Shown here piece after piece: positions 1-64,000 of a DNA stretch of 64,000 nucleotides. The stretch comes from Bacteroidota bacterium (GTDB lineage: Bacteria > Bacteroidota > Bacteroidia > AKYH767-A > OLB10). Location: contig JAFDWZ010000026.1 of NCBI GenBank assembly GCA_018268195.1, positions 64,491 through 128,490 of the forward strand. Direction: 5' to 3'. The notes beneath the pieces were generated by a model. The model saw only the letters and a program-made list of their open reading frames with translations. It made no database searches and was not told the origin of the DNA. The number at the start of each line of letters is the position of its first letter. The first letter of the stretch is position 1. A program made the position numbers and the translations under genes.

Positions 1-17
1 CAGACCTGATTGTAGTT

Positions 18-725
18 ATGGCTATTACACAACACGATTGTATTACCTGCAGTGTACGAGCATGTTCAATTCTTAATGAATGTGACAAGGAAACACTTAA
101 AGCAATCAGTAATTTTAAACTCACTAAATTTCTGGCAAAAGGCAAAAGGCTTTTCTCTGAAGGCGAACCCGTAGAAGGAGTATGTTTTATAAAGAAAGGC
201 TTTCTTAAAGTAGAGCTGAATGGAAAACAAGACAGACCTTTAATTCTTAAAATTGCCGGAAAGGGAACGGTCCTTGGTTATCGTATTAATGCCAAACATT
301 CTGTACATACATGCTCTGCAATTGCTGTTTCCGATGTGCAATATTGCTATGTGCCTTATGAGTTATTCGATAAAATTACTTCAAAAAGTTCTGAATTAAG
401 ACATCAGGTCATTAACCTTTTTATAGATGAACTTGAACTGGTAAAGAAAAAAGCACTGACTCTTGCACACAAAACTGTAAGAGAAAAAGTAGCCGAATCT
501 ATTTTATTGCTTGCCGAAACATTTAATTGTGAAAAAGAAGAAAATGAAATTTACATCAATTTCTGCAGACAGGATATAGCTGATTTAATTGGCACTACCA
601 AGGAGCAGGTTTCAAAAGTTATTAAAGATTTTGAAAAGGAAAAATTGATTAAATGCACTGCAAAAAAATTTAGTTATCTGGATATTTTCCGTCTTAACGA
701 AATTGCATTTCCCAACGTTCAGTGA
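18..725 (+). CDS. Crp/Fnr family transcriptional regulator with an FNR-like N-terminal cysteine cluster
   Basis: 235 aa. N-terminus reads DCITCSVRACSILNEC (C-x2-C-x4-C plus a fourth Cys). Central cNMP-binding-like beta-roll (GEPVEGVCFIKKGFLKV). C-terminal HTH (RQDIADLIGTTKEQVSKVIKDFEKEKLI). Lies directly upstream of the oxidase operon on the same strand. Confidence 0.85.
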   Translation: MAITQHDCITCSVRACSILNECDKETLKAISNFKLTKFLAKGKRLFSEGEPVEGVCFIKKGFLKVELNGKQDRPLILKIAGKGTVLGYRINAKHSVHTCSAIAVSDVQYCYVPYELFDKITSKSSELRHQVINLFIDELELVKKKALTLAHKTVREKVAESILLLAETFNCEKEENEIYINFCRQDIADLIGTTKEQVSKVIKDFEKEKLIKCTAKKFSYLDIFRLNEIAFPNVQ

Positions 726-803
726 CATTAAAAATGCCTGTGTAGTTTTTCTCATTCAAAAAAAATACGAAAACGTAATTATTGCCTGCTTTAAATAGCA
801 CTC

Positions 804-815
804 TGACATTTGTCA
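804..815. promoter_or_regulatory. Perfect palindrome TGACA-TT-TGTCA (contains TGAC-N4-GTCA); candidate Crp/Fnr-type operator upstream of the oxidase operon
   Basis: Read directly from the sequence (ctcTGACATTTGTCAtat), about 60 nt upstream of the first ORF of the operon (876). Resembles the core of FNR/Dnr-type boxes (TTGAT-N4-ATCAA). No binding data exist. Confidence 0.3.
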
Positions 816-875
816 TATCATTCAATATTCATTTTTGCTTTGAAAAAGTTGTAAAATGATTTTAAAACATTGAAT

Positions 876-1061
876 ATGGAAAATGATCAACAACAGGAAA
901 ACAAAAAAACTCCTTTCGGAAGAATGATTATGGACGACTTTATGTTGTTACTTTTTTTAGGAGTAACCATCTATGCCATTTTTTATCTGCTATGGGGTGT
1001 AATGGAACTTTCTAACCTGCCGGCAATTCCGGATGACGTCAAACAAAATTTAATCAATTAA
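876..1061 (+). CDS. Small single-TM membrane protein, possibly a ba3 subunit IIa (CbaD)-like peptide
   Basis: One hydrophobic helix (FMLLLFLGVTIYAIFYLLWGVM). Ends 24 nt before subunit II, the same position as cbaD in the Thermus cbaDBA operon. ATG at 876 is preferred over the TTG at 870. Confidence 0.5.
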   Translation: MENDQQQENKKTPFGRMIMDDFMLLLFLGVTIYAIFYLLWGVMELSNLPAIPDDVKQNLIN

Positions 1062-1085
1062 TTATTCACCTAAATATTAAGCATT

Positions 1086-2000
1086 ATGAGTTTACTCAGC
1101 CCGGTCGAAGGATGGTACTATAAAAAAGTCGCTAAAGATGAAAAGATGTGGATGATTATTGCACTTGTGCTATGTATCGTTCTTTTCATTTGGATGATTA
1201 TGTGGCACGTATATGGAAAACAAAATCCATCCAGCACAACTTACCGAACAAGTACAACAGAGTTTTCCAGGCTCACCGAAGCATACATCAAACAAAACAT
1301 GGTAGGAATGGACAATGGAATACCCATTGTAAAACCAGAGCCTAACACTGATATTTTTCTGATGGCAGAAATGTGGAGATGGAGCCCGGTACTTATTCTT
1401 CAAAAAGATCAGTCTTACAAATTTCATATTTCTTCAAAAGATCTCGTTCATGGTTTATCCATTCAACCGGTAAATATGAACTTTCAGGTCTATCCGGGTT
1501 ATGATTATCTGTTAGAATTTAAGCCAACCGAGTCCGGTGAGTATAAGGTCATCTGCAATGAGTTTTGCGGCATAGGTCATCATACCATGATTGGAAAAAT
1601 TGTGGTTATTGAAAAAGAAGAGGAATTAAAATCGTATGGCTTTGCAGATTTGAAAAAACCCGCAGGCCGCTCTGCAACTAAAAAGAATGAACCGCTTTCT
1701 GAAGCTGAGATGGCACTCATGGGTGAACAGGTATATACGCTCAAAGGTTGTGCTGCGTGTCATAAAACAGATGGCACTAGTATGATTGCTCCCGGTTGGA
1801 AAGGCTTGTATGGAAAAGAAGAGCATGTTATTGCCGATGGAAAAAAAATAACTGTAAGAGTTGATGATGACTATATAAGAGAGTCCATCAAGAATCCTTC
1901 TAATAAAATCACAGTAGGATACGAAAACACTCCTATGCCGGTAATGGGTTTAACCGATGAAGAAATTTCACAGGTTATTGCATATATAAAAACACTTTAA
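1086..2000 (+). CDS. Heme-copper oxidoreductase subunit II (CuA cupredoxin domain) fused to a C-terminal mono-heme cytochrome c domain
   Basis: N-terminal TM helix. CuA ligand set is intact: DLVHGLS and CNEFCGIGHHTM (H, C-x3-C-x3-H-x2-M). C-terminal CAACH heme c motif with a downstream MPVM. Confidence 0.9.
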   Translation: MSLLSPVEGWYYKKVAKDEKMWMIIALVLCIVLFIWMIMWHVYGKQNPSSTTYRTSTTEFSRLTEAYIKQNMVGMDNGIPIVKPEPNTDIFLMAEMWRWSPVLILQKDQSYKFHISSKDLVHGLSIQPVNMNFQVYPGYDYLLEFKPTESGEYKVICNEFCGIGHHTMIGKIVVIEKEEELKSYGFADLKKPAGRSATKKNEPLSEAEMALMGEQVYTLKGCAACHKTDGTSMIAPGWKGLYGKEEHVIADGKKITVRVDDDYIRESIKNPSNKITVGYENTPMPVMGLTDEEISQVIAYIKTL

Positions 2001-2033
2001 GACCAATACTTTCCAACTAAAATAAAAGACATT

Positions 2034-3701
2034 ATGTTTAGAACTTGCGACATCACAGGATTTAAAGTTGACCTTCAGTCAGAAAAACTTATAAGAGCTA
2101 ATGCAGTATTTGCAGTCATATCATTGCTTTTTGCTGTTGTAGCTGCCATACTGCTTGTTTTCACCCGATATCAGCCTGTGCATTTGCTCGGTGCTGAATG
2201 GTACTATCGTTTGGTAACCTTTCATGGATTGAATGCACTCATCTTCTGGATTATATTTTTTGAAATTGCCGGACTTTATTTCGGCTCTACGGTGATATTA
2301 AATACAAAGTTCTGTGCTCCTAAATGGGGATGGGTAGCTTTTGCGCTCATGGTAGCAGGATTAGTGATTTGTAATATCATAATTCTTATGGGTAAAGCAG
2401 ATGTTATGCTTACTTCCTACACTCCTCTCAAAGCACATCCGTTATATTACTTGGGTATTATTCTGTTTGCTGTGGGTGCATTGCTTGCTGTTATTTTATT
2501 TTTCGGTAATCTGATGATTGCAAGACGTGATAAAACTTATGGTGAAACAATGCCTCTGGTAACTTACGGGTTGATGACTGCTGCTATCATTGCAGTTATA
2601 ACACTTGCTTCAGGAGCGCTTATATATATTCCAACATTTCTTTGGTCGCTCGGTTTAGTAGAAAACATTGATCCTGCCATGTATAAACTTATCTGGTGGG
2701 GTCTGGGACATTCCTCTCAGCAGATAAATGTTGCTGCAATGGTTTCTATATGGTATATGGTATCATTCTTAACTGTAGGAGGTACTTCTATCAACGAAAG
2801 GGTATCACGTTCAGCATTTGTGTTGTATATTTTATTTATCTGTCTTGCATCAGCACACCACCTGCTTACCGACCCTGGAGTAAGCAGCGCATGGAAAGTA
2901 TGGAACACCAGTTATGCCATGTATCTTGCTGTTCTTGCATCAATGATTCATGCATTCGCAGTGCCGTCATCCTTCGAATCGGCACAACGCAGATGGGGTT
3001 TCAACAAAGGATTGTTTCAGTGGTTGTCAAAAGCGCCATGGAGTAATCCTGCATTTTCTTCCATCATTCTTGCTGTTATCGGTTTTGGTTTTATCGGTGG
3101 CACTACAGGGGTGATTTTCGGAATGGAACAAACCAATATCATTGTTCACAATACAATTGCTATTCCGGGACACTTCAAGGGTACCGTAGTTATCGGGACC
3201 ACTCTCACATTTATGGGTATCACCTACTATCTCATTCCACTCATATTTCGCAGAAAAATTGTGGGCTTCAAATGGGCACAATGGCAACCATGGTTATTTT
3301 TTATCGGTATAGCATTACTTTCAATTTCAATGATTGTTCTCGGACAACTTGGTGTTCCTCGCAGACATTGGGATTCTTCTTTCTCCGGTGGTCCATTTAC
3401 ATATAACTTTAACCCTGCTGTTGATTTCTTCTGGGCACTGATGATGCTGGGTGGAACCATTGCCTTCCTTGCTACTATCATCTGGATTTTAATCGTGGTA
3501 ATTTCCGTATTCTTTGGTCCCAAAGTTAACGGGCCACAGGATATGCAACTTAAAATTTCGCCACTGGCACCGGAAGCAAAAGAACATAAAGGGCTTGAAG
3601 CTCCCGGTACACTGGTGCTTACAATGATATTCCTACTGGTATTTATAGCGTTATTCTTCCTCAACTGGAAGTGGCTTGCTGCCACCTGGAACGTAAATTA
3701 A
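2034..3701 (+). CDS. Heme-copper oxidoreductase subunit I, B-family (ba3)-like but with non-canonical active-site positions
   Basis: 555 aa, polytopic. Blocks align with Thermus ba3 CbaA as I recall it: VTFHGLNALIF, TSYTPLKAHPLYYLG, MPLVTYG, WSLGLVENIDP, WWGLGHSSQQ (versus WWTGHPIVY), SAHHLLTDPG, LSKAPWSNPAF, VHNTIAIPGHFKG (versus VHNTAWVPGHFHL). Confidence 0.9.
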   Translation: MFRTCDITGFKVDLQSEKLIRANAVFAVISLLFAVVAAILLVFTRYQPVHLLGAEWYYRLVTFHGLNALIFWIIFFEIAGLYFGSTVILNTKFCAPKWGWVAFALMVAGLVICNIIILMGKADVMLTSYTPLKAHPLYYLGIILFAVGALLAVILFFGNLMIARRDKTYGETMPLVTYGLMTAAIIAVITLASGALIYIPTFLWSLGLVENIDPAMYKLIWWGLGHSSQQINVAAMVSIWYMVSFLTVGGTSINERVSRSAFVLYILFICLASAHHLLTDPGVSSAWKVWNTSYAMYLAVLASMIHAFAVPSSFESAQRRWGFNKGLFQWLSKAPWSNPAFSSIILAVIGFGFIGGTTGVIFGMEQTNIIVHNTIAIPGHFKGTVVIGTTLTFMGITYYLIPLIFRRKIVGFKWAQWQPWLFFIGIALLSISMIVLGQLGVPRRHWDSSFSGGPFTYNFNPAVDFFWALMMLGGTIAFLATIIWILIVVISVFFGPKVNGPQDMQLKISPLAPEAKEHKGLEAPGTLVLTMIFLLVFIALFFLNWKWLAATWNVN

Positions 3702-3781
3702 CCGGGCTAACCTTCATGTTGAATATGGTGCATGAATATTTTTTTCATGCATGCAGAAAAGTTTATTTAATAGGAGATAAT

Positions 3782-4528
3782 ATGCGATATGTAGTAATAT
3801 TGGTTTTGCCTCTATGGATTTTGTTATGCGGATTTAATTTCCCTGATGAAAAAAAACATCTCGCACAAAAAGTTGCCGATATTACGGTGACGGATGCAAA
3901 CGGAAATTCTTACAAACTTTACTCGTTGCTGCGCAACAAACCGCTTATCATCTCACCGGTTTATACCCGATGTTATTCAACATGTGCCATTGTAAGTAAT
4001 GGCGTTCAGGCAGTAGTTAATCAACTTGGCACTTTGGGAAAAGACTTTAACATGCTCAGCTTTTCCTTCGATACTGCCGACAAAGCTGAAGATCTTACCA
4101 TTTATGAACTGCGATGGAAGATGGATGGAAATAACTGGCGAACTGTAACTGCATCTGATGCTGAAATAAAAAAGTTATTGACATCCATCGGATACGAGTA
4201 CGACTACAATGCCTCCACCCAACAGTATAATCATCCTTCCATATTGGTGGTTCTAACACCCAGCGGTAAAATATCAAGATACATATATGGTATTAATCCT
4301 TCAAAGAAAGATGTAAACTTAGCAGTGATAGAAGCTGCTGCAGAACAGTCAAGGCCGGGATTAATTCAGGGGTTTTATCTCCGTTGTTTTGGTTACGACC
4401 CCATATTAAAAACCTACAAAATGGATTGGCGATTTATTATTTCCACTTCTGCAGGACTATTGATGATATCCTTGGTAAGTGGAATTTTTATACGATCTTT
4501 TATTATTTCAAAACACCATGACGGATAA
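3782..4528 (+). CDS. SCO1/SenC family copper chaperone (thioredoxin fold), membrane anchored
   Basis: CxxxC motif (RCYSTC, nt 3971-3985) and a downstream conserved His context (YNHPSILVVLTPSGKISRYIYG). N-terminal signal/anchor and a C-terminal TM. Start moved to ATG 3782 (MRYVVILVLPLW), which is preceded by aggag. Confidence 0.8.
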   Translation: MRYVVILVLPLWILLCGFNFPDEKKHLAQKVADITVTDANGNSYKLYSLLRNKPLIISPVYTRCYSTCAIVSNGVQAVVNQLGTLGKDFNMLSFSFDTADKAEDLTIYELRWKMDGNNWRTVTASDAEIKKLLTSIGYEYDYNASTQQYNHPSILVVLTPSGKISRYIYGINPSKKDVNLAVIEAAAEQSRPGLIQGFYLRCFGYDPILKTYKMDWRFIISTSAGLLMISLVSGIFIRSFIISKHHDG

Positions 4529-6467
4529 CATTAAAGAACAGCCGGCCCGCAAAGAACGAACGTATGGACATCAATTGTTTCAGAAATTTTCTTCCTTCTT
4601 CGGAAAAATATATTCTACCGATTTAAATCCTTTATACAACCTGGGCGGCATTGCCGTACTAATGTTTACCATTGCCTGTATTTCCGGCATATATATTTTT
4701 ATTTTTTACAATATCAATCCACGCGATGCCTGGGATTCAGTAGAGGCTATGTCAAACAACACTTTTAACGGATGGATGAGAACTATTCATCGTTACTCTT
4801 CTGATTTACTGGTGATTTTCATTTTGCTTCACTTGCTCCACACTTTGTTTACTTCAAAGTTTAAACGTCTTGTATCATGGATCAGTGGAATAATTTCCTT
4901 TTTAGTGGTAGTGATTATCGGTGTTACCGGCTTCATGCTTGTGTGGGATCAAAAAGCAAAACTTGCAGGATATCTTACTGCAAAACTTTTTTCCAGTCTT
5001 CCCATTTTCGACCCATCCATTGCGGGAGCATTTCTGCTCAACGACCTTAACACTGTTGGCGGATTTTTCAAAGTTGCATTATTTGGCCATATAGTTTTTT
5101 CGTTGGTAACAGTAATCATTATCTGGATTCATCTTCTTCGTATTTCCAAACCCAAATTATTTCCTCCTAAAAAACTGATCATTTACATCATCATCGCATT
5201 GGGAATTATTTCAATTGCAATACCGGTAAAAAGCGATCCACCGGCTCAGATGTCAAACCTGCCTATTCAAACTACATTCGACTGGTACTATTTTTTCGGA
5301 TACTATCTGATGAAATTGTTTACCGTTAATCAGAATTGGTTCATATTAACCGGTTCAGGAATCATACTGTGCATTATTCCTTATCTTATCAAAAGAAAAA
5401 ATAATCCACCCGTTTATATTGATCTCGACAAATGTGATGCTTGTAATCTCTGCTCCTATGACTGCCCCTATGAAGCCATTGATATGCTTCCACACAATGG
5501 CGCAAGAAAAGCCATTCTCTCACCTGACAAGTGTGTAGGTTGTGGTATCTGTATTGGCTCTTGTGCAGAGCATGCCATCAGTCACCCAATATACCCTGAG
5601 TTAATACTGCAGCAACGCAAGAAATCTGATTTGGCTGTATTCAGTTGCAGTTACTTTCCGGAGCCTGAATGGCCTTCAGGATTAGACATAGTACATTACA
5701 GAGTGCCTTGCACAGGGAGTGTTATGCCGAAGGATGTACAGCAAATGCTGGACAACAACTCCGAAAAAGTTGCTATTCTCGGTTGTGAAGATTGCTATTA
5801 TCGTCTGGGCAAAAACTGGACTATAAACCGTTTTCTGCGCAAAAGACCACCCACTTTTTCAAAGAAATTTGATGCTTCAAAAGTCAAAATGTTTACACTT
5901 ACTCAATACAATAAAGATAAACTTTTAGCATTTTCAAAGGAAGCTTCATCTGCCGATATAAGAACAGGAACATTAGGCGTTGATGACCACCAAAAAAGCA
6001 ATCCTATTCTTTCTACATTAATTCTTATAGTATTCTTTTCGCTGATGATTCCGTTCAGTAATACTACCGTTCATTTTTTCAACCCACAGGAAAAAACACT
6101 TATCGTAAACTTTAAATATATTTCTACTCCGCAAGAGTACGAACAAGTAAATACCGGAGCAGCACACATGAGGGCACTCAACCCTGTGGTTAAGAAAAGA
6201 AGTCCGGTGAAACTTACAATCTATTCAGCAAACAACAGCCGGTTGCTGTTTGAAAAAGAATTTTCTCCTCGTGGTCTTCGGCATGATATTGCAATGTTTA
6301 TTTATACACAGCTGAATATTGAAGCTGACAGTGTAAATGTGGATATAACAGAAACAGCCTTCCCCGACAAACATTACGAAATTAAAAATGTACATTTGAA
6401 AAAAGGCGATGGCACTTTTGTAATTTTTAAAGATGATAAACTGCAGGTCGCAGGAAAAAATGAATAG
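4518..6467 (+). CDS. Fusion protein: diheme cytochrome b (bc1/b6-type N-terminal domain), 2x[4Fe-4S] ferredoxin, MvhD/FlpD-like domain, TM helix and an uncharacterised C-terminal domain
   Basis: Two His pairs, each 14 residues apart on predicted helices: codons 4788/4830 (RTIHRY...LLH) and 5088/5130 (FGHIVF...WIH). CDACNLCSYDCP at 5433-5468 and CVGCGICIGSC at 5532-5564. MvhD-like Cys pattern (FSCSYF...VPCTGSV...ILGCEDCYY, about 5631-5830). Late TM helix (ILSTLILIVFFSLMIPF) followed by about 150 aa. Start at ATG 4518 overlaps the SCO gene end by 11 nt. Confidence 0.8.
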   Translation: MTDNIKEQPARKERTYGHQLFQKFSSFFGKIYSTDLNPLYNLGGIAVLMFTIACISGIYIFIFYNINPRDAWDSVEAMSNNTFNGWMRTIHRYSSDLLVIFILLHLLHTLFTSKFKRLVSWISGIISFLVVVIIGVTGFMLVWDQKAKLAGYLTAKLFSSLPIFDPSIAGAFLLNDLNTVGGFFKVALFGHIVFSLVTVIIIWIHLLRISKPKLFPPKKLIIYIIIALGIISIAIPVKSDPPAQMSNLPIQTTFDWYYFFGYYLMKLFTVNQNWFILTGSGIILCIIPYLIKRKNNPPVYIDLDKCDACNLCSYDCPYEAIDMLPHNGARKAILSPDKCVGCGICIGSCAEHAISHPIYPELILQQRKKSDLAVFSCSYFPEPEWPSGLDIVHYRVPCTGSVMPKDVQQMLDNNSEKVAILGCEDCYYRLGKNWTINRFLRKRPPTFSKKFDASKVKMFTLTQYNKDKLLAFSKEASSADIRTGTLGVDDHQKSNPILSTLILIVFFSLMIPFSNTTVHFFNPQEKTLIVNFKYISTPQEYEQVNTGAAHMRALNPVVKKRSPVKLTIYSANNSRLLFEKEFSPRGLRHDIAMFIYTQLNIEADSVNVDITETAFPDKHYEIKNVHLKKGDGTFVIFKDDKLQVAGKNE

Positions 6468-6470
6468 CCT

Positions 6471-7148
6471 CTATTTAAAAAGTTCAAGCACCTTGATTCC
6501 GGTTACTGCAATCTGAAGTCCGACACAAAATATGAGAAAAGCCATTATTCTGTTAATGTAAGTTTCGGTATGAGAGCCAAGGTATTGAAGTATCGTTTTT
6601 GTTTTCAGGTAAAAAACATAAATTAAAATGCACATGATAGTGATAGCTGTAAGAATTGCAGCAGTGTTTATCAAATAACTTACGGTGCTGGCATTTTCGC
6701 TGTGCGCGCCCAGTGTAAACAGCACCGATATAACACCTGCACCCGCAGTGATGGGAAAAGTAAGTGGGTAAAATAATTGATTCCGCAAGTTATCCAATCC
6801 TGTACCTGAAGCGGTATTTTCCTTCACTGCATCCTCAACACTTTCGCCACTTCCTGTGGTAAGTGAGTCCCATCCAATTTTGCATATCATAATACCTCCT
6901 GCCAGTTGAATAACAGGGATGGAAATTCCGAATAGCTCAAGAATCCAGTGGCCGGCAAATAACACTATTGAGCATAAGATAAAAACGTACAACACGATTT
7001 TTTTTACTGCTGTGCGCTTGGCTGCTTTATCCAGACCATCCATATAAGGGCTTACTATGAATGCTGAACCAACCGGGTTGATTACCGGAAACAGTGCTAC
7101 TGTACTCAGAAAAAGTAAATGCAGAAAGGAGTGTAAATTTTCATTCAT
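6471..7148 (-). CDS. MarC family (UPF0056) integral membrane protein
   Basis: 225 aa, multi-TM, with the NPVGSAFIV-type N-terminal motif typical of MarC/UPF0056 proteins. Confidence 0.75.
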   Translation of the reverse strand: MNENLHSFLHLLFLSTVALFPVINPVGSAFIVSPYMDGLDKAAKRTAVKKIVLYVFILCSIVLFAGHWILELFGISIPVIQLAGGIMICKIGWDSLTTGSGESVEDAVKENTASGTGLDNLRNQLFYPLTFPITAGAGVISVLFTLGAHSENASTVSYLINTAAILTAITIMCILIYVFYLKTKTILQYLGSHTETYINRIMAFLIFCVGLQIAVTGIKVLELFK

Positions 7149-7424
7149 TCTGGTGGTGAAATTAATAAATTGTTTCGGAGTTATAATCCAAACCTGCTAA
7201 GGCCTTTTCATTCAAATAATATTACTTGGTATTAAAATAAAGACTAGGAAATTGGTTAATTGACGATTGTGATGGAATGCTAAATCTCGGCCAAGTGAGC
7301 TCTTTCATCATCTTCTTCTTCATTCCGAAATATTACAATACATATATTACATATTTATGGCAAACATTTTTTCTTCTTTATTATAAAGAAAATGTATGGT
7401 ATATATTTGTGAAAATTATTTTTT

Positions 7425-7793
7425 ATGAAATTACTTTTTCCTTCTCTTGTACTGATTTTACTCGCAACTGGCGGATATAGTCAGGTTGCTAAATCCCTCA
7501 GTAAAAAACCTGATCCTGCTAAAGAACTTATGTTAGTTGAAGCTTCCTGTGGTGAATGTAGTTATGGTATGCCCGGCAAAGATTGCGACCTTGCAGTAAA
7601 AATTAAAGACAGCACTTATTTTGTTGACGGTGTGAGCATTTATGAATTCGGTCATCCCCATGATGCTAATGGTTTTTGTATTGCAATTCGTCATGCCGAA
7701 GTACAAGGCGAAGTAGTAAACGGACGATTTAAGGCAAGTTACTTCAAATTACTGAAGGAGGACGAGCAAAATAATAAAGCTAAAGAAAACTGA
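7425..7793 (+). CDS. Hypothetical secreted protein, small and Cys-containing
   Basis: Signal peptide (MKLLFPSLVLILLATGGYSQ). CGEC plus two further Cys. Lys/Glu-rich tail. I cannot confidently assign a family. Confidence 0.55.
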   Translation: MKLLFPSLVLILLATGGYSQVAKSLSKKPDPAKELMLVEASCGECSYGMPGKDCDLAVKIKDSTYFVDGVSIYEFGHPHDANGFCIAIRHAEVQGEVVNGRFKASYFKLLKEDEQNNKAKEN

Positions 7794-7815
7794 TTGCACG
7801 TTATTTAAATAGGCA

Positions 7816-8403
7816 TCAGTTGCGCACCGACAGTTCTCCGCGCTCTATTGATTGAACAATTTGTTCTATCATTTTATCTTCTCCCTGAGGGTCGTATTGC
7901 GATTTAAGGTTGGCTGTGAAAAGTCTGGCTATACTCTGCCAGAAAAATGCCTGCAATGAGCCTCGCAGTTCTTTTACCAATTCATAGGACGTATTACCTG
8001 TTTCGCGGTTGATTAGTTTTATGAGAATTTTTCCTTGTGTATATGTAAGATTACGAAGATCTTTTTCGAATTGAGCTTTCATTATATTTTCCTGCTCTTT
8101 AATAAATTTCTTCTTCTCACGTTCTGTTTTTATGGTTGATACTGTTTCATTAATATAACTTAACTCCGCTGAGGCAATTTTTGCATAAGGGTATGCTTTA
8201 ATTACATCTCGTCTTAATTTGATATAATTACGTGCTTCGTCCGAAGCTGTAGCTGGCAGAAATGCAACTATATCCACAACAGGTAATGTGTAGTAAGGAA
8301 TGGTATCACCATTAAAAAATGCACTGGATGAACTAACAGGGGTTTGTGCCTGCGATGCCAACCGAAGACTGCAAATTATGATTATGGTTAAAAAGTATTT
8401 CAC
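7816..8403 (-). CDS. DUF4294-like secreted protein
   Basis: Signal peptide. Motifs recalled for DUF4294: VIKAYPYAK, LTYTQGKILIKLINRETGNTSYELVKELRG, FFWQSIARLF, LKSQYDP. Confidence 0.65.
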   Translation of the reverse strand: MKYFLTIIIICSLRLASQAQTPVSSSSAFFNGDTIPYYTLPVVDIVAFLPATASDEARNYIKLRRDVIKAYPYAKIASAELSYINETVSTIKTEREKKKFIKEQENIMKAQFEKDLRNLTYTQGKILIKLINRETGNTSYELVKELRGSLQAFFWQSIARLFTANLKSQYDPQGEDKMIEQIVQSIERGELSVRN

Positions 8404-8484
8404 CGTCTTTGATTATTCAAACTATCTGCCAACTTTGTTATTGTGCAAACTGACTTCATTTGTAATTAATGTGATTTACAAAGT

Positions 8485-9969
8485 TTAATTCAGTCTGTTG
8501 TTACGCCATAAAGAGACATGGCTGCCTGCAGGGGTAGCTGTTTTGGACGAATTACTTTCCTCAAAAAACAATTCGGCAGCAAGTGCGGCTATTTCTTCTT
8601 CGGCTACATCCGACTTTTGAAGATACTCCGGTTTAAAATATTTCTTTACGAAATTGGTATCAAACTGTGCTTTTACAAAAGCCGGATGCTCCATTACGAA
8701 GCGGCAAAATGGCAATGTCGTTTCGCAACCTGTTATTTTGTATTCGTCAATAGCACGTATCATTCGTTGAATCGCTTCTTCACGATTACGTCCATAGGTA
8801 ATAAGTTTAGCAATCATCGAATCGTAATAAATAGGTATTTCCATACCTTGCTCATATCCATCATCCACTCTCACTCCTACTCCACGTGGTGGCTGATACA
8901 CTGACAACGTACCCACGTTAGGTAAAAAATTATTGGCCGCATCCTCAGCATAAACTCTTACTTCCATTGCATGACCGTGAATCTTTAAATCTTCCTGACG
9001 AAAACTCAGTTTCTTGCCTGCTGCCACTAAAATCTGTTCGCGCACCAAATCCAACCCTGTAATCATTTCTGTTACCGGATGCTCAACCTGCAACCGTGTA
9101 TTCATTTCCAGAAAATAAAAGTTCATTTTTTCATCCATCAGAAACTCAACCGTACCTGCACCGGTATAGTTACATGCTTTTGCAACCATCACTGCACATT
9201 CACCCATTTGCTTGCGGATATTATCATCCAGAATTCCTGAAGGAGCTTCTTCAATTACCTTCTGATGCCTCCGCTGCACAGAACATTCTCTCTCGAAAAG
9301 ATATACAATATTGCCATGGCTATCACCCATTATCTGAATTTCGATGTGTCGGGGTGAAGCCACATATTTTTCAATAAACACACTGCCATCACCAAAAGCT
9401 GACAATGCTTCGTTCATGGCTGTCCTTACTGCTTCGTCAAATGCCTGTTCGTTTTCCACAACACGCATGCCTTTGCCTCCTCCTCCTGCGCTTGCTTTTA
9501 TCAAAACAGGAAATCCTGTTTCTACAGCTATTTTTCTTGCCTTATCAATATCCTTTATGGCGTAATCTGTTCCCGGAACCATCGGAACGTTAAATTTTTT
9601 GGCTGCTTCTTTAGCTCCCAATTTACTTCCCATCATACGCATGGCATGAGGTGACGGCCCTATAAATACCAGTCCAGCATCAATGATAGCCTGTGCGGCA
9701 TCAGCATTTTCTGATAGAAATCCATAGCCGGGATGAACAGCCTGAGCTCCGGTTTTTCGGGCTGCATCTATAATTTTTTCAACAACCAGATAAGATTGTG
9801 ATGAAGGTGAAGGGCCTATATGAACTGCTTCATCTGCATAATACACGTGTGGAGCATGCCTGTCGGCATCGCTATAAACTGCTACTGTTCTGATTCCCAT
9901 GTCGCGAGCAGTGCGCATTACGCGCAAAGCAATTTCGCCCCGATTGGCTATTAATATTTTAGAAAACAT
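8485..9969 (-). CDS. accC: Biotin carboxylase (acetyl-CoA or other acyl-CoA carboxylase alpha component, without a BCCP domain)
   Basis: MFSKILIANRGEIALRVMRT N-terminus, ATP-grasp glycine loop (GGGGKGMRVV), EMNTRLQVEHPVTE motif. Confidence 0.9.
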   Translation of the reverse strand: MFSKILIANRGEIALRVMRTARDMGIRTVAVYSDADRHAPHVYYADEAVHIGPSPSSQSYLVVEKIIDAARKTGAQAVHPGYGFLSENADAAQAIIDAGLVFIGPSPHAMRMMGSKLGAKEAAKKFNVPMVPGTDYAIKDIDKARKIAVETGFPVLIKASAGGGGKGMRVVENEQAFDEAVRTAMNEALSAFGDGSVFIEKYVASPRHIEIQIMGDSHGNIVYLFERECSVQRRHQKVIEEAPSGILDDNIRKQMGECAVMVAKACNYTGAGTVEFLMDEKMNFYFLEMNTRLQVEHPVTEMITGLDLVREQILVAAGKKLSFRQEDLKIHGHAMEVRVYAEDAANNFLPNVGTLSVYQPPRGVGVRVDDGYEQGMEIPIYYDSMIAKLITYGRNREEAIQRMIRAIDEYKITGCETTLPFCRFVMEHPAFVKAQFDTNFVKKYFKPEYLQKSDVAEEEIAALAAELFFEESNSSKTATPAGSHVSLWRNNRLN

Positions 9970-10144
9970 ACTTTTTGATGCTAAGCGTGCAAATTTAAAA
10001 GTAATTTGCTGCCATTGCTATAAAGTTACCTATATGCCGTTTTGGTGTTTTTGGTTGAAAAATCCATGCATTTCACCAAAAATATCATTGTTAAACGTCT
10101 ATTTTTTTCATTACTTTGCAGTCTCAAAAAAATAAATTCATATT

Positions 10145-11761
10145 ATGAACGAATACGGTTTAAGAAACCCGAATTTTTCTGTAGCTGATTTAGGATTGAA
10201 AAACGTATCAGCTGCATATTGGAATCTCAGCGTTGCCGAATTAGTAGAAGAAGCCATACTAAAAGGCGAAGGTGAATTATCAGATTTTGGCGCATTGGTG
10301 GTTGACACCGGTGAGTTTAAAGGACGTTCTCCTAAAGATAAATTCGTGGTTTGTGATAACGAAACAGAAAACTCAGTTTGGTGGGGTGATGTTAATTTTA
10401 AGTTTGATTCAGCAAAATTCGACTTATTATACAATCGTGTGGCAGCTTATCTATCAGGCAAAGAAGTTTATATAAGAGATTGCTATGCCTGTGCCGATCC
10501 TCGTTACAGACTTAACATCCGTGTAGTTACCGACTCTCCTTATCAGAGTATTTTTGCAAATAATTTGTTTTTGCGCCCTACACCGGAAGAAATTACAAAG
10601 GCCGAAAAAGACTGGACCATTGTGGCAGCTTCAGGGTTCTATGCCGATCCTGCCATTGACGGAACACGCCAGCATAATTTTGCGATTGTAAATTTTACCA
10701 AGAAAATAATTCTTATTGGTGGTACAGGTTATACCGGTGAAATAAAGAAAGGTATTTTCTCTGTATTGAACTATGTGTTGCCTCATCATAAAAATGTGTT
10801 GAGTATGCACTGCTCTGCCAACATTGGCAAAAATGGTGACACTGCCATTTTCTTTGGACTTTCAGGAACAGGAAAAACTACTTTAAGTGCTGACCCAAAC
10901 CGTGGTTTGATAGGTGATGATGAACATGGATGGAGCGATAATACCGTATTTAATTTTGAAGGCGGATGTTACGCTAAATGTGTTAACCTGAGTGCTGAAA
11001 AGGAACCTCAGATTTATAATGCTATTCGTTTTGGTTCTTTGTTGGAGAATATAGAGTTTTACGAAGGAACCACCAAGGTTGATTTTGATAATATTTCAAA
11101 AACAGAAAATACACGTGTTGCATATCCGATTAACTTTATCGAAAACGCTGTTGAACCTTCTGTAGCCGGTACTCCCAAAAACATCTTCTTCCTTACTTGT
11201 GATGCATTTGGTGTGTTACCTCCTATTTCCAGACTTACAACAGGACAGGCTATGTACCATTTCATCAGCGGTTATACTGCCAAAGTAGCCGGTACTGAAG
11301 TTGGTATTACCGAACCTGTTACTACATTTTCAGCATGTTTTGGTAAAGCATTTCTTCCACTTCACCCAACAAAATATGCTGAGTTACTCGGTAAGAAATT
11401 AGATGAAAATAAAAACATCAGAGTGTGGTTGGTTAATACCGGCTGGAGCGGAGGGTCTTATGGTGTAGGTGCAAGAATGAAACTTTCTTACACTCGCGCT
11501 ATGATAACAGCAGCTTTAAATGGAGAACTTGATAAGGTTGATTTTGAAACACTTCCGGTGTTTAATTTGCAATATCCGGTATCCTGCCCTAATGTACCTT
11601 CAGAGATTCTGAACCCAAAAGCTACATGGGCTGATAAAGCTACTTACGATAATAAATTAGCTGATCTTGCTTCTAAGTTTGTTAAAAACTTTGAACAGTA
11701 TGCTTCTAAAGCAAATAGCGAAATACTGGCTGCTGCCCCTAAAGTGCCGGTGGTAGCTTGA
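10145..11761 (+). CDS. pckA: Phosphoenolpyruvate carboxykinase (ATP)
   Basis: 538 aa. Kinase-1a motif GLSGTGKTTLS, GDDEHGW, and overall PckA-like sequence. Confidence 0.95.
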   Translation: MNEYGLRNPNFSVADLGLKNVSAAYWNLSVAELVEEAILKGEGELSDFGALVVDTGEFKGRSPKDKFVVCDNETENSVWWGDVNFKFDSAKFDLLYNRVAAYLSGKEVYIRDCYACADPRYRLNIRVVTDSPYQSIFANNLFLRPTPEEITKAEKDWTIVAASGFYADPAIDGTRQHNFAIVNFTKKIILIGGTGYTGEIKKGIFSVLNYVLPHHKNVLSMHCSANIGKNGDTAIFFGLSGTGKTTLSADPNRGLIGDDEHGWSDNTVFNFEGGCYAKCVNLSAEKEPQIYNAIRFGSLLENIEFYEGTTKVDFDNISKTENTRVAYPINFIENAVEPSVAGTPKNIFFLTCDAFGVLPPISRLTTGQAMYHFISGYTAKVAGTEVGITEPVTTFSACFGKAFLPLHPTKYAELLGKKLDENKNIRVWLVNTGWSGGSYGVGARMKLSYTRAMITAALNGELDKVDFETLPVFNLQYPVSCPNVPSEILNPKATWADKATYDNKLADLASKFVKNFEQYASKANSEILAAAPKVPVVA

Positions 11762-11781
11762 TTTAACTGATTATTTCAATG

Positions 11782-11816
11782 AAAAAATCCTTCGGCTTCC
11801 CGAAGGATTTTTTTTT
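11782..11816 (+). terminator. Rho-independent terminator after pckA
   Basis: Stem atccttcgg / ccgaaggat with loop cttc, followed by a T8 run. It is also preceded by an A-run, so it could act in both directions. Confidence 0.7.
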
Positions 11817-12232
11817 GAGCCAAACTTTAATCCAGCTTATATCCCCATATTATGGCTATTGAAAACTACAACACTTATACTAATTCACGTATCGCCTGTT
11901 ATTAAAAACGACCCACTTATTGTCAATCAAAGAATGAATACCCTGAGATTTTGTCCGCCCACTTAAAAAAACAGCTGTTTAACCAAAAAAATACCCTGAT
12001 CAAAATCAGCCGGTATAAATTAGCAGCATGTTATTACTATTTACACTATTTAACCTTGTTGCCATTGTAGTATTTTTCTGTACAAAGGTACGCTCGAAAA
12101 AAAACCGCTTTCATTATTTTTTCGATGTGACTAAATAACAGAATTTAAACTTGCTGCTCTGTTACAGAGTATGAATTTCAGCAAAGCAAACCGCAACACA
12201 AACCTTTAAAATTACAGTAAGTCCAAAAAAAA

Positions 12233-12263
12233 AATCAGGAGCTGGTAAAAAACAGTTCCTGAT
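12233..12263 (-). terminator. Hairpin terminator downstream of the coiled-coil repeat protein gene
   Basis: aatcaggagctg / cagttcctgatt inverted repeat with one mismatch, flanked by an A-run and a T-run. On the minus strand a T10 run follows. Confidence 0.5.
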
Positions 12264-12282
12264 TTTGTTTTAAAAAGTATTG

Positions 12283-14451
12283 TTATTTAGCTAACTGCTC
12301 TTTGTATTTCTTCAACTCATTATTATAGTTGGACTCTGACATACTTGTGGTGTTTTTGAAATAATATATACCCCCCCAATTATATACCACCTTAGAGAAT
12401 ACATCCGTTGAAGTTGATTTTTTAATAATCGTTCTGAAGATTTTCCTATTCGACTCATCAATGGTTTCTTCAGTAATACCTTCGGCATAGTTGGTGTCAA
12501 TAAAAACAGGTAGTGATGCTGTGGATTGTTTTTTCTCTGACTGCTCATTTGCTTTTGCCAATGCACGTTTTTGATCTTCAAGTTCGCGCAAACGTCTTGC
12601 TTCGGCTTCCTCTTGTTGGCGCTTTTTGGCAGCTGCAGCTTCAACTCTTGCTGTGCTGTCAGCTTCAAATTTAGCTCTTGCTTCAGCAGCAGCGCGCGCT
12701 TTGGCATCGGCTTCAGCTTTTGCTTTTGCTGCAGCTTCAGCTTTCACAGCACTATCCTGACGGCTTTTTTCCAATGCTGCCAAACGTGCCTTTTCAAGAG
12801 CTTCTTCTTTGGCTTTCTGCTCTGCCAGTGCTTTGGCATTTGCTATGGAATCTTGTCTTGCTTTTTCAAGTGCGAGCTGGCGCAAACGTTCTTGCTCTTT
12901 GGCTGCGGCTTCAGCTTTCAAAATACTATCCTGACGGGCTTTCTCCAAAGCTGCCAATCGTGCTTTTTCCAAAGCCTCTTCCTTGGCTTTCTGCTCAGCT
13001 AGCGTTTTGGCATTTGCAATAGAGTCTTGTCTTGCTTTTTCAAGTGCTACCTGGCGTAAACGTTCTTGTTCCTTAGCTTCTGCTTCAACTCGTGCAACAC
13101 TGTCTTTTCTGGCTTTTTCCAATGCTGCCAAACGCGCTGCTTCGGCAACTTTAGCGGCAGCTTCAGCTTTAGCTATACTATCTTGTCGGGCTTTCTCAAG
13201 GGCAGCTAATCTTAGTCGTTCATTCTCGCGGGCAACCGCTTCAGCCTTTTCCACACTGTCTTTTCTTGCCTTTTCCAATGCGGCCAAACGTGCCGCTTCT
13301 GCTGCCTTAGCAGCAGCTTCAGCCTGTGCAATACTATCCTGACGTGCCTTTTCAAGCGCTGCAAGTCTTCGCTGCTCTGCTGCATTGGCTTTGGCAATAC
13401 TGTCCTGTCTGACTTTTTCAAGTGCAGCTAATCGTGCTTGCTCCTTTGCGGCCTCTCTTGCTAATCTGTCTTCTTCGGCTTTTACTTTTGCTAAACTATC
13501 TTGCCGTGCTTTCTCCAACTCCGCAAGTCGTTTTTGTTCGGCATCTTTAGCCTGAGCTATGCTGTCTTGTCGGGCTTTTTCAAGTGCAGCAAGTCGTTTT
13601 TGTTCGGCAGCCTGCTCACGCGCCAGCTGCTCGGCAAGTGCCTTTGCTTTATCAATACTATCTTGTCGGGCTTTTTCTAAAGCAGCAAGACGTGCTCTTT
13701 CCAGAGCATCAGCTTTCAATTGCTCAGCTCTTAAACTATCATCTTCACGCTTTTTAGCCGCAGCAAAGGCAGCCTGACGCTCAGCTTCCAGTTTTTTCTG
13801 TTGTTCCTCTTCTTTCTTTTTCTGCGCAGCTTCAGCCAAACGAACCTGTTCATCAGCTTTCGCTTTGTTTATGGAATCCAGGCGTGCATGAGCAAGTGAG
13901 TCCTTCCTTTGTTTTTCCTGTGCGACAGCCTGTTCTTCCAAAGTCTTTTTAACTTGTTCGTTTTCCTGTTTACGTGCATTGGAGTACTCAATATCGTAAT
14001 CAAAATCATCATAGGAATCATTCCAACTCCATTTGGCTACCGGTTTTTCCAATGTTTTTGGCTGCTCAACTCCTTCGGGTACTTTAAACAGGTCAATACC
14101 AAACTTTCGGTTAGACAGTAATTGGTTTTTTATAGGTTCAGGTACACGAGTATCAAATATGATTGATTTGGTAACACATCCGCTTTTTGAAAACAACAAG
14201 GTGTAAACGGCATCCAGATCAAGATTGACTATAAATTTTCCATTGTTACCTGAAAGGATATTGTCCACTTGTTCATTACCTTTCATTACCTTGATTTCTG
14301 CACCTTCAAGACCTTTGCCGTTTTGCTTAACATTACCAAGCAATTCCAAGCTACCCTTTTGAGCGAAAATTGCAGGTGAAAGACAAAGCACCAGTAACGT
14401 AGTCAGTATTAAACGACCGGTGTATTTTTTTAAAGTATTAATCTTTGACAT
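12283..14451 (-). CDS. Membrane-anchored or secreted coiled-coil repeat protein with a CarboxypepD_reg-like N-terminal beta domain
   Basis: Start moved to the internal Met (MSKINTLKKYTGRLILTTLLVLCLSPAIFAQ, a signal/anchor). Beta-sandwich-like segment GNVKQNGKGLEGAEIKVMKGNEQV...YTLLFSKSGCVTKSIIFDT. Roughly 400 aa of Ala/Glu/Lys/Arg-rich heptad-like sequence. Globular C-terminus. Confidence 0.85.
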   Translation of the reverse strand: MSKINTLKKYTGRLILTTLLVLCLSPAIFAQKGSLELLGNVKQNGKGLEGAEIKVMKGNEQVDNILSGNNGKFIVNLDLDAVYTLLFSKSGCVTKSIIFDTRVPEPIKNQLLSNRKFGIDLFKVPEGVEQPKTLEKPVAKWSWNDSYDDFDYDIEYSNARKQENEQVKKTLEEQAVAQEKQRKDSLAHARLDSINKAKADEQVRLAEAAQKKKEEEQQKKLEAERQAAFAAAKKREDDSLRAEQLKADALERARLAALEKARQDSIDKAKALAEQLAREQAAEQKRLAALEKARQDSIAQAKDAEQKRLAELEKARQDSLAKVKAEEDRLAREAAKEQARLAALEKVRQDSIAKANAAEQRRLAALEKARQDSIAQAEAAAKAAEAARLAALEKARKDSVEKAEAVARENERLRLAALEKARQDSIAKAEAAAKVAEAARLAALEKARKDSVARVEAEAKEQERLRQVALEKARQDSIANAKTLAEQKAKEEALEKARLAALEKARQDSILKAEAAAKEQERLRQLALEKARQDSIANAKALAEQKAKEEALEKARLAALEKSRQDSAVKAEAAAKAKAEADAKARAAAEARAKFEADSTARVEAAAAKKRQQEEAEARRLRELEDQKRALAKANEQSEKKQSTASLPVFIDTNYAEGITEETIDESNRKIFRTIIKKSTSTDVFSKVVYNWGGIYYFKNTTSMSESNYNNELKKYKEQLAK
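12715..13701 (-). repeat. In-frame tandem repeat array: 12 copies of LEK[A/V/S]R[Q/K]DS spaced 22-32 aa apart, including a 58-aa higher-order duplication
   Basis: Counted in the translation at residues 269, 301, 324, 355, 377, 404, 429, 455, 481, 513, 539 and 571 of the tracked ORF. Residues 471-528 and 529-586 differ at only about 5 of 58 positions (nt 12727-13074). Confidence 0.85.
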
Positions 14452-15313
14452 TAAAAATACGGTTTGAGAATAATATACATTCATTCAGTTTATCTCTATC
14501 TATAGTTAAATGGTAATTATTTTTTAAAAAGTATTGTACTGCATTTTCAGTTGCAAGGTTTCCTGTCAGGTGATCTTCTGCCATTGGGCAGCCGCCAAAT
14601 CCTCTTATTGCCATGTCAAACCGGGTACATCCATGCTGAGCTGCAGCATTCAGTTTTTCTTCCCATGCTGTGGGAGTAACATGCAGGTGGGCTCCGAATT
14701 CCACATCAGGATAGGATGGTATAAGCTCTGAAAACAAGTAAGAAATATCTTCCTTGCGTGCCATTCCTACCGTATCGGCAAGTGAAATTACAGATATTCC
14801 CTCATTAATCATCTTTTCTACCCATTGTCCCACAATTTCAGTATTCCAAGTATCGCCATAAGGGTTGCCAAAACCCATTGATATGTATATCACCAGATTT
14901 TTGTTGTTTTTCACACATAATTCCTGCATCCGCTTCACGGTTTCAAAGGATTCTGCAATGGTGCTGTTGGTATTGCGTAATTGAAATGTTTCGGATATTG
15001 AAAACGGAAAACCCAGAAAAGTTATTGCGGCATGTTTAATTGCATCTTCAGCTCCTCGCTGATTGGCAACAATTGCCAAAAGTTTGGTCTGTGAGGAAGA
15101 TACATCCAACCCTGCAAGTACTTCTGTTGTGTCTTTCAACTGTGGGATAGCTTTAGGGGAAACAAAACTTCCAAAATCAAGCGTATCAAACCCAACTTTC
15201 AAAAGCATATTCAGGTATTCGGTTTTCAAGCTTGTGGGAATAAACTCATGCATTCCCTGCATGGCATCTCGCGGACATTCAATAAGTTTGACTTCTTGTT
15301 TCAATGAATTCAA
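14438..15313 (-). CDS. Hydroxymethylglutaryl-CoA lyase
   Basis: HMGL-like TIM barrel. N-terminal ECPRDAMQG motif and a conserved His-containing C-terminal half (GAHLHVT). Confidence 0.85.
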   Translation of the reverse strand: MNSLKQEVKLIECPRDAMQGMHEFIPTSLKTEYLNMLLKVGFDTLDFGSFVSPKAIPQLKDTTEVLAGLDVSSSQTKLLAIVANQRGAEDAIKHAAITFLGFPFSISETFQLRNTNSTIAESFETVKRMQELCVKNNKNLVIYISMGFGNPYGDTWNTEIVGQWVEKMINEGISVISLADTVGMARKEDISYLFSELIPSYPDVEFGAHLHVTPTAWEEKLNAAAQHGCTRFDMAIRGFGGCPMAEDHLTGNLATENAVQYFLKNNYHLTIDRDKLNECILFSNRIFNVKD

Positions 15314-15379
15314 TGCTATGTTAAGGTTTCAAAGTTAACTAACAAAACAACATATTTTTTTGAAAAACCGATTAAGTAT

Positions 15380-16426
15380 TTAACCACCTAACCGCCTTTG
15401 TGCGAGTACTCTTTTATTAATTTTATGAATTAATGAAGGGCCTGCGTAAATAAATCCTGTAAATACCTGAACTAATTTTGCACCTGCTTCCATTTTCTCA
15501 ATTGCATCATCAGCAGAATGAATTCCTCCAACGCCAATTACGTCAAATGGTGCATTTTTTTCTTTACAAACATAATGTATCAATTCAGTTGATCGCTGCC
15601 TCACCGGCTTACCGCTTACACCTCCTGCGCCAATTTCTTGCACCTTGGCAGGGTCTGTTTTTAATTCATCTCTACTTATAGTTGTGTTGCTGATAATCAA
15701 ACCTGTAAGGTTAGTCACTTTAACTATTTCTATAATTTCATCAACCTGAGTATAAGTCAGGTCAGGAGCTATTTTCAGAAACACCGGCTTAGGCGATTTT
15801 TTGCTTTGATTCAGATTCTGTACGCCCTCCAACAAATTAGTCAGTGGTTCGCGATCTTGTAATTCGCGAAGCCCCGGAGTGTTTGGCGAACTTACATTTA
15901 CAACAAAATAGTCCACATAATCATAAAGTGCATTAAAACAGGCAACATAATCGTCCAATGCATTCTCGTTAGGTGTTGTTTTGTTTTTACCAATGTTGCC
16001 CCCAATGATAATTTTATCTTTACGCTGCCGAAGCCGTGTTGCAATAATTTCTGCTCCATCATTGTTAAATCCCATTCGGTTGATTAATGCTTCATCAGCA
16101 GGCAAACGGAAAAGCCTGGGCTGAGGATTTCCGGGCTGAGGCCGAGGTGTAACAGTTCCTATTTCAATAAACCCAAAACCAAAGACAGAAAGTTCGTCAG
16201 TCATCAAAGCATTTTTATCAAATCCCGCTGCCAGACCAACAGGTCCTGGAAAAGTGATACCTCCTACTTTGCATGCCAATGCTTTATCTTCTACACAAAA
16301 AATTGCTCGATAAATACTTTTTGCCAAAGGAATATTGAGAATAAACTTTAGCAATGAAAAAGTGAAATGATGCGCCTTCTCGGGAGGAAGCAGAAAAAGC
16401 AGTGGTTTGACAATAAACTTGTACAT
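15380..16426 (-). CDS. pyrD: Quinone-dependent (class 2) dihydroorotate dehydrogenase
   Basis: 348 aa with an N-terminal membrane-association extension, [17 protein letters not shown] and GVGGI motifs. Confidence 0.9.
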
Positions 16427-16490
16427 GCTGCAAAATTATCCAATGTTTCCGGCCTGAACTGTGATGTTGAAAACATTTCACGGAAATAAT

Positions 16491-16504
16491 TTAGACTTGT
16501 CTAA
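16491..16504. promoter_or_regulatory. Palindrome TTAGAC-TT-GTCTAA; candidate DtxR/MntR-family operator
   Basis: Perfect 6-2-6 inverted repeat, read directly. It lies 39-52 nt upstream of the mntR-like ATG and just upstream of a -7-type promoter motif. The TTAG half-site is reminiscent of DtxR-type boxes. Confidence 0.4.
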
Positions 16505-16513
16505 TTTTTTTAA

Positions 16514-16521
16514 TACATTTG
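16514..16521 (+). promoter_or_regulatory. Bacteroidota -7 promoter element (TAnnTTTG): TACATTTG
   Basis: Exact match to the TAnnTTTG consensus, 22 nt upstream of ATG 16543. Confidence 0.35.
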
Positions 16522-16542
16522 TCAAAATTTATTTTATTGTTT

Positions 16543-17217
16543 ATGTCGCAAAAAGGATTAAGCCTAACTGAAGAAAACTATATCAAGGTGATTTACGAAT
16601 TGTCGGTAAACAACAATGCGAATATCCTCACCTCTGATATTGCCAATGCTGTGAATATCAGGTCAGCGTCTGCAACCGATATGCTTGGTAAGCTTGCAGA
16701 TAAAAAGCTGATAGATTATGAAAAATATTATGGTGTGCGCCTCACGGAGAAAGGAAAATCGGCAGCGCTTAATATTGTGCGTAAGCACCGTTTGTGGGAA
16801 GTGTTTCTCACAGAAAAACTGGGATTCGGCTGGGACGAAGTACATGACATGGCCGAAGAGCTGGAGCATGCTACCAGTGACGAACTAAGCAATCGTTTAG
16901 AGCATTTTCTCGGACATCCCAAAACTGATCCTCACGGTGAACCTATTCCCAACAGAAAAGGTGAATTAGAAAAGATAAAACTCTTACCACTGAACTCCAT
17001 CAGACCTTCCATTGAGGTTGAGTTGAAAAGAATCAGTGATGAAACTCCTTCTTTTCTGCAATATCTTCAAAAAAACAACCTTGTGCCGGGAGTAAATATC
17101 AACGTTAGAAACACCAACGATTTTGATGAATCAATGGACATTGTTATCAATGGAAAAAGTCATCTGCATATCAGTAAACAGGCATCAGCACATTTATGGG
17201 TATCAAAAGTAAAATAA
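16543..17217 (+). CDS. DtxR/MntR family metal-dependent transcriptional repressor with a C-terminal FeoA/SH3-like domain
   Basis: LTEENYIKVIYEL N-terminus, winged HTH, a metal-binding and dimerisation segment (HRLWEVFL...HDMAEELEH), and a C-terminal SH3-like domain. ATG 16543 is preferred over the tracked TTG 16519. Confidence 0.85.
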   Translation: MSQKGLSLTEENYIKVIYELSVNNNANILTSDIANAVNIRSASATDMLGKLADKKLIDYEKYYGVRLTEKGKSAALNIVRKHRLWEVFLTEKLGFGWDEVHDMAEELEHATSDELSNRLEHFLGHPKTDPHGEPIPNRKGELEKIKLLPLNSIRPSIEVELKRISDETPSFLQYLQKNNLVPGVNINVRNTNDFDESMDIVINGKSHLHISKQASAHLWVSKVK

Positions 17218-19088
17218 GCGATAAGCAAACATTTACTCCATCGCTGCATGAGGTGAATGCTTCCATCAACACGCAGACACCAAAAACCAAATTCCGAAAA
17301 TTGCTTGCATTTTTCGGGCCGGCATATCTGGTTAGTGTGGGTTATATGGACCCTGGAAACTGGGCCACTGATATAGCAGGAGGAAGTCAGTTTGGTTATC
17401 AGCTTCTGTGGGTATTGCTGATGAGCAACCTCATTGCTTTGCTACTGCAAAGTTTAAGTGCACGTCTTGGTGTGGTTCGCAACAGAGATCTGGCTCAGGC
17501 ATCACGTGAAACCTATCCGAAATACATAAACATAAGCCTGTATGTTTTGGCCGAAATTGCTATAGCAGCAACCGACCTTGCCGAAGTACTTGGTATGGCC
17601 ATAGGATTGCAATTACTTTTCGGTATATCACTCAGCACAGGAGTTATTATAACGGTATTCGATACCATTTTGCTATTATTCCTGATGAATTTAGGAATGC
17701 GGAAAATGGAAATGTTTATTATTTCATTGGTAGGAATAATCGGTATGTCATTTTTTGCCGAAGTGTTTTTTGCAAAACCAGATATGGGCGAGGTTATGTC
17801 CGGATTAATTCCTTCTGCCATGAGTAATGAAGCACTTTACATTGCTATAGGAATTATTGGAGCTACAGTGATGCCTCATAATCTTTACCTGCACTCATCA
17901 CTCGTACAGACGCGAAAAATTGAACGCAGTAACAAAGCCATCAGAAAAGCCATCCGCTTTAACATTGCCGACAGTGCCATTGCGCTTAATTTGGCCTTTT
18001 TTGTTAATGCCGCCATATTGATTCTTGCGGCTGCTGTTTTTCATAAATCAGGAATGTTTGAGGTAGCCGAAATTCAGGATGCTCATAAACTTTTAGAGCC
18101 GATGTTAGGCAACAAAATAGCTCCAATACTTTTTGCTGTAGCACTTATAGCTGCGGGTCAAAGTTCGACCGTAACGGGAACTTTATCAGGACAAATTGTA
18201 ATGGAGGGATATATCAATTTGAGAATTGCTCCATGGATAAGGCGGCTGCTTACACGGCTCATTGCCATCATTCCGGCTCTCATTACCGTGCATTTTTTTG
18301 GCGAACGCAGCAGCGGTGAACTTCTGGTACTGAGTCAGGTTATATTGAGCCTTCAGTTAGGGTTTGCCATCATCCCACTTATTCACTTTGTGAGCGACAA
18401 AGAAAAAATGGGGGTTTTTGCGATTAATACATTGACTAAATTTTTCGCATGGCTATGTGCGATTATAATCGTTACGCTGAATATCAAACTGGTTTATGAT
18501 TTCGTTTCAGAATTCTTAATGAGCGATGCAGCAACTTTATATAAGATTCCGGTAGTTTTAATCAGCTTAGCTGCAATTGCATTACTTTTTGTAGTGACAT
18601 TATACCCTTTGATTTTACGCAGAAGATTTCATGACCAGCAAATGCACCAACAACATGCCCATATTGCTCAAATAACAAGTCAGTCATTTAATCGAATTGT
18701 TATAGCTCTTGATTTCAGTAAGAGTGATGCCGTAGCTATTAATCATGCACTGAATATTGGAGGCAAAAGACCGGAGTATCTTCTCATTCACATAGTAGAA
18801 TCCGCAGGCGCTTTGGCTTTTGGCCATGAAATTGAAGACAAGGAAAGCCAATCCGACAAAAAACAACTGGAAATTTATGCTAAACAACTTACTGCAATGG
18901 GTTATAATGCAGAAAGCGCCATTGGATTTGGTAATCCAAAAAGAGCTATACCAACCATGGTGAATACTTTTGATGCCGACTTACTGGTAATGGGTGCTCA
19001 CGGTCATCGTGGCGTTAAAGATTTTCTATTGGGAACTACCATCAATACCGTACGACATCGTGTTAAAGCAGCAGTATTGATTGTTTAA
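17196..19088 (+). CDS. mntH: Nramp-family divalent metal (Mn2+/Fe2+) transporter fused to a C-terminal universal stress protein (USP) domain
   Basis: Nramp signature (GPAYLVSVGYMDPGNWATDI, MPHNLYLHS) across about 11 TM helices. Residues from about 497 to 630 (nt 18684-19088) form a USP-like alpha/beta domain (IVIALDFS...LLVMGAHGHRGVKDFLLGTT). The gene overlaps the repressor gene end. Confidence 0.9.
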   Translation: MGIKSKISDKQTFTPSLHEVNASINTQTPKTKFRKLLAFFGPAYLVSVGYMDPGNWATDIAGGSQFGYQLLWVLLMSNLIALLLQSLSARLGVVRNRDLAQASRETYPKYINISLYVLAEIAIAATDLAEVLGMAIGLQLLFGISLSTGVIITVFDTILLLFLMNLGMRKMEMFIISLVGIIGMSFFAEVFFAKPDMGEVMSGLIPSAMSNEALYIAIGIIGATVMPHNLYLHSSLVQTRKIERSNKAIRKAIRFNIADSAIALNLAFFVNAAILILAAAVFHKSGMFEVAEIQDAHKLLEPMLGNKIAPILFAVALIAAGQSSTVTGTLSGQIVMEGYINLRIAPWIRRLLTRLIAIIPALITVHFFGERSSGELLVLSQVILSLQLGFAIIPLIHFVSDKEKMGVFAINTLTKFFAWLCAIIIVTLNIKLVYDFVSEFLMSDAATLYKIPVVLISLAAIALLFVVTLYPLILRRRFHDQQMHQQHAHIAQITSQSFNRIVIALDFSKSDAVAINHALNIGGKRPEYLLIHIVESAGALAFGHEIEDKESQSDKKQLEIYAKQLTAMGYNAESAIGFGNPKRAIPTMVNTFDADLLVMGAHGHRGVKDFLLGTTINTVRHRVKAAVLIV

Positions 19089-19108
19089 CTTTCTTTGCTG
19101 AATCAAAT

Positions 19109-19570
19109 ATGGCCAAAAAAGATTTTTCTCCGGAAGTTGCAAATAAGAAAGCTTCATTCGATTATTTCTTCGAACAGAAGTTTGAAGCTGGTTTGGTGCT
19201 CACAGGCACCGAAGTAAAATCATTGCGTACAGGGCAAGTTAATCTGACGGATGCTTATTGTGTTTTTAAAGATGGAGAGCTTTGGGTTAAGAACATTCAC
19301 ATTTCGGAATACAAGCAAGGCGGATATGCAAACCACGTAGCCAAATCGGACCGTAAACTGTTGCTGCATAAAAAGGAATTGCAGAAGTTGATGAGCAAGG
19401 TTAAGAGCAAAGGCGTAACGATAATACCTACACGCATTTATTTCAATGAAAAAGGATTTGCCAAACTGGAAATTGCTCTGGCAAGAGGTAAGAAAATGTT
19501 TGATAAACGCGAATCACAGAAAGAGCAAGAGGCTAAAAGAGAAATGGCAAGAGTTATGAAACGCCATTAG
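19109..19570 (+). CDS. smpB: SsrA-binding protein
   Basis: 153 aa. N-terminal half is SmpB-like (ANKKASFDYFFEQKFEAGLVLTGTEVKS) and the C-terminal tail is basic. Confidence 0.95.
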   Translation: MAKKDFSPEVANKKASFDYFFEQKFEAGLVLTGTEVKSLRTGQVNLTDAYCVFKDGELWVKNIHISEYKQGGYANHVAKSDRKLLLHKKELQKLMSKVKSKGVTIIPTRIYFNEKGFAKLEIALARGKKMFDKRESQKEQEAKREMARVMKRH

Positions 19571-19903
19571 TCAGTTGATTGGAACAATCTAAGTAAAAGG
19601 AGAAAACTACATTGTTGCAAACTATTTAAAAAGCAAACTATAGTCAAAGCATTGCTCCATATTGTAAAAATTCATTCCGATAGTGCGAGTATTTTTCAGG
19701 TGATATGTAAAATCAACAAAAATAACTGGCAGATACAGTTTTTATTTAAAAATTGTTAATAACTAATTTAGGTGAAATGCTTGTTTTTTTAGGCGAACGC
19801 ATACTTTTGTTATGCGAATGATGATTATTAGTTGAAAGATGGGGTAAATTCAATATTAAAGCCTATGATTCTCAAATTTGATTCAACAAAAACATCTCCC
19901 TCT

Positions 19904-20614
19904 ATGGCTCTTTCAAATGCTAAACCGATTAGTGTACTCCTATTAAATAGTCGTACAGACTCCTCAATTCAATTATTGGAATATCTTTCGGTTGAAAGGT
20001 ATGAATGTCAGCATACGGGAAATCCATCGCATGCACTGAGCAAACTTCAAAATGAAGCTTTTGATTTTTTAATTTTAGGTGACGAATTACCGATAAACGA
20101 ATGTTATTTAGTAATTGATAAAGTAACTGAAATGATGTTTAACGGAAACATCATAATGATGTTTAAATATTCATCTGACAATGAAGTGGTAAATGCACTG
20201 CTTAAAGGTTGTGATGATGTATTTGTACAACCTTACAGTCTTGAATTGCTTAGTGCACGTTTGAGAAATCTGTATAAAAAACAGAAAAATATTTACAGTT
20301 ATCACAAACAACAATTCGGTGATATTGAAATGAGCCTGGAAGAATATCGTGTGTGGGTAAACAAGCAACCACTGCATCTTACTCGCGCAGAGTTTGGGCT
20401 ACTGAAATTTTTCATGGCCAATCCCGACCGAATAATTCCGCATGAAGTACTGGCAACACAGGTTTTGAATCATAAAACTGAGGATAATTTGCCGTTCGAT
20501 TATTTATACAGCCATATCAAAAATCTGAAACGTAAACTGGCACAATACACAACCATGAATTACATCAAAGCGGTATATGGTGCCGGATACCGATTCAAAG
20601 GCTCTATTGAATAA
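19904..20614 (+). CDS. OmpR/PhoB-type winged-helix regulator with a degenerate (pseudo-)receiver domain
   Basis: C-terminal Trans_reg_C-like domain (LTRAEFGLLKFFMANPDRII...GAGYRF). The N-terminal receiver-like fold lacks the acidic pair (LLLNSRT), the phospho-Asp (FLILGDELP), the Thr/Ser (IIMMFK) and the Lys (VQPY). The start is uncertain among TTG 19832, ATG 19865 and ATG 19904. Confidence 0.7.
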   Translation: MALSNAKPISVLLLNSRTDSSIQLLEYLSVERYECQHTGNPSHALSKLQNEAFDFLILGDELPINECYLVIDKVTEMMFNGNIIMMFKYSSDNEVVNALLKGCDDVFVQPYSLELLSARLRNLYKKQKNIYSYHKQQFGDIEMSLEEYRVWVNKQPLHLTRAEFGLLKFFMANPDRIIPHEVLATQVLNHKTEDNLPFDYLYSHIKNLKRKLAQYTTMNYIKAVYGAGYRFKGSIE

Positions 20615-23044
20615 TTATTTTGCTTTTACGCTTTTGAAAATGAGTTGCTGTTTCGAATTGCGTTCCACATCCTGCTTATTCATAAGCATAGGGCGATATT
20701 TTCCTGCAGCATATAGTTTTAACTGGTCGTAATAGTGTGGAGAATAGAAATAACCGCTCTGGCCTCCCGGGAGCACGCTGGTGGCATTGCCGATGTCGGC
20801 AAAGTCAATTGTCACACGCATTGCAGGTCCATAAGTTACCGGAAAATTACCGGTGGTGTCGAGAGCAAAACCCTGACTGTTTACAGTTTCATTACCTCCG
20901 GGTATGGCCACCTTGGGTGCATTAAATATTTTGTCCAAGGGCTTCTGGCGTCCCAGTACATGTTCGCACTGTAACGTATGCACATTACCCCACTGCCAGC
21001 TTTGCATATCATTGCCATATTTACGTTTAAGTAACTGCACACATTCATGGAACGACTGTTCCATAATTTCGCTACGCGTTTCATGCTTATCACGCGTAAG
21101 TACATTATCCCACCAAAGTGAAGAATCATTACGGCACAAACTGAGATACGTATTTTTCATTGTATGACCGTTAATGAACTCATGATAACGCTCGTATCCC
21201 AGTTCATCCACCATCGTATTCTGAAACACTAATGCCAATAAATTATAAAACACTACAGGGCCATTTTCATTTATGCTATGCGATCCTTTCCATTTTTTAA
21301 GAATATCAAATACTGCTGTTTCAAAGGAATCTTTCTTCACCGGTTCAAGTATTCCGCAAATAACTTTGTTAAGCTCTGATTTGAGAATACTGGTATCATC
21401 AAGTGCCATACTTCTCATGTCGTTTATATCCAACAATGATTTTTGCTGCAGCAATTGTAAAATCCTTTCAGCTCTGTCGGCAGGAGCGTAATAGCCGGGC
21501 AGCAAAAAACCATTAACACTATCGGGCTGGTTGTTGGCAGTGTAAATATAGCCGGTGGAGGGATTTACGCACTTAGGGTTTTCAGTAAATGGCAACCATG
21601 TAATGCTGTCGTCAATGCCATTGCTGCCATCGAGTAACAGACGGCCATCAGCTGTGGCGGGCAACTTAAATAGTCTTCCGGTAGCCCACCATGCAATGTT
21701 ACCTTCATCATCGCCATACATCAAATTGATTCCAGGAGCGTCTATCATAGATGCAGCAGTTTCCATATCACTGATTTTGTTTGCATGGCATAAACGATAG
21801 GCAGCCTGCACTGTTCGCGCTTCCTGTTTAGCATAAACCCACCATGCGGTTACGGGAACCGTGAGTGTGCTGTCCATTTGTTTTACTAAACCATTCAACT
21901 GACGATCCAATATAACCGGGCCATGAACACTTGACTTAACGGTGTAAACTACATCAGGCTGACCTTTAACCTTAATGATTTCCTGACGTTGCACATAATC
22001 TTCCCATTTACCCTGATGCCAATACTGATTTTCATTTGCGGGGTTTGGTTTTTCTTTATAAAAATTAAAATCGTCATTTTCAAGCATGGTCATGCCCCAG
22101 GCACGATTGCGTGTATGCCCGATAAGTGGAAAAGGAAAACCTGCAAGAAAATTTCCATATAGACTTATTTCAGGACATTCAATATGTGCTTCGTACCAAA
22201 CCGATGGTGAAGCATGACCTATATGGGTGTCATTCTCAAACAACACCTTGCCTGAAGCAGAGTGAGACGGGGCAACAACCCAACTATTGCTTCCGCTCCA
22301 AATTTTAACAGGCATCTTTACGTCAAGCATTTTTGCCAATGAAATTAAGGCTGACTGTATTAAAGTATCGTGCTGATTATTTACCGGAATACGTGCTCCG
22401 AGATTGGAAGTATAATGATGTGCCAGGTCATTATAGTACGGCAATCCCCAGTGCGTTGCAATATAATCCGTAACCGGATCGCTGCGCAGTGCTTCAGTGA
22501 AACTGAACCCCATATATCCTGATATCAAATACACATCTTTCACAGTAAACTTTGTTTTAGGAATACTTAGCAGAGTGAACTCCACAGGAGTTTTTCCTTT
22601 TTCGATAAAGAGATTAATGCCTTTAAGATATGCCAGAGTGAGTTGCTGATATGCAGAGTCCGAACCCGTAAAATATCGTTCTGCAGATCTTTCAGCAATT
22701 CCTGCAATATCTAATGACCTGAATAATTTATCAACTTTGATCAAATCGCTGCCGAATATTTCTGAGAGCCTTCCTGCTCCTACCCTACGCAACATTTCCA
22801 TCTGAAAAAGGCGGTCCTGTGCATGGACATAACCAAGAGCCATCCATGCATCCGTTTCCGACTGAGCGTAAATGTGAGGTATTGCATAATTATCATAGTA
22901 AACTCTGACATCATTTCCCAATAAATCAGTCTTTATCCTGCCATTATAATCAGGCATGAGATAATGCAGCCAGAACAATACGCCAATGATTACAGTAATT
23001 ATCAAAAAAGAGGAAATCAGCAACGTCCATTTAACAATTTTCAT
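20615..23044 (-). CDS. Penicillin acylase family Ntn-hydrolase (penicillin amidase / acyl-homoserine-lactone acylase-like)
   Basis: 809 aa with an N-terminal TM/signal. Internal GSNSWVV motif (autoproteolytic N-terminal nucleophile Ser of the beta chain). Overall S45-family organisation. Confidence 0.9.
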   Translation of the reverse strand: MKIVKWTLLISSFLIITVIIGVLFWLHYLMPDYNGRIKTDLLGNDVRVYYDNYAIPHIYAQSETDAWMALGYVHAQDRLFQMEMLRRVGAGRLSEIFGSDLIKVDKLFRSLDIAGIAERSAERYFTGSDSAYQQLTLAYLKGINLFIEKGKTPVEFTLLSIPKTKFTVKDVYLISGYMGFSFTEALRSDPVTDYIATHWGLPYYNDLAHHYTSNLGARIPVNNQHDTLIQSALISLAKMLDVKMPVKIWSGSNSWVVAPSHSASGKVLFENDTHIGHASPSVWYEAHIECPEISLYGNFLAGFPFPLIGHTRNRAWGMTMLENDDFNFYKEKPNPANENQYWHQGKWEDYVQRQEIIKVKGQPDVVYTVKSSVHGPVILDRQLNGLVKQMDSTLTVPVTAWWVYAKQEARTVQAAYRLCHANKISDMETAASMIDAPGINLMYGDDEGNIAWWATGRLFKLPATADGRLLLDGSNGIDDSITWLPFTENPKCVNPSTGYIYTANNQPDSVNGFLLPGYYAPADRAERILQLLQQKSLLDINDMRSMALDDTSILKSELNKVICGILEPVKKDSFETAVFDILKKWKGSHSINENGPVVFYNLLALVFQNTMVDELGYERYHEFINGHTMKNTYLSLCRNDSSLWWDNVLTRDKHETRSEIMEQSFHECVQLLKRKYGNDMQSWQWGNVHTLQCEHVLGRQKPLDKIFNAPKVAIPGGNETVNSQGFALDTTGNFPVTYGPAMRVTIDFADIGNATSVLPGGQSGYFYSPHYYDQLKLYAAGKYRPMLMNKQDVERNSKQQLIFKSVKAK

Positions 23045-23054
23045 ATAACAGATT

Positions 23055-23495
23055 TCAGTGTTCGTATTCAGGAAGGTCGTCTAAGAATTCAAAGGTATCA
23101 TCCACTCTTTTCATGCAGTAATGTTCCATTCCGTTGCTCACTACCAGATAAGGGACATCGTAAGTCAGATTATACCTTCCTATCTGATAAAAAGCATCTT
23201 GTCCAATAGCCACATCTGCCGCTTTAAACTCACAGATCATCCAGGGCTTGAGGTCGCGCGAATAAACAACCAAATCGGCTCGCATGGAAAGATCGTTAAA
23301 CACATGCTCTTTCTCTACTGCAAAAAGTGAATCGGGATATTTCTTTACATTAACAAGAAACATGATAAAATGCTGCCTCACCCACTCCTCCGGTGTCAAC
23401 TCCACGTACTTCTTTCTTACATGGTCAAAAATTTGTTTACTTTGCCCATCGGATTTAAATTTAAACTCACAAGCAGGCAGGTTTAATTCAATCAT
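23055..23495 (-). CDS. HsdR_N-like (type I restriction enzyme R protein N-terminal, PD-(D/E)xK-like) domain protein, stand-alone
   Basis: 146 aa. The pattern ...RADLVVY...ICEFKA... is consistent with a D...E-x-K nuclease-like core. Small proteins of this kind are common in Bacteroidota. Confidence 0.6.
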   Translation of the reverse strand: MIELNLPACEFKFKSDGQSKQIFDHVRKKYVELTPEEWVRQHFIMFLVNVKKYPDSLFAVEKEHVFNDLSMRADLVVYSRDLKPWMICEFKAADVAIGQDAFYQIGRYNLTYDVPYLVVSNGMEHYCMKRVDDTFEFLDDLPEYEH

Positions 23496-23556
23496 AGAAC
23501 GAAAGTAAATAAAACAATCTGTATTGAATAACCTTAACGAATATTAAAATACAATT

Positions 23557-24327
23557 ATGATAACGAAAGACGAAATAGTAAAAGACTGGTTACCACGCTA
23601 CACAGGAAGTGAACTGGAAAGTTTTGGTAAATATATTCTGCTTACCAACTTTAAGAATTATGTTGAACTCTTTGCGAAAATTCATAAAGTTGAGATAAAC
23701 GGTAAAAACCGCCCTATGCCAAATGCAACAGCCAACGGAATAACGATTATAAATTTCGGGATGGGCAGCGCCAATGCAGCTACTATCATGGATTTGCTTT
23801 CAGCAATAAAACCGCAGGCCTGTCTTTTTCTGGGTAAATGTGGCGGATTAAAAAAGAAGAATCAACTGGGAGATCTTATCCTGCCTATTGCTGCCATTCG
23901 AGGTGAAGGAACTAGTGATGATTATCTGCCTCCCGAAGTTCCGGCATTGCCGGCTTTTAGTTTGCAAAAGGCCGTGTCAACCACTATTCGCGAATACAAA
24001 AAAGATTACTGGACAGGTACTGTGTACACTACCAACAGACGTGTTTGGGAACATGACAATGAGTTTAAACAGTATCTGCGTAAACTCAGATGTATGGCTA
24101 TTGATATGGAAACAGCAACCGTATTTATTGCAGGGTTTATCAATAAAATTCCTTCAGGAGCATTGCTACTCGTTAGTGACCAGCCTATGATTCCCGAAGG
24201 TGTTAAAACAGAAAAGAGCGATTTGAAAGTTACAACAGACTTTGTAACCAATCATATTAAAATCGGTATTGACTCCCTCAACCAACTTAAGAACAAAGGT
24301 CTTACTGTTAAACATCTTCGCTTCTGA
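23557..24327 (+). CDS. amn: AMP nucleosidase (short form; PNP/UDP phosphorylase-family catalytic domain)
   Basis: FGMGSANAATIMDLL, LGKCGGL and MAIDMETA motifs match the Amn catalytic domain as I recall it. Confidence 0.75.
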   Translation: MITKDEIVKDWLPRYTGSELESFGKYILLTNFKNYVELFAKIHKVEINGKNRPMPNATANGITIINFGMGSANAATIMDLLSAIKPQACLFLGKCGGLKKKNQLGDLILPIAAIRGEGTSDDYLPPEVPALPAFSLQKAVSTTIREYKKDYWTGTVYTTNRRVWEHDNEFKQYLRKLRCMAIDMETATVFIAGFINKIPSGALLLVSDQPMIPEGVKTEKSDLKVTTDFVTNHIKIGIDSLNQLKNKGLTVKHLRF

Positions 24328-24333
24328 TTTTAA

Positions 24334-25398
24334 ATGCCCGACCGCAAATACGAAGAAATCATCAAAGACCTGCGAAATAAGGTTTATCATCCTGTTTATT
24401 TTCTGCAGGGAGAAGAACCTTATTACATTGATGCCATCAGCAATTACATGGAAGATAATGTATTGAATGAGATGGAAAAGGAATTTAATCAAACTGTGCT
24501 CTATGGTCGCGATACTGATATCATGACAATAGTAAGCGCTGCCAGAAGATTCCCTATGATGTCCAATTATCAGGTGGTGATTGTAAAAGAAGCTCAGGAT
24601 TTAAAGTGGTTTTCATCACGCAGTAAAGATGATGAAGGCGCAAAGGAAAAGGGTAAGGAAAAAGAAGATCCCATGATGCTTTATCTTCAAAACCCAACGA
24701 CATCTACCTTACTGGTTTTTTGTTATAAATACAAGAAAGTGGATTCGCGAACCAAGGTTGGGAAACTGCTGAAGGATAAAACACAATTTCTTGAAACAAA
24801 AAAACTATACGATAATCAGGTGCCGGCCTGGATTAAATCATTTTTGAAAGAGAAAAAAATAAATGCTGACGACAGTGCTACTGAGCTGTTAGCTCAATAT
24901 CTAGGTAATGATTTGGCTAAAATCAGCAATGAGGTAAATAAAATGATGCTCAACCTGAAAGATAAATCAGTAATTACTGCTGCCAATATTCAGGAGCATA
25001 TAGGAATCAGTAAGGATTATAATGTTTTTGAATTGCAGAATGCACTCGGTGTAAAAAATATACTGAAGGCAAACCAAATCATTAATTATTTTGCCGCTAA
25101 TCCCAAGAATAACCCCTTCCCTTTGCTCATAGCAAGCCTCTTTGCCTATTTCAACAAATTGCTGATTATTCATTTTACAGAGGATAAATCGCAGGGAAGT
25201 CTTGCTGCTGCTATCGGCATCAATCCATTTATAGTAAAAGAATATGTGCAGGCATCAAGATATTACCCTACTGCAAAACTTGAGCAGATAATCGGATGGC
25301 TACGTGAATATGATTTAAAGTCAAAAGGTGTAGGCTCAAGTGATCAGGTAACAGAAGGTGACCTGATGAAAGAACTGGTGTTTAAAATTTTACACTAA
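24334..25398 (+). CDS. holA: DNA polymerase III subunit delta
   Basis: 354 aa. YFLQGEEPYYID N-terminal motif and a HolA-like length and helical C-terminal domain. Confidence 0.85.
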   Translation: MPDRKYEEIIKDLRNKVYHPVYFLQGEEPYYIDAISNYMEDNVLNEMEKEFNQTVLYGRDTDIMTIVSAARRFPMMSNYQVVIVKEAQDLKWFSSRSKDDEGAKEKGKEKEDPMMLYLQNPTTSTLLVFCYKYKKVDSRTKVGKLLKDKTQFLETKKLYDNQVPAWIKSFLKEKKINADDSATELLAQYLGNDLAKISNEVNKMMLNLKDKSVITAANIQEHIGISKDYNVFELQNALGVKNILKANQIINYFAANPKNNPFPLLIASLFAYFNKLLIIHFTEDKSQGSLAAAIGINPFIVKEYVQASRYYPTAKLEQIIGWLREYDLKSKGVGSSDQVTEGDLMKELVFKILH

Positions 25399-25897
25399 GC
25401 ATTTCACTTATTCTGTTTATAATAACCCATTTTAATCAGGATGTGTAGTTAAAAAACATCTTACCGCTACTACTAAATGAGTATGGATAATTTTTTAATA
25501 AGGCTATACCGATTATCAACACTGTCATGGCCATAACATGAGCATTATTCATACAAATACTTTGAATATGGTGTGGCGCGTGCTTATGCAGGTTCTTTTT
25601 TCGGGAGCGGTTTAATCTCCGAATAGATCTACTCCGTAAAACAGACTCTCACAGTTTGCATAATAAACGCCTAAATATTCATCAGAATATTTCTTTTTGA
25701 CTTCCTGTTACTCTATAAGCGATTCTGTGAGTTTTAATTAAAATGTCCTTGTCCGTGAGTTATTTATTAAACTTAAGGTTTAGCCAAAAGTATTATTGCT
25801 TTCTTCCGTCATGAGCTTTGATAATTATGAGTATTTTAAACTTCAGGAGCGGTATATTTCATGCAAAGAAGTATTTATTATTATTTTTACGTACTGT

Positions 25898-26344
25898 ATG
25901 AAATACAAATATTTATTATTCACCGTTGCCATGTTAGTCGTCACGTATGGCTCATATAGCCAGCCTGTATTGGTATTTAATATCAAAATCACAACAGAAA
26001 ACCATGAAACGGAAGGGATTGAAATGATTCTGATAAATAAACATGGCGATAACAACAGGCAAGCTGTCAATGCTGAATCAACACTGATACTTGATGCAAA
26101 CAACTATTACAATATCACCTTCACTCAACCACATTCAAGATCAAAAAAAATAGAAATAGACACATCGCTGCCGGCAAATACCGACATGGATACGATACGT
26201 ACCAATCTGAATTTATTTTTAGATGTACGCGAATCTGTAGAAAAAGAATCGTTAAAAAAGAAAGAATGTGCTACGTCAGCGATATACTACTATCATCCTG
26301 ACTACAATCGTTTTGTTGTAAGCTTAAAAGGCAGCAGATACTGA
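25898..26344 (+). CDS. Hypothetical secreted protein
   Basis: Start moved to MKYKYLLFTVAMLVVTYGSYSQ (signal peptide). The following beta-rich segment resembles the N-terminal domain of the 12283-14451 protein (YNITFTQPHSRSKKIEIDTSLP versus YTLLFSKSGCVTKSIIFDTRVP). Confidence 0.5.
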   Translation: MKYKYLLFTVAMLVVTYGSYSQPVLVFNIKITTENHETEGIEMILINKHGDNNRQAVNAESTLILDANNYYNITFTQPHSRSKKIEIDTSLPANTDMDTIRTNLNLFLDVRESVEKESLKKKECATSAIYYYHPDYNRFVVSLKGSRY

Positions 26345-26364
26345 CTTGTTTCTAAAAACAATAA

Positions 26365-27084
26365 TCAGACTTTCTCAGATTTTAATGCGGCAATATAGGA
26401 TGGAAACATCTCACGCCAGATTGGCCAGTCGTGATTGGCTCCGGGCCTTATATCGAGCCAGTGTGCAATACCTTTTTGAGTAAGAATATCAGAGAGTCTC
26501 TTGTTCTGCGGCAAACAAAAATCATACTCACCTACTCCAAGCACGATACCCATTTTGAACAAATTTTCATTCTGCAAGTCGGGTAAATAATCAGGCGGAT
26601 TGTTGAAGTACACATTGTCATCATAATATCCGTCAAGATGCATTTTGATATCGAATGCACCTCCCATGCTGAAAGTATGAGCTACAACTTCAGGATGTCT
26701 GAATGCAAAATTCACAGCCTGATAGCCGCCAAAACTGCAACCTGCTGTTACAACTCTTGAATGCCCTGTTTCCTTTTGTGCGCGACCGACAACTTCTTCC
26801 AGAATCATCTGATCATACACGAGATGATTTTTCACTCTTTCAGAAGGATGAATATGGGTGTTATACCAGCTAAGTTCGTCAATGCTGTCGGGACAATAAA
26901 TTTTTATAAAACCATTGTCCACATAAGATGCTACACTTTCAATAAGTTTAAAATCACGATTCTGATAATGTCTTCCCATACTGGTAGGAAAAGCAATAAC
27001 AGGAATACCGCTGTCGCCAAAAATCAACATATCAAAATCGCGGCCTAAGACATTTGAATAATAACGGATGGATTCTTCCTTCAT
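26365..27084 (-). CDS. Esterase family alpha/beta hydrolase
   Basis: GCSFGGYQA nucleophile elbow (G-x-S-x-G) and a C-terminal His context (ANHDW). About 240 aa, typical of putative esterases. Confidence 0.75.
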   Translation of the reverse strand: MKEESIRYYSNVLGRDFDMLIFGDSGIPVIAFPTSMGRHYQNRDFKLIESVASYVDNGFIKIYCPDSIDELSWYNTHIHPSERVKNHLVYDQMILEEVVGRAQKETGHSRVVTAGCSFGGYQAVNFAFRHPEVVAHTFSMGGAFDIKMHLDGYYDDNVYFNNPPDYLPDLQNENLFKMGIVLGVGEYDFCLPQNKRLSDILTQKGIAHWLDIRPGANHDWPIWREMFPSYIAALKSEKV

Positions 27085-27124
27085 AACTCTGATTCTAAAA
27101 ATTCAAAGATAAGAAAATAGCTTC

Positions 27125-29164
27125 TTACCATATATGCACACGCTGATTCTCCGGCAGGAAAATTTTATCTCCCTCTTTAATTCCAAAAGTTTCGTAAAAA
27201 TACGGCATGTTGACCAAAGGTCCTATTACTCTAAATTTTGCAGGTGAATGAACATCTGTAAGCACACGTGTAGCCAGCGCTTCGGGACGCATGTTTACCA
27301 TCCATGCATAAGCATAACCCAAAAAGAATCGCTGTGACGGATTAAGACCTCCAATATTCTTGTTTTCCTTATACTGAGCAGTTTTCTTAAATGCTTCAAG
27401 TCCCATTGCAATGCCTCCGATGTCGGCAATGTTTTCCCCTTGCGTTTGATTACCATTGATATGAAGACTGTCAACTACAACATACTGGTCGTACTGCTTA
27501 ACCACTGCATCAGTCTTAGCATAAAACCGTGCACTATCTTCCGGAGTCCACCAGTTATTCAAATTTCCGAACTCATCATACTTGCTACCTTGATCATCAA
27601 ATCCATGAGTAAACTCATGACCAAATGTTGAACCTCCTATGATACTGTAAAGAATTGCATCATCGGCCATTGATTTTTCATAGCCAGGTACAATGATATT
27701 GCATGCAGGTACAACAATTTCATTATTGGATGGGTTGTAATAAGCATTGTAAGTTTGAGGGGTCATGTCCCACTCGGTACGGTCAACAGGTTTTCCGTAT
27801 TTGTTTAACATGTAATTGGTGTGCCATTGATTTGCCCTGATTACATTGGTTACATAAGCAGTGCGTTCAATTTCCATTGCCGACAAATCCTTCCACTTAT
27901 CAGGATAACCAACTTTCATGATAATTGCATCGAGTTTTTTTACGGCTTTCTGTTTGGTAGCGTCACTCATCCAGTCTAACTGCATCATGCGCTCACGATA
28001 AACTGCTTTGATGGCATTTCCTATTTCCATCAGTTTGTCCTTAGTGCCTTTAGGTAAATGTTTTTCAACATATACCTGACCTATCAATTCACCTAACTGA
28101 CCATTGGTATCTTCCACAACGCGTTTCCATCGAGGGCGTTGTTCCTTGGTACCGTTAAGTATGGTTCCGTAAAAACGGAAGTTCTCTGATTCAATGGCAG
28201 AATTAAGATAAGGTGCCATGCCATGAATAAGGTTCCATCTCAGATAATTCTTCCACTGATTAATAGTGAATTCTTTAGCTGCTTTATTCAGGTATTCAAA
28301 AAATTCAGGCTGTCCTACAATAACGGTATCGGCATTGCTTAAGTTAACCCCTGAGAGAAAAGTGTTCAAAGGAAGATTATTAACCTTCGACTCAAAGGCT
28401 TTCAGTTCATATTTATTATAATTCTTAAACGGGTCGCGCAGGTCTTCTATTTTACGGCTTACCTTAGCTAGTGCAAGCTCTACTTTATATATATCGGCAG
28501 CTGATGCAGCGGCTTTACTGTCATCTTCTCCCATGAGTACAAACATTTTTTTCAGGTGATTGGGGTATTCTTCCCTGATACTTTTTGTACGCTGATCGTT
28601 ATTGAAATAATAATCTCTGTCAGGCAAACCTAACCCTCCTTGCCAGAGGAAGATGGCATTTTTGGAACTGATTTTATCATCAGAATTGATGTACATGCTC
28701 AACATGGGTGAGCCACAAATAATATGCAGATGTGCAGCATATCGCATCACATCATTGAAGTCTTTAAGATTATCTATATCAGTGAACTCATTTTTCAAAG
28801 GCTGGAGACCTTCTTTTTCAATGGTTGCAGTATCCATACCACTGAAATAGTAATCGCCAATTTTCTGCTCATTGGACCCTTTAGTGTTATTGGAAGTAGC
28901 TGCATTCTCACATATCTGCAAAATAGTTGCATTAATGGTATCGCTGATGGTTCTGAAGATACCATTGCTTCGTTCGCTCGATGGAATTGGATGCGAGGCA
29001 AACCATTTACCGTTGGCAAACATAAAAAAGTCATCACCGGGTTTTACTGCACTATCTATATGCTGGACTAGTTCATCAGGAGCAGTTGAAGATGTTGTTT
29101 GGTTTTTGTTATTGCATGCGGCAAGCATAGTAGCTGCTGCTGCAAGACAAATCAGCTTATTCAT
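27125..29164 (-). CDS. M13 family metallopeptidase (PepO / endothelin-converting-enzyme-like), lipoprotein
   Basis: Lipoprotein-type signal (LAACNN). HEFTHGFD zinc motif (HExxH) and GENIADIGG (ENxADxGG) motif. Confidence 0.9.
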   Translation of the reverse strand: MNKLICLAAAATMLAACNNKNQTTSSTAPDELVQHIDSAVKPGDDFFMFANGKWFASHPIPSSERSNGIFRTISDTINATILQICENAATSNNTKGSNEQKIGDYYFSGMDTATIEKEGLQPLKNEFTDIDNLKDFNDVMRYAAHLHIICGSPMLSMYINSDDKISSKNAIFLWQGGLGLPDRDYYFNNDQRTKSIREEYPNHLKKMFVLMGEDDSKAAASAADIYKVELALAKVSRKIEDLRDPFKNYNKYELKAFESKVNNLPLNTFLSGVNLSNADTVIVGQPEFFEYLNKAAKEFTINQWKNYLRWNLIHGMAPYLNSAIESENFRFYGTILNGTKEQRPRWKRVVEDTNGQLGELIGQVYVEKHLPKGTKDKLMEIGNAIKAVYRERMMQLDWMSDATKQKAVKKLDAIIMKVGYPDKWKDLSAMEIERTAYVTNVIRANQWHTNYMLNKYGKPVDRTEWDMTPQTYNAYYNPSNNEIVVPACNIIVPGYEKSMADDAILYSIIGGSTFGHEFTHGFDDQGSKYDEFGNLNNWWTPEDSARFYAKTDAVVKQYDQYVVVDSLHINGNQTQGENIADIGGIAMGLEAFKKTAQYKENKNIGGLNPSQRFFLGYAYAWMVNMRPEALATRVLTDVHSPAKFRVIGPLVNMPYFYETFGIKEGDKIFLPENQRVHIW

Positions 29165-29263
29165 AATTTAATGTTATTTTAAGGGTGACGAAGGTAATAA
29201 CTATTCACTAAGAAATTGCTGAAGAAACGCCTTAAATAGTTAAAACATACTTAAAAAATAAGG

Positions 29264-31075
29264 TCAGGTATATTCTGCCAACTCAAGCCACCGCATTGTT
29301 TTCTCTTCCACTTCATGGATGATTTGCTGAATGCGCTGCGCTTTTTCCATCAGTTGTTCATGGTTAATGCCTTCTTCAGACAATTGTTTTTCGAGCAACG
29401 ATTTTTCTTCTTCCAGCAACTGAATTTGTGATTCGAGTTGTTCATACTCCTGCTTTTCCTTAAAGCTGAGTTTCTTTTTAGGTGTTTCCGCTTTGGGTTT
29501 TGATGGTTCTGACTTTCTTTCTTCTTTCTTCTGTTCGCGTTTCAAAACTTTTCTCTGCAAACGGTAATCATTATAATTGCCATTGATGACACTTATTTTC
29601 CCTTCTCCTTCAAAAACCCAGACATGATCCACCACCTTGTCCATAAAAAACCTGTCGTGTGTTACAATAATAACACAACCTTCAAACGAAGCCAGATAAT
29701 CTTCCAGCACACTCAAGGTTTCAATATCGAGGTCGTTGGTAGGTTCATCCAATATGAGCAGATTGGGGTTTTTCATCAGCACGGTCAAAAGATATAGTCT
29801 TCGCTTTTCGCCTCCACTAAGTTTTTCTACATACTGAAAATGCATGGAAGGTTCAAACAAAAATCTTTCCAGTAGCTGAGATGCTGAAATTTTTCTGCCC
29901 CCACTCATAGGAATAAACTCTGCAATATCGCGTACAACTTCAATCACCCGTTTCTGCCCCGACATATCCGCTGATTGTTGCTCAAAATATCCTGTTACTA
30001 TGGTCTCTCCTATCACCACTTTTCCCTTATCGGGTTTTACATTTCCGGTGATGATATTCAGCAATGTGCTTTTTCCTGCACCATTGTTTCCTACGATACC
30101 AATTTTTTCACCTTTTCGGAGAGAATAATCAAATGCATCAATCAGTTTTAACTCGTCATAAGATTTACTCACTCTATGAACTTCCAGAATCTTACTTCCT
30201 ATTCTCGAAATATTAATATCGAGTTGCACATTCCCTTGTTCGGTTTTTTTCTTTGCAAGCTGTTCGGTTTCATAAAAAGCATCAATACGCGATTTGGATT
30301 TTGTACCTCTGGCTCTAGGCTGTTTTCGCATCCATTCCAATTCGGTACGATAAATATTTCTTGCACGCGATTTAGAAGCCTGCTCATTATCCAAGCGCTC
30401 AGCCTTTTTCTCGAGATAATAAGAGTAATTACCTTTATGTCTGTAAAGTGTGCCGTTATCTATTTCAAAAATTTCATCACAAATCTCGTCCAGGAAATAA
30501 CGATCGTGTGTCACAAGCAACATGGTCATGCTGGTGGTTGTCAAAAATGATTCAAGCCACTCAATCATATCCAAATCAAGGTGGTTAGTAGGCTCATCCA
30601 TAATCACAAAGTCGGCTTCGTCAAGCAAGACCTTAGCTAATGCCAACCGTTTTTGCTGCCCACCTGAAAGAACACCAACCTGTTGATGAAAAAAATCAAC
30701 ATTCAGTTTTCCGGCTACCGATTTAATTTTCCCCAGCCATGTTTGTTCTTCTTCTGTAAGTTCATAGTGAGGTTTTTCATTCAGCAATGCATCTGCAATA
30801 TGGTTATTATCGGTAAGTGAGTCGGCTACGGTTGCTGTTGCAGTTAAATTGGTTTCCTGCGACAGATATGATACTTTTAATTGATTGCGATACGTAATGC
30901 TTCCTTCATCAGGAGGTTCAAGTTCTGCAAGTATGCGCAGCAGCGATGTTTTACCGGTTCCATTGCGTGCAACAAGTGCCACTTTCTGACCTTTGGAAAT
31001 TCCAAAAGAAATGTCTTTGAACAAAACTCTGTCGCCAAACGATTTGCTGATATTTTCTACAGATAAATAATTCAC
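29264..31075 (-). CDS. ABC-F family ATPase (Uup-like, with a C-terminal coiled coil)
   Basis: Two ABC ATPase cassettes (GRNGTGKTS / GNNGAGKST; LSGGQQKR / LSGGEKRR), no TM domains, and a Lys/Glu-rich C-terminal coiled coil. Confidence 0.9.
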   Translation of the reverse strand: MNYLSVENISKSFGDRVLFKDISFGISKGQKVALVARNGTGKTSLLRILAELEPPDEGSITYRNQLKVSYLSQETNLTATATVADSLTDNNHIADALLNEKPHYELTEEEQTWLGKIKSVAGKLNVDFFHQQVGVLSGGQQKRLALAKVLLDEADFVIMDEPTNHLDLDMIEWLESFLTTTSMTMLLVTHDRYFLDEICDEIFEIDNGTLYRHKGNYSYYLEKKAERLDNEQASKSRARNIYRTELEWMRKQPRARGTKSKSRIDAFYETEQLAKKKTEQGNVQLDINISRIGSKILEVHRVSKSYDELKLIDAFDYSLRKGEKIGIVGNNGAGKSTLLNIITGNVKPDKGKVVIGETIVTGYFEQQSADMSGQKRVIEVVRDIAEFIPMSGGRKISASQLLERFLFEPSMHFQYVEKLSGGEKRRLYLLTVLMKNPNLLILDEPTNDLDIETLSVLEDYLASFEGCVIIVTHDRFFMDKVVDHVWVFEGEGKISVINGNYNDYRLQRKVLKREQKKEERKSEPSKPKAETPKKKLSFKEKQEYEQLESQIQLLEEEKSLLEKQLSEEGINHEQLMEKAQRIQQIIHEVEEKTMRWLELAEYT

Positions 31076-31223
31076 CTTCTATAAATGATAAACCGCAAAA
31101 TTAGTTGAATAGATAAGATTATCATCCGGTATTGCATTTAATTTTACAGTGATAAAAATATCCTCATAAAACAGAAAAAACATCTGCTTCAGAGAGAAAA
31201 ATTGATATCCATTTGAAATTAAC

Positions 31224-32090
31224 TCAGACTGATGTTTTGTAATTTTTAAACAATGTCACGCATTGAATTGCCTCTTTCACGTCATGCACCCGCAATATGT
31301 TTGCCCCGTTTAACAATGCTACCATGTTTAGGGCTGTAGTTCCATTGAGCGCCTGTTCAGGAGTAATTTCAAGTGCCTGCCAAATCATTCTTTTTCGTGA
31401 TAAACCGGCAAGTATGGGAAGTCCGGTAACATCGAATGTTTGAAGCTCTCGTAACAAAGTATAATTATGCTGAATATTTTTCCCGAAGCCGAAGCCCGGA
31501 TCTATGATGATATCTTTTATACCTGCATTTCTGCAAACTTCAATTCGCTTACTGAAGTATTGAATAATTTCTAAAGTCACATTTTCATATACAGGGTTTA
31601 TTTGCATAGTTTGCGGAACTCCCTGTCTGTGCATCAAAATATATGGAACATTCAGTGCGGCTACTGTTTTTAACATTTCGCTATCCCATTCACCTGCAGA
31701 AATATCATTTATAAGTGCTGCACCTTCATTCACAGCCCTTTCAGCAATTGCTGCCCGTGTAGTATCTACAGAAATAATTGACTCAGGAAAATGTTTAACT
31801 ATCAATTTCAATGAAAATTCCATTCTTTTCCATTCGGTTTCTACGTCAGGAATTTCAGCACCCGGCCTGGTTGAAACTGAGCCAATATCAATGAATGAAG
31901 CCCCTTCATTTAGCATTAATTCTACTTGTCGTAAAATTGCATTTTCATCACTATAGCGACCTCCATCATAAAAGGAATCGGGTGTGATATTTAAAATACC
32001 CATCACCTTAGGAGTTGAAAGGTCAATCAATTGACCTTTGCATTGTATAAGCGTTAATTGGTTCACGATGTAATGTAAAAAACAGAGCAA
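31224..32090 (-). CDS. folP: Dihydropteroate synthase
   Basis: VMGILNITPDSFYDGG, DIGSVSTRPG and DPGFGFGK motifs. The true start may be an internal GTG/ATG a few codons downstream of the tracked one. Confidence 0.9.
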   Translation of the reverse strand: MLCFLHYIVNQLTLIQCKGQLIDLSTPKVMGILNITPDSFYDGGRYSDENAILRQVELMLNEGASFIDIGSVSTRPGAEIPDVETEWKRMEFSLKLIVKHFPESIISVDTTRAAIAERAVNEGAALINDISAGEWDSEMLKTVAALNVPYILMHRQGVPQTMQINPVYENVTLEIIQYFSKRIEVCRNAGIKDIIIDPGFGFGKNIQHNYTLLRELQTFDVTGLPILAGLSRKRMIWQALEITPEQALNGTTALNMVALLNGANILRVHDVKEAIQCVTLFKNYKTSV

Positions 32091-32199
32091 AGGTAGAATT
32101 TGACATCAGGTGTGAAAAAGTTTTTTTTAGGAATGCAGAAGTCAATGCTTAAAATAACATTATTTGTAATTAAATTATAACGAAATAAAGTTTTACAAT

Positions 32200-33324
32200 A
32201 TGAAGTATCTTGTTGGTATTTGTCGGATTTTAGTAGGAGTATTATTTATTATTTCAGGTTTTATAAAAGCGAACGACACTTTGGGTTTCAGCTACAAACT
32301 GGATGAATACTTCTTGGTTTTCAACATGCCATTTATGAGTGCTGTTTCTGTAGCCATGGCGCAGTTTATTTGCGTTGCTGAAATTGTGTTGGGTGTTGCC
32401 ACACTGGTAGGCTGGCGAATGAACTTAATTTCATGGCTGCTCATGTTAATGATCGTATTTTTTACCTTCCTCACTTTTTACTCTGCTTATTTTGGTGTGG
32501 TAAAAGACTGCGGATGTTTTGGCGATGCTTTGCACCTCTCTCCATGGCAGTCATTTGGCAAAGATGTCGTTCTGCTGGTTTGGATTCTGATTATTTTCTT
32601 GTGGCGTCATAAGATAAAACCTCTTATCAGTTTACGCACTTCACGTTGGGCTGTAATTTTTTCCATAATTATCAGCAGCACGTTTACCTATTACACTTAC
32701 GCACACCTTCCTTACATTGACTTCAGACCTTATGCAATTGGCAATAACATCAAAATAGGAATGTTGCCTCCGCCTTTTGCAAAACCTGACAGTATTGTAA
32801 TTCTGTTTAAATACAAAGCCAAAGACGGTTCCATTAAGGAATTTGGCATGAATGATTTGCCGGATGATTTGGAAAACTATGAGTTTGTTGACAGAGTAGA
32901 TAAAGTTATCCGTGAAGGTGATAAAGCAAAAATTCACGACTTCAGTATTGTGGATGCAGAAGGTGTAAATCACACCAATGAATTCCTGAACAATCCCGAT
33001 TATTCCTTTATGCTGGTGGCTTATGACTTGAGTAAAACAAACAGAAAAATTCAGCCTAAAGTAAATGAACTGGCCAATGCCTGCGAAAAAAATAAAATAC
33101 AGTTTTTCGGTCTTACATCCACTGTGCCTGCTGAAACAGATTTATTCCGTCACGACAATCAGAATATGTTTGATTATTACTTCTGTGATGGCACTGCGTT
33201 AAAAACGATTATCCGTTCCAATCCCGGACTGGTATTGCTGAAAAACGGTGTAGTGATTGATATGTGGCATTACAACGATTTTCCAACATGGGATCAAGTA
33301 AACGCCAAATATTTAAAGAAATAA
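32200..33324 (+). CDS. DoxX/MauE-like membrane domain fused to a thioredoxin-like C-terminal domain (BT_3928-like family)
   Basis: Four or five N-terminal TM helices with a VKDCGCFGD motif typical of MauE/DoxX-type proteins, followed by a soluble domain of about 200 aa. Confidence 0.65.
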   Translation: MKYLVGICRILVGVLFIISGFIKANDTLGFSYKLDEYFLVFNMPFMSAVSVAMAQFICVAEIVLGVATLVGWRMNLISWLLMLMIVFFTFLTFYSAYFGVVKDCGCFGDALHLSPWQSFGKDVVLLVWILIIFLWRHKIKPLISLRTSRWAVIFSIIISSTFTYYTYAHLPYIDFRPYAIGNNIKIGMLPPPFAKPDSIVILFKYKAKDGSIKEFGMNDLPDDLENYEFVDRVDKVIREGDKAKIHDFSIVDAEGVNHTNEFLNNPDYSFMLVAYDLSKTNRKIQPKVNELANACEKNKIQFFGLTSTVPAETDLFRHDNQNMFDYYFCDGTALKTIIRSNPGLVLLKNGVVIDMWHYNDFPTWDQVNAKYLKK

Positions 33325-33349
33325 TATTTTAAAAATTTTTTCTGACAAA

Positions 33350-34450
33350 GTGTACCTTGCTTCATTAACTCTGATTAATTTTAAAAACTATAGTGAAGCA
33401 TCGCTGCAGTTGAGTCCCGGAGTAAATTGCTTTACCGGTAACAACGGAAGTGGCAAAACAAATCTGATTGATGCCATATATTATCTTTCATTTACCAAAA
33501 GTTATTTTACTCCTTCCGACACTCAGAACATCAAGCATAATGAACAAATGTTTGTCATTCAGGGAACTTTTGTACTGAATGAAAATAAAGAAGAGATTTT
33601 TTGTGGTGTTAAATCAGGAAGCAAGAAACAAATCAAACGAAATAATCAGGAATACGAACGTTTCAGCGATCATATAGGATTGTTGCCGGTGGTGATGGTT
33701 GCACCCGTGGACCAGATTTTAATTACCGAAGGCAGTGATGAACGCAGGCGCTTTATAGACAGCATAATTTCGCAGGTGAACAAAACCTACCTCGACAATC
33801 TGATTAATTACAACAAAGTACTTGCACAACGAAATGCTTATCTCAAACAAGTTGCCGGAAGGCTTGTTGATTTTGCCATGCTTGAAGTTTGGGATGAGCA
33901 ACTGATAGAATTCGGAAATGCCATTCATTCGGTAAGAAAAGATTTTATGAAAGAGTTTATACCTTTGTTCAACAAGTCTTACATTTTTTTATCGCAACAG
34001 GCAGAAGAGGTTTCTATAGAATATCAATCTCAACTTAATGCTGATAATTTCAGCAATCTGATGAAACAATCGCTGGAAAAAGATCTTTCATTTCAATTTA
34101 CAACAACAGGTATTCATAAAGATGATTTGATATTTAAACTTGGCGATTACCCATTGAAACGTATTGCATCGCAAGGCCAGCAGAAAACCTATCTCACCTC
34201 ACTGAAGTTGGCACAGTTTGATTATTTACATCAGCACAAATCCATTAAACCGATATTGCTGCTGGATGATATTTTTGATAAACTTGATGATTACCGCGTA
34301 AAACGCCTGATGCAGCTGGTAAGTAAGCATACTTTCGGGCAGATTTTTATTACAGACACACACCCTCAGCGTCTTCGACAAATATTTGAAGAAATAAATG
34401 AGCCTCTACAACTCTTCGCTGTTGACAAAGGTGAGGTTACTGTAGCTTAG
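33350..34450 (+). CDS. recF: DNA replication and repair protein RecF
   Basis: GTG start. LINFKNY, Walker A GNNGSGKTNLIDAIY, signature SQGQQK and Walker B LLLDDIF. Confidence 0.9.
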   Translation: MYLASLTLINFKNYSEASLQLSPGVNCFTGNNGSGKTNLIDAIYYLSFTKSYFTPSDTQNIKHNEQMFVIQGTFVLNENKEEIFCGVKSGSKKQIKRNNQEYERFSDHIGLLPVVMVAPVDQILITEGSDERRRFIDSIISQVNKTYLDNLINYNKVLAQRNAYLKQVAGRLVDFAMLEVWDEQLIEFGNAIHSVRKDFMKEFIPLFNKSYIFLSQQAEEVSIEYQSQLNADNFSNLMKQSLEKDLSFQFTTTGIHKDDLIFKLGDYPLKRIASQGQQKTYLTSLKLAQFDYLHQHKSIKPILLLDDIFDKLDDYRVKRLMQLVSKHTFGQIFITDTHPQRLRQIFEEINEPLQLFAVDKGEVTVA

Positions 34451-34476
34451 TGTAAACCAAAAAAAACATCAGGTAC

Positions 34477-35013
34477 TTAGTCTTTCTCGCCTAATTTTTT
34501 TAATAGTTCATCAAAAGACTCTGTCTTATATTTTTCGTCAGCAAAAAATTTTGCAATAGGCATAAAAGTTTCAGGAGTCATATACCCCGGAACCACTTTA
34601 AGCATATTAAACTTTTCATCCAGAAAAACATAAGATGGATAACCCATTTGTCTATTGAGTAATGAAATAGCAAGTTCATGACTTTTGTATTCAGGAACAA
34701 ACACAAATCGAGTTCCTTTGAACATGATGGTGTCATGGCTTTCAGCATTAAATTTCACCGGATAAAAGTTAGCATTGATGTATGCCGCTACTGTATCATT
34801 CATGAAAGTGGAAGCATCCATTTTCTTACACCATCCACACCAGTGGGTGTAAACATCAATAAATAACTTCTTCGGATTTTTTTCTGATGCTGCAACTGCA
34901 CTTTCAAAATCCATCCATTTAATTTTTGTTTCAGTTGTGCGTTGTGTGCATTGCACAAAAAGAAATCCTACCAGAGCGGTGAATGTTAATGTTAAAAATA
35001 ATCTTCTATACAT
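34477..35013 (-). CDS. Thioredoxin-fold protein (DUF255/thioredoxin_7-like), secreted or anchored
   Basis: WCGWCKKM redox motif. Start moved to MYRRLFLTLTFTALVGFLF (anchor), which removes the overlap with the OPT gene. Confidence 0.75.
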   Translation of the reverse strand: MYRRLFLTLTFTALVGFLFVQCTQRTTETKIKWMDFESAVAASEKNPKKLFIDVYTHWCGWCKKMDASTFMNDTVAAYINANFYPVKFNAESHDTIMFKGTRFVFVPEYKSHELAISLLNRQMGYPSYVFLDEKFNMLKVVPGYMTPETFMPIAKFFADEKYKTESFDELLKKLGEKD

Positions 35014-35029
35014 ATTGTTATAATTTAAA

Positions 35030-37087
35030 TCAGTTAGTTTTTTCAGGTTTAACGGCAATTCGATAAAGGATAAATGACATAAGCAAGAAGAAGCCCGTTC
35101 CTAAAATCATATATCCCGATTCTCCCAAAGCTGAGGTCAGACCGGGTTCCAGATTAATTTTTTGCAATGATTGATAAAAGCCTTCATTAACCGAAAGCAG
35201 TGCGATAACCACACCGGCAAGGGCACCACCTGCCACAAGACCCGTAGCATAGAGATTTCCTTTCCCTAATTCATCATCACCTTCAATCTTTTTGTGTTTG
35301 CGTTTTGCATTCCAGTTAACTGCACCTTTCACCAAACTTCCTGCAAATATGGGCAGTGTAGTACTCAAAGGCAAATAAGCTCCTACAGCAAATGACAATG
35401 CATTAACTCCGCAAAGTTCAACCGTAATAGCAATGAATACACCTACCAGCACATATTGCCAATCGAGATTAAATGACAGTAAGCCTTTGATAAGTGTTGC
35501 CATTAGTGTGGCCTGTGGCGCTGCATATTTCTCGCCTATGGCGTGATGAATACCTTTTGCAACGAGGTCAGCTGTTGGAGTGTCAAGATATCTTACCGTA
35601 AAACCTATCACAATAGAAGATACAATGGCGCCAATAAATAATGCCAACTGCTGATTGCGTGGCGTTGCTCCGATAATATATCCTGTTTTTAAGTCTTGCG
35701 ATGTTGCTCCTGCATTAGCAGCGGCAATACAAACCAATCCGCCAACAACTAGGGCCATTGGCTCAAAGACCTTCCCTGTCCATCCTATTGCAATAAAAAT
35801 TAATGCCGTTCCCATGATAGTAGCAATTGTCATTCCTGAAATCGGATTGTTGCTACTGCCGATAATACCTACAATTCTGCTCGAAACCGTAACGAAGAAA
35901 AACCCGAATACAACAATCAGCAGCCCTATCAATAATTTACTGAAAAATGAATGGCCTGGAACCATCGGAAGCAATGCCATAATAACAATTAACGCTATGG
36001 AGCCGAATACAACTGTTTTGAAGGAAAGGTCATTTTCAGTACGTGATACTTGCTTCTTATCGTTTCCACCTTTCAGAGAGCTCACACTTTCTTTAAAAGA
36101 AGAAATAATGGTTGGAATAGTTTTCATCAATGTCATAAACCCACCTGCAGCTACAGCACCGGCACCAATCTGTCTTACATAAGCACGATAAACAGCAGAA
36201 GCCGTATCGGCAAAAGTGTGCGTTTCAGGATTCCATCCTGCAGGACCTCCTGCCGTTATAAGATCACTCATGTATCCCAATTTTACCAATTGTGCAGCTA
36301 TCACATCAGCAGGAACCAATGTTGCAAGCAATGGAATAAGGCCCAACCATGCCAGAACACCACCTGCAACAAGCAATCCTCCAATGCGGGGACCGATAAT
36401 ATAACCTACACCAAGATATTCTGGAGTGATTTCACCACTTACCGTAGCCGAAGGAAGATATTTATTGGTTTGCTTGGTAACAAATGCAGGAACTTCTGCT
36501 ATAAGATGAAATACTTTCTGAAAAATTGCATAAAGCAGTGACGCACCTAATCCAAGATAAGCTGTTCGTGCAAAATCGCCACCCTTCTCCCCTGCTATCA
36601 GCACTTGTGCACAGGCAGTGCCTTCAGGATATGGCAAGGTTTGATGCTCTTTAACAATTAAACTTCTGCGAAGAGGTATCATCATCAGTGTCCCCAACAT
36701 TCCTCCTAATACGGCAAGCGTAAAAATGGTCCAGTATTCAAAATATTCCATACCATTGCTTACTCCATTTTCATTTACTGATAAAAACAAAAATGCAGGC
36801 AATGTAAAAACCACTCCTGATGCTATGGATTCACCGGCAGAGCCTGTAGTTTGAATAATATTATTTTCGAGTATAGTGGTTTTAAAAAACTTTCTTCCGA
36901 TAGATATTGCCAGCACTGCAATAGGTATGGATGCCGACACTGTCAGTCCTGCTTTGAGTGCAAGATACACAGTGGAAGCTCCGAATATGATACCAAACAT
37001 TATTCCAAGTAAAATGGATTTCAAGGTAAACTCAGCCATGTTATCGGAAGCCGAGATATAAGGTTTGAACTCTTTTTGTGGTTGCAT
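35030..37087 (-). CDS. OPT family oligopeptide transporter
   Basis: 685 aa, about 16 TM helices, with the LPYPEGTACA signature characteristic of the OPT superfamily. Confidence 0.9.
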   Translation of the reverse strand: MQPQKEFKPYISASDNMAEFTLKSILLGIMFGIIFGASTVYLALKAGLTVSASIPIAVLAISIGRKFFKTTILENNIIQTTGSAGESIASGVVFTLPAFLFLSVNENGVSNGMEYFEYWTIFTLAVLGGMLGTLMMIPLRRSLIVKEHQTLPYPEGTACAQVLIAGEKGGDFARTAYLGLGASLLYAIFQKVFHLIAEVPAFVTKQTNKYLPSATVSGEITPEYLGVGYIIGPRIGGLLVAGGVLAWLGLIPLLATLVPADVIAAQLVKLGYMSDLITAGGPAGWNPETHTFADTASAVYRAYVRQIGAGAVAAGGFMTLMKTIPTIISSFKESVSSLKGGNDKKQVSRTENDLSFKTVVFGSIALIVIMALLPMVPGHSFFSKLLIGLLIVVFGFFFVTVSSRIVGIIGSSNNPISGMTIATIMGTALIFIAIGWTGKVFEPMALVVGGLVCIAAANAGATSQDLKTGYIIGATPRNQQLALFIGAIVSSIVIGFTVRYLDTPTADLVAKGIHHAIGEKYAAPQATLMATLIKGLLSFNLDWQYVLVGVFIAITVELCGVNALSFAVGAYLPLSTTLPIFAGSLVKGAVNWNAKRKHKKIEGDDELGKGNLYATGLVAGGALAGVVIALLSVNEGFYQSLQKINLEPGLTSALGESGYMILGTGFFLLMSFILYRIAVKPEKTN

Positions 37088-37138
37088 AAAATTAAGATGA
37101 GTGTGCTAATGTAGTTTAAAAATAATTCCAAACATACA

Positions 37139-38551
37139 TTAATGGGAAGCTGCTTTGTCCACCTGTATTCCCTGACGATTTAGAATATTTTTCACTTTAA
37201 CGGAAAACCAGGTTAAAAAGAGAAAACAAATTACGGCCACCCAATAACTGCTGTGAATATTGGTAATATCAGCAATATATCCCTGCAAAGGCGGAATTAC
37301 TGCTCCTCCTAATATCATCATGATAAGAAAAGCTGAACCCTGACCGGTATATTTCCCGAGACCGGTAATACTTAAAGCGAATATACATGGCCACCCTATG
37401 CTGCAACACAAACCTCCGCTGATAAATGCAAACATGGAAACATGACCTGTTGTGAAAAGGCCGATAAGCATTGACACTACTCCGGCAAGTGAAAATATCA
37501 ACAGCATGCGTGCAGGTTTTTCTTTTGCCAGATAACTTCCTGCTATAAGAGCAAGCACACACCAACTGTAAGGCAATAATTTTTCAATGTCATTTCCTCT
37601 AAGATGATTTACGAACAGAATAACACCAAATGCTATTATGGGAATAACTATAAGCAACAGATGTTTGACACGGCTACTCATTTTAAATGCACTGATGGCT
37701 CCCGTCCATCGGCCTATCATCAAACTTCCCCAGTATAACGATATAAATGGTGAAATCTGAGAAGCATTTAACCCGCCATACTCAGGTAATGCAAGCAATG
37801 CACCCAGATTGCTTTGAATGGTTACTTCTACGCCAACATACACAAATATGGCAACCATACCCCAGCGCAATTGCGAAAATTTTAATGCGCCCAAACCAGG
37901 CTCCGTTGATTCCTTGCTATGTACTTCCGGAAGTTTCATCATAAATAAAAACACGGCAACCAATAAGAAAACAGCTATCAGAATATAATACACCGTATCT
38001 ACTGAACTTACCGTTGCATTTTTTGCAGCTTCAGGGCTCAGGTTTCCGAATAAAACCAGGCTTACCAGAATGGGTCCGAGTAATGTTCCGAAAGAATTGA
38101 CTCCGCCTGCGAGATTTAAACGGTGAGCACCTGTTTCCTGTGTGCCTAAGGAAGTAACGAAAGGTTGCGCAGCCGTTTGTTGTAATGAAAACCCTAAAGC
38201 GATTACAAAAAAAGCTCCCAGTATAAATGCAAAAGACCCTGAACCAACAGCGGGAATCATCAACGCTGCGCCAAACACAGAAATAAGCAATCCATAGATA
38301 ACAGCATTCTTATATCCTGCCTTATTAAGTATATCTATCCGCAATGATTGGGATATTAACCATAACAACAGTGAGCCCATAAAATAAGCCGCATAAAAAG
38401 CCGTATCAATAAGCTGCGATTGAAACTGAGTGAGGTTGAAATGCGATTTGCAGAATGGAATGAATATGCCATTGGATGCTGCCACAAAGCCCCAGAAAAA
38501 AAACACGGTGACCATTGCAGCCAGCGCTCCTGAATTGGAAGATGATTTCAT
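37139..38551 (-). CDS. MFS sugar transporter (FucP / glucose-galactose transporter-like)
   Basis: 470 aa, 12 TM helices. N-terminal pattern (FFFWGFVAASNGIFIPFCK) is typical of the FHS (fucose:H+ symporter) family. Confidence 0.75.
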   Translation of the reverse strand: MKSSSNSGALAAMVTVFFFWGFVAASNGIFIPFCKSHFNLTQFQSQLIDTAFYAAYFMGSLLLWLISQSLRIDILNKAGYKNAVIYGLLISVFGAALMIPAVGSGSFAFILGAFFVIALGFSLQQTAAQPFVTSLGTQETGAHRLNLAGGVNSFGTLLGPILVSLVLFGNLSPEAAKNATVSSVDTVYYILIAVFLLVAVFLFMMKLPEVHSKESTEPGLGALKFSQLRWGMVAIFVYVGVEVTIQSNLGALLALPEYGGLNASQISPFISLYWGSLMIGRWTGAISAFKMSSRVKHLLLIVIPIIAFGVILFVNHLRGNDIEKLLPYSWCVLALIAGSYLAKEKPARMLLIFSLAGVVSMLIGLFTTGHVSMFAFISGGLCCSIGWPCIFALSITGLGKYTGQGSAFLIMMILGGAVIPPLQGYIADITNIHSSYWVAVICFLFLTWFSVKVKNILNRQGIQVDKAASH

Positions 38552-38640
38552 ACGTTAATATTTACAGATTCAAACTTCTGCAAATTAAACAAGCAGTGAT
38601 GCTGTTGCAAAGTAAGTTATCCTCGTTGTTATGTTAAAAA

Positions 38641-41001
38641 TTATTCGTCATCCTCCTCATTGCCCAATTCAATGAGTGATTCGCCAATAATTTCTTTACG
38701 GCTTACCCATTTATCAATTGACAACAATAACGAAGGCAGCAATACAAGATTGGTAATCATGGCAACCAAAAGAGTAATGGAAATTAATACTCCCAATGCT
38801 ACGGTACCACCAAAGTCAGAGGCGGCAAATATGCTGAAACCGAAAAATAAAATAATTGCTGTATAGATCATTGAAAAGCCGGTATCCATAATCGTAGCAG
38901 AAATAGCTTCGCTAATAGTTCGCTTTGAATACTTCAGTTCCCGCTTGTATTTGGCCAAAAAATACACCGTGCCGTCACTGGAAATCCCAAATGCTATACT
39001 GAAAATTAATATGGTAGAAGGCTTGAATCGAATATCCAGAAATCCCATGATGCCTGCGGTAATAATCAAAGGAATAAGGCATGGTAATTTGCTTAATAAA
39101 ATAATACGCACCTCCCTGAACAGCGCCATTCCAACAAGTGCAATCAACACAATTTCTATAATTAAACTCTCATAAAGATTATACAGCAGGTAATCATTGC
39201 CTTTTAAAAACATCAGGCTGTGGCCTGTAAGTTTAACATTGTATTCGTCCTTATTAAAAATGGAATCAACTCTCGGTTGAATTTCTTCAAGTAACTTTTT
39301 AATCTTCTTTGAGCCTACATCGGCCATTTGCATACTTATGCGTGTGTATTGCCGTGTGGAGTCTATGAACGACTTTAGTCTGTTTTCATTTCCTTTTACT
39401 GTTGAGGTATATTCATTCAGGCTTTTAAGCTCACTGATTCCGGGCAAGACATAATATTTAGGATCCCCTCCTCGATAAGCCTGATATGAAAATTTCAATG
39501 CGTCTACTATAGAAATACCTCTTGATAATTCCGGATATTGTTCGAGAATTTTCTCAAGACTTTTCATCTTATATAACACACGGGCATTATCAGCCAACAC
39601 ACCATCAGGCTTTTTACTGTCAATGAATACTTCAAATGGCAACACCCCTTTGAAATTTTTCTCAAAAAAGTGCATGTCGGTATAAACAGGATTATTCTTT
39701 GGTAAGTCATCAACCACATAACCTGTAACATCAATCTTTGACATACCATAAAAACACAGCAATGTAACAATGGTGATTACCGCATATATTTTATTACGCT
39801 TGTGATGAACGATAAAATCAACCCATTCCAAAATTCTGCGAATACGTTTTCCTTCCAGATGCTGCATGTGTTTATCAGAAGGTGGCGGCATATAGCTTAA
39901 GATAATTGGAATTAAAATGAGTGTAATGAAATAAGTTGCCATCACATTAATGGCAGCTATAACACCAAACTGGGCGAGAAAAGAACTTTTGGTAAATAAC
40001 AACACTCCAAATCCTATGGCTGTAGTAATATTTGCAAGGAATAACGATACCCCAATAGTGGTAATCATTCTGGCCAAAGCCTTTACTTTATTGCCATGGT
40101 TCGCAAATTCCGAATGATATTTATTGATAAGGAAAATACAATTAGGCACACCAATGACCATAATCAGCGGAGGAATAAGTGCAGTAAGTATGGTTATTTT
40201 ATAGTTAAGCAATTCAATGCTGCCTACACTCCAAAGTACGCCAATGGCTACAACAATTACCGATATGATTACCGAAGAAAGTGATCTGAAAAATGCTCCC
40301 AAAATGATGGTAGTCATGATTACAGCGAGAATGAGAAACAGTTTCAGCTCATGCGAAACTTTTTCCATCACAGCCGTGCGTATGTAAGGCATTCCTGAAA
40401 AATGCAATTCGATATTATGCAACCTGCTGAAAGCGTCCGCTTCCTTTTTTATTTCGTTGACAATGTCAATTCTGTGCTTTGAATCAAGATCCTTTTTACG
40501 GAACGTGATTGCCATCAGAGTAGCATTGGTTTCTTTATTCAGAACCAATCCGTCATAAAATGGCAATTCGTTAATACGTTTTCGTATGCTGTCAATTTCT
40601 GATTGCTGCTGTGGCAACGATTTCACAAGTGGTACAAAATCAAATTTCCTCAGACTGTCGTTTCGTACCAGGTCATACACATCTCCCAATGACAACACAT
40701 TCTGTATTCCGTCAATTTTCTTGATTTTTTTGGAAAGAAGATACCAGTCGTTAAACTTTTCAATTCTGAAAATGGAGCTATCTGCAAGACCAATCACCAT
40801 CACGCTGCCATCTTCCCCAAATAATTGTTTAAATCGTTCGTACTGTACAAATGATGAATCAGTGGCGGGCAACAAGCTGGCAAAGTTATAACTCAGCTTA
40901 ATGTTGGCTGCCTTATAGCCCATGAACAAGGTGAGTATCACCAAGGCAATAAAAAAAGCCGGCCTGTTACGTAAAATTTTATTTGCTAAAAACTTCCACA
41001 T
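38641..41001 (-). CDS. MMPL/RND-superfamily exporter (sterol-sensing-domain type)
   Basis: 786 aa with a 2 x (1 TM + periplasmic loop + 5 TM) arrangement and an acidic C-terminus. Resembles HpnN/MMPL-type lipid exporters. Confidence 0.8.
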   Translation of the reverse strand: MWKFLANKILRNRPAFFIALVILTLFMGYKAANIKLSYNFASLLPATDSSFVQYERFKQLFGEDGSVMVIGLADSSIFRIEKFNDWYLLSKKIKKIDGIQNVLSLGDVYDLVRNDSLRKFDFVPLVKSLPQQQSEIDSIRKRINELPFYDGLVLNKETNATLMAITFRKKDLDSKHRIDIVNEIKKEADAFSRLHNIELHFSGMPYIRTAVMEKVSHELKLFLILAVIMTTIILGAFFRSLSSVIISVIVVAIGVLWSVGSIELLNYKITILTALIPPLIMVIGVPNCIFLINKYHSEFANHGNKVKALARMITTIGVSLFLANITTAIGFGVLLFTKSSFLAQFGVIAAINVMATYFITLILIPIILSYMPPPSDKHMQHLEGKRIRRILEWVDFIVHHKRNKIYAVITIVTLLCFYGMSKIDVTGYVVDDLPKNNPVYTDMHFFEKNFKGVLPFEVFIDSKKPDGVLADNARVLYKMKSLEKILEQYPELSRGISIVDALKFSYQAYRGGDPKYYVLPGISELKSLNEYTSTVKGNENRLKSFIDSTRQYTRISMQMADVGSKKIKKLLEEIQPRVDSIFNKDEYNVKLTGHSLMFLKGNDYLLYNLYESLIIEIVLIALVGMALFREVRIILLSKLPCLIPLIITAGIMGFLDIRFKPSTILIFSIAFGISSDGTVYFLAKYKRELKYSKRTISEAISATIMDTGFSMIYTAIILFFGFSIFAASDFGGTVALGVLISITLLVAMITNLVLLPSLLLSIDKWVSRKEIIGESLIELGNEEDDE

Positions 41002-41059
41002 GTAATTTTAAACAACCAAACAAAAGTAACAATTATAAAAACCTGCTAATTTTTCATTT

Positions 41060-41887
41060 TTAAAGACCTATCTGAAGCCCTGCAGCAAAAATATATTCTC
41101 CTGCAAAGAAATGATGATGAGCACGACCATCGCCTACCATGAGCACATTCTTATAATTAGCAAAAACACCTTTTAATGATGTTTCGACAAATATATATCT
41201 GAAAAAATCATAGCGTAATCCTGCATCAAGTCCTGCAACGTAACCGGCCACATGAAAACGATTGTTCAACCTGTTGCCATACAATGTAACATCCGTACGC
41301 GGAATAACAATTCCTGCACCTGCTTTCAAAACTACTTCTACCCGGTGTTTTAAATTTTCAGAACTATAAAGACAATATCGTTTTATAAAATTTGCCATCA
41401 GGAAATTTGCACCATCAGTATGTTCAAACTTCAAAAAATCTCCGCCTACAATAGTATCCTTATCTAAAGCTTCGCCACGAATGGTGCCTTTAATATGTAC
41501 TTTTTGATTTTGCGTCATGATATATTTAGCATGATCAAAAGCAATTTCAATACCTGTCAGATTTTTATTATTAAAATAATATCCTGCGCGATAAACGTAT
41601 TGCGGTATTGAAATAGGCGAACTAAAAATCTTACTTAACCCTGAATTATCATGAGCTTTTGCTTTGTAGAGAGTAAAATCATATCCTCCGTAATCATTAC
41701 CCTTGAAATGCAAGTCGCTCTTACTGTACCAATCTATATTATAACCCCAGGTGAGATAAAATGACCCTTTACCCGATTTAAAAACTGAGCTGCACTTACA
41801 TCCTGAAACCTCCTGTGATTTCGCATTCAGACTTAACATAATACTTTCGACTAGTATTAAGACAAAAACTACAATCTTCTTTGACAT
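41060..41887 (-). CDS. Hypothetical outer-membrane beta-barrel protein
   Basis: Signal peptide (MSKKIVVFVLILVESIMLSLNAKSQ), alternating hydrophobic and aromatic beta-strand pattern, and an aromatic/Gly-rich C-terminus. No family assigned. Confidence 0.5.
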   Translation of the reverse strand: MSKKIVVFVLILVESIMLSLNAKSQEVSGCKCSSVFKSGKGSFYLTWGYNIDWYSKSDLHFKGNDYGGYDFTLYKAKAHDNSGLSKIFSSPISIPQYVYRAGYYFNNKNLTGIEIAFDHAKYIMTQNQKVHIKGTIRGEALDKDTIVGGDFLKFEHTDGANFLMANFIKRYCLYSSENLKHRVEVVLKAGAGIVIPRTDVTLYGNRLNNRFHVAGYVAGLDAGLRYDFFRYIFVETSLKGVFANYKNVLMVGDGRAHHHFFAGEYIFAAGLQIGL

Positions 41888-42050
41888 AATTATAAAAAAA
41901 AACTGCGCAAAGCTAAAGTTATTTTTCAAGGGCAGCCTCTCATCCATCTATTTTCTTTTCCTTTGCAAGGTGAAAAAGTTTCTCTCAGAGAATAATATCT
42001 TTATTCACACTTTGTGACTGATTTTCTAATTATCATTTTTTTAAATAACA

Positions 42051-43316
42051 GTGGAGCAGAATAATTCATCCGTTTCATTTTCTGATATTGTAATAGCAGG
42101 TGCAGGGCCTGCAGGTTCAACGGCATCGCTATTTCTTTCAGCAGCCGGTATCCGTCATACATTAATTGATAAAGCTGTTTTCCCGAGAGACAAAATTTGT
42201 GGCGATGCCCTCAGTGGCAAAGTGTTGCCCGTTCTTAAGAAACTTAACCCTGAACTCATCAATGAATTGCTGACTACTAACGAAAACTGCCTCGGCAGCA
42301 GAGGAATTGTTTTTGGCGCACCTAACGGAAAAACTCTTGATGTGCCATTCAGAGCTGTAAACTCAGTCATAACACACGACCCCGGTTTTGTAAGTAAGCG
42401 CATCCATTTTGATTTCTCACTGATAAAAAAACTGAATCCTGAGTTTTGTGATTTTCGTCAAGGCAATGAAATTTCTGACATCGAATACTCCAATAAAAAA
42501 GTTCAACTTGCATTAAAAACAGCAAATGGTACGACTGAAAACTTAGAATGTAAATTGTTGATAGGTTGCGATGGCGCTCATAGCGTGGCCAACAAATTAC
42601 TTGGCGATGAGCATAAATTAGACTCCAATCATTATTGTGGAGGAATAAGAGCCTACTATAGCAATGTAAAAAACATGCATCCTGAAAATTATATTGAACT
42701 CCACTTTCTGGATGAATTGTTGCCGGGATATTTCTGGATTTTTCCGCTGCCTAATGGTATGGCAAATGTAGGTGCAGGTATGCTTACCAAAAGCATCAGT
42801 CGCAAAAAAGTAAACCTCAAAACTGCAATGCTCAATGCCATTGAAAACAATCCTTCTATCAAACATCGCTTTGCCGGAGCACAATTACAAGGGAAAATTG
42901 AAGGATGGGGCTTACCTTTAGGCTCGAAGAAAAGAAAAATTTCTGCTTCCAACCTATTGCTTTGTGGCGATGCGGCCGGCATGATAGATCCTTTCAGCGG
43001 TGAGGGAATAAGTAATGCTATGTATTGTGGTATGAGAGCTGCGGAAGTTGCTCAAAATGCTGTAAGAGAAAATAATTTTTCTGATGTGTTTCTTAAGCAA
43101 TACGATGAACTTGTATATAACCGCATGTGGTCTGAATTGAAATTAAGCCATACGTTACAGAAATTATGCAATTACCCGTCTCTGTTCAATTTTGTGGTAA
43201 ACAAAGCTTCAAAAAATGAAACCTTCAGACAGACTATCAGTTGTATGTTTGACGATATAGATTTGAGAAAAAAACTCAGGCAGCCTTCTTTTTATTTCAG
43301 AATGTTATTTGGTTAA
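42051..43316 (+). CDS. Geranylgeranyl reductase family FAD-dependent oxidoreductase
   Basis: GTG start. GAGPAGS dinucleotide-binding motif, CGD and GDAAGMIDPFSGEGI motifs typical of this family. Confidence 0.8.
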   Translation: MEQNNSSVSFSDIVIAGAGPAGSTASLFLSAAGIRHTLIDKAVFPRDKICGDALSGKVLPVLKKLNPELINELLTTNENCLGSRGIVFGAPNGKTLDVPFRAVNSVITHDPGFVSKRIHFDFSLIKKLNPEFCDFRQGNEISDIEYSNKKVQLALKTANGTTENLECKLLIGCDGAHSVANKLLGDEHKLDSNHYCGGIRAYYSNVKNMHPENYIELHFLDELLPGYFWIFPLPNGMANVGAGMLTKSISRKKVNLKTAMLNAIENNPSIKHRFAGAQLQGKIEGWGLPLGSKKRKISASNLLLCGDAAGMIDPFSGEGISNAMYCGMRAAEVAQNAVRENNFSDVFLKQYDELVYNRMWSELKLSHTLQKLCNYPSLFNFVVNKASKNETFRQTISCMFDDIDLRKKLRQPSFYFRMLFG

Positions 43317-43361
43317 CCTATTTTTCACATCTAAACTAAACGTCAACTGCCGGTCATTTCA

Positions 43362-43369
43362 TATTTTTG
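43362..43369 (+). promoter_or_regulatory. Bacteroidota -7 promoter element (TAnnTTTG): TATTTTTG
   Basis: Exact consensus match 5 nt upstream of the mutL ATG. This implies a very short leader or a leaderless transcript. Confidence 0.3.
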
Positions 43370-43373
43370 CAAT

Positions 43374-45197
43374 ATGTCAGATGTTATTCAGCTTTTACCC
43401 GACTCCGTAGCAAATCAAATTGCGGCAGGAGAAGTTATTCTAAGGCCATCATCCGTCATTAAAGAATTGATGGAGAATGCAGTAGATGCAGGTGCTACTC
43501 AAATTCAGGTGCTTATTTCTGATGGAGGCAAAAATCTGATTCGCATTATTGACAATGGCTCCGGAATGAGCGAAACAGATGCACGCCTTTGTTTTGAGCG
43601 TTATGCAACTTCTAAACTCCGTAAGCCTGAAGATCTCTATGCCATACGCACAATGGGGTTTCGTGGTGAAGCTATGGCCTCAGTAGCAGCTGTTGCTCAG
43701 GTTGAACTAAAAACAAAACGAATTGAAGATGAAACAGGGACATGTATCATCATTGAAGGTTCTGACTTTAAAAGTCAGGAATCGTGTGTTACTCCCAATG
43801 GCACATCTATTTCAGTTAAAAATATATTTTTTAATGTTCCGGCAAGACGCAATTTTCTGAAATCAACTCCTGTTGAAACACGTCATGTAATGGATGAGTT
43901 TCTGCGTGTAGCTATTCCGCGTCCTGATATTGCATTCAGCCTGCATCACAACGGCATTGAAATTTATAACCTCCCTGCCACCCATCAGCGACAACGCATT
44001 TGCCATGTTTTTGGAGCAAATTATAATGACAGACTGGTTCCTGTTGAAGAAAATACTTCAATTATTTCAATCAGCGGCTTTGTGGGCAAACCTGAATATG
44101 CCAAGAAAGTAAGAGGCGAACAATTCTTTTTCATCAATGACCGGTTTATCAAAGATGCTTACCTGAATCATTCCGTAACATCAGCATTTGAAGATTTACT
44201 GCCTCAGGGAGCCTACCCTTCTTATTTTTTATTTTTCAGTATTGATCCTGCCCGTATTGATGTAAACATTCATCCTACAAAAACTGAAATAAAAATTGAA
44301 GACGAAAAATCTGTTTATGCTATACTTAGATCTTCGGTAAAAAGAGCTTTAGGGAAATACAGCATTGCTCCTACTTTAGATTTTGAACAAGAACAGGCTA
44401 TTAATGTTCCCCTCTCAAAATTAAATCAACTTCCGCAACAACCTCAAATAAAAATCAACAAAGAGTATAACCCTTTTAAAACCATTCAACCCAATCCTGC
44501 TCCTGCTAACGAAATAAAAGTGCAACGCGACTGGGAAAAACTTTATGCCATAGCCCATCAGAGTGACACTTTAGCATCATCCATTAAATCACAACAAAGC
44601 GAATTGGCAATCAACCCTGCTGACCAACAGGAGCATGCTTCCTTTATGCAATTGTTTAAAAATTATATTGCCGTAGGATTAGCGGATGAATTGTGGCTTG
44701 TAGATCAGCAAATGGCGCATGAGCGAATTCTTTTCGAGCGTAATTTACAATTGCTAAAAGGGGCAACTGTTTCAGCACAACAAACATTGTTCCCATTGCA
44801 ATTTGAGTTTGACAGCCGTCAGGCATCGGTTATTAATGAGTTTATGGGAGACTTGAACAAATCAGGCTTCGATTTACAACCTTTTGGAAAAAACACTTTC
44901 GTGCTCAATTCCATTCCAACCTATCTCGAAAAAGGAGAGGAAAAACACGTTTTGGAAACACTCATTGAAGAATTCCTATCGGGAGAAAACGCAACTTATA
45001 GTACTGAAGAAAAAACAGCTGCGGCAATTGCTAGAAGTGCTTGTATTAAATCGGGTAAAACATTAAGTGAAAAGGAAATGCGATTGTTATTCTCAGATTT
45101 AATGAACTGTGAAATGCCTTTTTACAGTAAAAGTGGGAAGCCTATAATCTTTAAACTGGAGAAAAACGAAATTGATAAGAAATTTCTCAGATCCTGA
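43374..45197 (+). CDS. mutL: DNA mismatch repair protein MutL
   Basis: IQLLPDSVANQIAAGEV N-terminus, GHKL ATPase motifs (DNGSGM, GFRGEA) and a C-terminal dimerisation domain. Confidence 0.95.
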   Translation: MSDVIQLLPDSVANQIAAGEVILRPSSVIKELMENAVDAGATQIQVLISDGGKNLIRIIDNGSGMSETDARLCFERYATSKLRKPEDLYAIRTMGFRGEAMASVAAVAQVELKTKRIEDETGTCIIIEGSDFKSQESCVTPNGTSISVKNIFFNVPARRNFLKSTPVETRHVMDEFLRVAIPRPDIAFSLHHNGIEIYNLPATHQRQRICHVFGANYNDRLVPVEENTSIISISGFVGKPEYAKKVRGEQFFFINDRFIKDAYLNHSVTSAFEDLLPQGAYPSYFLFFSIDPARIDVNIHPTKTEIKIEDEKSVYAILRSSVKRALGKYSIAPTLDFEQEQAINVPLSKLNQLPQQPQIKINKEYNPFKTIQPNPAPANEIKVQRDWEKLYAIAHQSDTLASSIKSQQSELAINPADQQEHASFMQLFKNYIAVGLADELWLVDQQMAHERILFERNLQLLKGATVSAQQTLFPLQFEFDSRQASVINEFMGDLNKSGFDLQPFGKNTFVLNSIPTYLEKGEEKHVLETLIEEFLSGENATYSTEEKTAAAIARSACIKSGKTLSEKEMRLLFSDLMNCEMPFYSKSGKPIIFKLEKNEIDKKFLRS

Positions 45198-45501
45198 TTT
45201 TAAAGCAGATTTACCAAGAAAAAATTTCAGTAATTACAATCGTTGTAGATTATATTCTGCAAGTATATTTTTTTAATGAAATATTTATCATCTCTTTTGC
45301 CAAAAATATTGGTATGCAGAATGAATAACTATGGTGTTATTTTATTGATTTAGAGCAACATAATCCGTGTTTTCAATTTAAACCTCGCTAAAGAAACGAA
45401 CTTTGATGGTTATAAAAATGTGGTAAGGTTATTGCTTTTTAAGTTAACTTTTTAATATATTTACCGATTAATAATCACCTTGTATTTTAACACCATTAAA
45501 G

Positions 45502-48500
45502 ATGGGAAATAGCTTTACTTCAAAAGGCATAATAATTAGTTTTAAGACCGTAGTATGTTGTCTTATGCTTGTATTTATGTCTGCCATAAATACTGTAAAA
45601 GCTGATGTACTGACAGCTATAACCAGTGGAACCTATTTAGTACCTTCTATTTGGGATAAGGGTGTAATCCCCAGTGCCGGAGATACTATTATAATTCAAT
45701 CAGGTGTTTCTGTATCTCTAGTAAGTGTTAACACACCGATATTAGGCGATGTAACGGTACAGGCAGGTGCAACTCTCTCAGTTCTTAATGCAGCTACTGC
45801 ATGTTTAAATATGGGAGGTGATTTAAATGTTTATGGAACGCTGATTAATAACGGAAGAATTGTTATGGTAAATCCTGCTGCTTTTATTTTGGGAAACGGA
45901 GCAGTATATGAACACAACCCCAGAGCAAACATTGCAGCAGATGAATCGATGTTTGAAAATGGAGTTGAAAATTTTGACCCTGCAAGTACTTTGATAATCC
46001 GTAAATGGGCAAGCACTTCACTTCCTTTGATTGACCCCACAAGGATAAATGGTAACATTGGCAACCTCATTACTTCAGTTACCGGTACGATTTGGGAGCA
46101 AAGAGGACATTTTTCACCTAATAAGATAAAAGGTGATTATCTGATTACTGACGGGGTAGTTCGCATGGACGATGGTAGCGGAATGACCACAACACTCACT
46201 TTAAAAAAACTTACCCTGACCGGCAACTCTGCAATAATTTTTCAGGAAGGCAACAACAGGAACTTAACACTTATCATGGGCGCCTTTACTGACAGCAGCA
46301 CCCTCATCGGACAACCTTCAATTATAATGAATGGTTCGCTCGGAACACTTAATTGGACAGTAAATGGCGATTTCATTACGCGACATGATTTTATTGCAAT
46401 AAATGATTCTACATTTCCAATAAGAAGTGCTAATGCTAATATCACCATTAATGGTAAACTACTCATACAAGGAATAAACAACAAGTTTGATTTTTGCAGA
46501 CAGGTTAATGCACCTTTAACATTAACTGTAACTGACTCAACAGTTATCAAAGGCTTACCAACCTATGTCAGATTTATTGACTCTGGCAACGGTATTCTTA
46601 ATTTCACAACCAATACACTAACCATAACCGCTGGAAGTAAAAATGTTTTTATGGGCGGAAATGATTATCTAGATGCAGGAGGATTGCCATTATTTCCTCT
46701 CCCTACGGGTATAGGAACAATAAATGTATTATCCGACTTTGCAATATCAGGAAATTCTACAACAACAGGTGTTCTCTCAACAGCTAATGTAAATCGTTTC
46801 GGAGTTATTGTTGGACAGGATTTCAATACATCCAGCATCACTTCTACTTTCAATCTTGCTAAATCAATCGGACCTGCAACGTTAATTGTCGGAAGAAATA
46901 TGAATTTGAATGGAGGAACCGTTGATATACAGTCGAACGTCAGTTCAAATGCTGTTGACTCGATAATTGTTCAACAGAATTTTGTATTCAATTCCACTTT
47001 AGCCACAAACTATTTTAGAGCAAACTCAGGAGGAGGAAGCACCATAATGCAAATTACCGGAGACTTTACTCTAACAAATTCAGGAACTGCTACAAATCAG
47101 GGGGTTTGTGGCAATTATCTGAACAACGGCAAATTTGATTTCTATACAGGTGGCAATTTCACACTTACAAATGGTGCATTTTATGGAGTTCAGGATGGTA
47201 AGGGGCTCATTAAGTTTGTAGTTAATGGCGCATTCAATCAATCCGGAGGTTTCTTCAAAGGAACTCATGCCCCTAATGTCATCATAGCTGGCCAAAGTAA
47301 GTTTACTTTAGGATCCTTCAATTTCACAGGAGGAAATTATATTCAATATAATGCATCTGGCGACACTGTATTTTGTACTGTAAACGGCAATTTTAATGTG
47401 AATTATGCCTCGGTTGCCAGTTTTGTTAGTTTCATTCCTTATACTCATCCTGTTTACAGTAATTCATCTTCATTAATACTGCGAATCACAGGATCAATGA
47501 CTTTTGACGGAGCCAATGGAACATTTTATTCAAGTGTAGCACAAGGTAATGAAGATATTGTAATCAGTAGTAATCTGACTTTTAATAACGGAAATAACAG
47601 CTTTAATTTATTCCCTGCTTCAATTATAAATGCCTCACATAATGTAAGCATATTTATAGGAGGCGATCTTTCTTCAGCAAATGGAATTAATTATTTGGAC
47701 GCAGGACGTGGTGAATTGGTTGGAGGTATAAATGGAAATCTCATAATAACAGGCGGAAACTTCATTTTGAAAGGAAATTCTACTTACAGCCCGATAAATA
47801 TTAATGTCAAAGGAGGTTATACTCAGACCAACGGCTCTTTCTATTTCCATAATAGTCTTACAACATCCCTAGTTAATACAACTTTAACTATTAATAGCGA
47901 TGATGACAATAATGGAAATTTTATCCAGTCAGGAGGAATAATCAAAGTAGCAAATAATGCCATGAATGGCTCTATACAAACTTTAGATATTAAAAGCCCA
48001 AACTATACCATCGGGCCTGGTGGATCTATTTCGCATGCTGGCAGTGGTGCAGATTATGGGAATGGTTTTGGGGACGTAGTTTTTTCCCGGACAGGAACAA
48101 TGCTTTATACAAGAATCAATGGTCATTCAATAACCAATATGAGATTACATGTTAACGGTGGAACAACAGTTGAAGTAATTTCAGGTGATGTTCAATTGTC
48201 CTCATATATTGTTGATTCGACTGCACCCAACCAAGCAATGCTTGAAGTTAAATCATTGGGCACTTTAACTTTGAGAAACAATAGTTCTATTTACTCTAAT
48301 GCTATATTTCCTAAAAGCTACATGTCGATAAGTAATGACGGAAGGCTAAGATTGCAACATACAAACGGAATGTATAATGGATTCTCTAATTCTGCAATAA
48401 GATCTGACGGAAATATGCTTTATTATTTATTTGCTAATAGCATTGTAGAATATTTTGGTGATGACAATCAGATAATAACCGGTATTGGAATGGGAACGGC

Positions 48501-49782
48501 TCTTACTGCCGGTCAGAAATATGCAATTTTAGACATAAATTTTGGTGGAGATCCTGCAACTGAATATGTCTATCCTACCAATAATGGCACTGTAAATGTA
48601 CGAACTGAATTACGATTAACTGCAGGTCAACTCCGATTAGATGATGACAACAACCCCATTTCAGGAGGAAGAAATATAATTATCGAAAAGCAACTTTCAT
48701 CAGGTATTACCAGAACCAATGGTTATATCAGAGCAGAAACCTATGATGGTGCAAGTACGGTAACATGGAGGTTCCTTAATAATACTTCATCAAGAGTTAT
48801 TCCTTTCGGAATTGATGCAAGCACTTATATTCCACTTACTCTTACCTGTACAAGTGGTAATGCGGGGTACGTATCGGTTTCAACATACAAAACAAATCCT
48901 GCGAATATCCCCTATCCTCCTGCTGTGGGTCACGTAAATTCATCAATAACAGGTACCGATGCAAGTGCTGACTGTGTAGATCGTTTCTGGAAAATACATA
49001 GTGATAGTACAGGTGCAACTTTTACAGCAACATTTTCTGCTCCGGTAGCCGAATTCCCTGCTTCCGCAGGACCTTATAAAGCACAGCATTATAATTACCT
49101 CGGAGGAATTTGGGATAATCCATTCCAAGGCGTTCAAACTTACAATAGTGCAGGAACTGTTCGCACAGTAACAGTAACCGGAATTACTAAATATAACGAC
49201 TGGTGGGTACTTGTAAATCAATCAAACCCACTACCGGTAGAACTTCTATCGTTTAATGCAATCTGCTTAAAGAATAATAGACAACTAAATTGGTCCACTG
49301 CATCAGAGTTGAATAACGACTTCTTTAAAGTTGAGCGAAGCAGTAACGGAACCGATTTTGATTTATTTAAAAAAGTAGCCGGAAACGGAACAACAAATTC
49401 CATCTCCAATTATACCATAACCGATGACCTTTCTATGGGAGAAGGTATGTTTTACCGACTGAGTCAGGTAGATTTCAATGGTGATGTTCATGATTTAAAA
49501 ACCATATATTCGGTTTCATGTAATGCTGAAAAACTTGAATTAATTTCGGTAAGTCAAATGAGGGAGTCTATAAATACAGTTGTTAGCAGCCCTGATGTGC
49601 AAACGGTTGAAATATCCATCATTGATTTTAACGGAAAAACAGTAAGTAACAATACCGCTTCCTTGACAATAGGAATGAATACCATAAAAATACCTTCCTC
49701 TTTAGCTACCGGTATTTATTATCTACAGTTGAAAGGGAAGGACAATAATGAGATAAACGGCAAGAAGTTTATTGTTAACTAA
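45502..49782 (+). CDS. Very large secreted protein with a T9SS type A C-terminal sorting domain (probable surface or adhesin-like beta-helix protein)
   Basis: 1426 aa with a signal peptide. Long Asn/Gly/Thr/Ser-rich region with recurring G-x-hydrophobic strands and almost no charged stretches. Conserved PVELLSF...W.T..E.NN..F.VERS module near nt 49215-49440. C-terminal domain ends ...GIYYLQLKGKDNNEINGKKFIVN (about 49534-49779). Confidence 0.85.
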   Translation: MGNSFTSKGIIISFKTVVCCLMLVFMSAINTVKADVLTAITSGTYLVPSIWDKGVIPSAGDTIIIQSGVSVSLVSVNTPILGDVTVQAGATLSVLNAATACLNMGGDLNVYGTLINNGRIVMVNPAAFILGNGAVYEHNPRANIAADESMFENGVENFDPASTLIIRKWASTSLPLIDPTRINGNIGNLITSVTGTIWEQRGHFSPNKIKGDYLITDGVVRMDDGSGMTTTLTLKKLTLTGNSAIIFQEGNNRNLTLIMGAFTDSSTLIGQPSIIMNGSLGTLNWTVNGDFITRHDFIAINDSTFPIRSANANITINGKLLIQGINNKFDFCRQVNAPLTLTVTDSTVIKGLPTYVRFIDSGNGILNFTTNTLTITAGSKNVFMGGNDYLDAGGLPLFPLPTGIGTINVLSDFAISGNSTTTGVLSTANVNRFGVIVGQDFNTSSITSTFNLAKSIGPATLIVGRNMNLNGGTVDIQSNVSSNAVDSIIVQQNFVFNSTLATNYFRANSGGGSTIMQITGDFTLTNSGTATNQGVCGNYLNNGKFDFYTGGNFTLTNGAFYGVQDGKGLIKFVVNGAFNQSGGFFKGTHAPNVIIAGQSKFTLGSFNFTGGNYIQYNASGDTVFCTVNGNFNVNYASVASFVSFIPYTHPVYSNSSSLILRITGSMTFDGANGTFYSSVAQGNEDIVISSNLTFNNGNNSFNLFPASIINASHNVSIFIGGDLSSANGINYLDAGRGELVGGINGNLIITGGNFILKGNSTYSPININVKGGYTQTNGSFYFHNSLTTSLVNTTLTINSDDDNNGNFIQSGGIIKVANNAMNGSIQTLDIKSPNYTIGPGGSISHAGSGADYGNGFGDVVFSRTGTMLYTRINGHSITNMRLHVNGGTTVEVISGDVQLSSYIVDSTAPNQAMLEVKSLGTLTLRNNSSIYSNAIFPKSYMSISNDGRLRLQHTNGMYNGFSNSAIRSDGNMLYYLFANSIVEYFGDDNQIITGIGMGTALTAGQKYAILDINFGGDPATEYVYPTNNGTVNVRTELRLTAGQLRLDDDNNPISGGRNIIIEKQLSSGITRTNGYIRAETYDGASTVTWRFLNNTSSRVIPFGIDASTYIPLTLTCTSGNAGYVSVSTYKTNPANIPYPPAVGHVNSSITGTDASADCVDRFWKIHSDSTGATFTATFSAPVAEFPASAGPYKAQHYNYLGGIWDNPFQGVQTYNSAGTVRTVTVTGITKYNDWWVLVNQSNPLPVELLSFNAICLKNNRQLNWSTASELNNDFFKVERSSNGTDFDLFKKVAGNGTTNSISNYTITDDLSMGEGMFYRLSQVDFNGDVHDLKTIYSVSCNAEKLELISVSQMRESINTVVSSPDVQTVEISIIDFNGKTVSNNTASLTIGMNTIKIPSSLATGIYYLQLKGKDNNEINGKKFIVN

Positions 49783-49805
49783 GAAATTCATATCCCCAAA
49801 AAGAG

Positions 49806-49835
49806 GCCGGTTCAAAAACCGGCTTTTTTATTTTG
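49806..49835 (+). terminator. Rho-independent terminator after the T9SS cargo gene
   Basis: gccggtt / aaccggc stem with a short loop, followed by ttttttatttt. Confidence 0.7.
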
Positions 49836-49884
49836 TGATGGATTATTTCCTTTTTACTATTTTTAGCCGTGCATTCCTGTTGAT

Positions 49885-51432
49885 ATGACTTTACTAGGCC
49901 GAATAATTAAAACAAGTATTGAACTTAGAGGTAAAATTGAGCTTAAGCCATTTACCCCTCTCAAGTTTCAGAAAAAAGTACTTAAACGCTTGATTCGAAA
50001 ATCACAGTTCACCATGTTTGGTGAAACATATAACTTCCAAAGTATTGCCGGGAACAAGAATTTCATGAACAAATTCAGAGCGGTAGTACCTGTCCATGAT
50101 TATAATTCAATATTCTCGAACTGGTGGAATAAGTGCCTGCATGACGAAGAAAATGTATGCTGGCCCGGAAAAGTAAAATATTTCGCATTGAGCTCCGGCA
50201 CTTCAGGTTCATCGAGCAAACATATCCCTGTAACAAAAGATATGTCGAAAGCTATTCAGAAAGCAAGTCTGAAACAAATATTGTCGCTGTCAAAATATGA
50301 TTTACCGGTTTCTACATTCGAAAAAGGCATACTGATGTTAGGAGGCAGCACACACCTACATCAGCAAGGCAGATATTTCGAAGGTGATTTAAGCGGTATT
50401 ACTACCAGTCAGATTCCATTCTGGTTTCAACATTTTTATAAACCCGGCAGAAAAATTGCCCGTGAGAAAGACTGGAATGCAAAACTTGATGATATCACTT
50501 TAAAAGCTAAAGACTGGGATATAGGAATAATTGTAGGAGTGCCTGCATGGGTACAGTTGCTGATTGAAAAAATTTTACATCATTATAATCTCACTAACAT
50601 TCATGAATTATGGCCCAACCTGTCAATTTATGTTCATGGAGGTGTATCATTTGAACCCTATCGCAAAGGATTTGAAAAACTTCTGGGCAAACCTTTGTAT
50701 TATATCGAAACGTATCTGGCATCAGAAGGATTCATCGCATATCAACATGAGCCGAATAACAAAAGTATGAGACTGCTTCTTAATAATGGGATATTTTATG
50801 AGTTTATTCCATTCAACGAAGATAATTTTGACTCAGATGGCGAACTTAAACATAAACCAAAATCATTATTTATAAATGAAGTGAAACAAGGCGAACCCTA
50901 TGCACTACTCCTGAGCTCTTGTGCCGGAGCATGGCGTTATCTCATTGGCGATGTTATTACTTTTACCAGTGTTGAAAAATGTGAGATACAGATTGTGGGT
51001 CGCACCAAACATTTTTTAAGTCTTTGTGGCGAACATCTCTCGGTTGACAATATGAATAAAGCTGTTGAGCTGGTATCCGATGAGTTGAACACGGTGATTC
51101 AGGAGTTCACAGTTGCAGGCATTCCCTATGGCAGTATGTTTGCACACAAATGGTTTATTGGTTGTGAAGATTCATTGGATGCAGAAGCACTTAAGAAGCT
51201 CATTGATGAAAAACTAAAAATACTCAACGATGATTATCGAGTAGAAAGGCAGAGTGCGCTGAAGGAGGTAATCGTGGAAGTGATTCCAACTTCATGGTTT
51301 TATAAGTGGATGGAAAATCAGGGCAAAATTGGTGCTCAGAATAAATTTCCGAGAGTGATGAAGAACAAACTCTTTAAAGAATGGCAGGAATTTGTGGATG
51401 CACAACGAACTGAACAAAAATCAATCGCATAA
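49885..51432 (+). CDS. GH3 family (auxin-responsive-promoter-like) adenylate-forming acyl-acid amido synthetase homolog
   Basis: 515 aa. FALSSGTSGSSSKHIPVT adenylation motif and GH3-like length and organisation. This family is widespread in Bacteroidota. Confidence 0.8.
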   Translation: MTLLGRIIKTSIELRGKIELKPFTPLKFQKKVLKRLIRKSQFTMFGETYNFQSIAGNKNFMNKFRAVVPVHDYNSIFSNWWNKCLHDEENVCWPGKVKYFALSSGTSGSSSKHIPVTKDMSKAIQKASLKQILSLSKYDLPVSTFEKGILMLGGSTHLHQQGRYFEGDLSGITTSQIPFWFQHFYKPGRKIAREKDWNAKLDDITLKAKDWDIGIIVGVPAWVQLLIEKILHHYNLTNIHELWPNLSIYVHGGVSFEPYRKGFEKLLGKPLYYIETYLASEGFIAYQHEPNNKSMRLLLNNGIFYEFIPFNEDNFDSDGELKHKPKSLFINEVKQGEPYALLLSSCAGAWRYLIGDVITFTSVEKCEIQIVGRTKHFLSLCGEHLSVDNMNKAVELVSDELNTVIQEFTVAGIPYGSMFAHKWFIGCEDSLDAEALKKLIDEKLKILNDDYRVERQSALKEVIVEVIPTSWFYKWMENQGKIGAQNKFPRVMKNKLFKEWQEFVDAQRTEQKSIA

Positions 51433-51448
51433 TTAAATATTCAAACAC

Positions 51449-52084
51449 TTGATAGAGCCTATTATAAGCGGATTTTTGTTGGGATGTGTTGTTGCTATAT
51501 TGGCAGGTCCTGTATTTTTTCTGATTATGAATGTGAGTCTTCGTAAAGGATTCAGCTATGCATCAAGGGTGGCAATAGGTGTGGCACTGAGCGATGCACT
51601 GTTTATTTTTATTGCATATTTCGGAAGCAATTTTGTGCTGTTGCTAAACAATCACCGGTTCTTAGCGGGAATTATTTCAGGAATACTTTTAATAGCTTTT
51701 GGTATTGCACTTACTATTAAACGTACCGACATTCCGGCTGAAGCCATTACCGTTCAGGAAAAAAATAATTCCAAAGGAGTTTACATTCTTAAAGGATTTA
51801 TGCTTAACTCCATGAACCCTTCTGTGCTATTTTTTTGGTTAGGAATTGCTGGTACTGTATCTGTAAAGGAAACCTACACAGTTCATCATCTGTTAATCTT
51901 TTACGGTTCCATCATTACAACAGTGTTCTGTACAGATTTACTGAAAGCCTACATTGCACATAAATTGAAAAGTATTCTTACCGTCAATGTATTAATCTGG
52001 CTTAATAGGATTTCAGGTTTTGCATTAATTGCATTTGGCCTTTATACCTTATCAAATGCATTATGGAGTGGATTTACTTCCTGA
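51449..52084 (+). CDS. LysE family amino-acid/metabolite translocator
   Basis: 211 aa, 6 TM helices, N-terminal GxxxG..GP pattern (GFLLGCVVAILAGPVFF). TTG start as tracked. Confidence 0.75.
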   Translation: MIEPIISGFLLGCVVAILAGPVFFLIMNVSLRKGFSYASRVAIGVALSDALFIFIAYFGSNFVLLLNNHRFLAGIISGILLIAFGIALTIKRTDIPAEAITVQEKNNSKGVYILKGFMLNSMNPSVLFFWLGIAGTVSVKETYTVHHLLIFYGSIITTVFCTDLLKAYIAHKLKSILTVNVLIWLNRISGFALIAFGLYTLSNALWSGFTS

Positions 52085-52660
52085 AGTTTTTTCTTGGATA
52101 CCGAATTTGGAAATTTGATTTTTAAAAATTGCATATAAGATTACTGCAATTGCAAAACCGGTAAGCCATCCTCCTAATATATCAAAAGGATAATGCAACC
52201 CCATATATATTCTGCTATAAGACGCAATAAGCATATAAACTACCATGACATATTGCATTTTTCTATCTTCACGTAATAACGTTAAAATTAAAAATACAGT
52301 TAGTGCCATGGTATTGGTAGCATGCGATGAAACAAAGCTATACAACCCTCCATGTTTGTTATTAACTATATGCACTACCGACTTCAGAATTAAATTATGA
52401 CTAGGTCGGTATCTCATAAACTCATTTTTTATATAAACAGATAATTGATCGCTAAGTAAAATCAACAAAGCGATAATGAGTAGAAACTTCCATGTGTTTA
52501 TGCCATACGATTTAACAGCAAGGTAAGCCAAATAAGCAAAAAGCGGAATCCAAACAACTGTAATGGTAGAGTAATAAAAGAATACATCAAAAAAACTGTT
52601 ATGGAGTCCGTTAAGGAATAAGAATATCTCTGTATCTATGTTCTTGATAAACTCAATCAT
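52061..52660 (-). CDS. PAP2 superfamily phosphatase (membrane)
   Basis: KxxxxxxRP (MRYRPSH), SFVSSHA and [12 protein letters not shown] motifs. Its 3' end overlaps the convergent LysE gene by 24 nt. Confidence 0.8.
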
Positions 52661-53681
52661 GATTAAGTTCTTTCCAGATTACATCTTTAAGTTTATCAAT
52701 ATTCAAGTGTGCTACAGATGAAATAAAGACTACCGGTACTTTAGCTCCTCCGGGGTTCTTGTCATTCGGGGCTTCCTTTTTCATTTCTTTGATCAACTCT
52801 TCGTCAAGCATATCACACTTGGTGATGGCAATTACACGTCTTTTGTCAAGCAACTCAGGGTTGTGCAACTTGAGTTCATTCTTCAATACTTTGTAATCTG
52901 CCTTCAAATTTTTACTATCGGCAGGAATCATAAACAGAAGTAATGAATTGCGCTCAATATGTCGTAAGAAACGCAACCCAATTCCTTTACCTTTATGTGC
53001 CCCTTCAATAATTCCGGGAATATCAGCCATGATAAAAGAACGATTGTCGCGATAATTAACCATTCCTAAATTAGGTACGAGAGTAGTAAAAGGATAATCT
53101 GCAATTTCGGGTTTGGCAGCCGATACTACTGACAGCAAAGTTGATTTACCAGCATTCGGAAATCCTACCAATCCCACATCTGCCATCAGTTTTAATTCCA
53201 ACACTTTCCATTCTTCTAACCCTTCTCCCCCGGGTTGAGCATAACGAGGTGTTTGCAAAGTTGCTGACTTGAAAAAATTATTTCCTTTACCTCCCCTGCC
53301 TCCGCGAACAAGAATAATTTCCTGACCGTCTTCTTCTATTTCGAATAAAAATTTGTTTGTTTCAAAATCACGGGCTATGGTTCCTAATGGAACTTCAAGA
53401 ATTTCGTCAGCTCCGTCAGCTCCGGTCATTAATGCGTTGCCGCCTCGCTCTCCGGGATCAGCAATTACATGTTTTCGGTATTTCAAATGAAGCAATGTCC
53501 ACAATTGTTTGTTTCCACGCAAAATGATATGTCCTCCTCTGCCACCATTACCTCCATCAGGACCGCCTTTTGCCGTTTTTTTATCGCGGTGAAAATGAAC
53601 ATAACCGGGGCCACCTGCACCCGAACGACAACAGATTTTTACGTAATCAACAAAATTCTTCTCCATGATATATAGCTGCAA
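52653..53681 (-). CDS. obg: GTPase ObgE/CgtA
   Basis: Obg fold with a glycine-rich N-terminal domain ([12 protein letters not shown]). G1 [10 protein letters not shown]3 DIPG, G4 TKCD. Confidence 0.95.
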
Positions 53682-53705
53682 ATTTCGTTAAAATACTGCA
53701 ACGTT

Positions 53706-54902
53706 TTATCCCTGATATGCAGAAAATACAATAGAACTGCAATTTCCTCCAAAGCCAAAAGAGTTCAGTAGTGCATGTTTTATTGTTTGCTTACTACCGA
53801 CAGTGTGAGGTTTAAGCCCTGTAACTTCATCGGGAACAGAAAAATTTTTACTGGCAAAAATTACACCTTCCTTTATAGCCATTAAAGTAAAGACACTTTC
53901 CACAGCCGATGCAGCTCCCAGCGTGTGACCGATAAATGATTTACATGAAATAAAAGGAGGAATAGTGTCTCCAAAAATTTTCTGCATAGCAACTCCCTCT
54001 GCCCGGTCGTTATTAGGTGTTCCGGTGCCGTGTGAATTGATGTAATCAATATCCTTAGAACTAATATTTGCTTTATTCAAAGCCTGCTGCATACAATTAA
54101 CAGGACCCGTTGCTTCATCGCTCAATGCAGAAGGGTGAAATGCATCGTTGCTATTGGCATAACCACTAATAACCGCTATGATTTTCTCTGCAGGTACATC
54201 GTCAGACTTTTCCAAAATCAAAAAACCCGCACCCTCACCAAGGTTAAGTCCCTTACGGTTATTATCAAACGGACGACATGGTTCGTCCGATAAAATATTT
54301 AATGAATTAAATCCATTTATGGTAAACTTCGACAGGCAATCTACACCACCAACTATAGCGCGTTTTGCAATTTTTTGTTGGATTAACCTTGATCCGAACA
54401 TGATTGCATTGGCTCCTGATGAACAGGCGGTATTTATAGTGTCTGAAAAACCACGGATACCTAATTTTTCCTGTAGAAATAGTGTTACGGACGCGCAATC
54501 GTAATTGGATAAATAAGCAGAACCCTCTGTTGAACGGTTTGCATCATGATACAATTCATCAGTCAGATACATTCCTCCCACTGTACTAGAAACTATAATT
54601 GCCGTTGAAGTGTCTGAAAGTATATCCGTATCAAATCCCCGATTGGCAATGGCTTCGCGGGCAGCCAGTAATGCAAGATGTTGTGTACGCGTAACAGATT
54701 CGTCAGTAATGTTATTTAGCTCTCGGAGTTGCTGTGCGCTAAGTTTAATTTCGGCAAAAGGTAAAACATCAGCATATCTGCTTTTTACATAAGCTGCCTT
54801 TCCTATTCCTGTATTACCATTTTTTAAAGCCGTAATGTTTTCCTGAACATTGTTGCCCAGTGACGATAATACACCAATTCCGGTAACAACAATAGCCGAC
54901 AC
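53706..54902 (-). CDS. Beta-ketoacyl-ACP synthase (KAS I/II, FabF/FabB-like) of the resorcinol-lipid cluster
   Basis: Active-site Cys (NTACSSGANAI) and His-His (NSHGTGT, IGHTLGAAS). 398 aa. Confidence 0.9.
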   Translation of the reverse strand: MSAIVVTGIGVLSSLGNNVQENITALKNGNTGIGKAAYVKSRYADVLPFAEIKLSAQQLRELNNITDESVTRTQHLALLAAREAIANRGFDTDILSDTSTAIIVSSTVGGMYLTDELYHDANRSTEGSAYLSNYDCASVTLFLQEKLGIRGFSDTINTACSSGANAIMFGSRLIQQKIAKRAIVGGVDCLSKFTINGFNSLNILSDEPCRPFDNNRKGLNLGEGAGFLILEKSDDVPAEKIIAVISGYANSNDAFHPSALSDEATGPVNCMQQALNKANISSKDIDYINSHGTGTPNNDRAEGVAMQKIFGDTIPPFISCKSFIGHTLGAASAVESVFTLMAIKEGVIFASKNFSVPDEVTGLKPHTVGSKQTIKHALLNSFGFGGNCSSIVFSAYQG

Positions 54903-54906
54903 TTTA

Positions 54907-55176
54907 TTAAACTTTTAACGAATGTTGCATGATAAAATCAACCATTGTATTTACATCTACCAAAATTTTTCTTCCCTCCTTAGGGTCGGTAATTTTTATT
55001 CCATACTCACGCTCGAGCAAAACTATAAGTTCAATGGAATCAATAGAATCAAGTCCCAGGCTACCCTCTCCGAAAAAAGGTTGGTTGTCGCCAATACTTT
55101 CGGGAGTCATCTCAAGAAGGTTAAGGTATTTGATGATATGTTTTTTTAAATCCAGTTTCAGTTGTTCTTTATCCAT
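54907..55176 (-). CDS. Acyl carrier protein (DarC-equivalent)
   Basis: Start moved to MDKEQLK. LGLDSIDSIEL phosphopantetheine attachment motif (DSI). The ATG overlaps the permease stop codon (ATGA). Confidence 0.85.
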   Translation of the reverse strand: MDKEQLKLDLKKHIIKYLNLLEMTPESIGDNQPFFGEGSLGLDSIDSIELIVLLEREYGIKITDPKEGRKILVDVNTMVDFIMQHSLKV

Positions 55177-56450
55177 CAGATTAAATTCTTTCGTTTCAAT
55201 GTCAGGTAAATGATTATTTGGAGAATGATTGTAAGAGCGAGCAAAGGTAGAATATTTAAGAAAATGTGGGTAATGGACTTCTGAAGAAGAAAAACATTGT
55301 AAAAGCCATCTAAAGCCCATTTAAAGGGCGACACATAAGATAAATGTTTAAACAATTCGGGCATGGCAAATCCGGGGACAAAAATTCCCCCCAAAGCAGC
55401 AAGAATGATGATGGATGCCGCACCAAACCCATTTGCCTGTTCCTGAGTTTCGGCCAATACGCCAACACACAATGCATAGCTGATGGCACACCAACCGCTG
55501 AAAAATGAAACTAAAAATAATGACAGAAATGATGAAGGCAAATTCAAAGCAGGAAGATGTATGAAGGGGAACAACCATCTTCCTATGGAAAAAATAAACG
55601 CTACCTGAAACAGAGTAACCGTTAAAAACAAAACCTGTTTGGAAAGTATAAGTACGCTTAGTGATGAAGGCAATACTTTGAGTCTTATGAAACTTCCGCT
55701 TAATTTTTCCCGCACCATATTGCTGCCTAATGAAATCACTGAAAAGAACATTGCAAATAATGTCCAAGCAGGTATATTATGTTGAGTTGAATCAGGATTG
55801 GGGTTAAGCCCGGCATGCAAGGTTGATTCTTTGATAGAAACAGCTGAGGGCAGCAACTTTTGCTCGGTTTCTGCAGGTATATCATGTTCGTTGATACTTC
55901 TGTAAAGCTGACCTATCATCATTTTGTTTTGCAAGATTTGCATGATACCGTTTATAGATGCTTTAACCGAGTAGCGATATGTTTCCTGAAGAACAGAATT
56001 AAAAATAAGTTCTGGTTGCAAAGTATCAATGGGTACCGATGTGGTGTCATTGGCTTTCAACCCGAATCCCTCCAAAGCAAAGGACGAGCGTTGATTTACC
56101 TGTTTTTGCAGATTAAAATAATAGCCCTGCGGAATAATTAATAATACCAATGCATCCTGTTTTTCAGCTAAAGCTTCGGCCTCCTCATGCGATTTTTGAG
56201 ATGTTTCCTGCAAGTTAAACATTCCGCTTTTTTTCAAAGCTTCAACAAAATCTGTGGATTTATTGCCTGTGTCGTTATTGCATACAAGTAGGTTTATCTG
56301 ATTCTCATTAATCATTTTATACACACTGTTTTGCAATGCAGTCATAACAACGGCAAGCAACACCGGCATTACAAACATCAGCAGCAACCCTACTTTGTCG
56401 CGGTAAAGTTGTCTGAATTCTTTTTTTATAGTAACCCAAAACAAATACAT
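55176..56450 (-). CDS. ABC-2 type transporter permease
   Basis: 424 aa with an N-terminal TM, a large extracytoplasmic loop and five C-terminal TM helices. Its start overlaps the ATPase stop codon (ATGA). Confidence 0.8.
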   Translation of the reverse strand: MYLFWVTIKKEFRQLYRDKVGLLLMFVMPVLLAVVMTALQNSVYKMINENQINLLVCNNDTGNKSTDFVEALKKSGMFNLQETSQKSHEEAEALAEKQDALVLLIIPQGYYFNLQKQVNQRSSFALEGFGLKANDTTSVPIDTLQPELIFNSVLQETYRYSVKASINGIMQILQNKMMIGQLYRSINEHDIPAETEQKLLPSAVSIKESTLHAGLNPNPDSTQHNIPAWTLFAMFFSVISLGSNMVREKLSGSFIRLKVLPSSLSVLILSKQVLFLTVTLFQVAFIFSIGRWLFPFIHLPALNLPSSFLSLFLVSFFSGWCAISYALCVGVLAETQEQANGFGAASIIILAALGGIFVPGFAMPELFKHLSYVSPFKWALDGFYNVFLLQKSITHIFLNILPLLALTIILQIIIYLTLKRKNLI

Positions 56451-57187
56451 CAGTCTCTGAAATCTTTACCTGTAAGTTTTAAAAATAATTCTTCCAGTGT
56501 GTTGACATGATCTTTTTGAAGCAGGTTACTTAAACTATCACAAGCTATTATTTTTCCATCATCCATTAAAGCAATATAGTCGCAAAGTTCTTCAGCTTCT
56601 TTCAATTGATGCGAAGTATAAATCAATGTTGTTCCCTGTCGGTTAAGTTCCTGCAGGTAATCAACAATGGCTATGCGCGACTGAACGTCAACACCCACTG
56701 TTGGTTCGTCAAGGAAAAGTACTGATGGATTATTCATCACTCCAATAGCAATATTCACTCTTCGCTTCATACCGCCTGAAAACTTACTCACTGCTTTATT
56801 TCGCACATCCCAGAGTCCGAACCTGGTGAGCAAATCGTGTGTTTGTAATTTAATTTGCTTGTCATCAAGCCCGGCCCATGCTCCAAAAAATTCCAGATTT
56901 TCTACCGGTGTTAACTCAGGATAGAAAGCAAAGTCCTGGGGTACATATCCAAACTGTTTTCTGAAATTATTTTTTTCACTCAATGTTTTCTCATTGATAC
57001 GTACTTCACCGTTTTGTGGAATGTGAATGCCTGTCATTACCGACATAAGTGTGGTTTTTCCCGCTCCATTAGGCCCGAACAAACCAAAACGCATTCCTTT
57101 ACTGACAGATAAGCTAATGTTATTCACAGCAGGGTTTACTGACCCTTTGTACTGAAAACTAACCTGACTTAATGAAAGTGCAGTCAT
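56450..57187 (-). CDS. ABC transporter ATP-binding protein
   Basis: Walker A GPNGAGKTT, signature FSGGMKRR, Walker B LFLDEPT, H-loop SHQ. Confidence 0.9.
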   Translation of the reverse strand: MTALSLSQVSFQYKGSVNPAVNNISLSVSKGMRFGLFGPNGAGKTTLMSVMTGIHIPQNGEVRINEKTLSEKNNFRKQFGYVPQDFAFYPELTPVENLEFFGAWAGLDDKQIKLQTHDLLTRFGLWDVRNKAVSKFSGGMKRRVNIAIGVMNNPSVLFLDEPTVGVDVQSRIAIVDYLQELNRQGTTLIYTSHQLKEAEELCDYIALMDDGKIIACDSLSNLLQKDHVNTLEELFLKLTGKDFRD

Positions 57188-57197
57188 GGTTATTACA

Positions 57198-58205
57198 TTA
57201 AAATTTCAACTTGGATAGTTGTGTGAATGCCTGTTTTTCAACTTCGGCAACCTGCAACATTCTGTCGTGCATGTTCACAAAGTCCGAACGCTGTGTAAGT
57301 CTTCCTTTGAAAATGCCTGCTGCCTGCACGGCAGCATCGCGCCACATATCACCTGCTGAAGTAAACTGTTGTGAGATGGCAACTATCTTATCATCAGGAA
57401 TAAATTTATGTGCCTGCTGCAGAAATGCTGCATAAATAAAACGAAAACCTCCACCTCCTGTTCCTATCTCTTCCTGCATGCGCACCAGTTGTGCAAGGTA
57501 TAAACCGGTTTTCTGTGCGCCTAACTTATCATGCCATTTCAGAATTTTTTTTGCAACAAACTTTATTCCGCTGACGCCTGCAATAGGTCCCGGAATGAAA
57601 AGCATATCCCTTACATTTTGCCGGATGCCTTTGCGAATGGCGTACTTCATATTTTCAGGAGTGATATTCTTGGTTAGGTTTGGATAGTAAATCTGCCCTT
57701 TAGGAGCCAATGGCCCTTTTGCAAAACGTACGCGATTAAGTTCGTAATCGGTAAGTGAAGTGGTGCCTTCCATCACAGGGTCGCTTATCAGATATTGGTC
57801 TTCTTCTTTTCCAAACACAACCAAATTGTGAGCATTGAAATGAAAGCGATATTCCTTTGGAAAATAGGTAAGATAATACACTCCTACCTGACAGCCTACA
57901 GGTTGGTTGTTTTGCAAGCAACTGTCAAGCATTTTGCGTGCACTTTCCTGGGAAGAAAACTTTTTTCTGATGACTTCAATCCCTAACCTTTTGCAAGTAC
58001 GTTTGAAAATTAATCCCGGCATTGTACGATACGAAAATGCAGGTGCATTATTCACCATTAAAAAAGGGATGTAAATAAAAAATAATCCGGAACCTATACC
58101 AAAAGCAAGAGGTTCTGTGATTTCAACTCCGGAGAAACGAAGCAGATTAGCGGTAACCCCGTTTTCGCAGTGGGCTGCCTGCCGGTGTTCAAAGTCTATC
58201 TGCAT
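57198..58205 (-). CDS. BtrH N-terminal domain / DUF4872-like protein (papain-fold, acyl-transfer or peptidase-like)
   Basis: The N-terminus FEHRQAAHCENGVTANLL matches the conserved His-Cys motif I recall for BtrH_N domain proteins. About 335 aa, as in that family. Confidence 0.55.
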   Translation of the reverse strand: MQIDFEHRQAAHCENGVTANLLRFSGVEITEPLAFGIGSGLFFIYIPFLMVNNAPAFSYRTMPGLIFKRTCKRLGIEVIRKKFSSQESARKMLDSCLQNNQPVGCQVGVYYLTYFPKEYRFHFNAHNLVVFGKEEDQYLISDPVMEGTTSLTDYELNRVRFAKGPLAPKGQIYYPNLTKNITPENMKYAIRKGIRQNVRDMLFIPGPIAGVSGIKFVAKKILKWHDKLGAQKTGLYLAQLVRMQEEIGTGGGGFRFIYAAFLQQAHKFIPDDKIVAISQQFTSAGDMWRDAAVQAAGIFKGRLTQRSDFVNMHDRMLQVAEVEKQAFTQLSKLKF

Positions 58206-58602
58206 TGAAATGCTCCATTTTTAATTCTTTCATACTTACCTCAAACACGTCTGCATATTTTTTAAGCTTGGCTTCACTGAGTTTTTTAAAGACTTCGGGC
58301 TTCATGTGTCGTTTGATTGTCCATTGCCAAAAACCGGTGTAACCTGACAATATTTTCATATCCATCAATCGTAATTCCATATAAAACAAAACAGGACTTG
58401 CTTCACCGCGCAGCACTTTGTCCTTAGCTGCAATAATGCGGGTTTCAATATCCTTCCAGGCTACATCAAGCGCATTTGTTTTTACTTCCCATCCGGTGCT
58501 GTTGGCAGTTTCGTAATTGCCATTTTCGCCAACGGCATAACATAACTCACGAATATAATTTACCAGAGCACTGTGATCCTGCGGTATATCTTTTTTGTTC
58601 AT
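58189..58602 (-). CDS. Hypothetical protein within the dar operon
   Basis: 137 aa with no recognised motif. Its stop region overlaps the BtrH-like gene by 17 nt, and its start lies 1 nt after the DarB-like gene, so it appears translationally linked. Confidence 0.5.
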   Translation of the reverse strand: MNKKDIPQDHSALVNYIRELCYAVGENGNYETANSTGWEVKTNALDVAWKDIETRIIAAKDKVLRGEASPVLFYMELRLMDMKILSGYTGFWQWTIKRHMKPEVFKKLSEAKLKKYADVFEVSMKELKMEHFNADRL

Positions 58603-58603
58603 T

Positions 58604-59749
58604 TTAAACTACTGTCAGAATAGCAAACACGTAGGAAAATCGTGCACTTTCGGGAACTGCCAATACCATACGTTGCCCCTTCTTCAGACGGTTGGTTCGC
58701 ATCAGTTCTTCCATCATCAGATAAATGCTTCCTGCTCCAACGTTCCCAACTTGTGAAAGATTGGTAAACCATTTTTCCTGAGGAATTATGAGTCCCTTTT
58801 TACGGAACCCCTCATCCATTTTGTTTCGGAAAAATTCACTCGAAATATGAGGTAAAAACCAGTCAATTTCAGATGCTTTAAGCCGGTGCGTATTCAGCAT
58901 TTCAATCAGTTTGTCACTGCCAAGGTCAACAATATACTTACTCAGCATTTTTGTGTCCTGCTTTATATTGAGCACTGAATTTTCAATAATCTCAACAGGA
59001 TTCATATCCATATAACTCACAAAAGTTCCATCAGGAGTTTTGTCGGCAGCTGCATACATGCATGGTTCAGTAATGTTTGCATACGATATTCCCTCTACTG
59101 CGTCAATACGCAGAGAGTTACCTTCGGCTGCAGGTTTATTTTCAACAAGTGCTGCTGCTGCTCCATCGCTAAGCATCCATCTCAGAAATTCTTTATCGAA
59201 ACTGATGTATGGGTTATCCTCCATCTGAGCAAGTTTTTTTGCTTCGGCTTCAAACGACTCATAATTCATTATCCTTGAAGTACGCTCTGAACCCGTGACT
59301 ACTGCTTTAGTTGATTGTCCCGTTTTCACACACATCCATGCATACTTAAGTGCATGCATACCGGAGCAACAGTTACCCGAAGGTGAGGTTACTTCAATAG
59401 CTTTTGAATTTTTAAGCCATCCATGAACCATTACTGCATGCGAAGGCATCCATTGATCGGGTGATGAAGTACCGCACGTCAATAAGTCAACTTCGGATAA
59501 TTCATTCGGTCTTTTTTCAAAAAGTTTTTCGACAGCAATAGCTGCAAGTTGTGCATTGGTGTGGGTCGCTTTACCATTCTTATCCATCGCATAATAACGG
59601 CATTTGATTCCATTATTCCGCAATACCAAATATTTTGCTTTTGAGGACTGCTCATGTTTCATTCCAAGGTATTGCCCCATCTCATCATTGGATATAGGCT
59701 CATTGGGCAAGAAAGCTGACAGGCGGGTTATATAAACTTCGTTATTCAT
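58604..59749 (-). CDS. darB: KAS III-like ketosynthase (DarB-type dialkylresorcinol/cyclohexanedione-forming enzyme)
   Basis: FabH-like thiolase fold with an active-site Cys context (SPSGNCCSGMHALKYA) and a C-terminal GNVGAGS motif. Lies immediately downstream of the DarA-like gene, with a 3-nt gap. Confidence 0.75.
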   Translation of the reverse strand: MNNEVYITRLSAFLPNEPISNDEMGQYLGMKHEQSSKAKYLVLRNNGIKCRYYAMDKNGKATHTNAQLAAIAVEKLFEKRPNELSEVDLLTCGTSSPDQWMPSHAVMVHGWLKNSKAIEVTSPSGNCCSGMHALKYAWMCVKTGQSTKAVVTGSERTSRIMNYESFEAEAKKLAQMEDNPYISFDKEFLRWMLSDGAAAALVENKPAAEGNSLRIDAVEGISYANITEPCMYAAADKTPDGTFVSYMDMNPVEIIENSVLNIKQDTKMLSKYIVDLGSDKLIEMLNTHRLKASEIDWFLPHISSEFFRNKMDEGFRKKGLIIPQEKWFTNLSQVGNVGAGSIYLMMEELMRTNRLKKGQRMVLAVPESARFSYVFAILTVV

Positions 59750-59752
59750 AAT

Positions 59753-60661
59753 TTAACCGGGCAAATTTACACCTTCGGCATATATCTTCCGTTTTGCCAG
59801 CTTTTTATATAATAAAGGCCTGATAATGAATGTAAATAACACTACTACTATGGGAGAAATAATAAATAGAGCAAAAAGAAGATAATATCTGAAAATGTTA
59901 ATCCATAATTCACGGTTTTTCTTTTTAAGAATAATGCCTGCCCAAATACGAAACAACATGATGGCGCGACTTTCAATAAACATGAGCGTGGTATTTACAT
60001 GTACTGCTCCCATCGTCAGCCATTTTTTTTGCAACTCACCTAATGTATCGTTCTCCAGCGACTGACATGCTATAAATCCAAAATCTTTAGCTGACGATAT
60101 ATCTTTTTCCGAAATCCCCGGCTTTGGAAATATTCCCCACATTTTATCTTTCTTGCCTGTAAGCATCCAATACTGAACGGTTACTGCACTGATAAGATTC
60201 GGAGCTTTATCATTAAGAATAAGATTCCCTACATGCAGTGCCTTATTTTTATTTAACCATTGTCGCACTCGCTCTTGTCCTTCAATCCACATATTTCTTA
60301 CTCCGCCAATAGTAATTACAGGAGTGTTTTCAATAAGTTTACTTATTACCTCTGAATGCATGGCCGAAATTGCCGGCAATGATGGCGACAAAAACCAAGG
60401 TTGCCAGGCAAAAACAATTAAATCATACTTGGTATGCCGAGTTGACAATGGTTTTATTTTAATAGGTTTATCCGTTACACATTCCGGCATTGCATTAAAA
60501 AAACGGTCGTTATCCCAAGGAAAAGGGAAAGGCTTTTCAGGTTCAATCAGCAGGTACTCTACTTCATTCAATGCTGCTTCAAACGGCTGAGCAAAGTTTT
60601 CAACGATTTGCTTTAGTTGTCCCGTTTGTGAGTAAAAAATAATAAGAATACGCTTATTCAA
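59753..60661 (-). CDS. darA: DarA-like dialkylresorcinol condensing enzyme/aromatase (flavodoxin-like N-terminus, C-terminal membrane helices)
   Basis: MNKRILIIFYSQTGQLKQI flavodoxin-like start. About 300 aa with C-terminal hydrophobic helices, paired with a KAS III gene. Family recognised from memory of DarA annotations. Confidence 0.6.
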   Translation of the reverse strand: MNKRILIIFYSQTGQLKQIVENFAQPFEAALNEVEYLLIEPEKPFPFPWDNDRFFNAMPECVTDKPIKIKPLSTRHTKYDLIVFAWQPWFLSPSLPAISAMHSEVISKLIENTPVITIGGVRNMWIEGQERVRQWLNKNKALHVGNLILNDKAPNLISAVTVQYWMLTGKKDKMWGIFPKPGISEKDISSAKDFGFIACQSLENDTLGELQKKWLTMGAVHVNTTLMFIESRAIMLFRIWAGIILKKKNRELWINIFRYYLLFALFIISPIVVVLFTFIIRPLLYKKLAKRKIYAEGVNLPG

Positions 60662-61130
60662 AGTCTGTAGATTTTAGAATGCCTGATGTAGCTGAATATT
60701 CCTTCACATATTTCTGTATGACAGGACTGAAATTCTTAAACTGTTCACGCACCAATGCAGCATCTTCCTGAATATTTTTTTTATATCCCAACATGGGCGG
60801 ACTATTTTCCTGAATTAAAAGTCTCAAAAAGTGATAGAGCATATTGTCGGGATGAGTTCGGATTTCAGCTTCCAGAAGCTGACGACCTTGCTTAAAAAGT
60901 TGTAATTTTTGTGCAGGTGCTTTTACTAATCCCGCCTTTTTCATCAACAAAGCACCTGAGTAGGCATTTTGCTCTGACTCCGGTAAACTCGAAACACTTT
61001 TTAAAATCTTATTTACAGTAACCGTGTCTTCAGACAACATCGCATCTAAAACCTTGCTTATATTGTTATCAGAAGCCATAAGGGGCTTACAATTGATTAG
61101 TAATAAAAGTATAATGATTCCTTTTCGCAT
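60654..61130 (-). CDS. Hypothetical secreted helical protein
   Basis: Signal peptide (MRKGIIILLLLINCKPLMA). Its stop overlaps the darA start by 8 nt. No family assigned. Confidence 0.5.
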   Translation of the reverse strand: MRKGIIILLLLINCKPLMASDNNISKVLDAMLSEDTVTVNKILKSVSSLPESEQNAYSGALLMKKAGLVKAPAQKLQLFKQGRQLLEAEIRTHPDNMLYHFLRLLIQENSPPMLGYKKNIQEDAALVREQFKNFSPVIQKYVKEYSATSGILKSTDFE

Positions 61131-61193
61131 GAATGCAAATGTATAGAAAGAGCGGTAACTATTTATTCAAATGAAATGCTAAATCTTCATACC

Positions 61194-61529
61194 TCAAAGT
61201 CCCGAATTGCGAAACATAATTTTAATAAAAGTGCGTTCAAGAATTGCATGAGCCATAGCTAGTAATTCATCGTTCTGATGAAGAATTCTTCGCATTGATT
61301 TTTCGGGAATATCTACACGATATATCCATGCATTAAACGTGCCCGGAGTTTTACGCAACGAGGTTATTATTTCCATAAGGTGTGAAATTAATTCTTGTTG
61401 TGCCGTATTAACATCACCATTCCACATAATAGTGCAACCGGTTCCGATAAGGTCCTTGTTGAGTTGTTGCACCGTCTGGCGGATGTATTTTTCATTCTCG
61501 CCAAAATGCCTTAACGACTCTTCGCTCAT
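61194..61529 (-). CDS. Hypothetical protein
   Basis: 111 aa. Its start overlaps the aroQ stop by 4 nt. No recognisable motif. Confidence 0.45.
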   Translation of the reverse strand: MSEESLRHFGENEKYIRQTVQQLNKDLIGTGCTIMWNGDVNTAQQELISHLMEIITSLRKTPGTFNAWIYRVDIPEKSMRRILHQNDELLAMAHAILERTFIKIMFRNSGL

Positions 61530-61951
61530 TGTTCTGAAAAACTACGGATGGCAAATTCATAGGATTGTAAACCGAAACCGGCAACAATACCTTTGCAATG
61601 TGCCGACAATAGGCTTTTTTGTCGGAATTCCTCACGTGCATAAATGTTGGAAATATGTACTTCGACCACCGGTGTAGGTATTGCCGCAATAGCATCACCA
61701 ATTGCAACACTTGTATGGGTATATCCTCCTGCATTCAACACAATACCTTTATAGCTGAACCCAGTTTGGTGCAGTTTATTGATGATTTCTCCTTCAACAT
61801 TACTCTGAAAATATTCAATCTGCAGATTACTGAATTTTAGTCTGAGTTCGGCAAGATAATCATCAAAAGTACGATTGCCATAAGTTTCAGGTTGCCTGAT
61901 GCCCAGCAGGTTGAGGTTAGGCCCGTTGATGATAATAATTTGTGGTTTCAT
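61526..61951 (-). CDS. aroQ: Type II 3-dehydroquinate dehydratase
   Basis: IIIINGPNLNLLGIRQPETYG N-terminus, NAGGYTHTSVA and HISNIYARE motifs. Confidence 0.95.
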   Translation of the reverse strand: MKPQIIIINGPNLNLLGIRQPETYGNRTFDDYLAELRLKFSNLQIEYFQSNVEGEIINKLHQTGFSYKGIVLNAGGYTHTSVAIGDAIAAIPTPVVEVHISNIYAREEFRQKSLLSAHCKGIVAGFGLQSYEFAIRSFSEQ

Positions 61952-61957
61952 AGCATG

Positions 61958-62608
61958 CTATGGCACGTTAATCACTTTATGCATTTGAAGTGAAAACTGC
62001 CATTCGGGATGTGATTTTATATAATCCACCATAAGTGGTACTATTTTATTAAAACGACTGTATTCAGGTTGCAGGAAGAGTTTTGTTCCCGACACAACCA
62101 TTTGTGCATACTTTTCAGCCCATTCAAAATCGGATGGGTGAAAAATCACTACTTTAAGCTCATTGGCCAGTTTAAGATTCTCCGGCAATGGAGCTTTGTA
62201 CTTTTTGGGCGATAGACAAATCCAATCGAAGTTGCCTGAGATGGGATGTGCACCAGAAGTTTCGAGCCACACCTGCATACCATGCTCCCTTAATGCTGCT
62301 GTGAGATCAGCAAGTGGATGCATGGTTGGTTCTCCGCCTGTAATTACAACATTGGAAGCTCCATGCTTTTTGCAACTTTTCACCAACTCATCTACAGACA
62401 TTATAGGATGTTTATCTGCCTCCCATGACTCCTTTACATCACACCACACGCAACCTACATCGCAACCTGCCAGACGAATAAAATATGCTGCTTTACCCGT
62501 ATGCATTCCTTCGCCCTGTATGGTATAAAAATGCTCCATGACCGGGTAATTTCCGGGAGGTAAACCGGAGGGAACTATTTCCTTACTTATAGCTTTGGAC
62601 TGCTGCAT
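61958..62608 (-). CDS. queE: 7-carboxy-7-deazaguanine synthase (radical SAM)
   Basis: FIRLAGCDVGCVWCD (C-x3-C-x2-C) radical SAM cluster motif. About 215 aa, QueE-like. Confidence 0.9.
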   Translation of the reverse strand: MQQSKAISKEIVPSGLPPGNYPVMEHFYTIQGEGMHTGKAAYFIRLAGCDVGCVWCDVKESWEADKHPIMSVDELVKSCKKHGASNVVITGGEPTMHPLADLTAALREHGMQVWLETSGAHPISGNFDWICLSPKKYKAPLPENLKLANELKVVIFHPSDFEWAEKYAQMVVSGTKLFLQPEYSRFNKIVPLMVDYIKSHPEWQFSLQMHKVINVP

Positions 62609-62615
62609 CGGGTGA

Positions 62616-63575
62616 TTAACTAATTTTCTGACTCACTACACGCTGCAGAATTTCAAAAGCATTCTCTGCCATCTGATTTTCTTTATCCAAAGTAGGATTT
62701 ACTTCCGACATTTCGAAACAACACACTTTTTCATTTTGAATTAAACGCACACATAGTCCGCCAGCTTCCTTCTCGGTAATTCCATTACGCACGGGAGTGC
62801 CTGTACCTTTAGAAATGGAACTGTCCATACTGTCCACATCAAATGACACATAGATGTGTGAGCAATGTGAAAGATGCGACAAGGCATCACGCGAAATTTT
62901 TTCAACACCTTTTCGTTTCACGTCAGAAGTAGAAAACATTTTCACCTTATGCTTTTTTAAAAGATAGGATTCTTCGGGCTCCACATCGCGCACGCAGATA
63001 TATACCAAATCCTTGTAAGTTATTTTAGGCGAAATCCCTCCTACTTTTTTCAGTTTATTCCAAAGGTCAACGGTTTCCTTGTCCGGCTTGTTCATTCTGT
63101 TGGTGAGGTTATCTTCGCCAAGGGTCGCGGCCAACGGCATACCATGTACATTACCTGTAGGAGTGGTATATGGAGAATGAATATCAGCATGAGCATCAAT
63201 CCAAATAACACCGAGTTTAGATTTAGGATAAGCCATTTTTATTCCGGCAATAGTACCACCAGCAGTGCTGTGGTCTCCTGCAAGTACAATTGGGAACGCT
63301 TTACTTTTTAGTGTATCGCATACGGTCTTTCCTATTCTTTCATATAAAGTAATAATACCTTTAATCCGTTTAGCATAAGGACTACCCTGAGCCTCAAACA
63401 ACAGTTTGTTTTCATTAGGTATATCTATGCATTCCACCTTATTAAACAAATTACTTCCGAAATCGAGAGCTGCTACCTTAATGGCATCTACACCCATACT
63501 GGCTCCTCGTGTGCCTGCGCCTATTTCCGACTTTACTTCAATAAATTTTATTTTACTCATAATATTTTTTAACAA
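62616..63575 (-). CDS. Arginase-family ureohydrolase (probably agmatinase, given the divergent speA neighbour)
   Basis: Mn-binding motifs GDHS, IWIDAHADIH and SFDVDSMD. The agmatinase versus arginase call is inferred from gene context only. Confidence 0.8.
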   Translation of the reverse strand: MLKNIMSKIKFIEVKSEIGAGTRGASMGVDAIKVAALDFGSNLFNKVECIDIPNENKLLFEAQGSPYAKRIKGIITLYERIGKTVCDTLKSKAFPIVLAGDHSTAGGTIAGIKMAYPKSKLGVIWIDAHADIHSPYTTPTGNVHGMPLAATLGEDNLTNRMNKPDKETVDLWNKLKKVGGISPKITYKDLVYICVRDVEPEESYLLKKHKVKMFSTSDVKRKGVEKISRDALSHLSHCSHIYVSFDVDSMDSSISKGTGTPVRNGITEKEAGGLCVRLIQNEKVCCFEMSEVNPTLDKENQMAENAFEILQRVVSQKIS

Positions 63576-63641
63576 TCATTTTTAATTTTCAAGATATATC
63601 TACATTCGCATGGCACAAAAATAAATGAATAGCCATAGCAA

Positions 63642-64000
63642 ATGAAGAACCGGTACATTGACCTGATTCAACAAAGTTACGACTTTCCACAAGAAGGTTT
63701 TGAAGTAATTGATGATTGCCTGCATTTTAACGGGATAAATCTTATGGATGTGATTAAACAATATGGCACACCGCTTAAGATAACCTATCTTCCTAAAATA
63801 AGTTCACAAATACAGAAAGCCAAACGTATTTTTAACGTAGCAATGGCTAAAGTGGACTATAAAGGCAGCTATTATTACTGCTATTGCACCAAAAGTTCAC
63901 ATTTTTCATTTGTAATGGAAGAAGCTTTGAAAAATGATATTCATATTGAAACCAGTTCTGCATTCGATATTCCCATTATCCGCTCACTTTATCAGTCACA
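63642..64000 (+). CDS. speA: Arginine decarboxylase (PLP-dependent, fold type III), 5' partial at the window edge
   Basis: GTPLKITYLP and YCYCTKSSHF (PLP-Lys context) resemble Bacteroidota SpeA N-termini as I recall them. The ORF runs off the end of the window. Confidence 0.75.
   Translation, partial: MKNRYIDLIQQSYDFPQEGFEVIDDCLHFNGINLMDVIKQYGTPLKITYLPKISSQIQKAKRIFNVAMAKVDYKGSYYYCYCTKSSHFSFVMEEALKNDIHIETSSAFDIPIIRSLYQS

Follow-up and report, generated by a model that had tools for sequence, protein, structure and literature searches.

The dar locus of the 64-kb window, the whole stretch of DNA analyzed here, likely encodes the part of a flexirubin-type pathway that makes dialkylresorcinol (DAR), one half of this yellow Bacteroidota pigment, and the end product would be a membrane-bound pigment and not a free signal. 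The sequence-only reading had recognized a DarA/DarB dialkylresorcinol module with an ACP, a ketosynthase, a BtrH-like protein, and an ABC exporter, and this is supported by profile matches of DarB, DarG, and DarH and by synteny and a structure model for DarA. It had also judged a free or differently conjugated DAR more likely than flexirubin. We find no support for this second proposal because the isolated gene order is that of Chitinophaga pinensis, because the extended module is found in pigment producers, including Azoarcus, which lacks free DAR, and because contigs carrying polyene genes co-vary with the dar contig. The source organism, a Bacteroidota represented by a MAG, is uncultured and has been detected only in wastewater, sludge, and digester metagenomes.

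Gene organization of the dar module

An ORF check of the window confirmed eight ORFs at 53706-60661, all of them on the minus strand, in agreement with the eight co-directional, closely spaced genes described earlier. A further co-directional ORF, Up158 (61130..60654), was absent from the earlier gene list; its 3' end shares 8 nt with the beginning of darA. The module thus runs past 53706-60661 because an ORF of this type is conserved upstream of darA, which it precedes in 63 of 80 genome loci. The genes are as follows.

60654..61130, minus strand: Up158, 158-aa ORF with a signal-peptide-like N terminus, no Pfam or NCBIfam family
59753..60661, minus strand: darA, 302 aa, TTG start at 60661, putative aromatase
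58604..59749, minus strand: darB, 381 aa, StlD/DarB-type KAS III
58189..58602, minus strand: darG, 137-aa conserved protein, NF053545 match
57198..58205, minus strand: darH, 335 aa, BtrH-related (papain-like Cys/His) acyltransferase, by profile
56450..57187, minus strand: darI, 245 aa, ABC transporter ATPase, PF00005
55176..56450, minus strand: darJ, 424 aa, ABC-2 type permease, PF12698 and PF01061
54907..55176, minus strand: darC, 89-aa acyl carrier protein, PF00550, start at 55176
53706..54902, minus strand: darD, 398 aa, GTG start, KAS I/II-type ketosynthase, PF00109 and PF02801

The 3-nt gap between darA and darB, the 17-nt overlap of darG and darH, and the 4-nt gap between darC (ACP) and darD (KS) are as previously read. 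The two junctions of darJ with its neighbors, earlier taken for ATGA overlaps, are in fact TGATG with a 1-nt overlap each, a trivial correction. The genes Up158-darA-darB-darG-darH-darI-darJ-darC-darD probably form a single operon. Obg begins 24 nt after darD, and the usual darE slot is empty. Low-depth metatranscriptome contigs fall on darD, darJ, darG/H, darB, and darA.

Assignment of the encoded proteins

Family matches of the module genes have E-values from 1e-9 to 1e-171, far past chance. DarB exceeds the cut-offs of both NF053539 resorcinol_DarB (570.5 bits; cut-off 550) and NF005293 (533.2; cut-off 450), and it is homologous along its full length to Photorhabdus StlD, for which the structure 5gk0 has been solved (E 7e-104). 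Its catalytic triad C127, H301, and N336 is invariant in 79 homologs.

DarA had no match to a curated profile in a Pfam/NCBIfam search, even at E<=10, and each of its 921 homologs is labelled "hypothetical". The family always adjoins a DarB-type KAS III, in Bacteroidota, Burkholderia, and Streptomyces; darA-darB-ACP triads occur on a Burkholderia plasmid (32% identity, E 2e-42) and in Streptomyces. By gene position, DarA is the equivalent of Cpin_6851. An AF2 model (pLDDT 90.4) predicts a flavodoxin-like N-terminal domain, which matches FMN flavoproteins, WrbA, and NQO2, and long hydrophobic C-terminal helices. The conserved synteny and this confident flavodoxin-like model support the assignment of DarA as a putative member of the DarA family encoded upstream of darB.

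The sequence-only reading had listed the 137-aa protein as an unknown and the role of the BtrH-like protein as undefined; both proteins already have curated names, DarG and DarH. The 137-aa protein scores 189.9 against NF053545 "flexirubin biosynthesis protein DarG", an equivalog model with a cut-off of 170, and 179.8 against NF053536 DarG_fam (cut-off 70). Its counterparts are Cpin_6849 and Fjoh_1098, with a mean column identity of 69% over 16 homologs. A search for PDB relatives of DarG found none, and its single-sequence AF2 model (pLDDT 54.6) is too low in confidence for use. DarH reaches 472.8 against NF053550 DarH_acyl (cut-off 300) and contains the Pfam domains BtrH_N and DUF4872. Residues H12-C13, H122, H126, N127, and D142 of DarH are invariant in 68 homologs, and its counterparts are Cpin_6848 and Fjoh_1097.

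DarI (PF00005, E 2.7e-35; counterparts Cpin_6847 and Fjoh_1096) is nearest to DrrA/NodI-type export ATPases, and DarJ matches PF12698 (E 2e-31) and PF01061 (E 1e-22; counterparts Cpin_6846 and Fjoh_1095). DarC (PF00550, E 7e-9; counterpart Cpin_6845) carries the serine motif LGLDSID. DarD scores below all FabF/FabB equivalog cut-offs of NCBIfam; its residues C160, H291, and H326 do not vary among 61 homologs, and its counterparts are Cpin_6844 and Fjoh_1088.

A profile search returned no Pfam or NCBIfam family for Up158. It shares 36% identity with the ORFs that precede darA in two distant loci, L010 and L012 (E 8e-34 and 6e-29), and residues F79, G82, L86, R103, L104, Q107, E108, P111, Y116, and D123 are invariant in the alignment. 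This conserved, predicted secreted protein of about 160 aa has no entry in the published dar gene tables that we compared. Its conserved place directly upstream of darA is one of the modest points of this work.

Conservation of the module across genomes

We surveyed 80 genome loci with a dar module, of which 31 had flanks long enough for neighbor scoring. The dominant architecture was u-A-B-G-H-I-J-C-D(-E), and the order ABC ATPase, ABC-2 permease, ACP, KAS I/II was found in more than 50 of the 80. Flexirubin polyene/export genes were adjacent in 21 of the 31 scored loci, and the module was isolated in the other 10, about a third. In relatives with 54-80% DarA identity the module is present with unchanged synteny, and it is isolated and darE-less throughout the lineage (ADurb.Bin141, WAS_Bin_1, P0011, and P0008).

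The window has DarB, DarA, DarG/DarH, and the I-J-C-D order of a flexirubin-type dar module, and it lacks darE. This gene, encoding a CLF-like half-ketosynthase (Ketoacyl-synt_2), follows darD in most genomes. It is also missing in relatives (L008, L017, L097, and L098) and in Dyadobacter (L061, L076, and L085), where the darE-less modules lie inside complete flexirubin clusters. We therefore regard darE as accessory and not as a defining feature.

Polyene genes on other contigs

As claimed earlier, the 64-kb window contains no TAL, CoA ligase, KR/DH set, LolA, or lipid acyltransferase gene, and this holds equally for the flanking 10 kb on the left and 5.7 kb on the right, which are likewise free of polyene genes. 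Given that C. pinensis and about a third of the 31 genomes have isolated modules, missing adjacent polyene genes are not evidence against flexirubin.

We aligned Logan contigs of seven metagenomes that contain this organism, runs X1, X2, X3, X6, X4, X7, and X9, to reference flexirubin loci; the alignments are short (40-230 nt) and cover conserved segments. Three types of long contig were found. The first is colinear with TAL-KR-KS and has the same 2.42-kb spacing as the reference. The second carries a trifunctional MMPL/acyltransferase and a halogenase-like gene over 3.7 kb. The third carries an ACP, an ApeP-type dehydratase, a 4HBT thioesterase, a CLF-like piece, and a GT2/DUF2062 gene over ~8 kb; this CLF-like piece comes from run X2, where the ACP-DH-TE contig that carries it is depth-linked. 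A CoA ligase (FlxY), an Ntn-hydrolase (FlxW), and a LolA-type gene were not found by contig alignment; these genes are less conserved in DNA.

Relative to the dar contig, the depth ratios of the first two types are 0.91-1.13 in seven metagenomes, a link that consists of matching depth and shared presence and is neither physical nor one of membership of the MAG GCA_029781995.1. Depth spans 7 to 61, or 8-fold, and the log-depth correlation of these two types is r = 0.995-0.996. The third type was detected in just two runs, X1 and X2, at ratios of 1.05 and 0.97. Depths of the remaining matching contigs in those runs are unrelated to that of the dar contig. Substitutions were identical from run to run at every listed KR position and at most listed TAL positions. 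The polyene and export genes thus appear to occupy three further loci in this genome, and the flexirubin pathway here seems to be scattered over at least four loci. The sequence-only reading had made its proposal of a free DAR dependent on the absence of such genes from the rest of the genome; as far as this is checkable, they appear to be present there, on the three depth-matched contig types.

Alternative readings of the isolated module

It is unlikely, in our view, that the organism makes no flexirubin and that the stand-alone module produces a dialkylresorcinol or cyclohexanedione that is free or acylated with something other than a polyene, exported by the ABC system as, for example, a signal or an antioxidant. 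The bare flanks and the isolated, darE-less state of the whole lineage would fit such a product, as would the presence of an ACP, a KS, an acyltransferase, and an exporter within the module; moreover, E. coli needs only darA and darB to form DAR (PMC3992019). However, the flexirubin producer C. pinensis has an equally isolated module, and DarG lies above a flexirubin-specific equivalog cut-off. Known free-DAR clusters are of the darABC type without G, H, I, J, and D, as exemplified by the triad L006, and free DAR is absent from Azoarcus, whose module is of the extended type. Across seven metagenomes, the colinear polyene/export contigs that follow the dar contig in depth likewise argue against a stand-alone product.

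We assign a similarly low probability to an autonomous role of the darE-less isolated module in this wastewater lineage, with its own ACP, KS, DarH, ABC exporter, and the unannotated Up158. In that case it would secrete a dialkylresorcinol, free or fatty-acylated, as a signal or antioxidant lipid, besides or instead of supplying flexirubin. The coverage-linked polyene contigs would then come from another, co-abundant organism or be used for an aryl polyene without DAR.

A decaying, functionless remnant of a former flexirubin cluster after rearrangement, as the missing darE and C. pinensis-type methyltransferase gene darF and the spread of pathway genes over at least four loci might suggest, is very improbable: all nine ORFs are intact and overlap or nearly touch at their junctions, the catalytic Cys, His, and Asn are in place, metatranscriptome contigs fall on several genes, the complete flexirubin clusters of Dyadobacter also lack darE, and the nine-gene order is kept in relatives with only 54-57% DarA identity and therefore under purifying selection.

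Proposed role in flexirubin biosynthesis

For the preferred reading, the DAR half of a flexirubin-type pathway, we propose the following sequence of steps. DarD, a Cys-His-His ketosynthase, and its dedicated ACP DarC would provide fatty-acid-derived thioesters. DarB would then couple two thioesters head-to-head, one beta-ketoacyl and one alpha,beta-unsaturated acyl, and close the ring to a 2,5-dialkylcyclohexane-1,3-dione. Ring formation by this route has been established for StlD and DarB, both homologs, and we apply it here because of the catalytic triad and full-length StlD homology of DarB. DarA, as a predicted membrane-anchored flavodoxin-fold protein, may oxidize the dione to the aromatic 2,5-dialkylresorcinol, a role that derives from heterologous darAB expression in the literature, with the redox-type fold coming from the model predicted here. 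The resorcinol would be esterified with an aryl-polyene acyl chain from the TAL, KR, KS, DH, and ACP genes elsewhere. The best candidate for this ACP-to-phenol transfer is DarH, a BtrH-like Cys/His acyltransferase; FlxW is the alternative esterification enzyme proposed in the literature. Finally, the ABC-2 exporter DarIJ may remove either DAR or pigment from the cytoplasmic membrane, possibly with secreted Up158 as a periplasmic accessory.

The locus is an already described dar module in a new organism, an ordinary finding. It has little importance for wider biology because the gene set, the gene order, and the link to flexirubin have been in print since 2014, and NCBI naming models now include them.

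Comparison with known dar systems

The darABC genes of Pseudomonas chlororaphis/aurantiaca and Photorhabdus make free 2,5-dialkylresorcinols and cyclohexanediones, which signal through LuxR solos. Their DarA, DarB, and ACP are homologous to those of the window, but these three-gene clusters, which release free DAR/CHD, are without DarG, DarH, an ABC exporter, and a KAS I/II. The locus does not fit a signaling cluster of this kind, as its nine genes include those for DarG, DarH, an exporter, and a KS, and no gene for a LuxR-solo or LuxR-type regulator lies beside the module.

The dar cluster of Azoarcus sp. BH72 (azo0283-0293) makes arcuflavin, a xanthomonadin-DAR hybrid, and free DAR was undetectable in cells (PMC3949708). 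From azo0293 to azo0284 it encodes DarA, DarB, a conserved hypothetical protein, a BtrH-like protein, an ABC ATPase, a permease, an ACP, and a KS, with the polyene loci unlinked. Its darD/darE correspond to DarG/DarH here, and it differs in belonging to a betaproteobacterium, in the toxin-antitoxin pair inside the cluster, and in the polyene starter, 3-hydroxybenzoate as opposed to tyrosine-derived coumarate.

Flavobacterium johnsoniae UW101 (Fjoh_1075-1110, MIBiG BGC0000838; McBride et al. 2009) has homologs of all eight dar genes (Fjoh_1103, 1102, 1098, 1097, 1096, 1095, 1089, and 1088; PMC3992019 Table S4/S5; PMC12968099), and its darB mutant is flexirubin-negative. These genes share a single 37-kb cluster with those for the polyene, LolA, the acyltransferase, and the exporter, whereas the pathway of the window appears dispersed.

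C. pinensis DSM 2588 has the dar cluster Cpin_6843-6852, which is part of the flexirubin gene cluster MIBiG BGC0000839 (Schoener et al. 2014, PMC3992019). Heterologous expression of its darA and darB yields the flexirubin DAR (PMC3992019). C. pinensis has darE after darD and the methyltransferase gene darF before darA, whereas the window has neither, but has Up158 before darA. Protein identity is moderate, with Chitinophagaceae DarA homologs about 43-52% identical. Cpin_6851 to 6844 are darA, B, G, H, I, J, C, and D in identical order (PMC3992019 Table S4/S5; PMC12968099). As in the window, this dar cluster stands alone and distant from the polyene genes, and C. pinensis makes flexirubin with a polyene (flx) cluster about 5000 genes away (PMC3992019).

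Gene organization and family assignments

ORF calling placed nine co-directional ORFs on the minus strand (window positions 53706-61130); adjacent ORFs overlap by at most 17 nt or are separated by at most 10 nt.

53706-60661, minus strand: dar module, darA-darB-darG-darH-darI-darJ-darC-darD
60654-61130, minus strand: Up158, a 158-aa ORF sharing 8 nt with the start of darA
61194-61529, minus strand: 111-aa ORF without a family match

The eight genes from darA to darD, as claimed in the sequence-only reading, are all real and lie on the minus strand according to ORF calls, Pfam, and NCBIfam; the two junctions described there as ATGA overlaps are really TGATG, a 1-nt overlap. The start codon of DarA is TTG, and the DarC ACP comprises 89 aa. 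Pfam matches were obtained for the KAS III, the BtrH_N+DUF4872 protein, the ABC ATPase, the ABC-2 permease, the ACP, and the KAS I/II. With 570.5 bits against a cut-off of 550, the KAS III passes the NCBIfam model "dialkylresorcinol biosynthesis protein DarB"; over its full length it is homologous to StlD, a Photorhabdus cyclase of solved structure (5gk0, E 7e-104). The ORFs of the supposedly unknown 137-aa protein and the BtrH-like protein were correctly recognized, but NCBIfam names both: the former scores 189.9 against the equivalog "flexirubin biosynthesis protein DarG" (cut-off 170) and the latter 472.8 against "BtrH-related acyltransferase DarH" (cut-off 300). A PDB profile search with DarG gave nothing significant, and a PDB sequence search found no relative of DarH; an AF2 model of DarG from a single sequence reached a pLDDT of 54.6, too low for use. 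Judged over 60-80 homologs per protein, the following catalytic residues are invariant.

DarB: C127, H301, N336
DarD: C160, H291, H326
DarH: H12-C13, H122, H126, N127, D142

Scans for sigma-70 promoters and terminators returned matches at chance level only. One metatranscriptome contains low-depth contigs over darD, darJ, darG/H, darB, and darA, which hint weakly at expression because DNA carry-over is possible.

Identity of DarA

DarA (302 aa) has no Pfam or NCBIfam match even at E<=10, and a PDB sequence search gave no match. The sequence-only reading had named missing profile support for DarA as refuting; formally, profile searches indeed lend DarA none, because no matching profile exists. 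We therefore rely on synteny and fold, and together with the gene neighborhood these uphold the assignment. The family has 921 detectable members, every one labelled "hypothetical", and its members are found beside a DarB-type KAS III, although variant loci depart from this pattern. A minimal darA-darB-ACP triad is present on a Burkholderia pseudomallei plasmid (DarA 32% identity, E 2e-42), and Streptomyces plasmids carry an ACP-KASIII-DarA arrangement. Within an otherwise colinear cluster, the DarA of the window is the positional counterpart of Cpin_6851 (darA).

An AlphaFold model of DarA built with 32 homologs (pLDDT 90.4, pTM 0.90) has a flavodoxin-like N-terminal domain matching FMN flavoproteins, WrbA, and quinone reductase, followed by long hydrophobic helices. 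Matches to GPCR-flavodoxin fusion constructs were dismissed as artefacts of the combination of a flavodoxin with hydrophobic helices. The model fits a membrane-anchored flavodoxin-fold oxidoreductase, which would be compatible with the proposed aromatase role.

Adjacency of darA and darB is not universal, given several variant loci among the comparison genomes. At L012 10001-10909, Era/Der GTPase genes come after darA and Up158, with darB out of view. In L029, L037, L063, L070, L079, and L092, the gene after darA is a weakly halogenase-like FAD gene; in L070 and L079, darB-G-H-I-J is divergent, on the opposite strand from darA.

Up158 and the adjacent ORF

Up158 has a signal-peptide-like N terminus and a conserved core motif in its alignment. 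The ORFs that precede darA at two distant loci share 36% identity with it, and of the 80 genomes represented by the best loci of the survey, 63 have it ahead of darA. No family was assigned in Pfam or NCBIfam, a PDB profile search gave nothing significant, and the ORF is missing from the published gene tables consulted for C. pinensis, F. johnsoniae, and Azoarcus. The automatic gene call on MAG GCA_029781995.1 starts 17 codons later (141 aa), so that the signal peptide would be lost. Up158 is preceded, at a distance of 5 nt, by a Bacteroidota TAnnTTTG motif, whose frequency is that expected by chance (69 found versus 84 expected).

The 111-aa ORF overlaps aroQ by 4 nt on one side and is separated from Up158 by 63 nt on the other. 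ADurb.Bin141 (L008, L009) has it conserved in the corresponding position; in the relatives L097 and L098, the module has no such ORF upstream.

Genomic context and gene-order survey

The window corresponds to bases 65053-129052 of a 263,856-bp contig in MAG GCA_029781995.1. The source organism is an uncultured Bacteroidota that occurs in wastewater, activated-sludge, and digester metagenomes; its closest named relative is "Bacteroidetes bacterium ADurb.Bin141". The dar module is flanked by Obg and PAP2 on its downstream side and by aroQ, queE, and arginase genes on its upstream side, and the remainder of the window holds housekeeping genes. The sequence-only reading was right that no polyene genes accompany the cluster: polyene, TAL, CoA-ligase, LolA, and lipid-acyltransferase genes are absent from the window, 10 kb to its left, and 5.7 kb to its right. 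The MMPL exporter of the window (41001..38641) was ruled out as a flexirubin exporter, with 21% identity to the trifunctional MMPL/AT/MT protein.

Several further features were recorded in the window.

18-725: Crp/Fnr regulator
1086-6467, plus strand: region with a pair of haem-copper oxidase-like genes, the first COX2-like and carrying a cytochrome c domain, the second COX1-like
38641-43316: HAE3/MMPL exporter (786 aa), preceded by a 295-aa ORF without a family and faced by a geranylgeranyl-reductase-family flavoprotein on the opposite strand
49885-51432, plus strand: GH3-family protein, OlsH-like (lyso-ornithine-lipid synthetase) but below the cut-off (335 versus 620 bits)

The oxidase pair is followed by SCO1 and an unusual 662-aa cytochrome b/4Fe-4S ferredoxin/FlpD-like fusion. 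Together with the hemerythrin/ScdA/DUF2249, Rrf2, and FeS-assembly genes upstream of the window (L016, 1459-9781), this region resembles a nitric-oxide or oxygen stress/respiration island.

For the survey, the DarA alignment was scanned against one genome per species, and the best 80 loci were annotated by tblastn with reference proteins. The commonest architecture among them was u-A-B-G-H-I-J-C-D-E, in which u is Up158. The form without darE, a CLF-like half-KS gene, also occurs in relatives of the window (DarA identity 54-80%), part of which share Obg-PAP2-LysE-GH3 synteny downstream of the module; in L008 and L097, the syntenic block extends to a T9SS protein. Dyadobacter has the darE-less module inside complete flexirubin clusters. 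Among 31 loci with enough flank, flexirubin polyene/export genes were adjacent in 21 and not in 10.

Probable polyene genes elsewhere in the genome

Logan contigs of the metagenomes containing the window were aligned, at >=80% likeness, with flexirubin loci from other species; in a control, the contig of the window itself aligned to the reference darH. Every run contained a long contig colinear with TAL, KR, and polyene KS, with a 2.42 kb spacing identical to that of the reference L048, and another colinear with the trifunctional MMPL/acyltransferase and a halogenase-like gene, 3.7 kb apart. In the L018 reference, the segments matched by the latter encode FNFVNIVIATFIFGLGDDFSIFVSDGLL and the NHSSFLD acyltransferase motif, and the listed substitutions in the MMPL contig leave the peptide FNFVNIVIATFIFGLGDDFSIFVSDGLL unchanged. 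Only X1 and X2 had a contig matching the polyene ACP, ApeP-type dehydratase, and 4HBT thioesterase; in X2 it also matches a CLF-like piece and GT2/DUF2062 (~8 kb overall).

Contig depths in metagenome runs (run: dar, TAL-KR, MMPL)
X1: 22.1, 23.6, 22.8
X2: 18.5, 19.9, 18.4
X3: 7.8, 7.2, 7.1
X4: 21.3, 22.6, 21.5
X6: 60.6, 63.5, 58.6
X7: 19.7, 20.9, 19.9
X9: 12.0, 13.6, 13.4

By the logic of differential-coverage binning, TAL-KR and MMPL contigs follow the dar contig, with depth ratios of 0.91-1.13 and log-depth correlations of 0.995-0.996; the depths of the remaining matching contigs in those runs (8.6 to 68) showed no such relation. At all KR positions listed, and at most of those listed for TAL, the runs share identical substitutions against the reference, and the substituted segments translate sensibly (KR, IKVLVNNAGITKDGLLMW; TAL, VVIPDADNVFHGGNFHGD). 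Based on the matched depths, the organism very likely, if short of proof, has a set of polyene and export genes for flexirubin, scattered across at least three loci besides the dar module.

X4 and X7, from different studies and years, share contig sizes of 28,933, 75,051, and 131,561 bp at proportional depths and are probably the same or re-deposited data, which leaves about six independent depth points. Both also contain contigs of 10,787 and 22,785 bp with a second, related darH at slightly lower depth (19 and 17.5); thus, two related dar-bearing populations coexist in that sludge. Searched against proteins, the L012 trifunctional marker had 153 matches, of which none could be assigned to MAG GCA_029781995.1, and P0238, the best candidate for a polyene protein of this MAG, was rejected as coming from another organism. 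Neither 46-nt nor wobble-degenerate KR patterns, reconstructed from aligned reads, matched the JGI metagenome collection.

Proposed pathway

We consider it probable that the dar module here provides the dialkylresorcinol half of a flexirubin-type pathway; the small share of doubt stems in part from the polyene contigs being linked to the dar contig only indirectly. DarC and DarD would supply acyl thioesters. DarB would make the cyclohexanedione, an activity established for StlD and DarB and to which homology and the triad point here, and DarA would aromatise the dione, a role taken from the literature and joined here by a modelled redox fold. BtrH transfers an acyl group from an ACP. By analogy, DarH may transfer the ACP-bound aryl-polyene to a resorcinol hydroxyl; FlxW, not DarH, has been suggested for this transfer (PMC3992019). 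DarIJ may act in export, possibly assisted in the periplasm by Up158.

Comparison with published dar clusters

The gene order from darA to darD exactly matches that of Chitinophaga pinensis.

dar cluster of C. pinensis (Schoener et al. 2014 Table S4, PMC3992019)
Cpin_6851: darA, aromatase
Cpin_6850: darB, KAS III
Cpin_6849: darG, hypothetical
Cpin_6848: darH, BtrH-like
Cpin_6847: darI, ATPase
Cpin_6846: darJ, permease
Cpin_6845: darC, ACP
Cpin_6844: darD, KAS I/II
Cpin_6843: darE, half-KS

The sequence-only reading observed the module correctly, and its interpretation holds in part; it fails where isolation of the module was taken to speak against flexirubin. In C. pinensis, a flexirubin producer, the dar cluster is far from the polyene cluster Cpin_1853-1877 (PMC3992019), the loci of Azoarcus BH72 are unlinked and free dialkylresorcinol is undetectable in its cells (PMC3949708), and the module is likewise isolated at 10 of the 31 loci surveyed. 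F. johnsoniae has the same dar genes, but within a 37-kb flexirubin cluster (PMC3992019; PMC12968099), and Azoarcus BH72 has the gene order of the window under different gene letters (PMC3949708). The locus is thus an already published and named dar module, here in an uncultured lineage.
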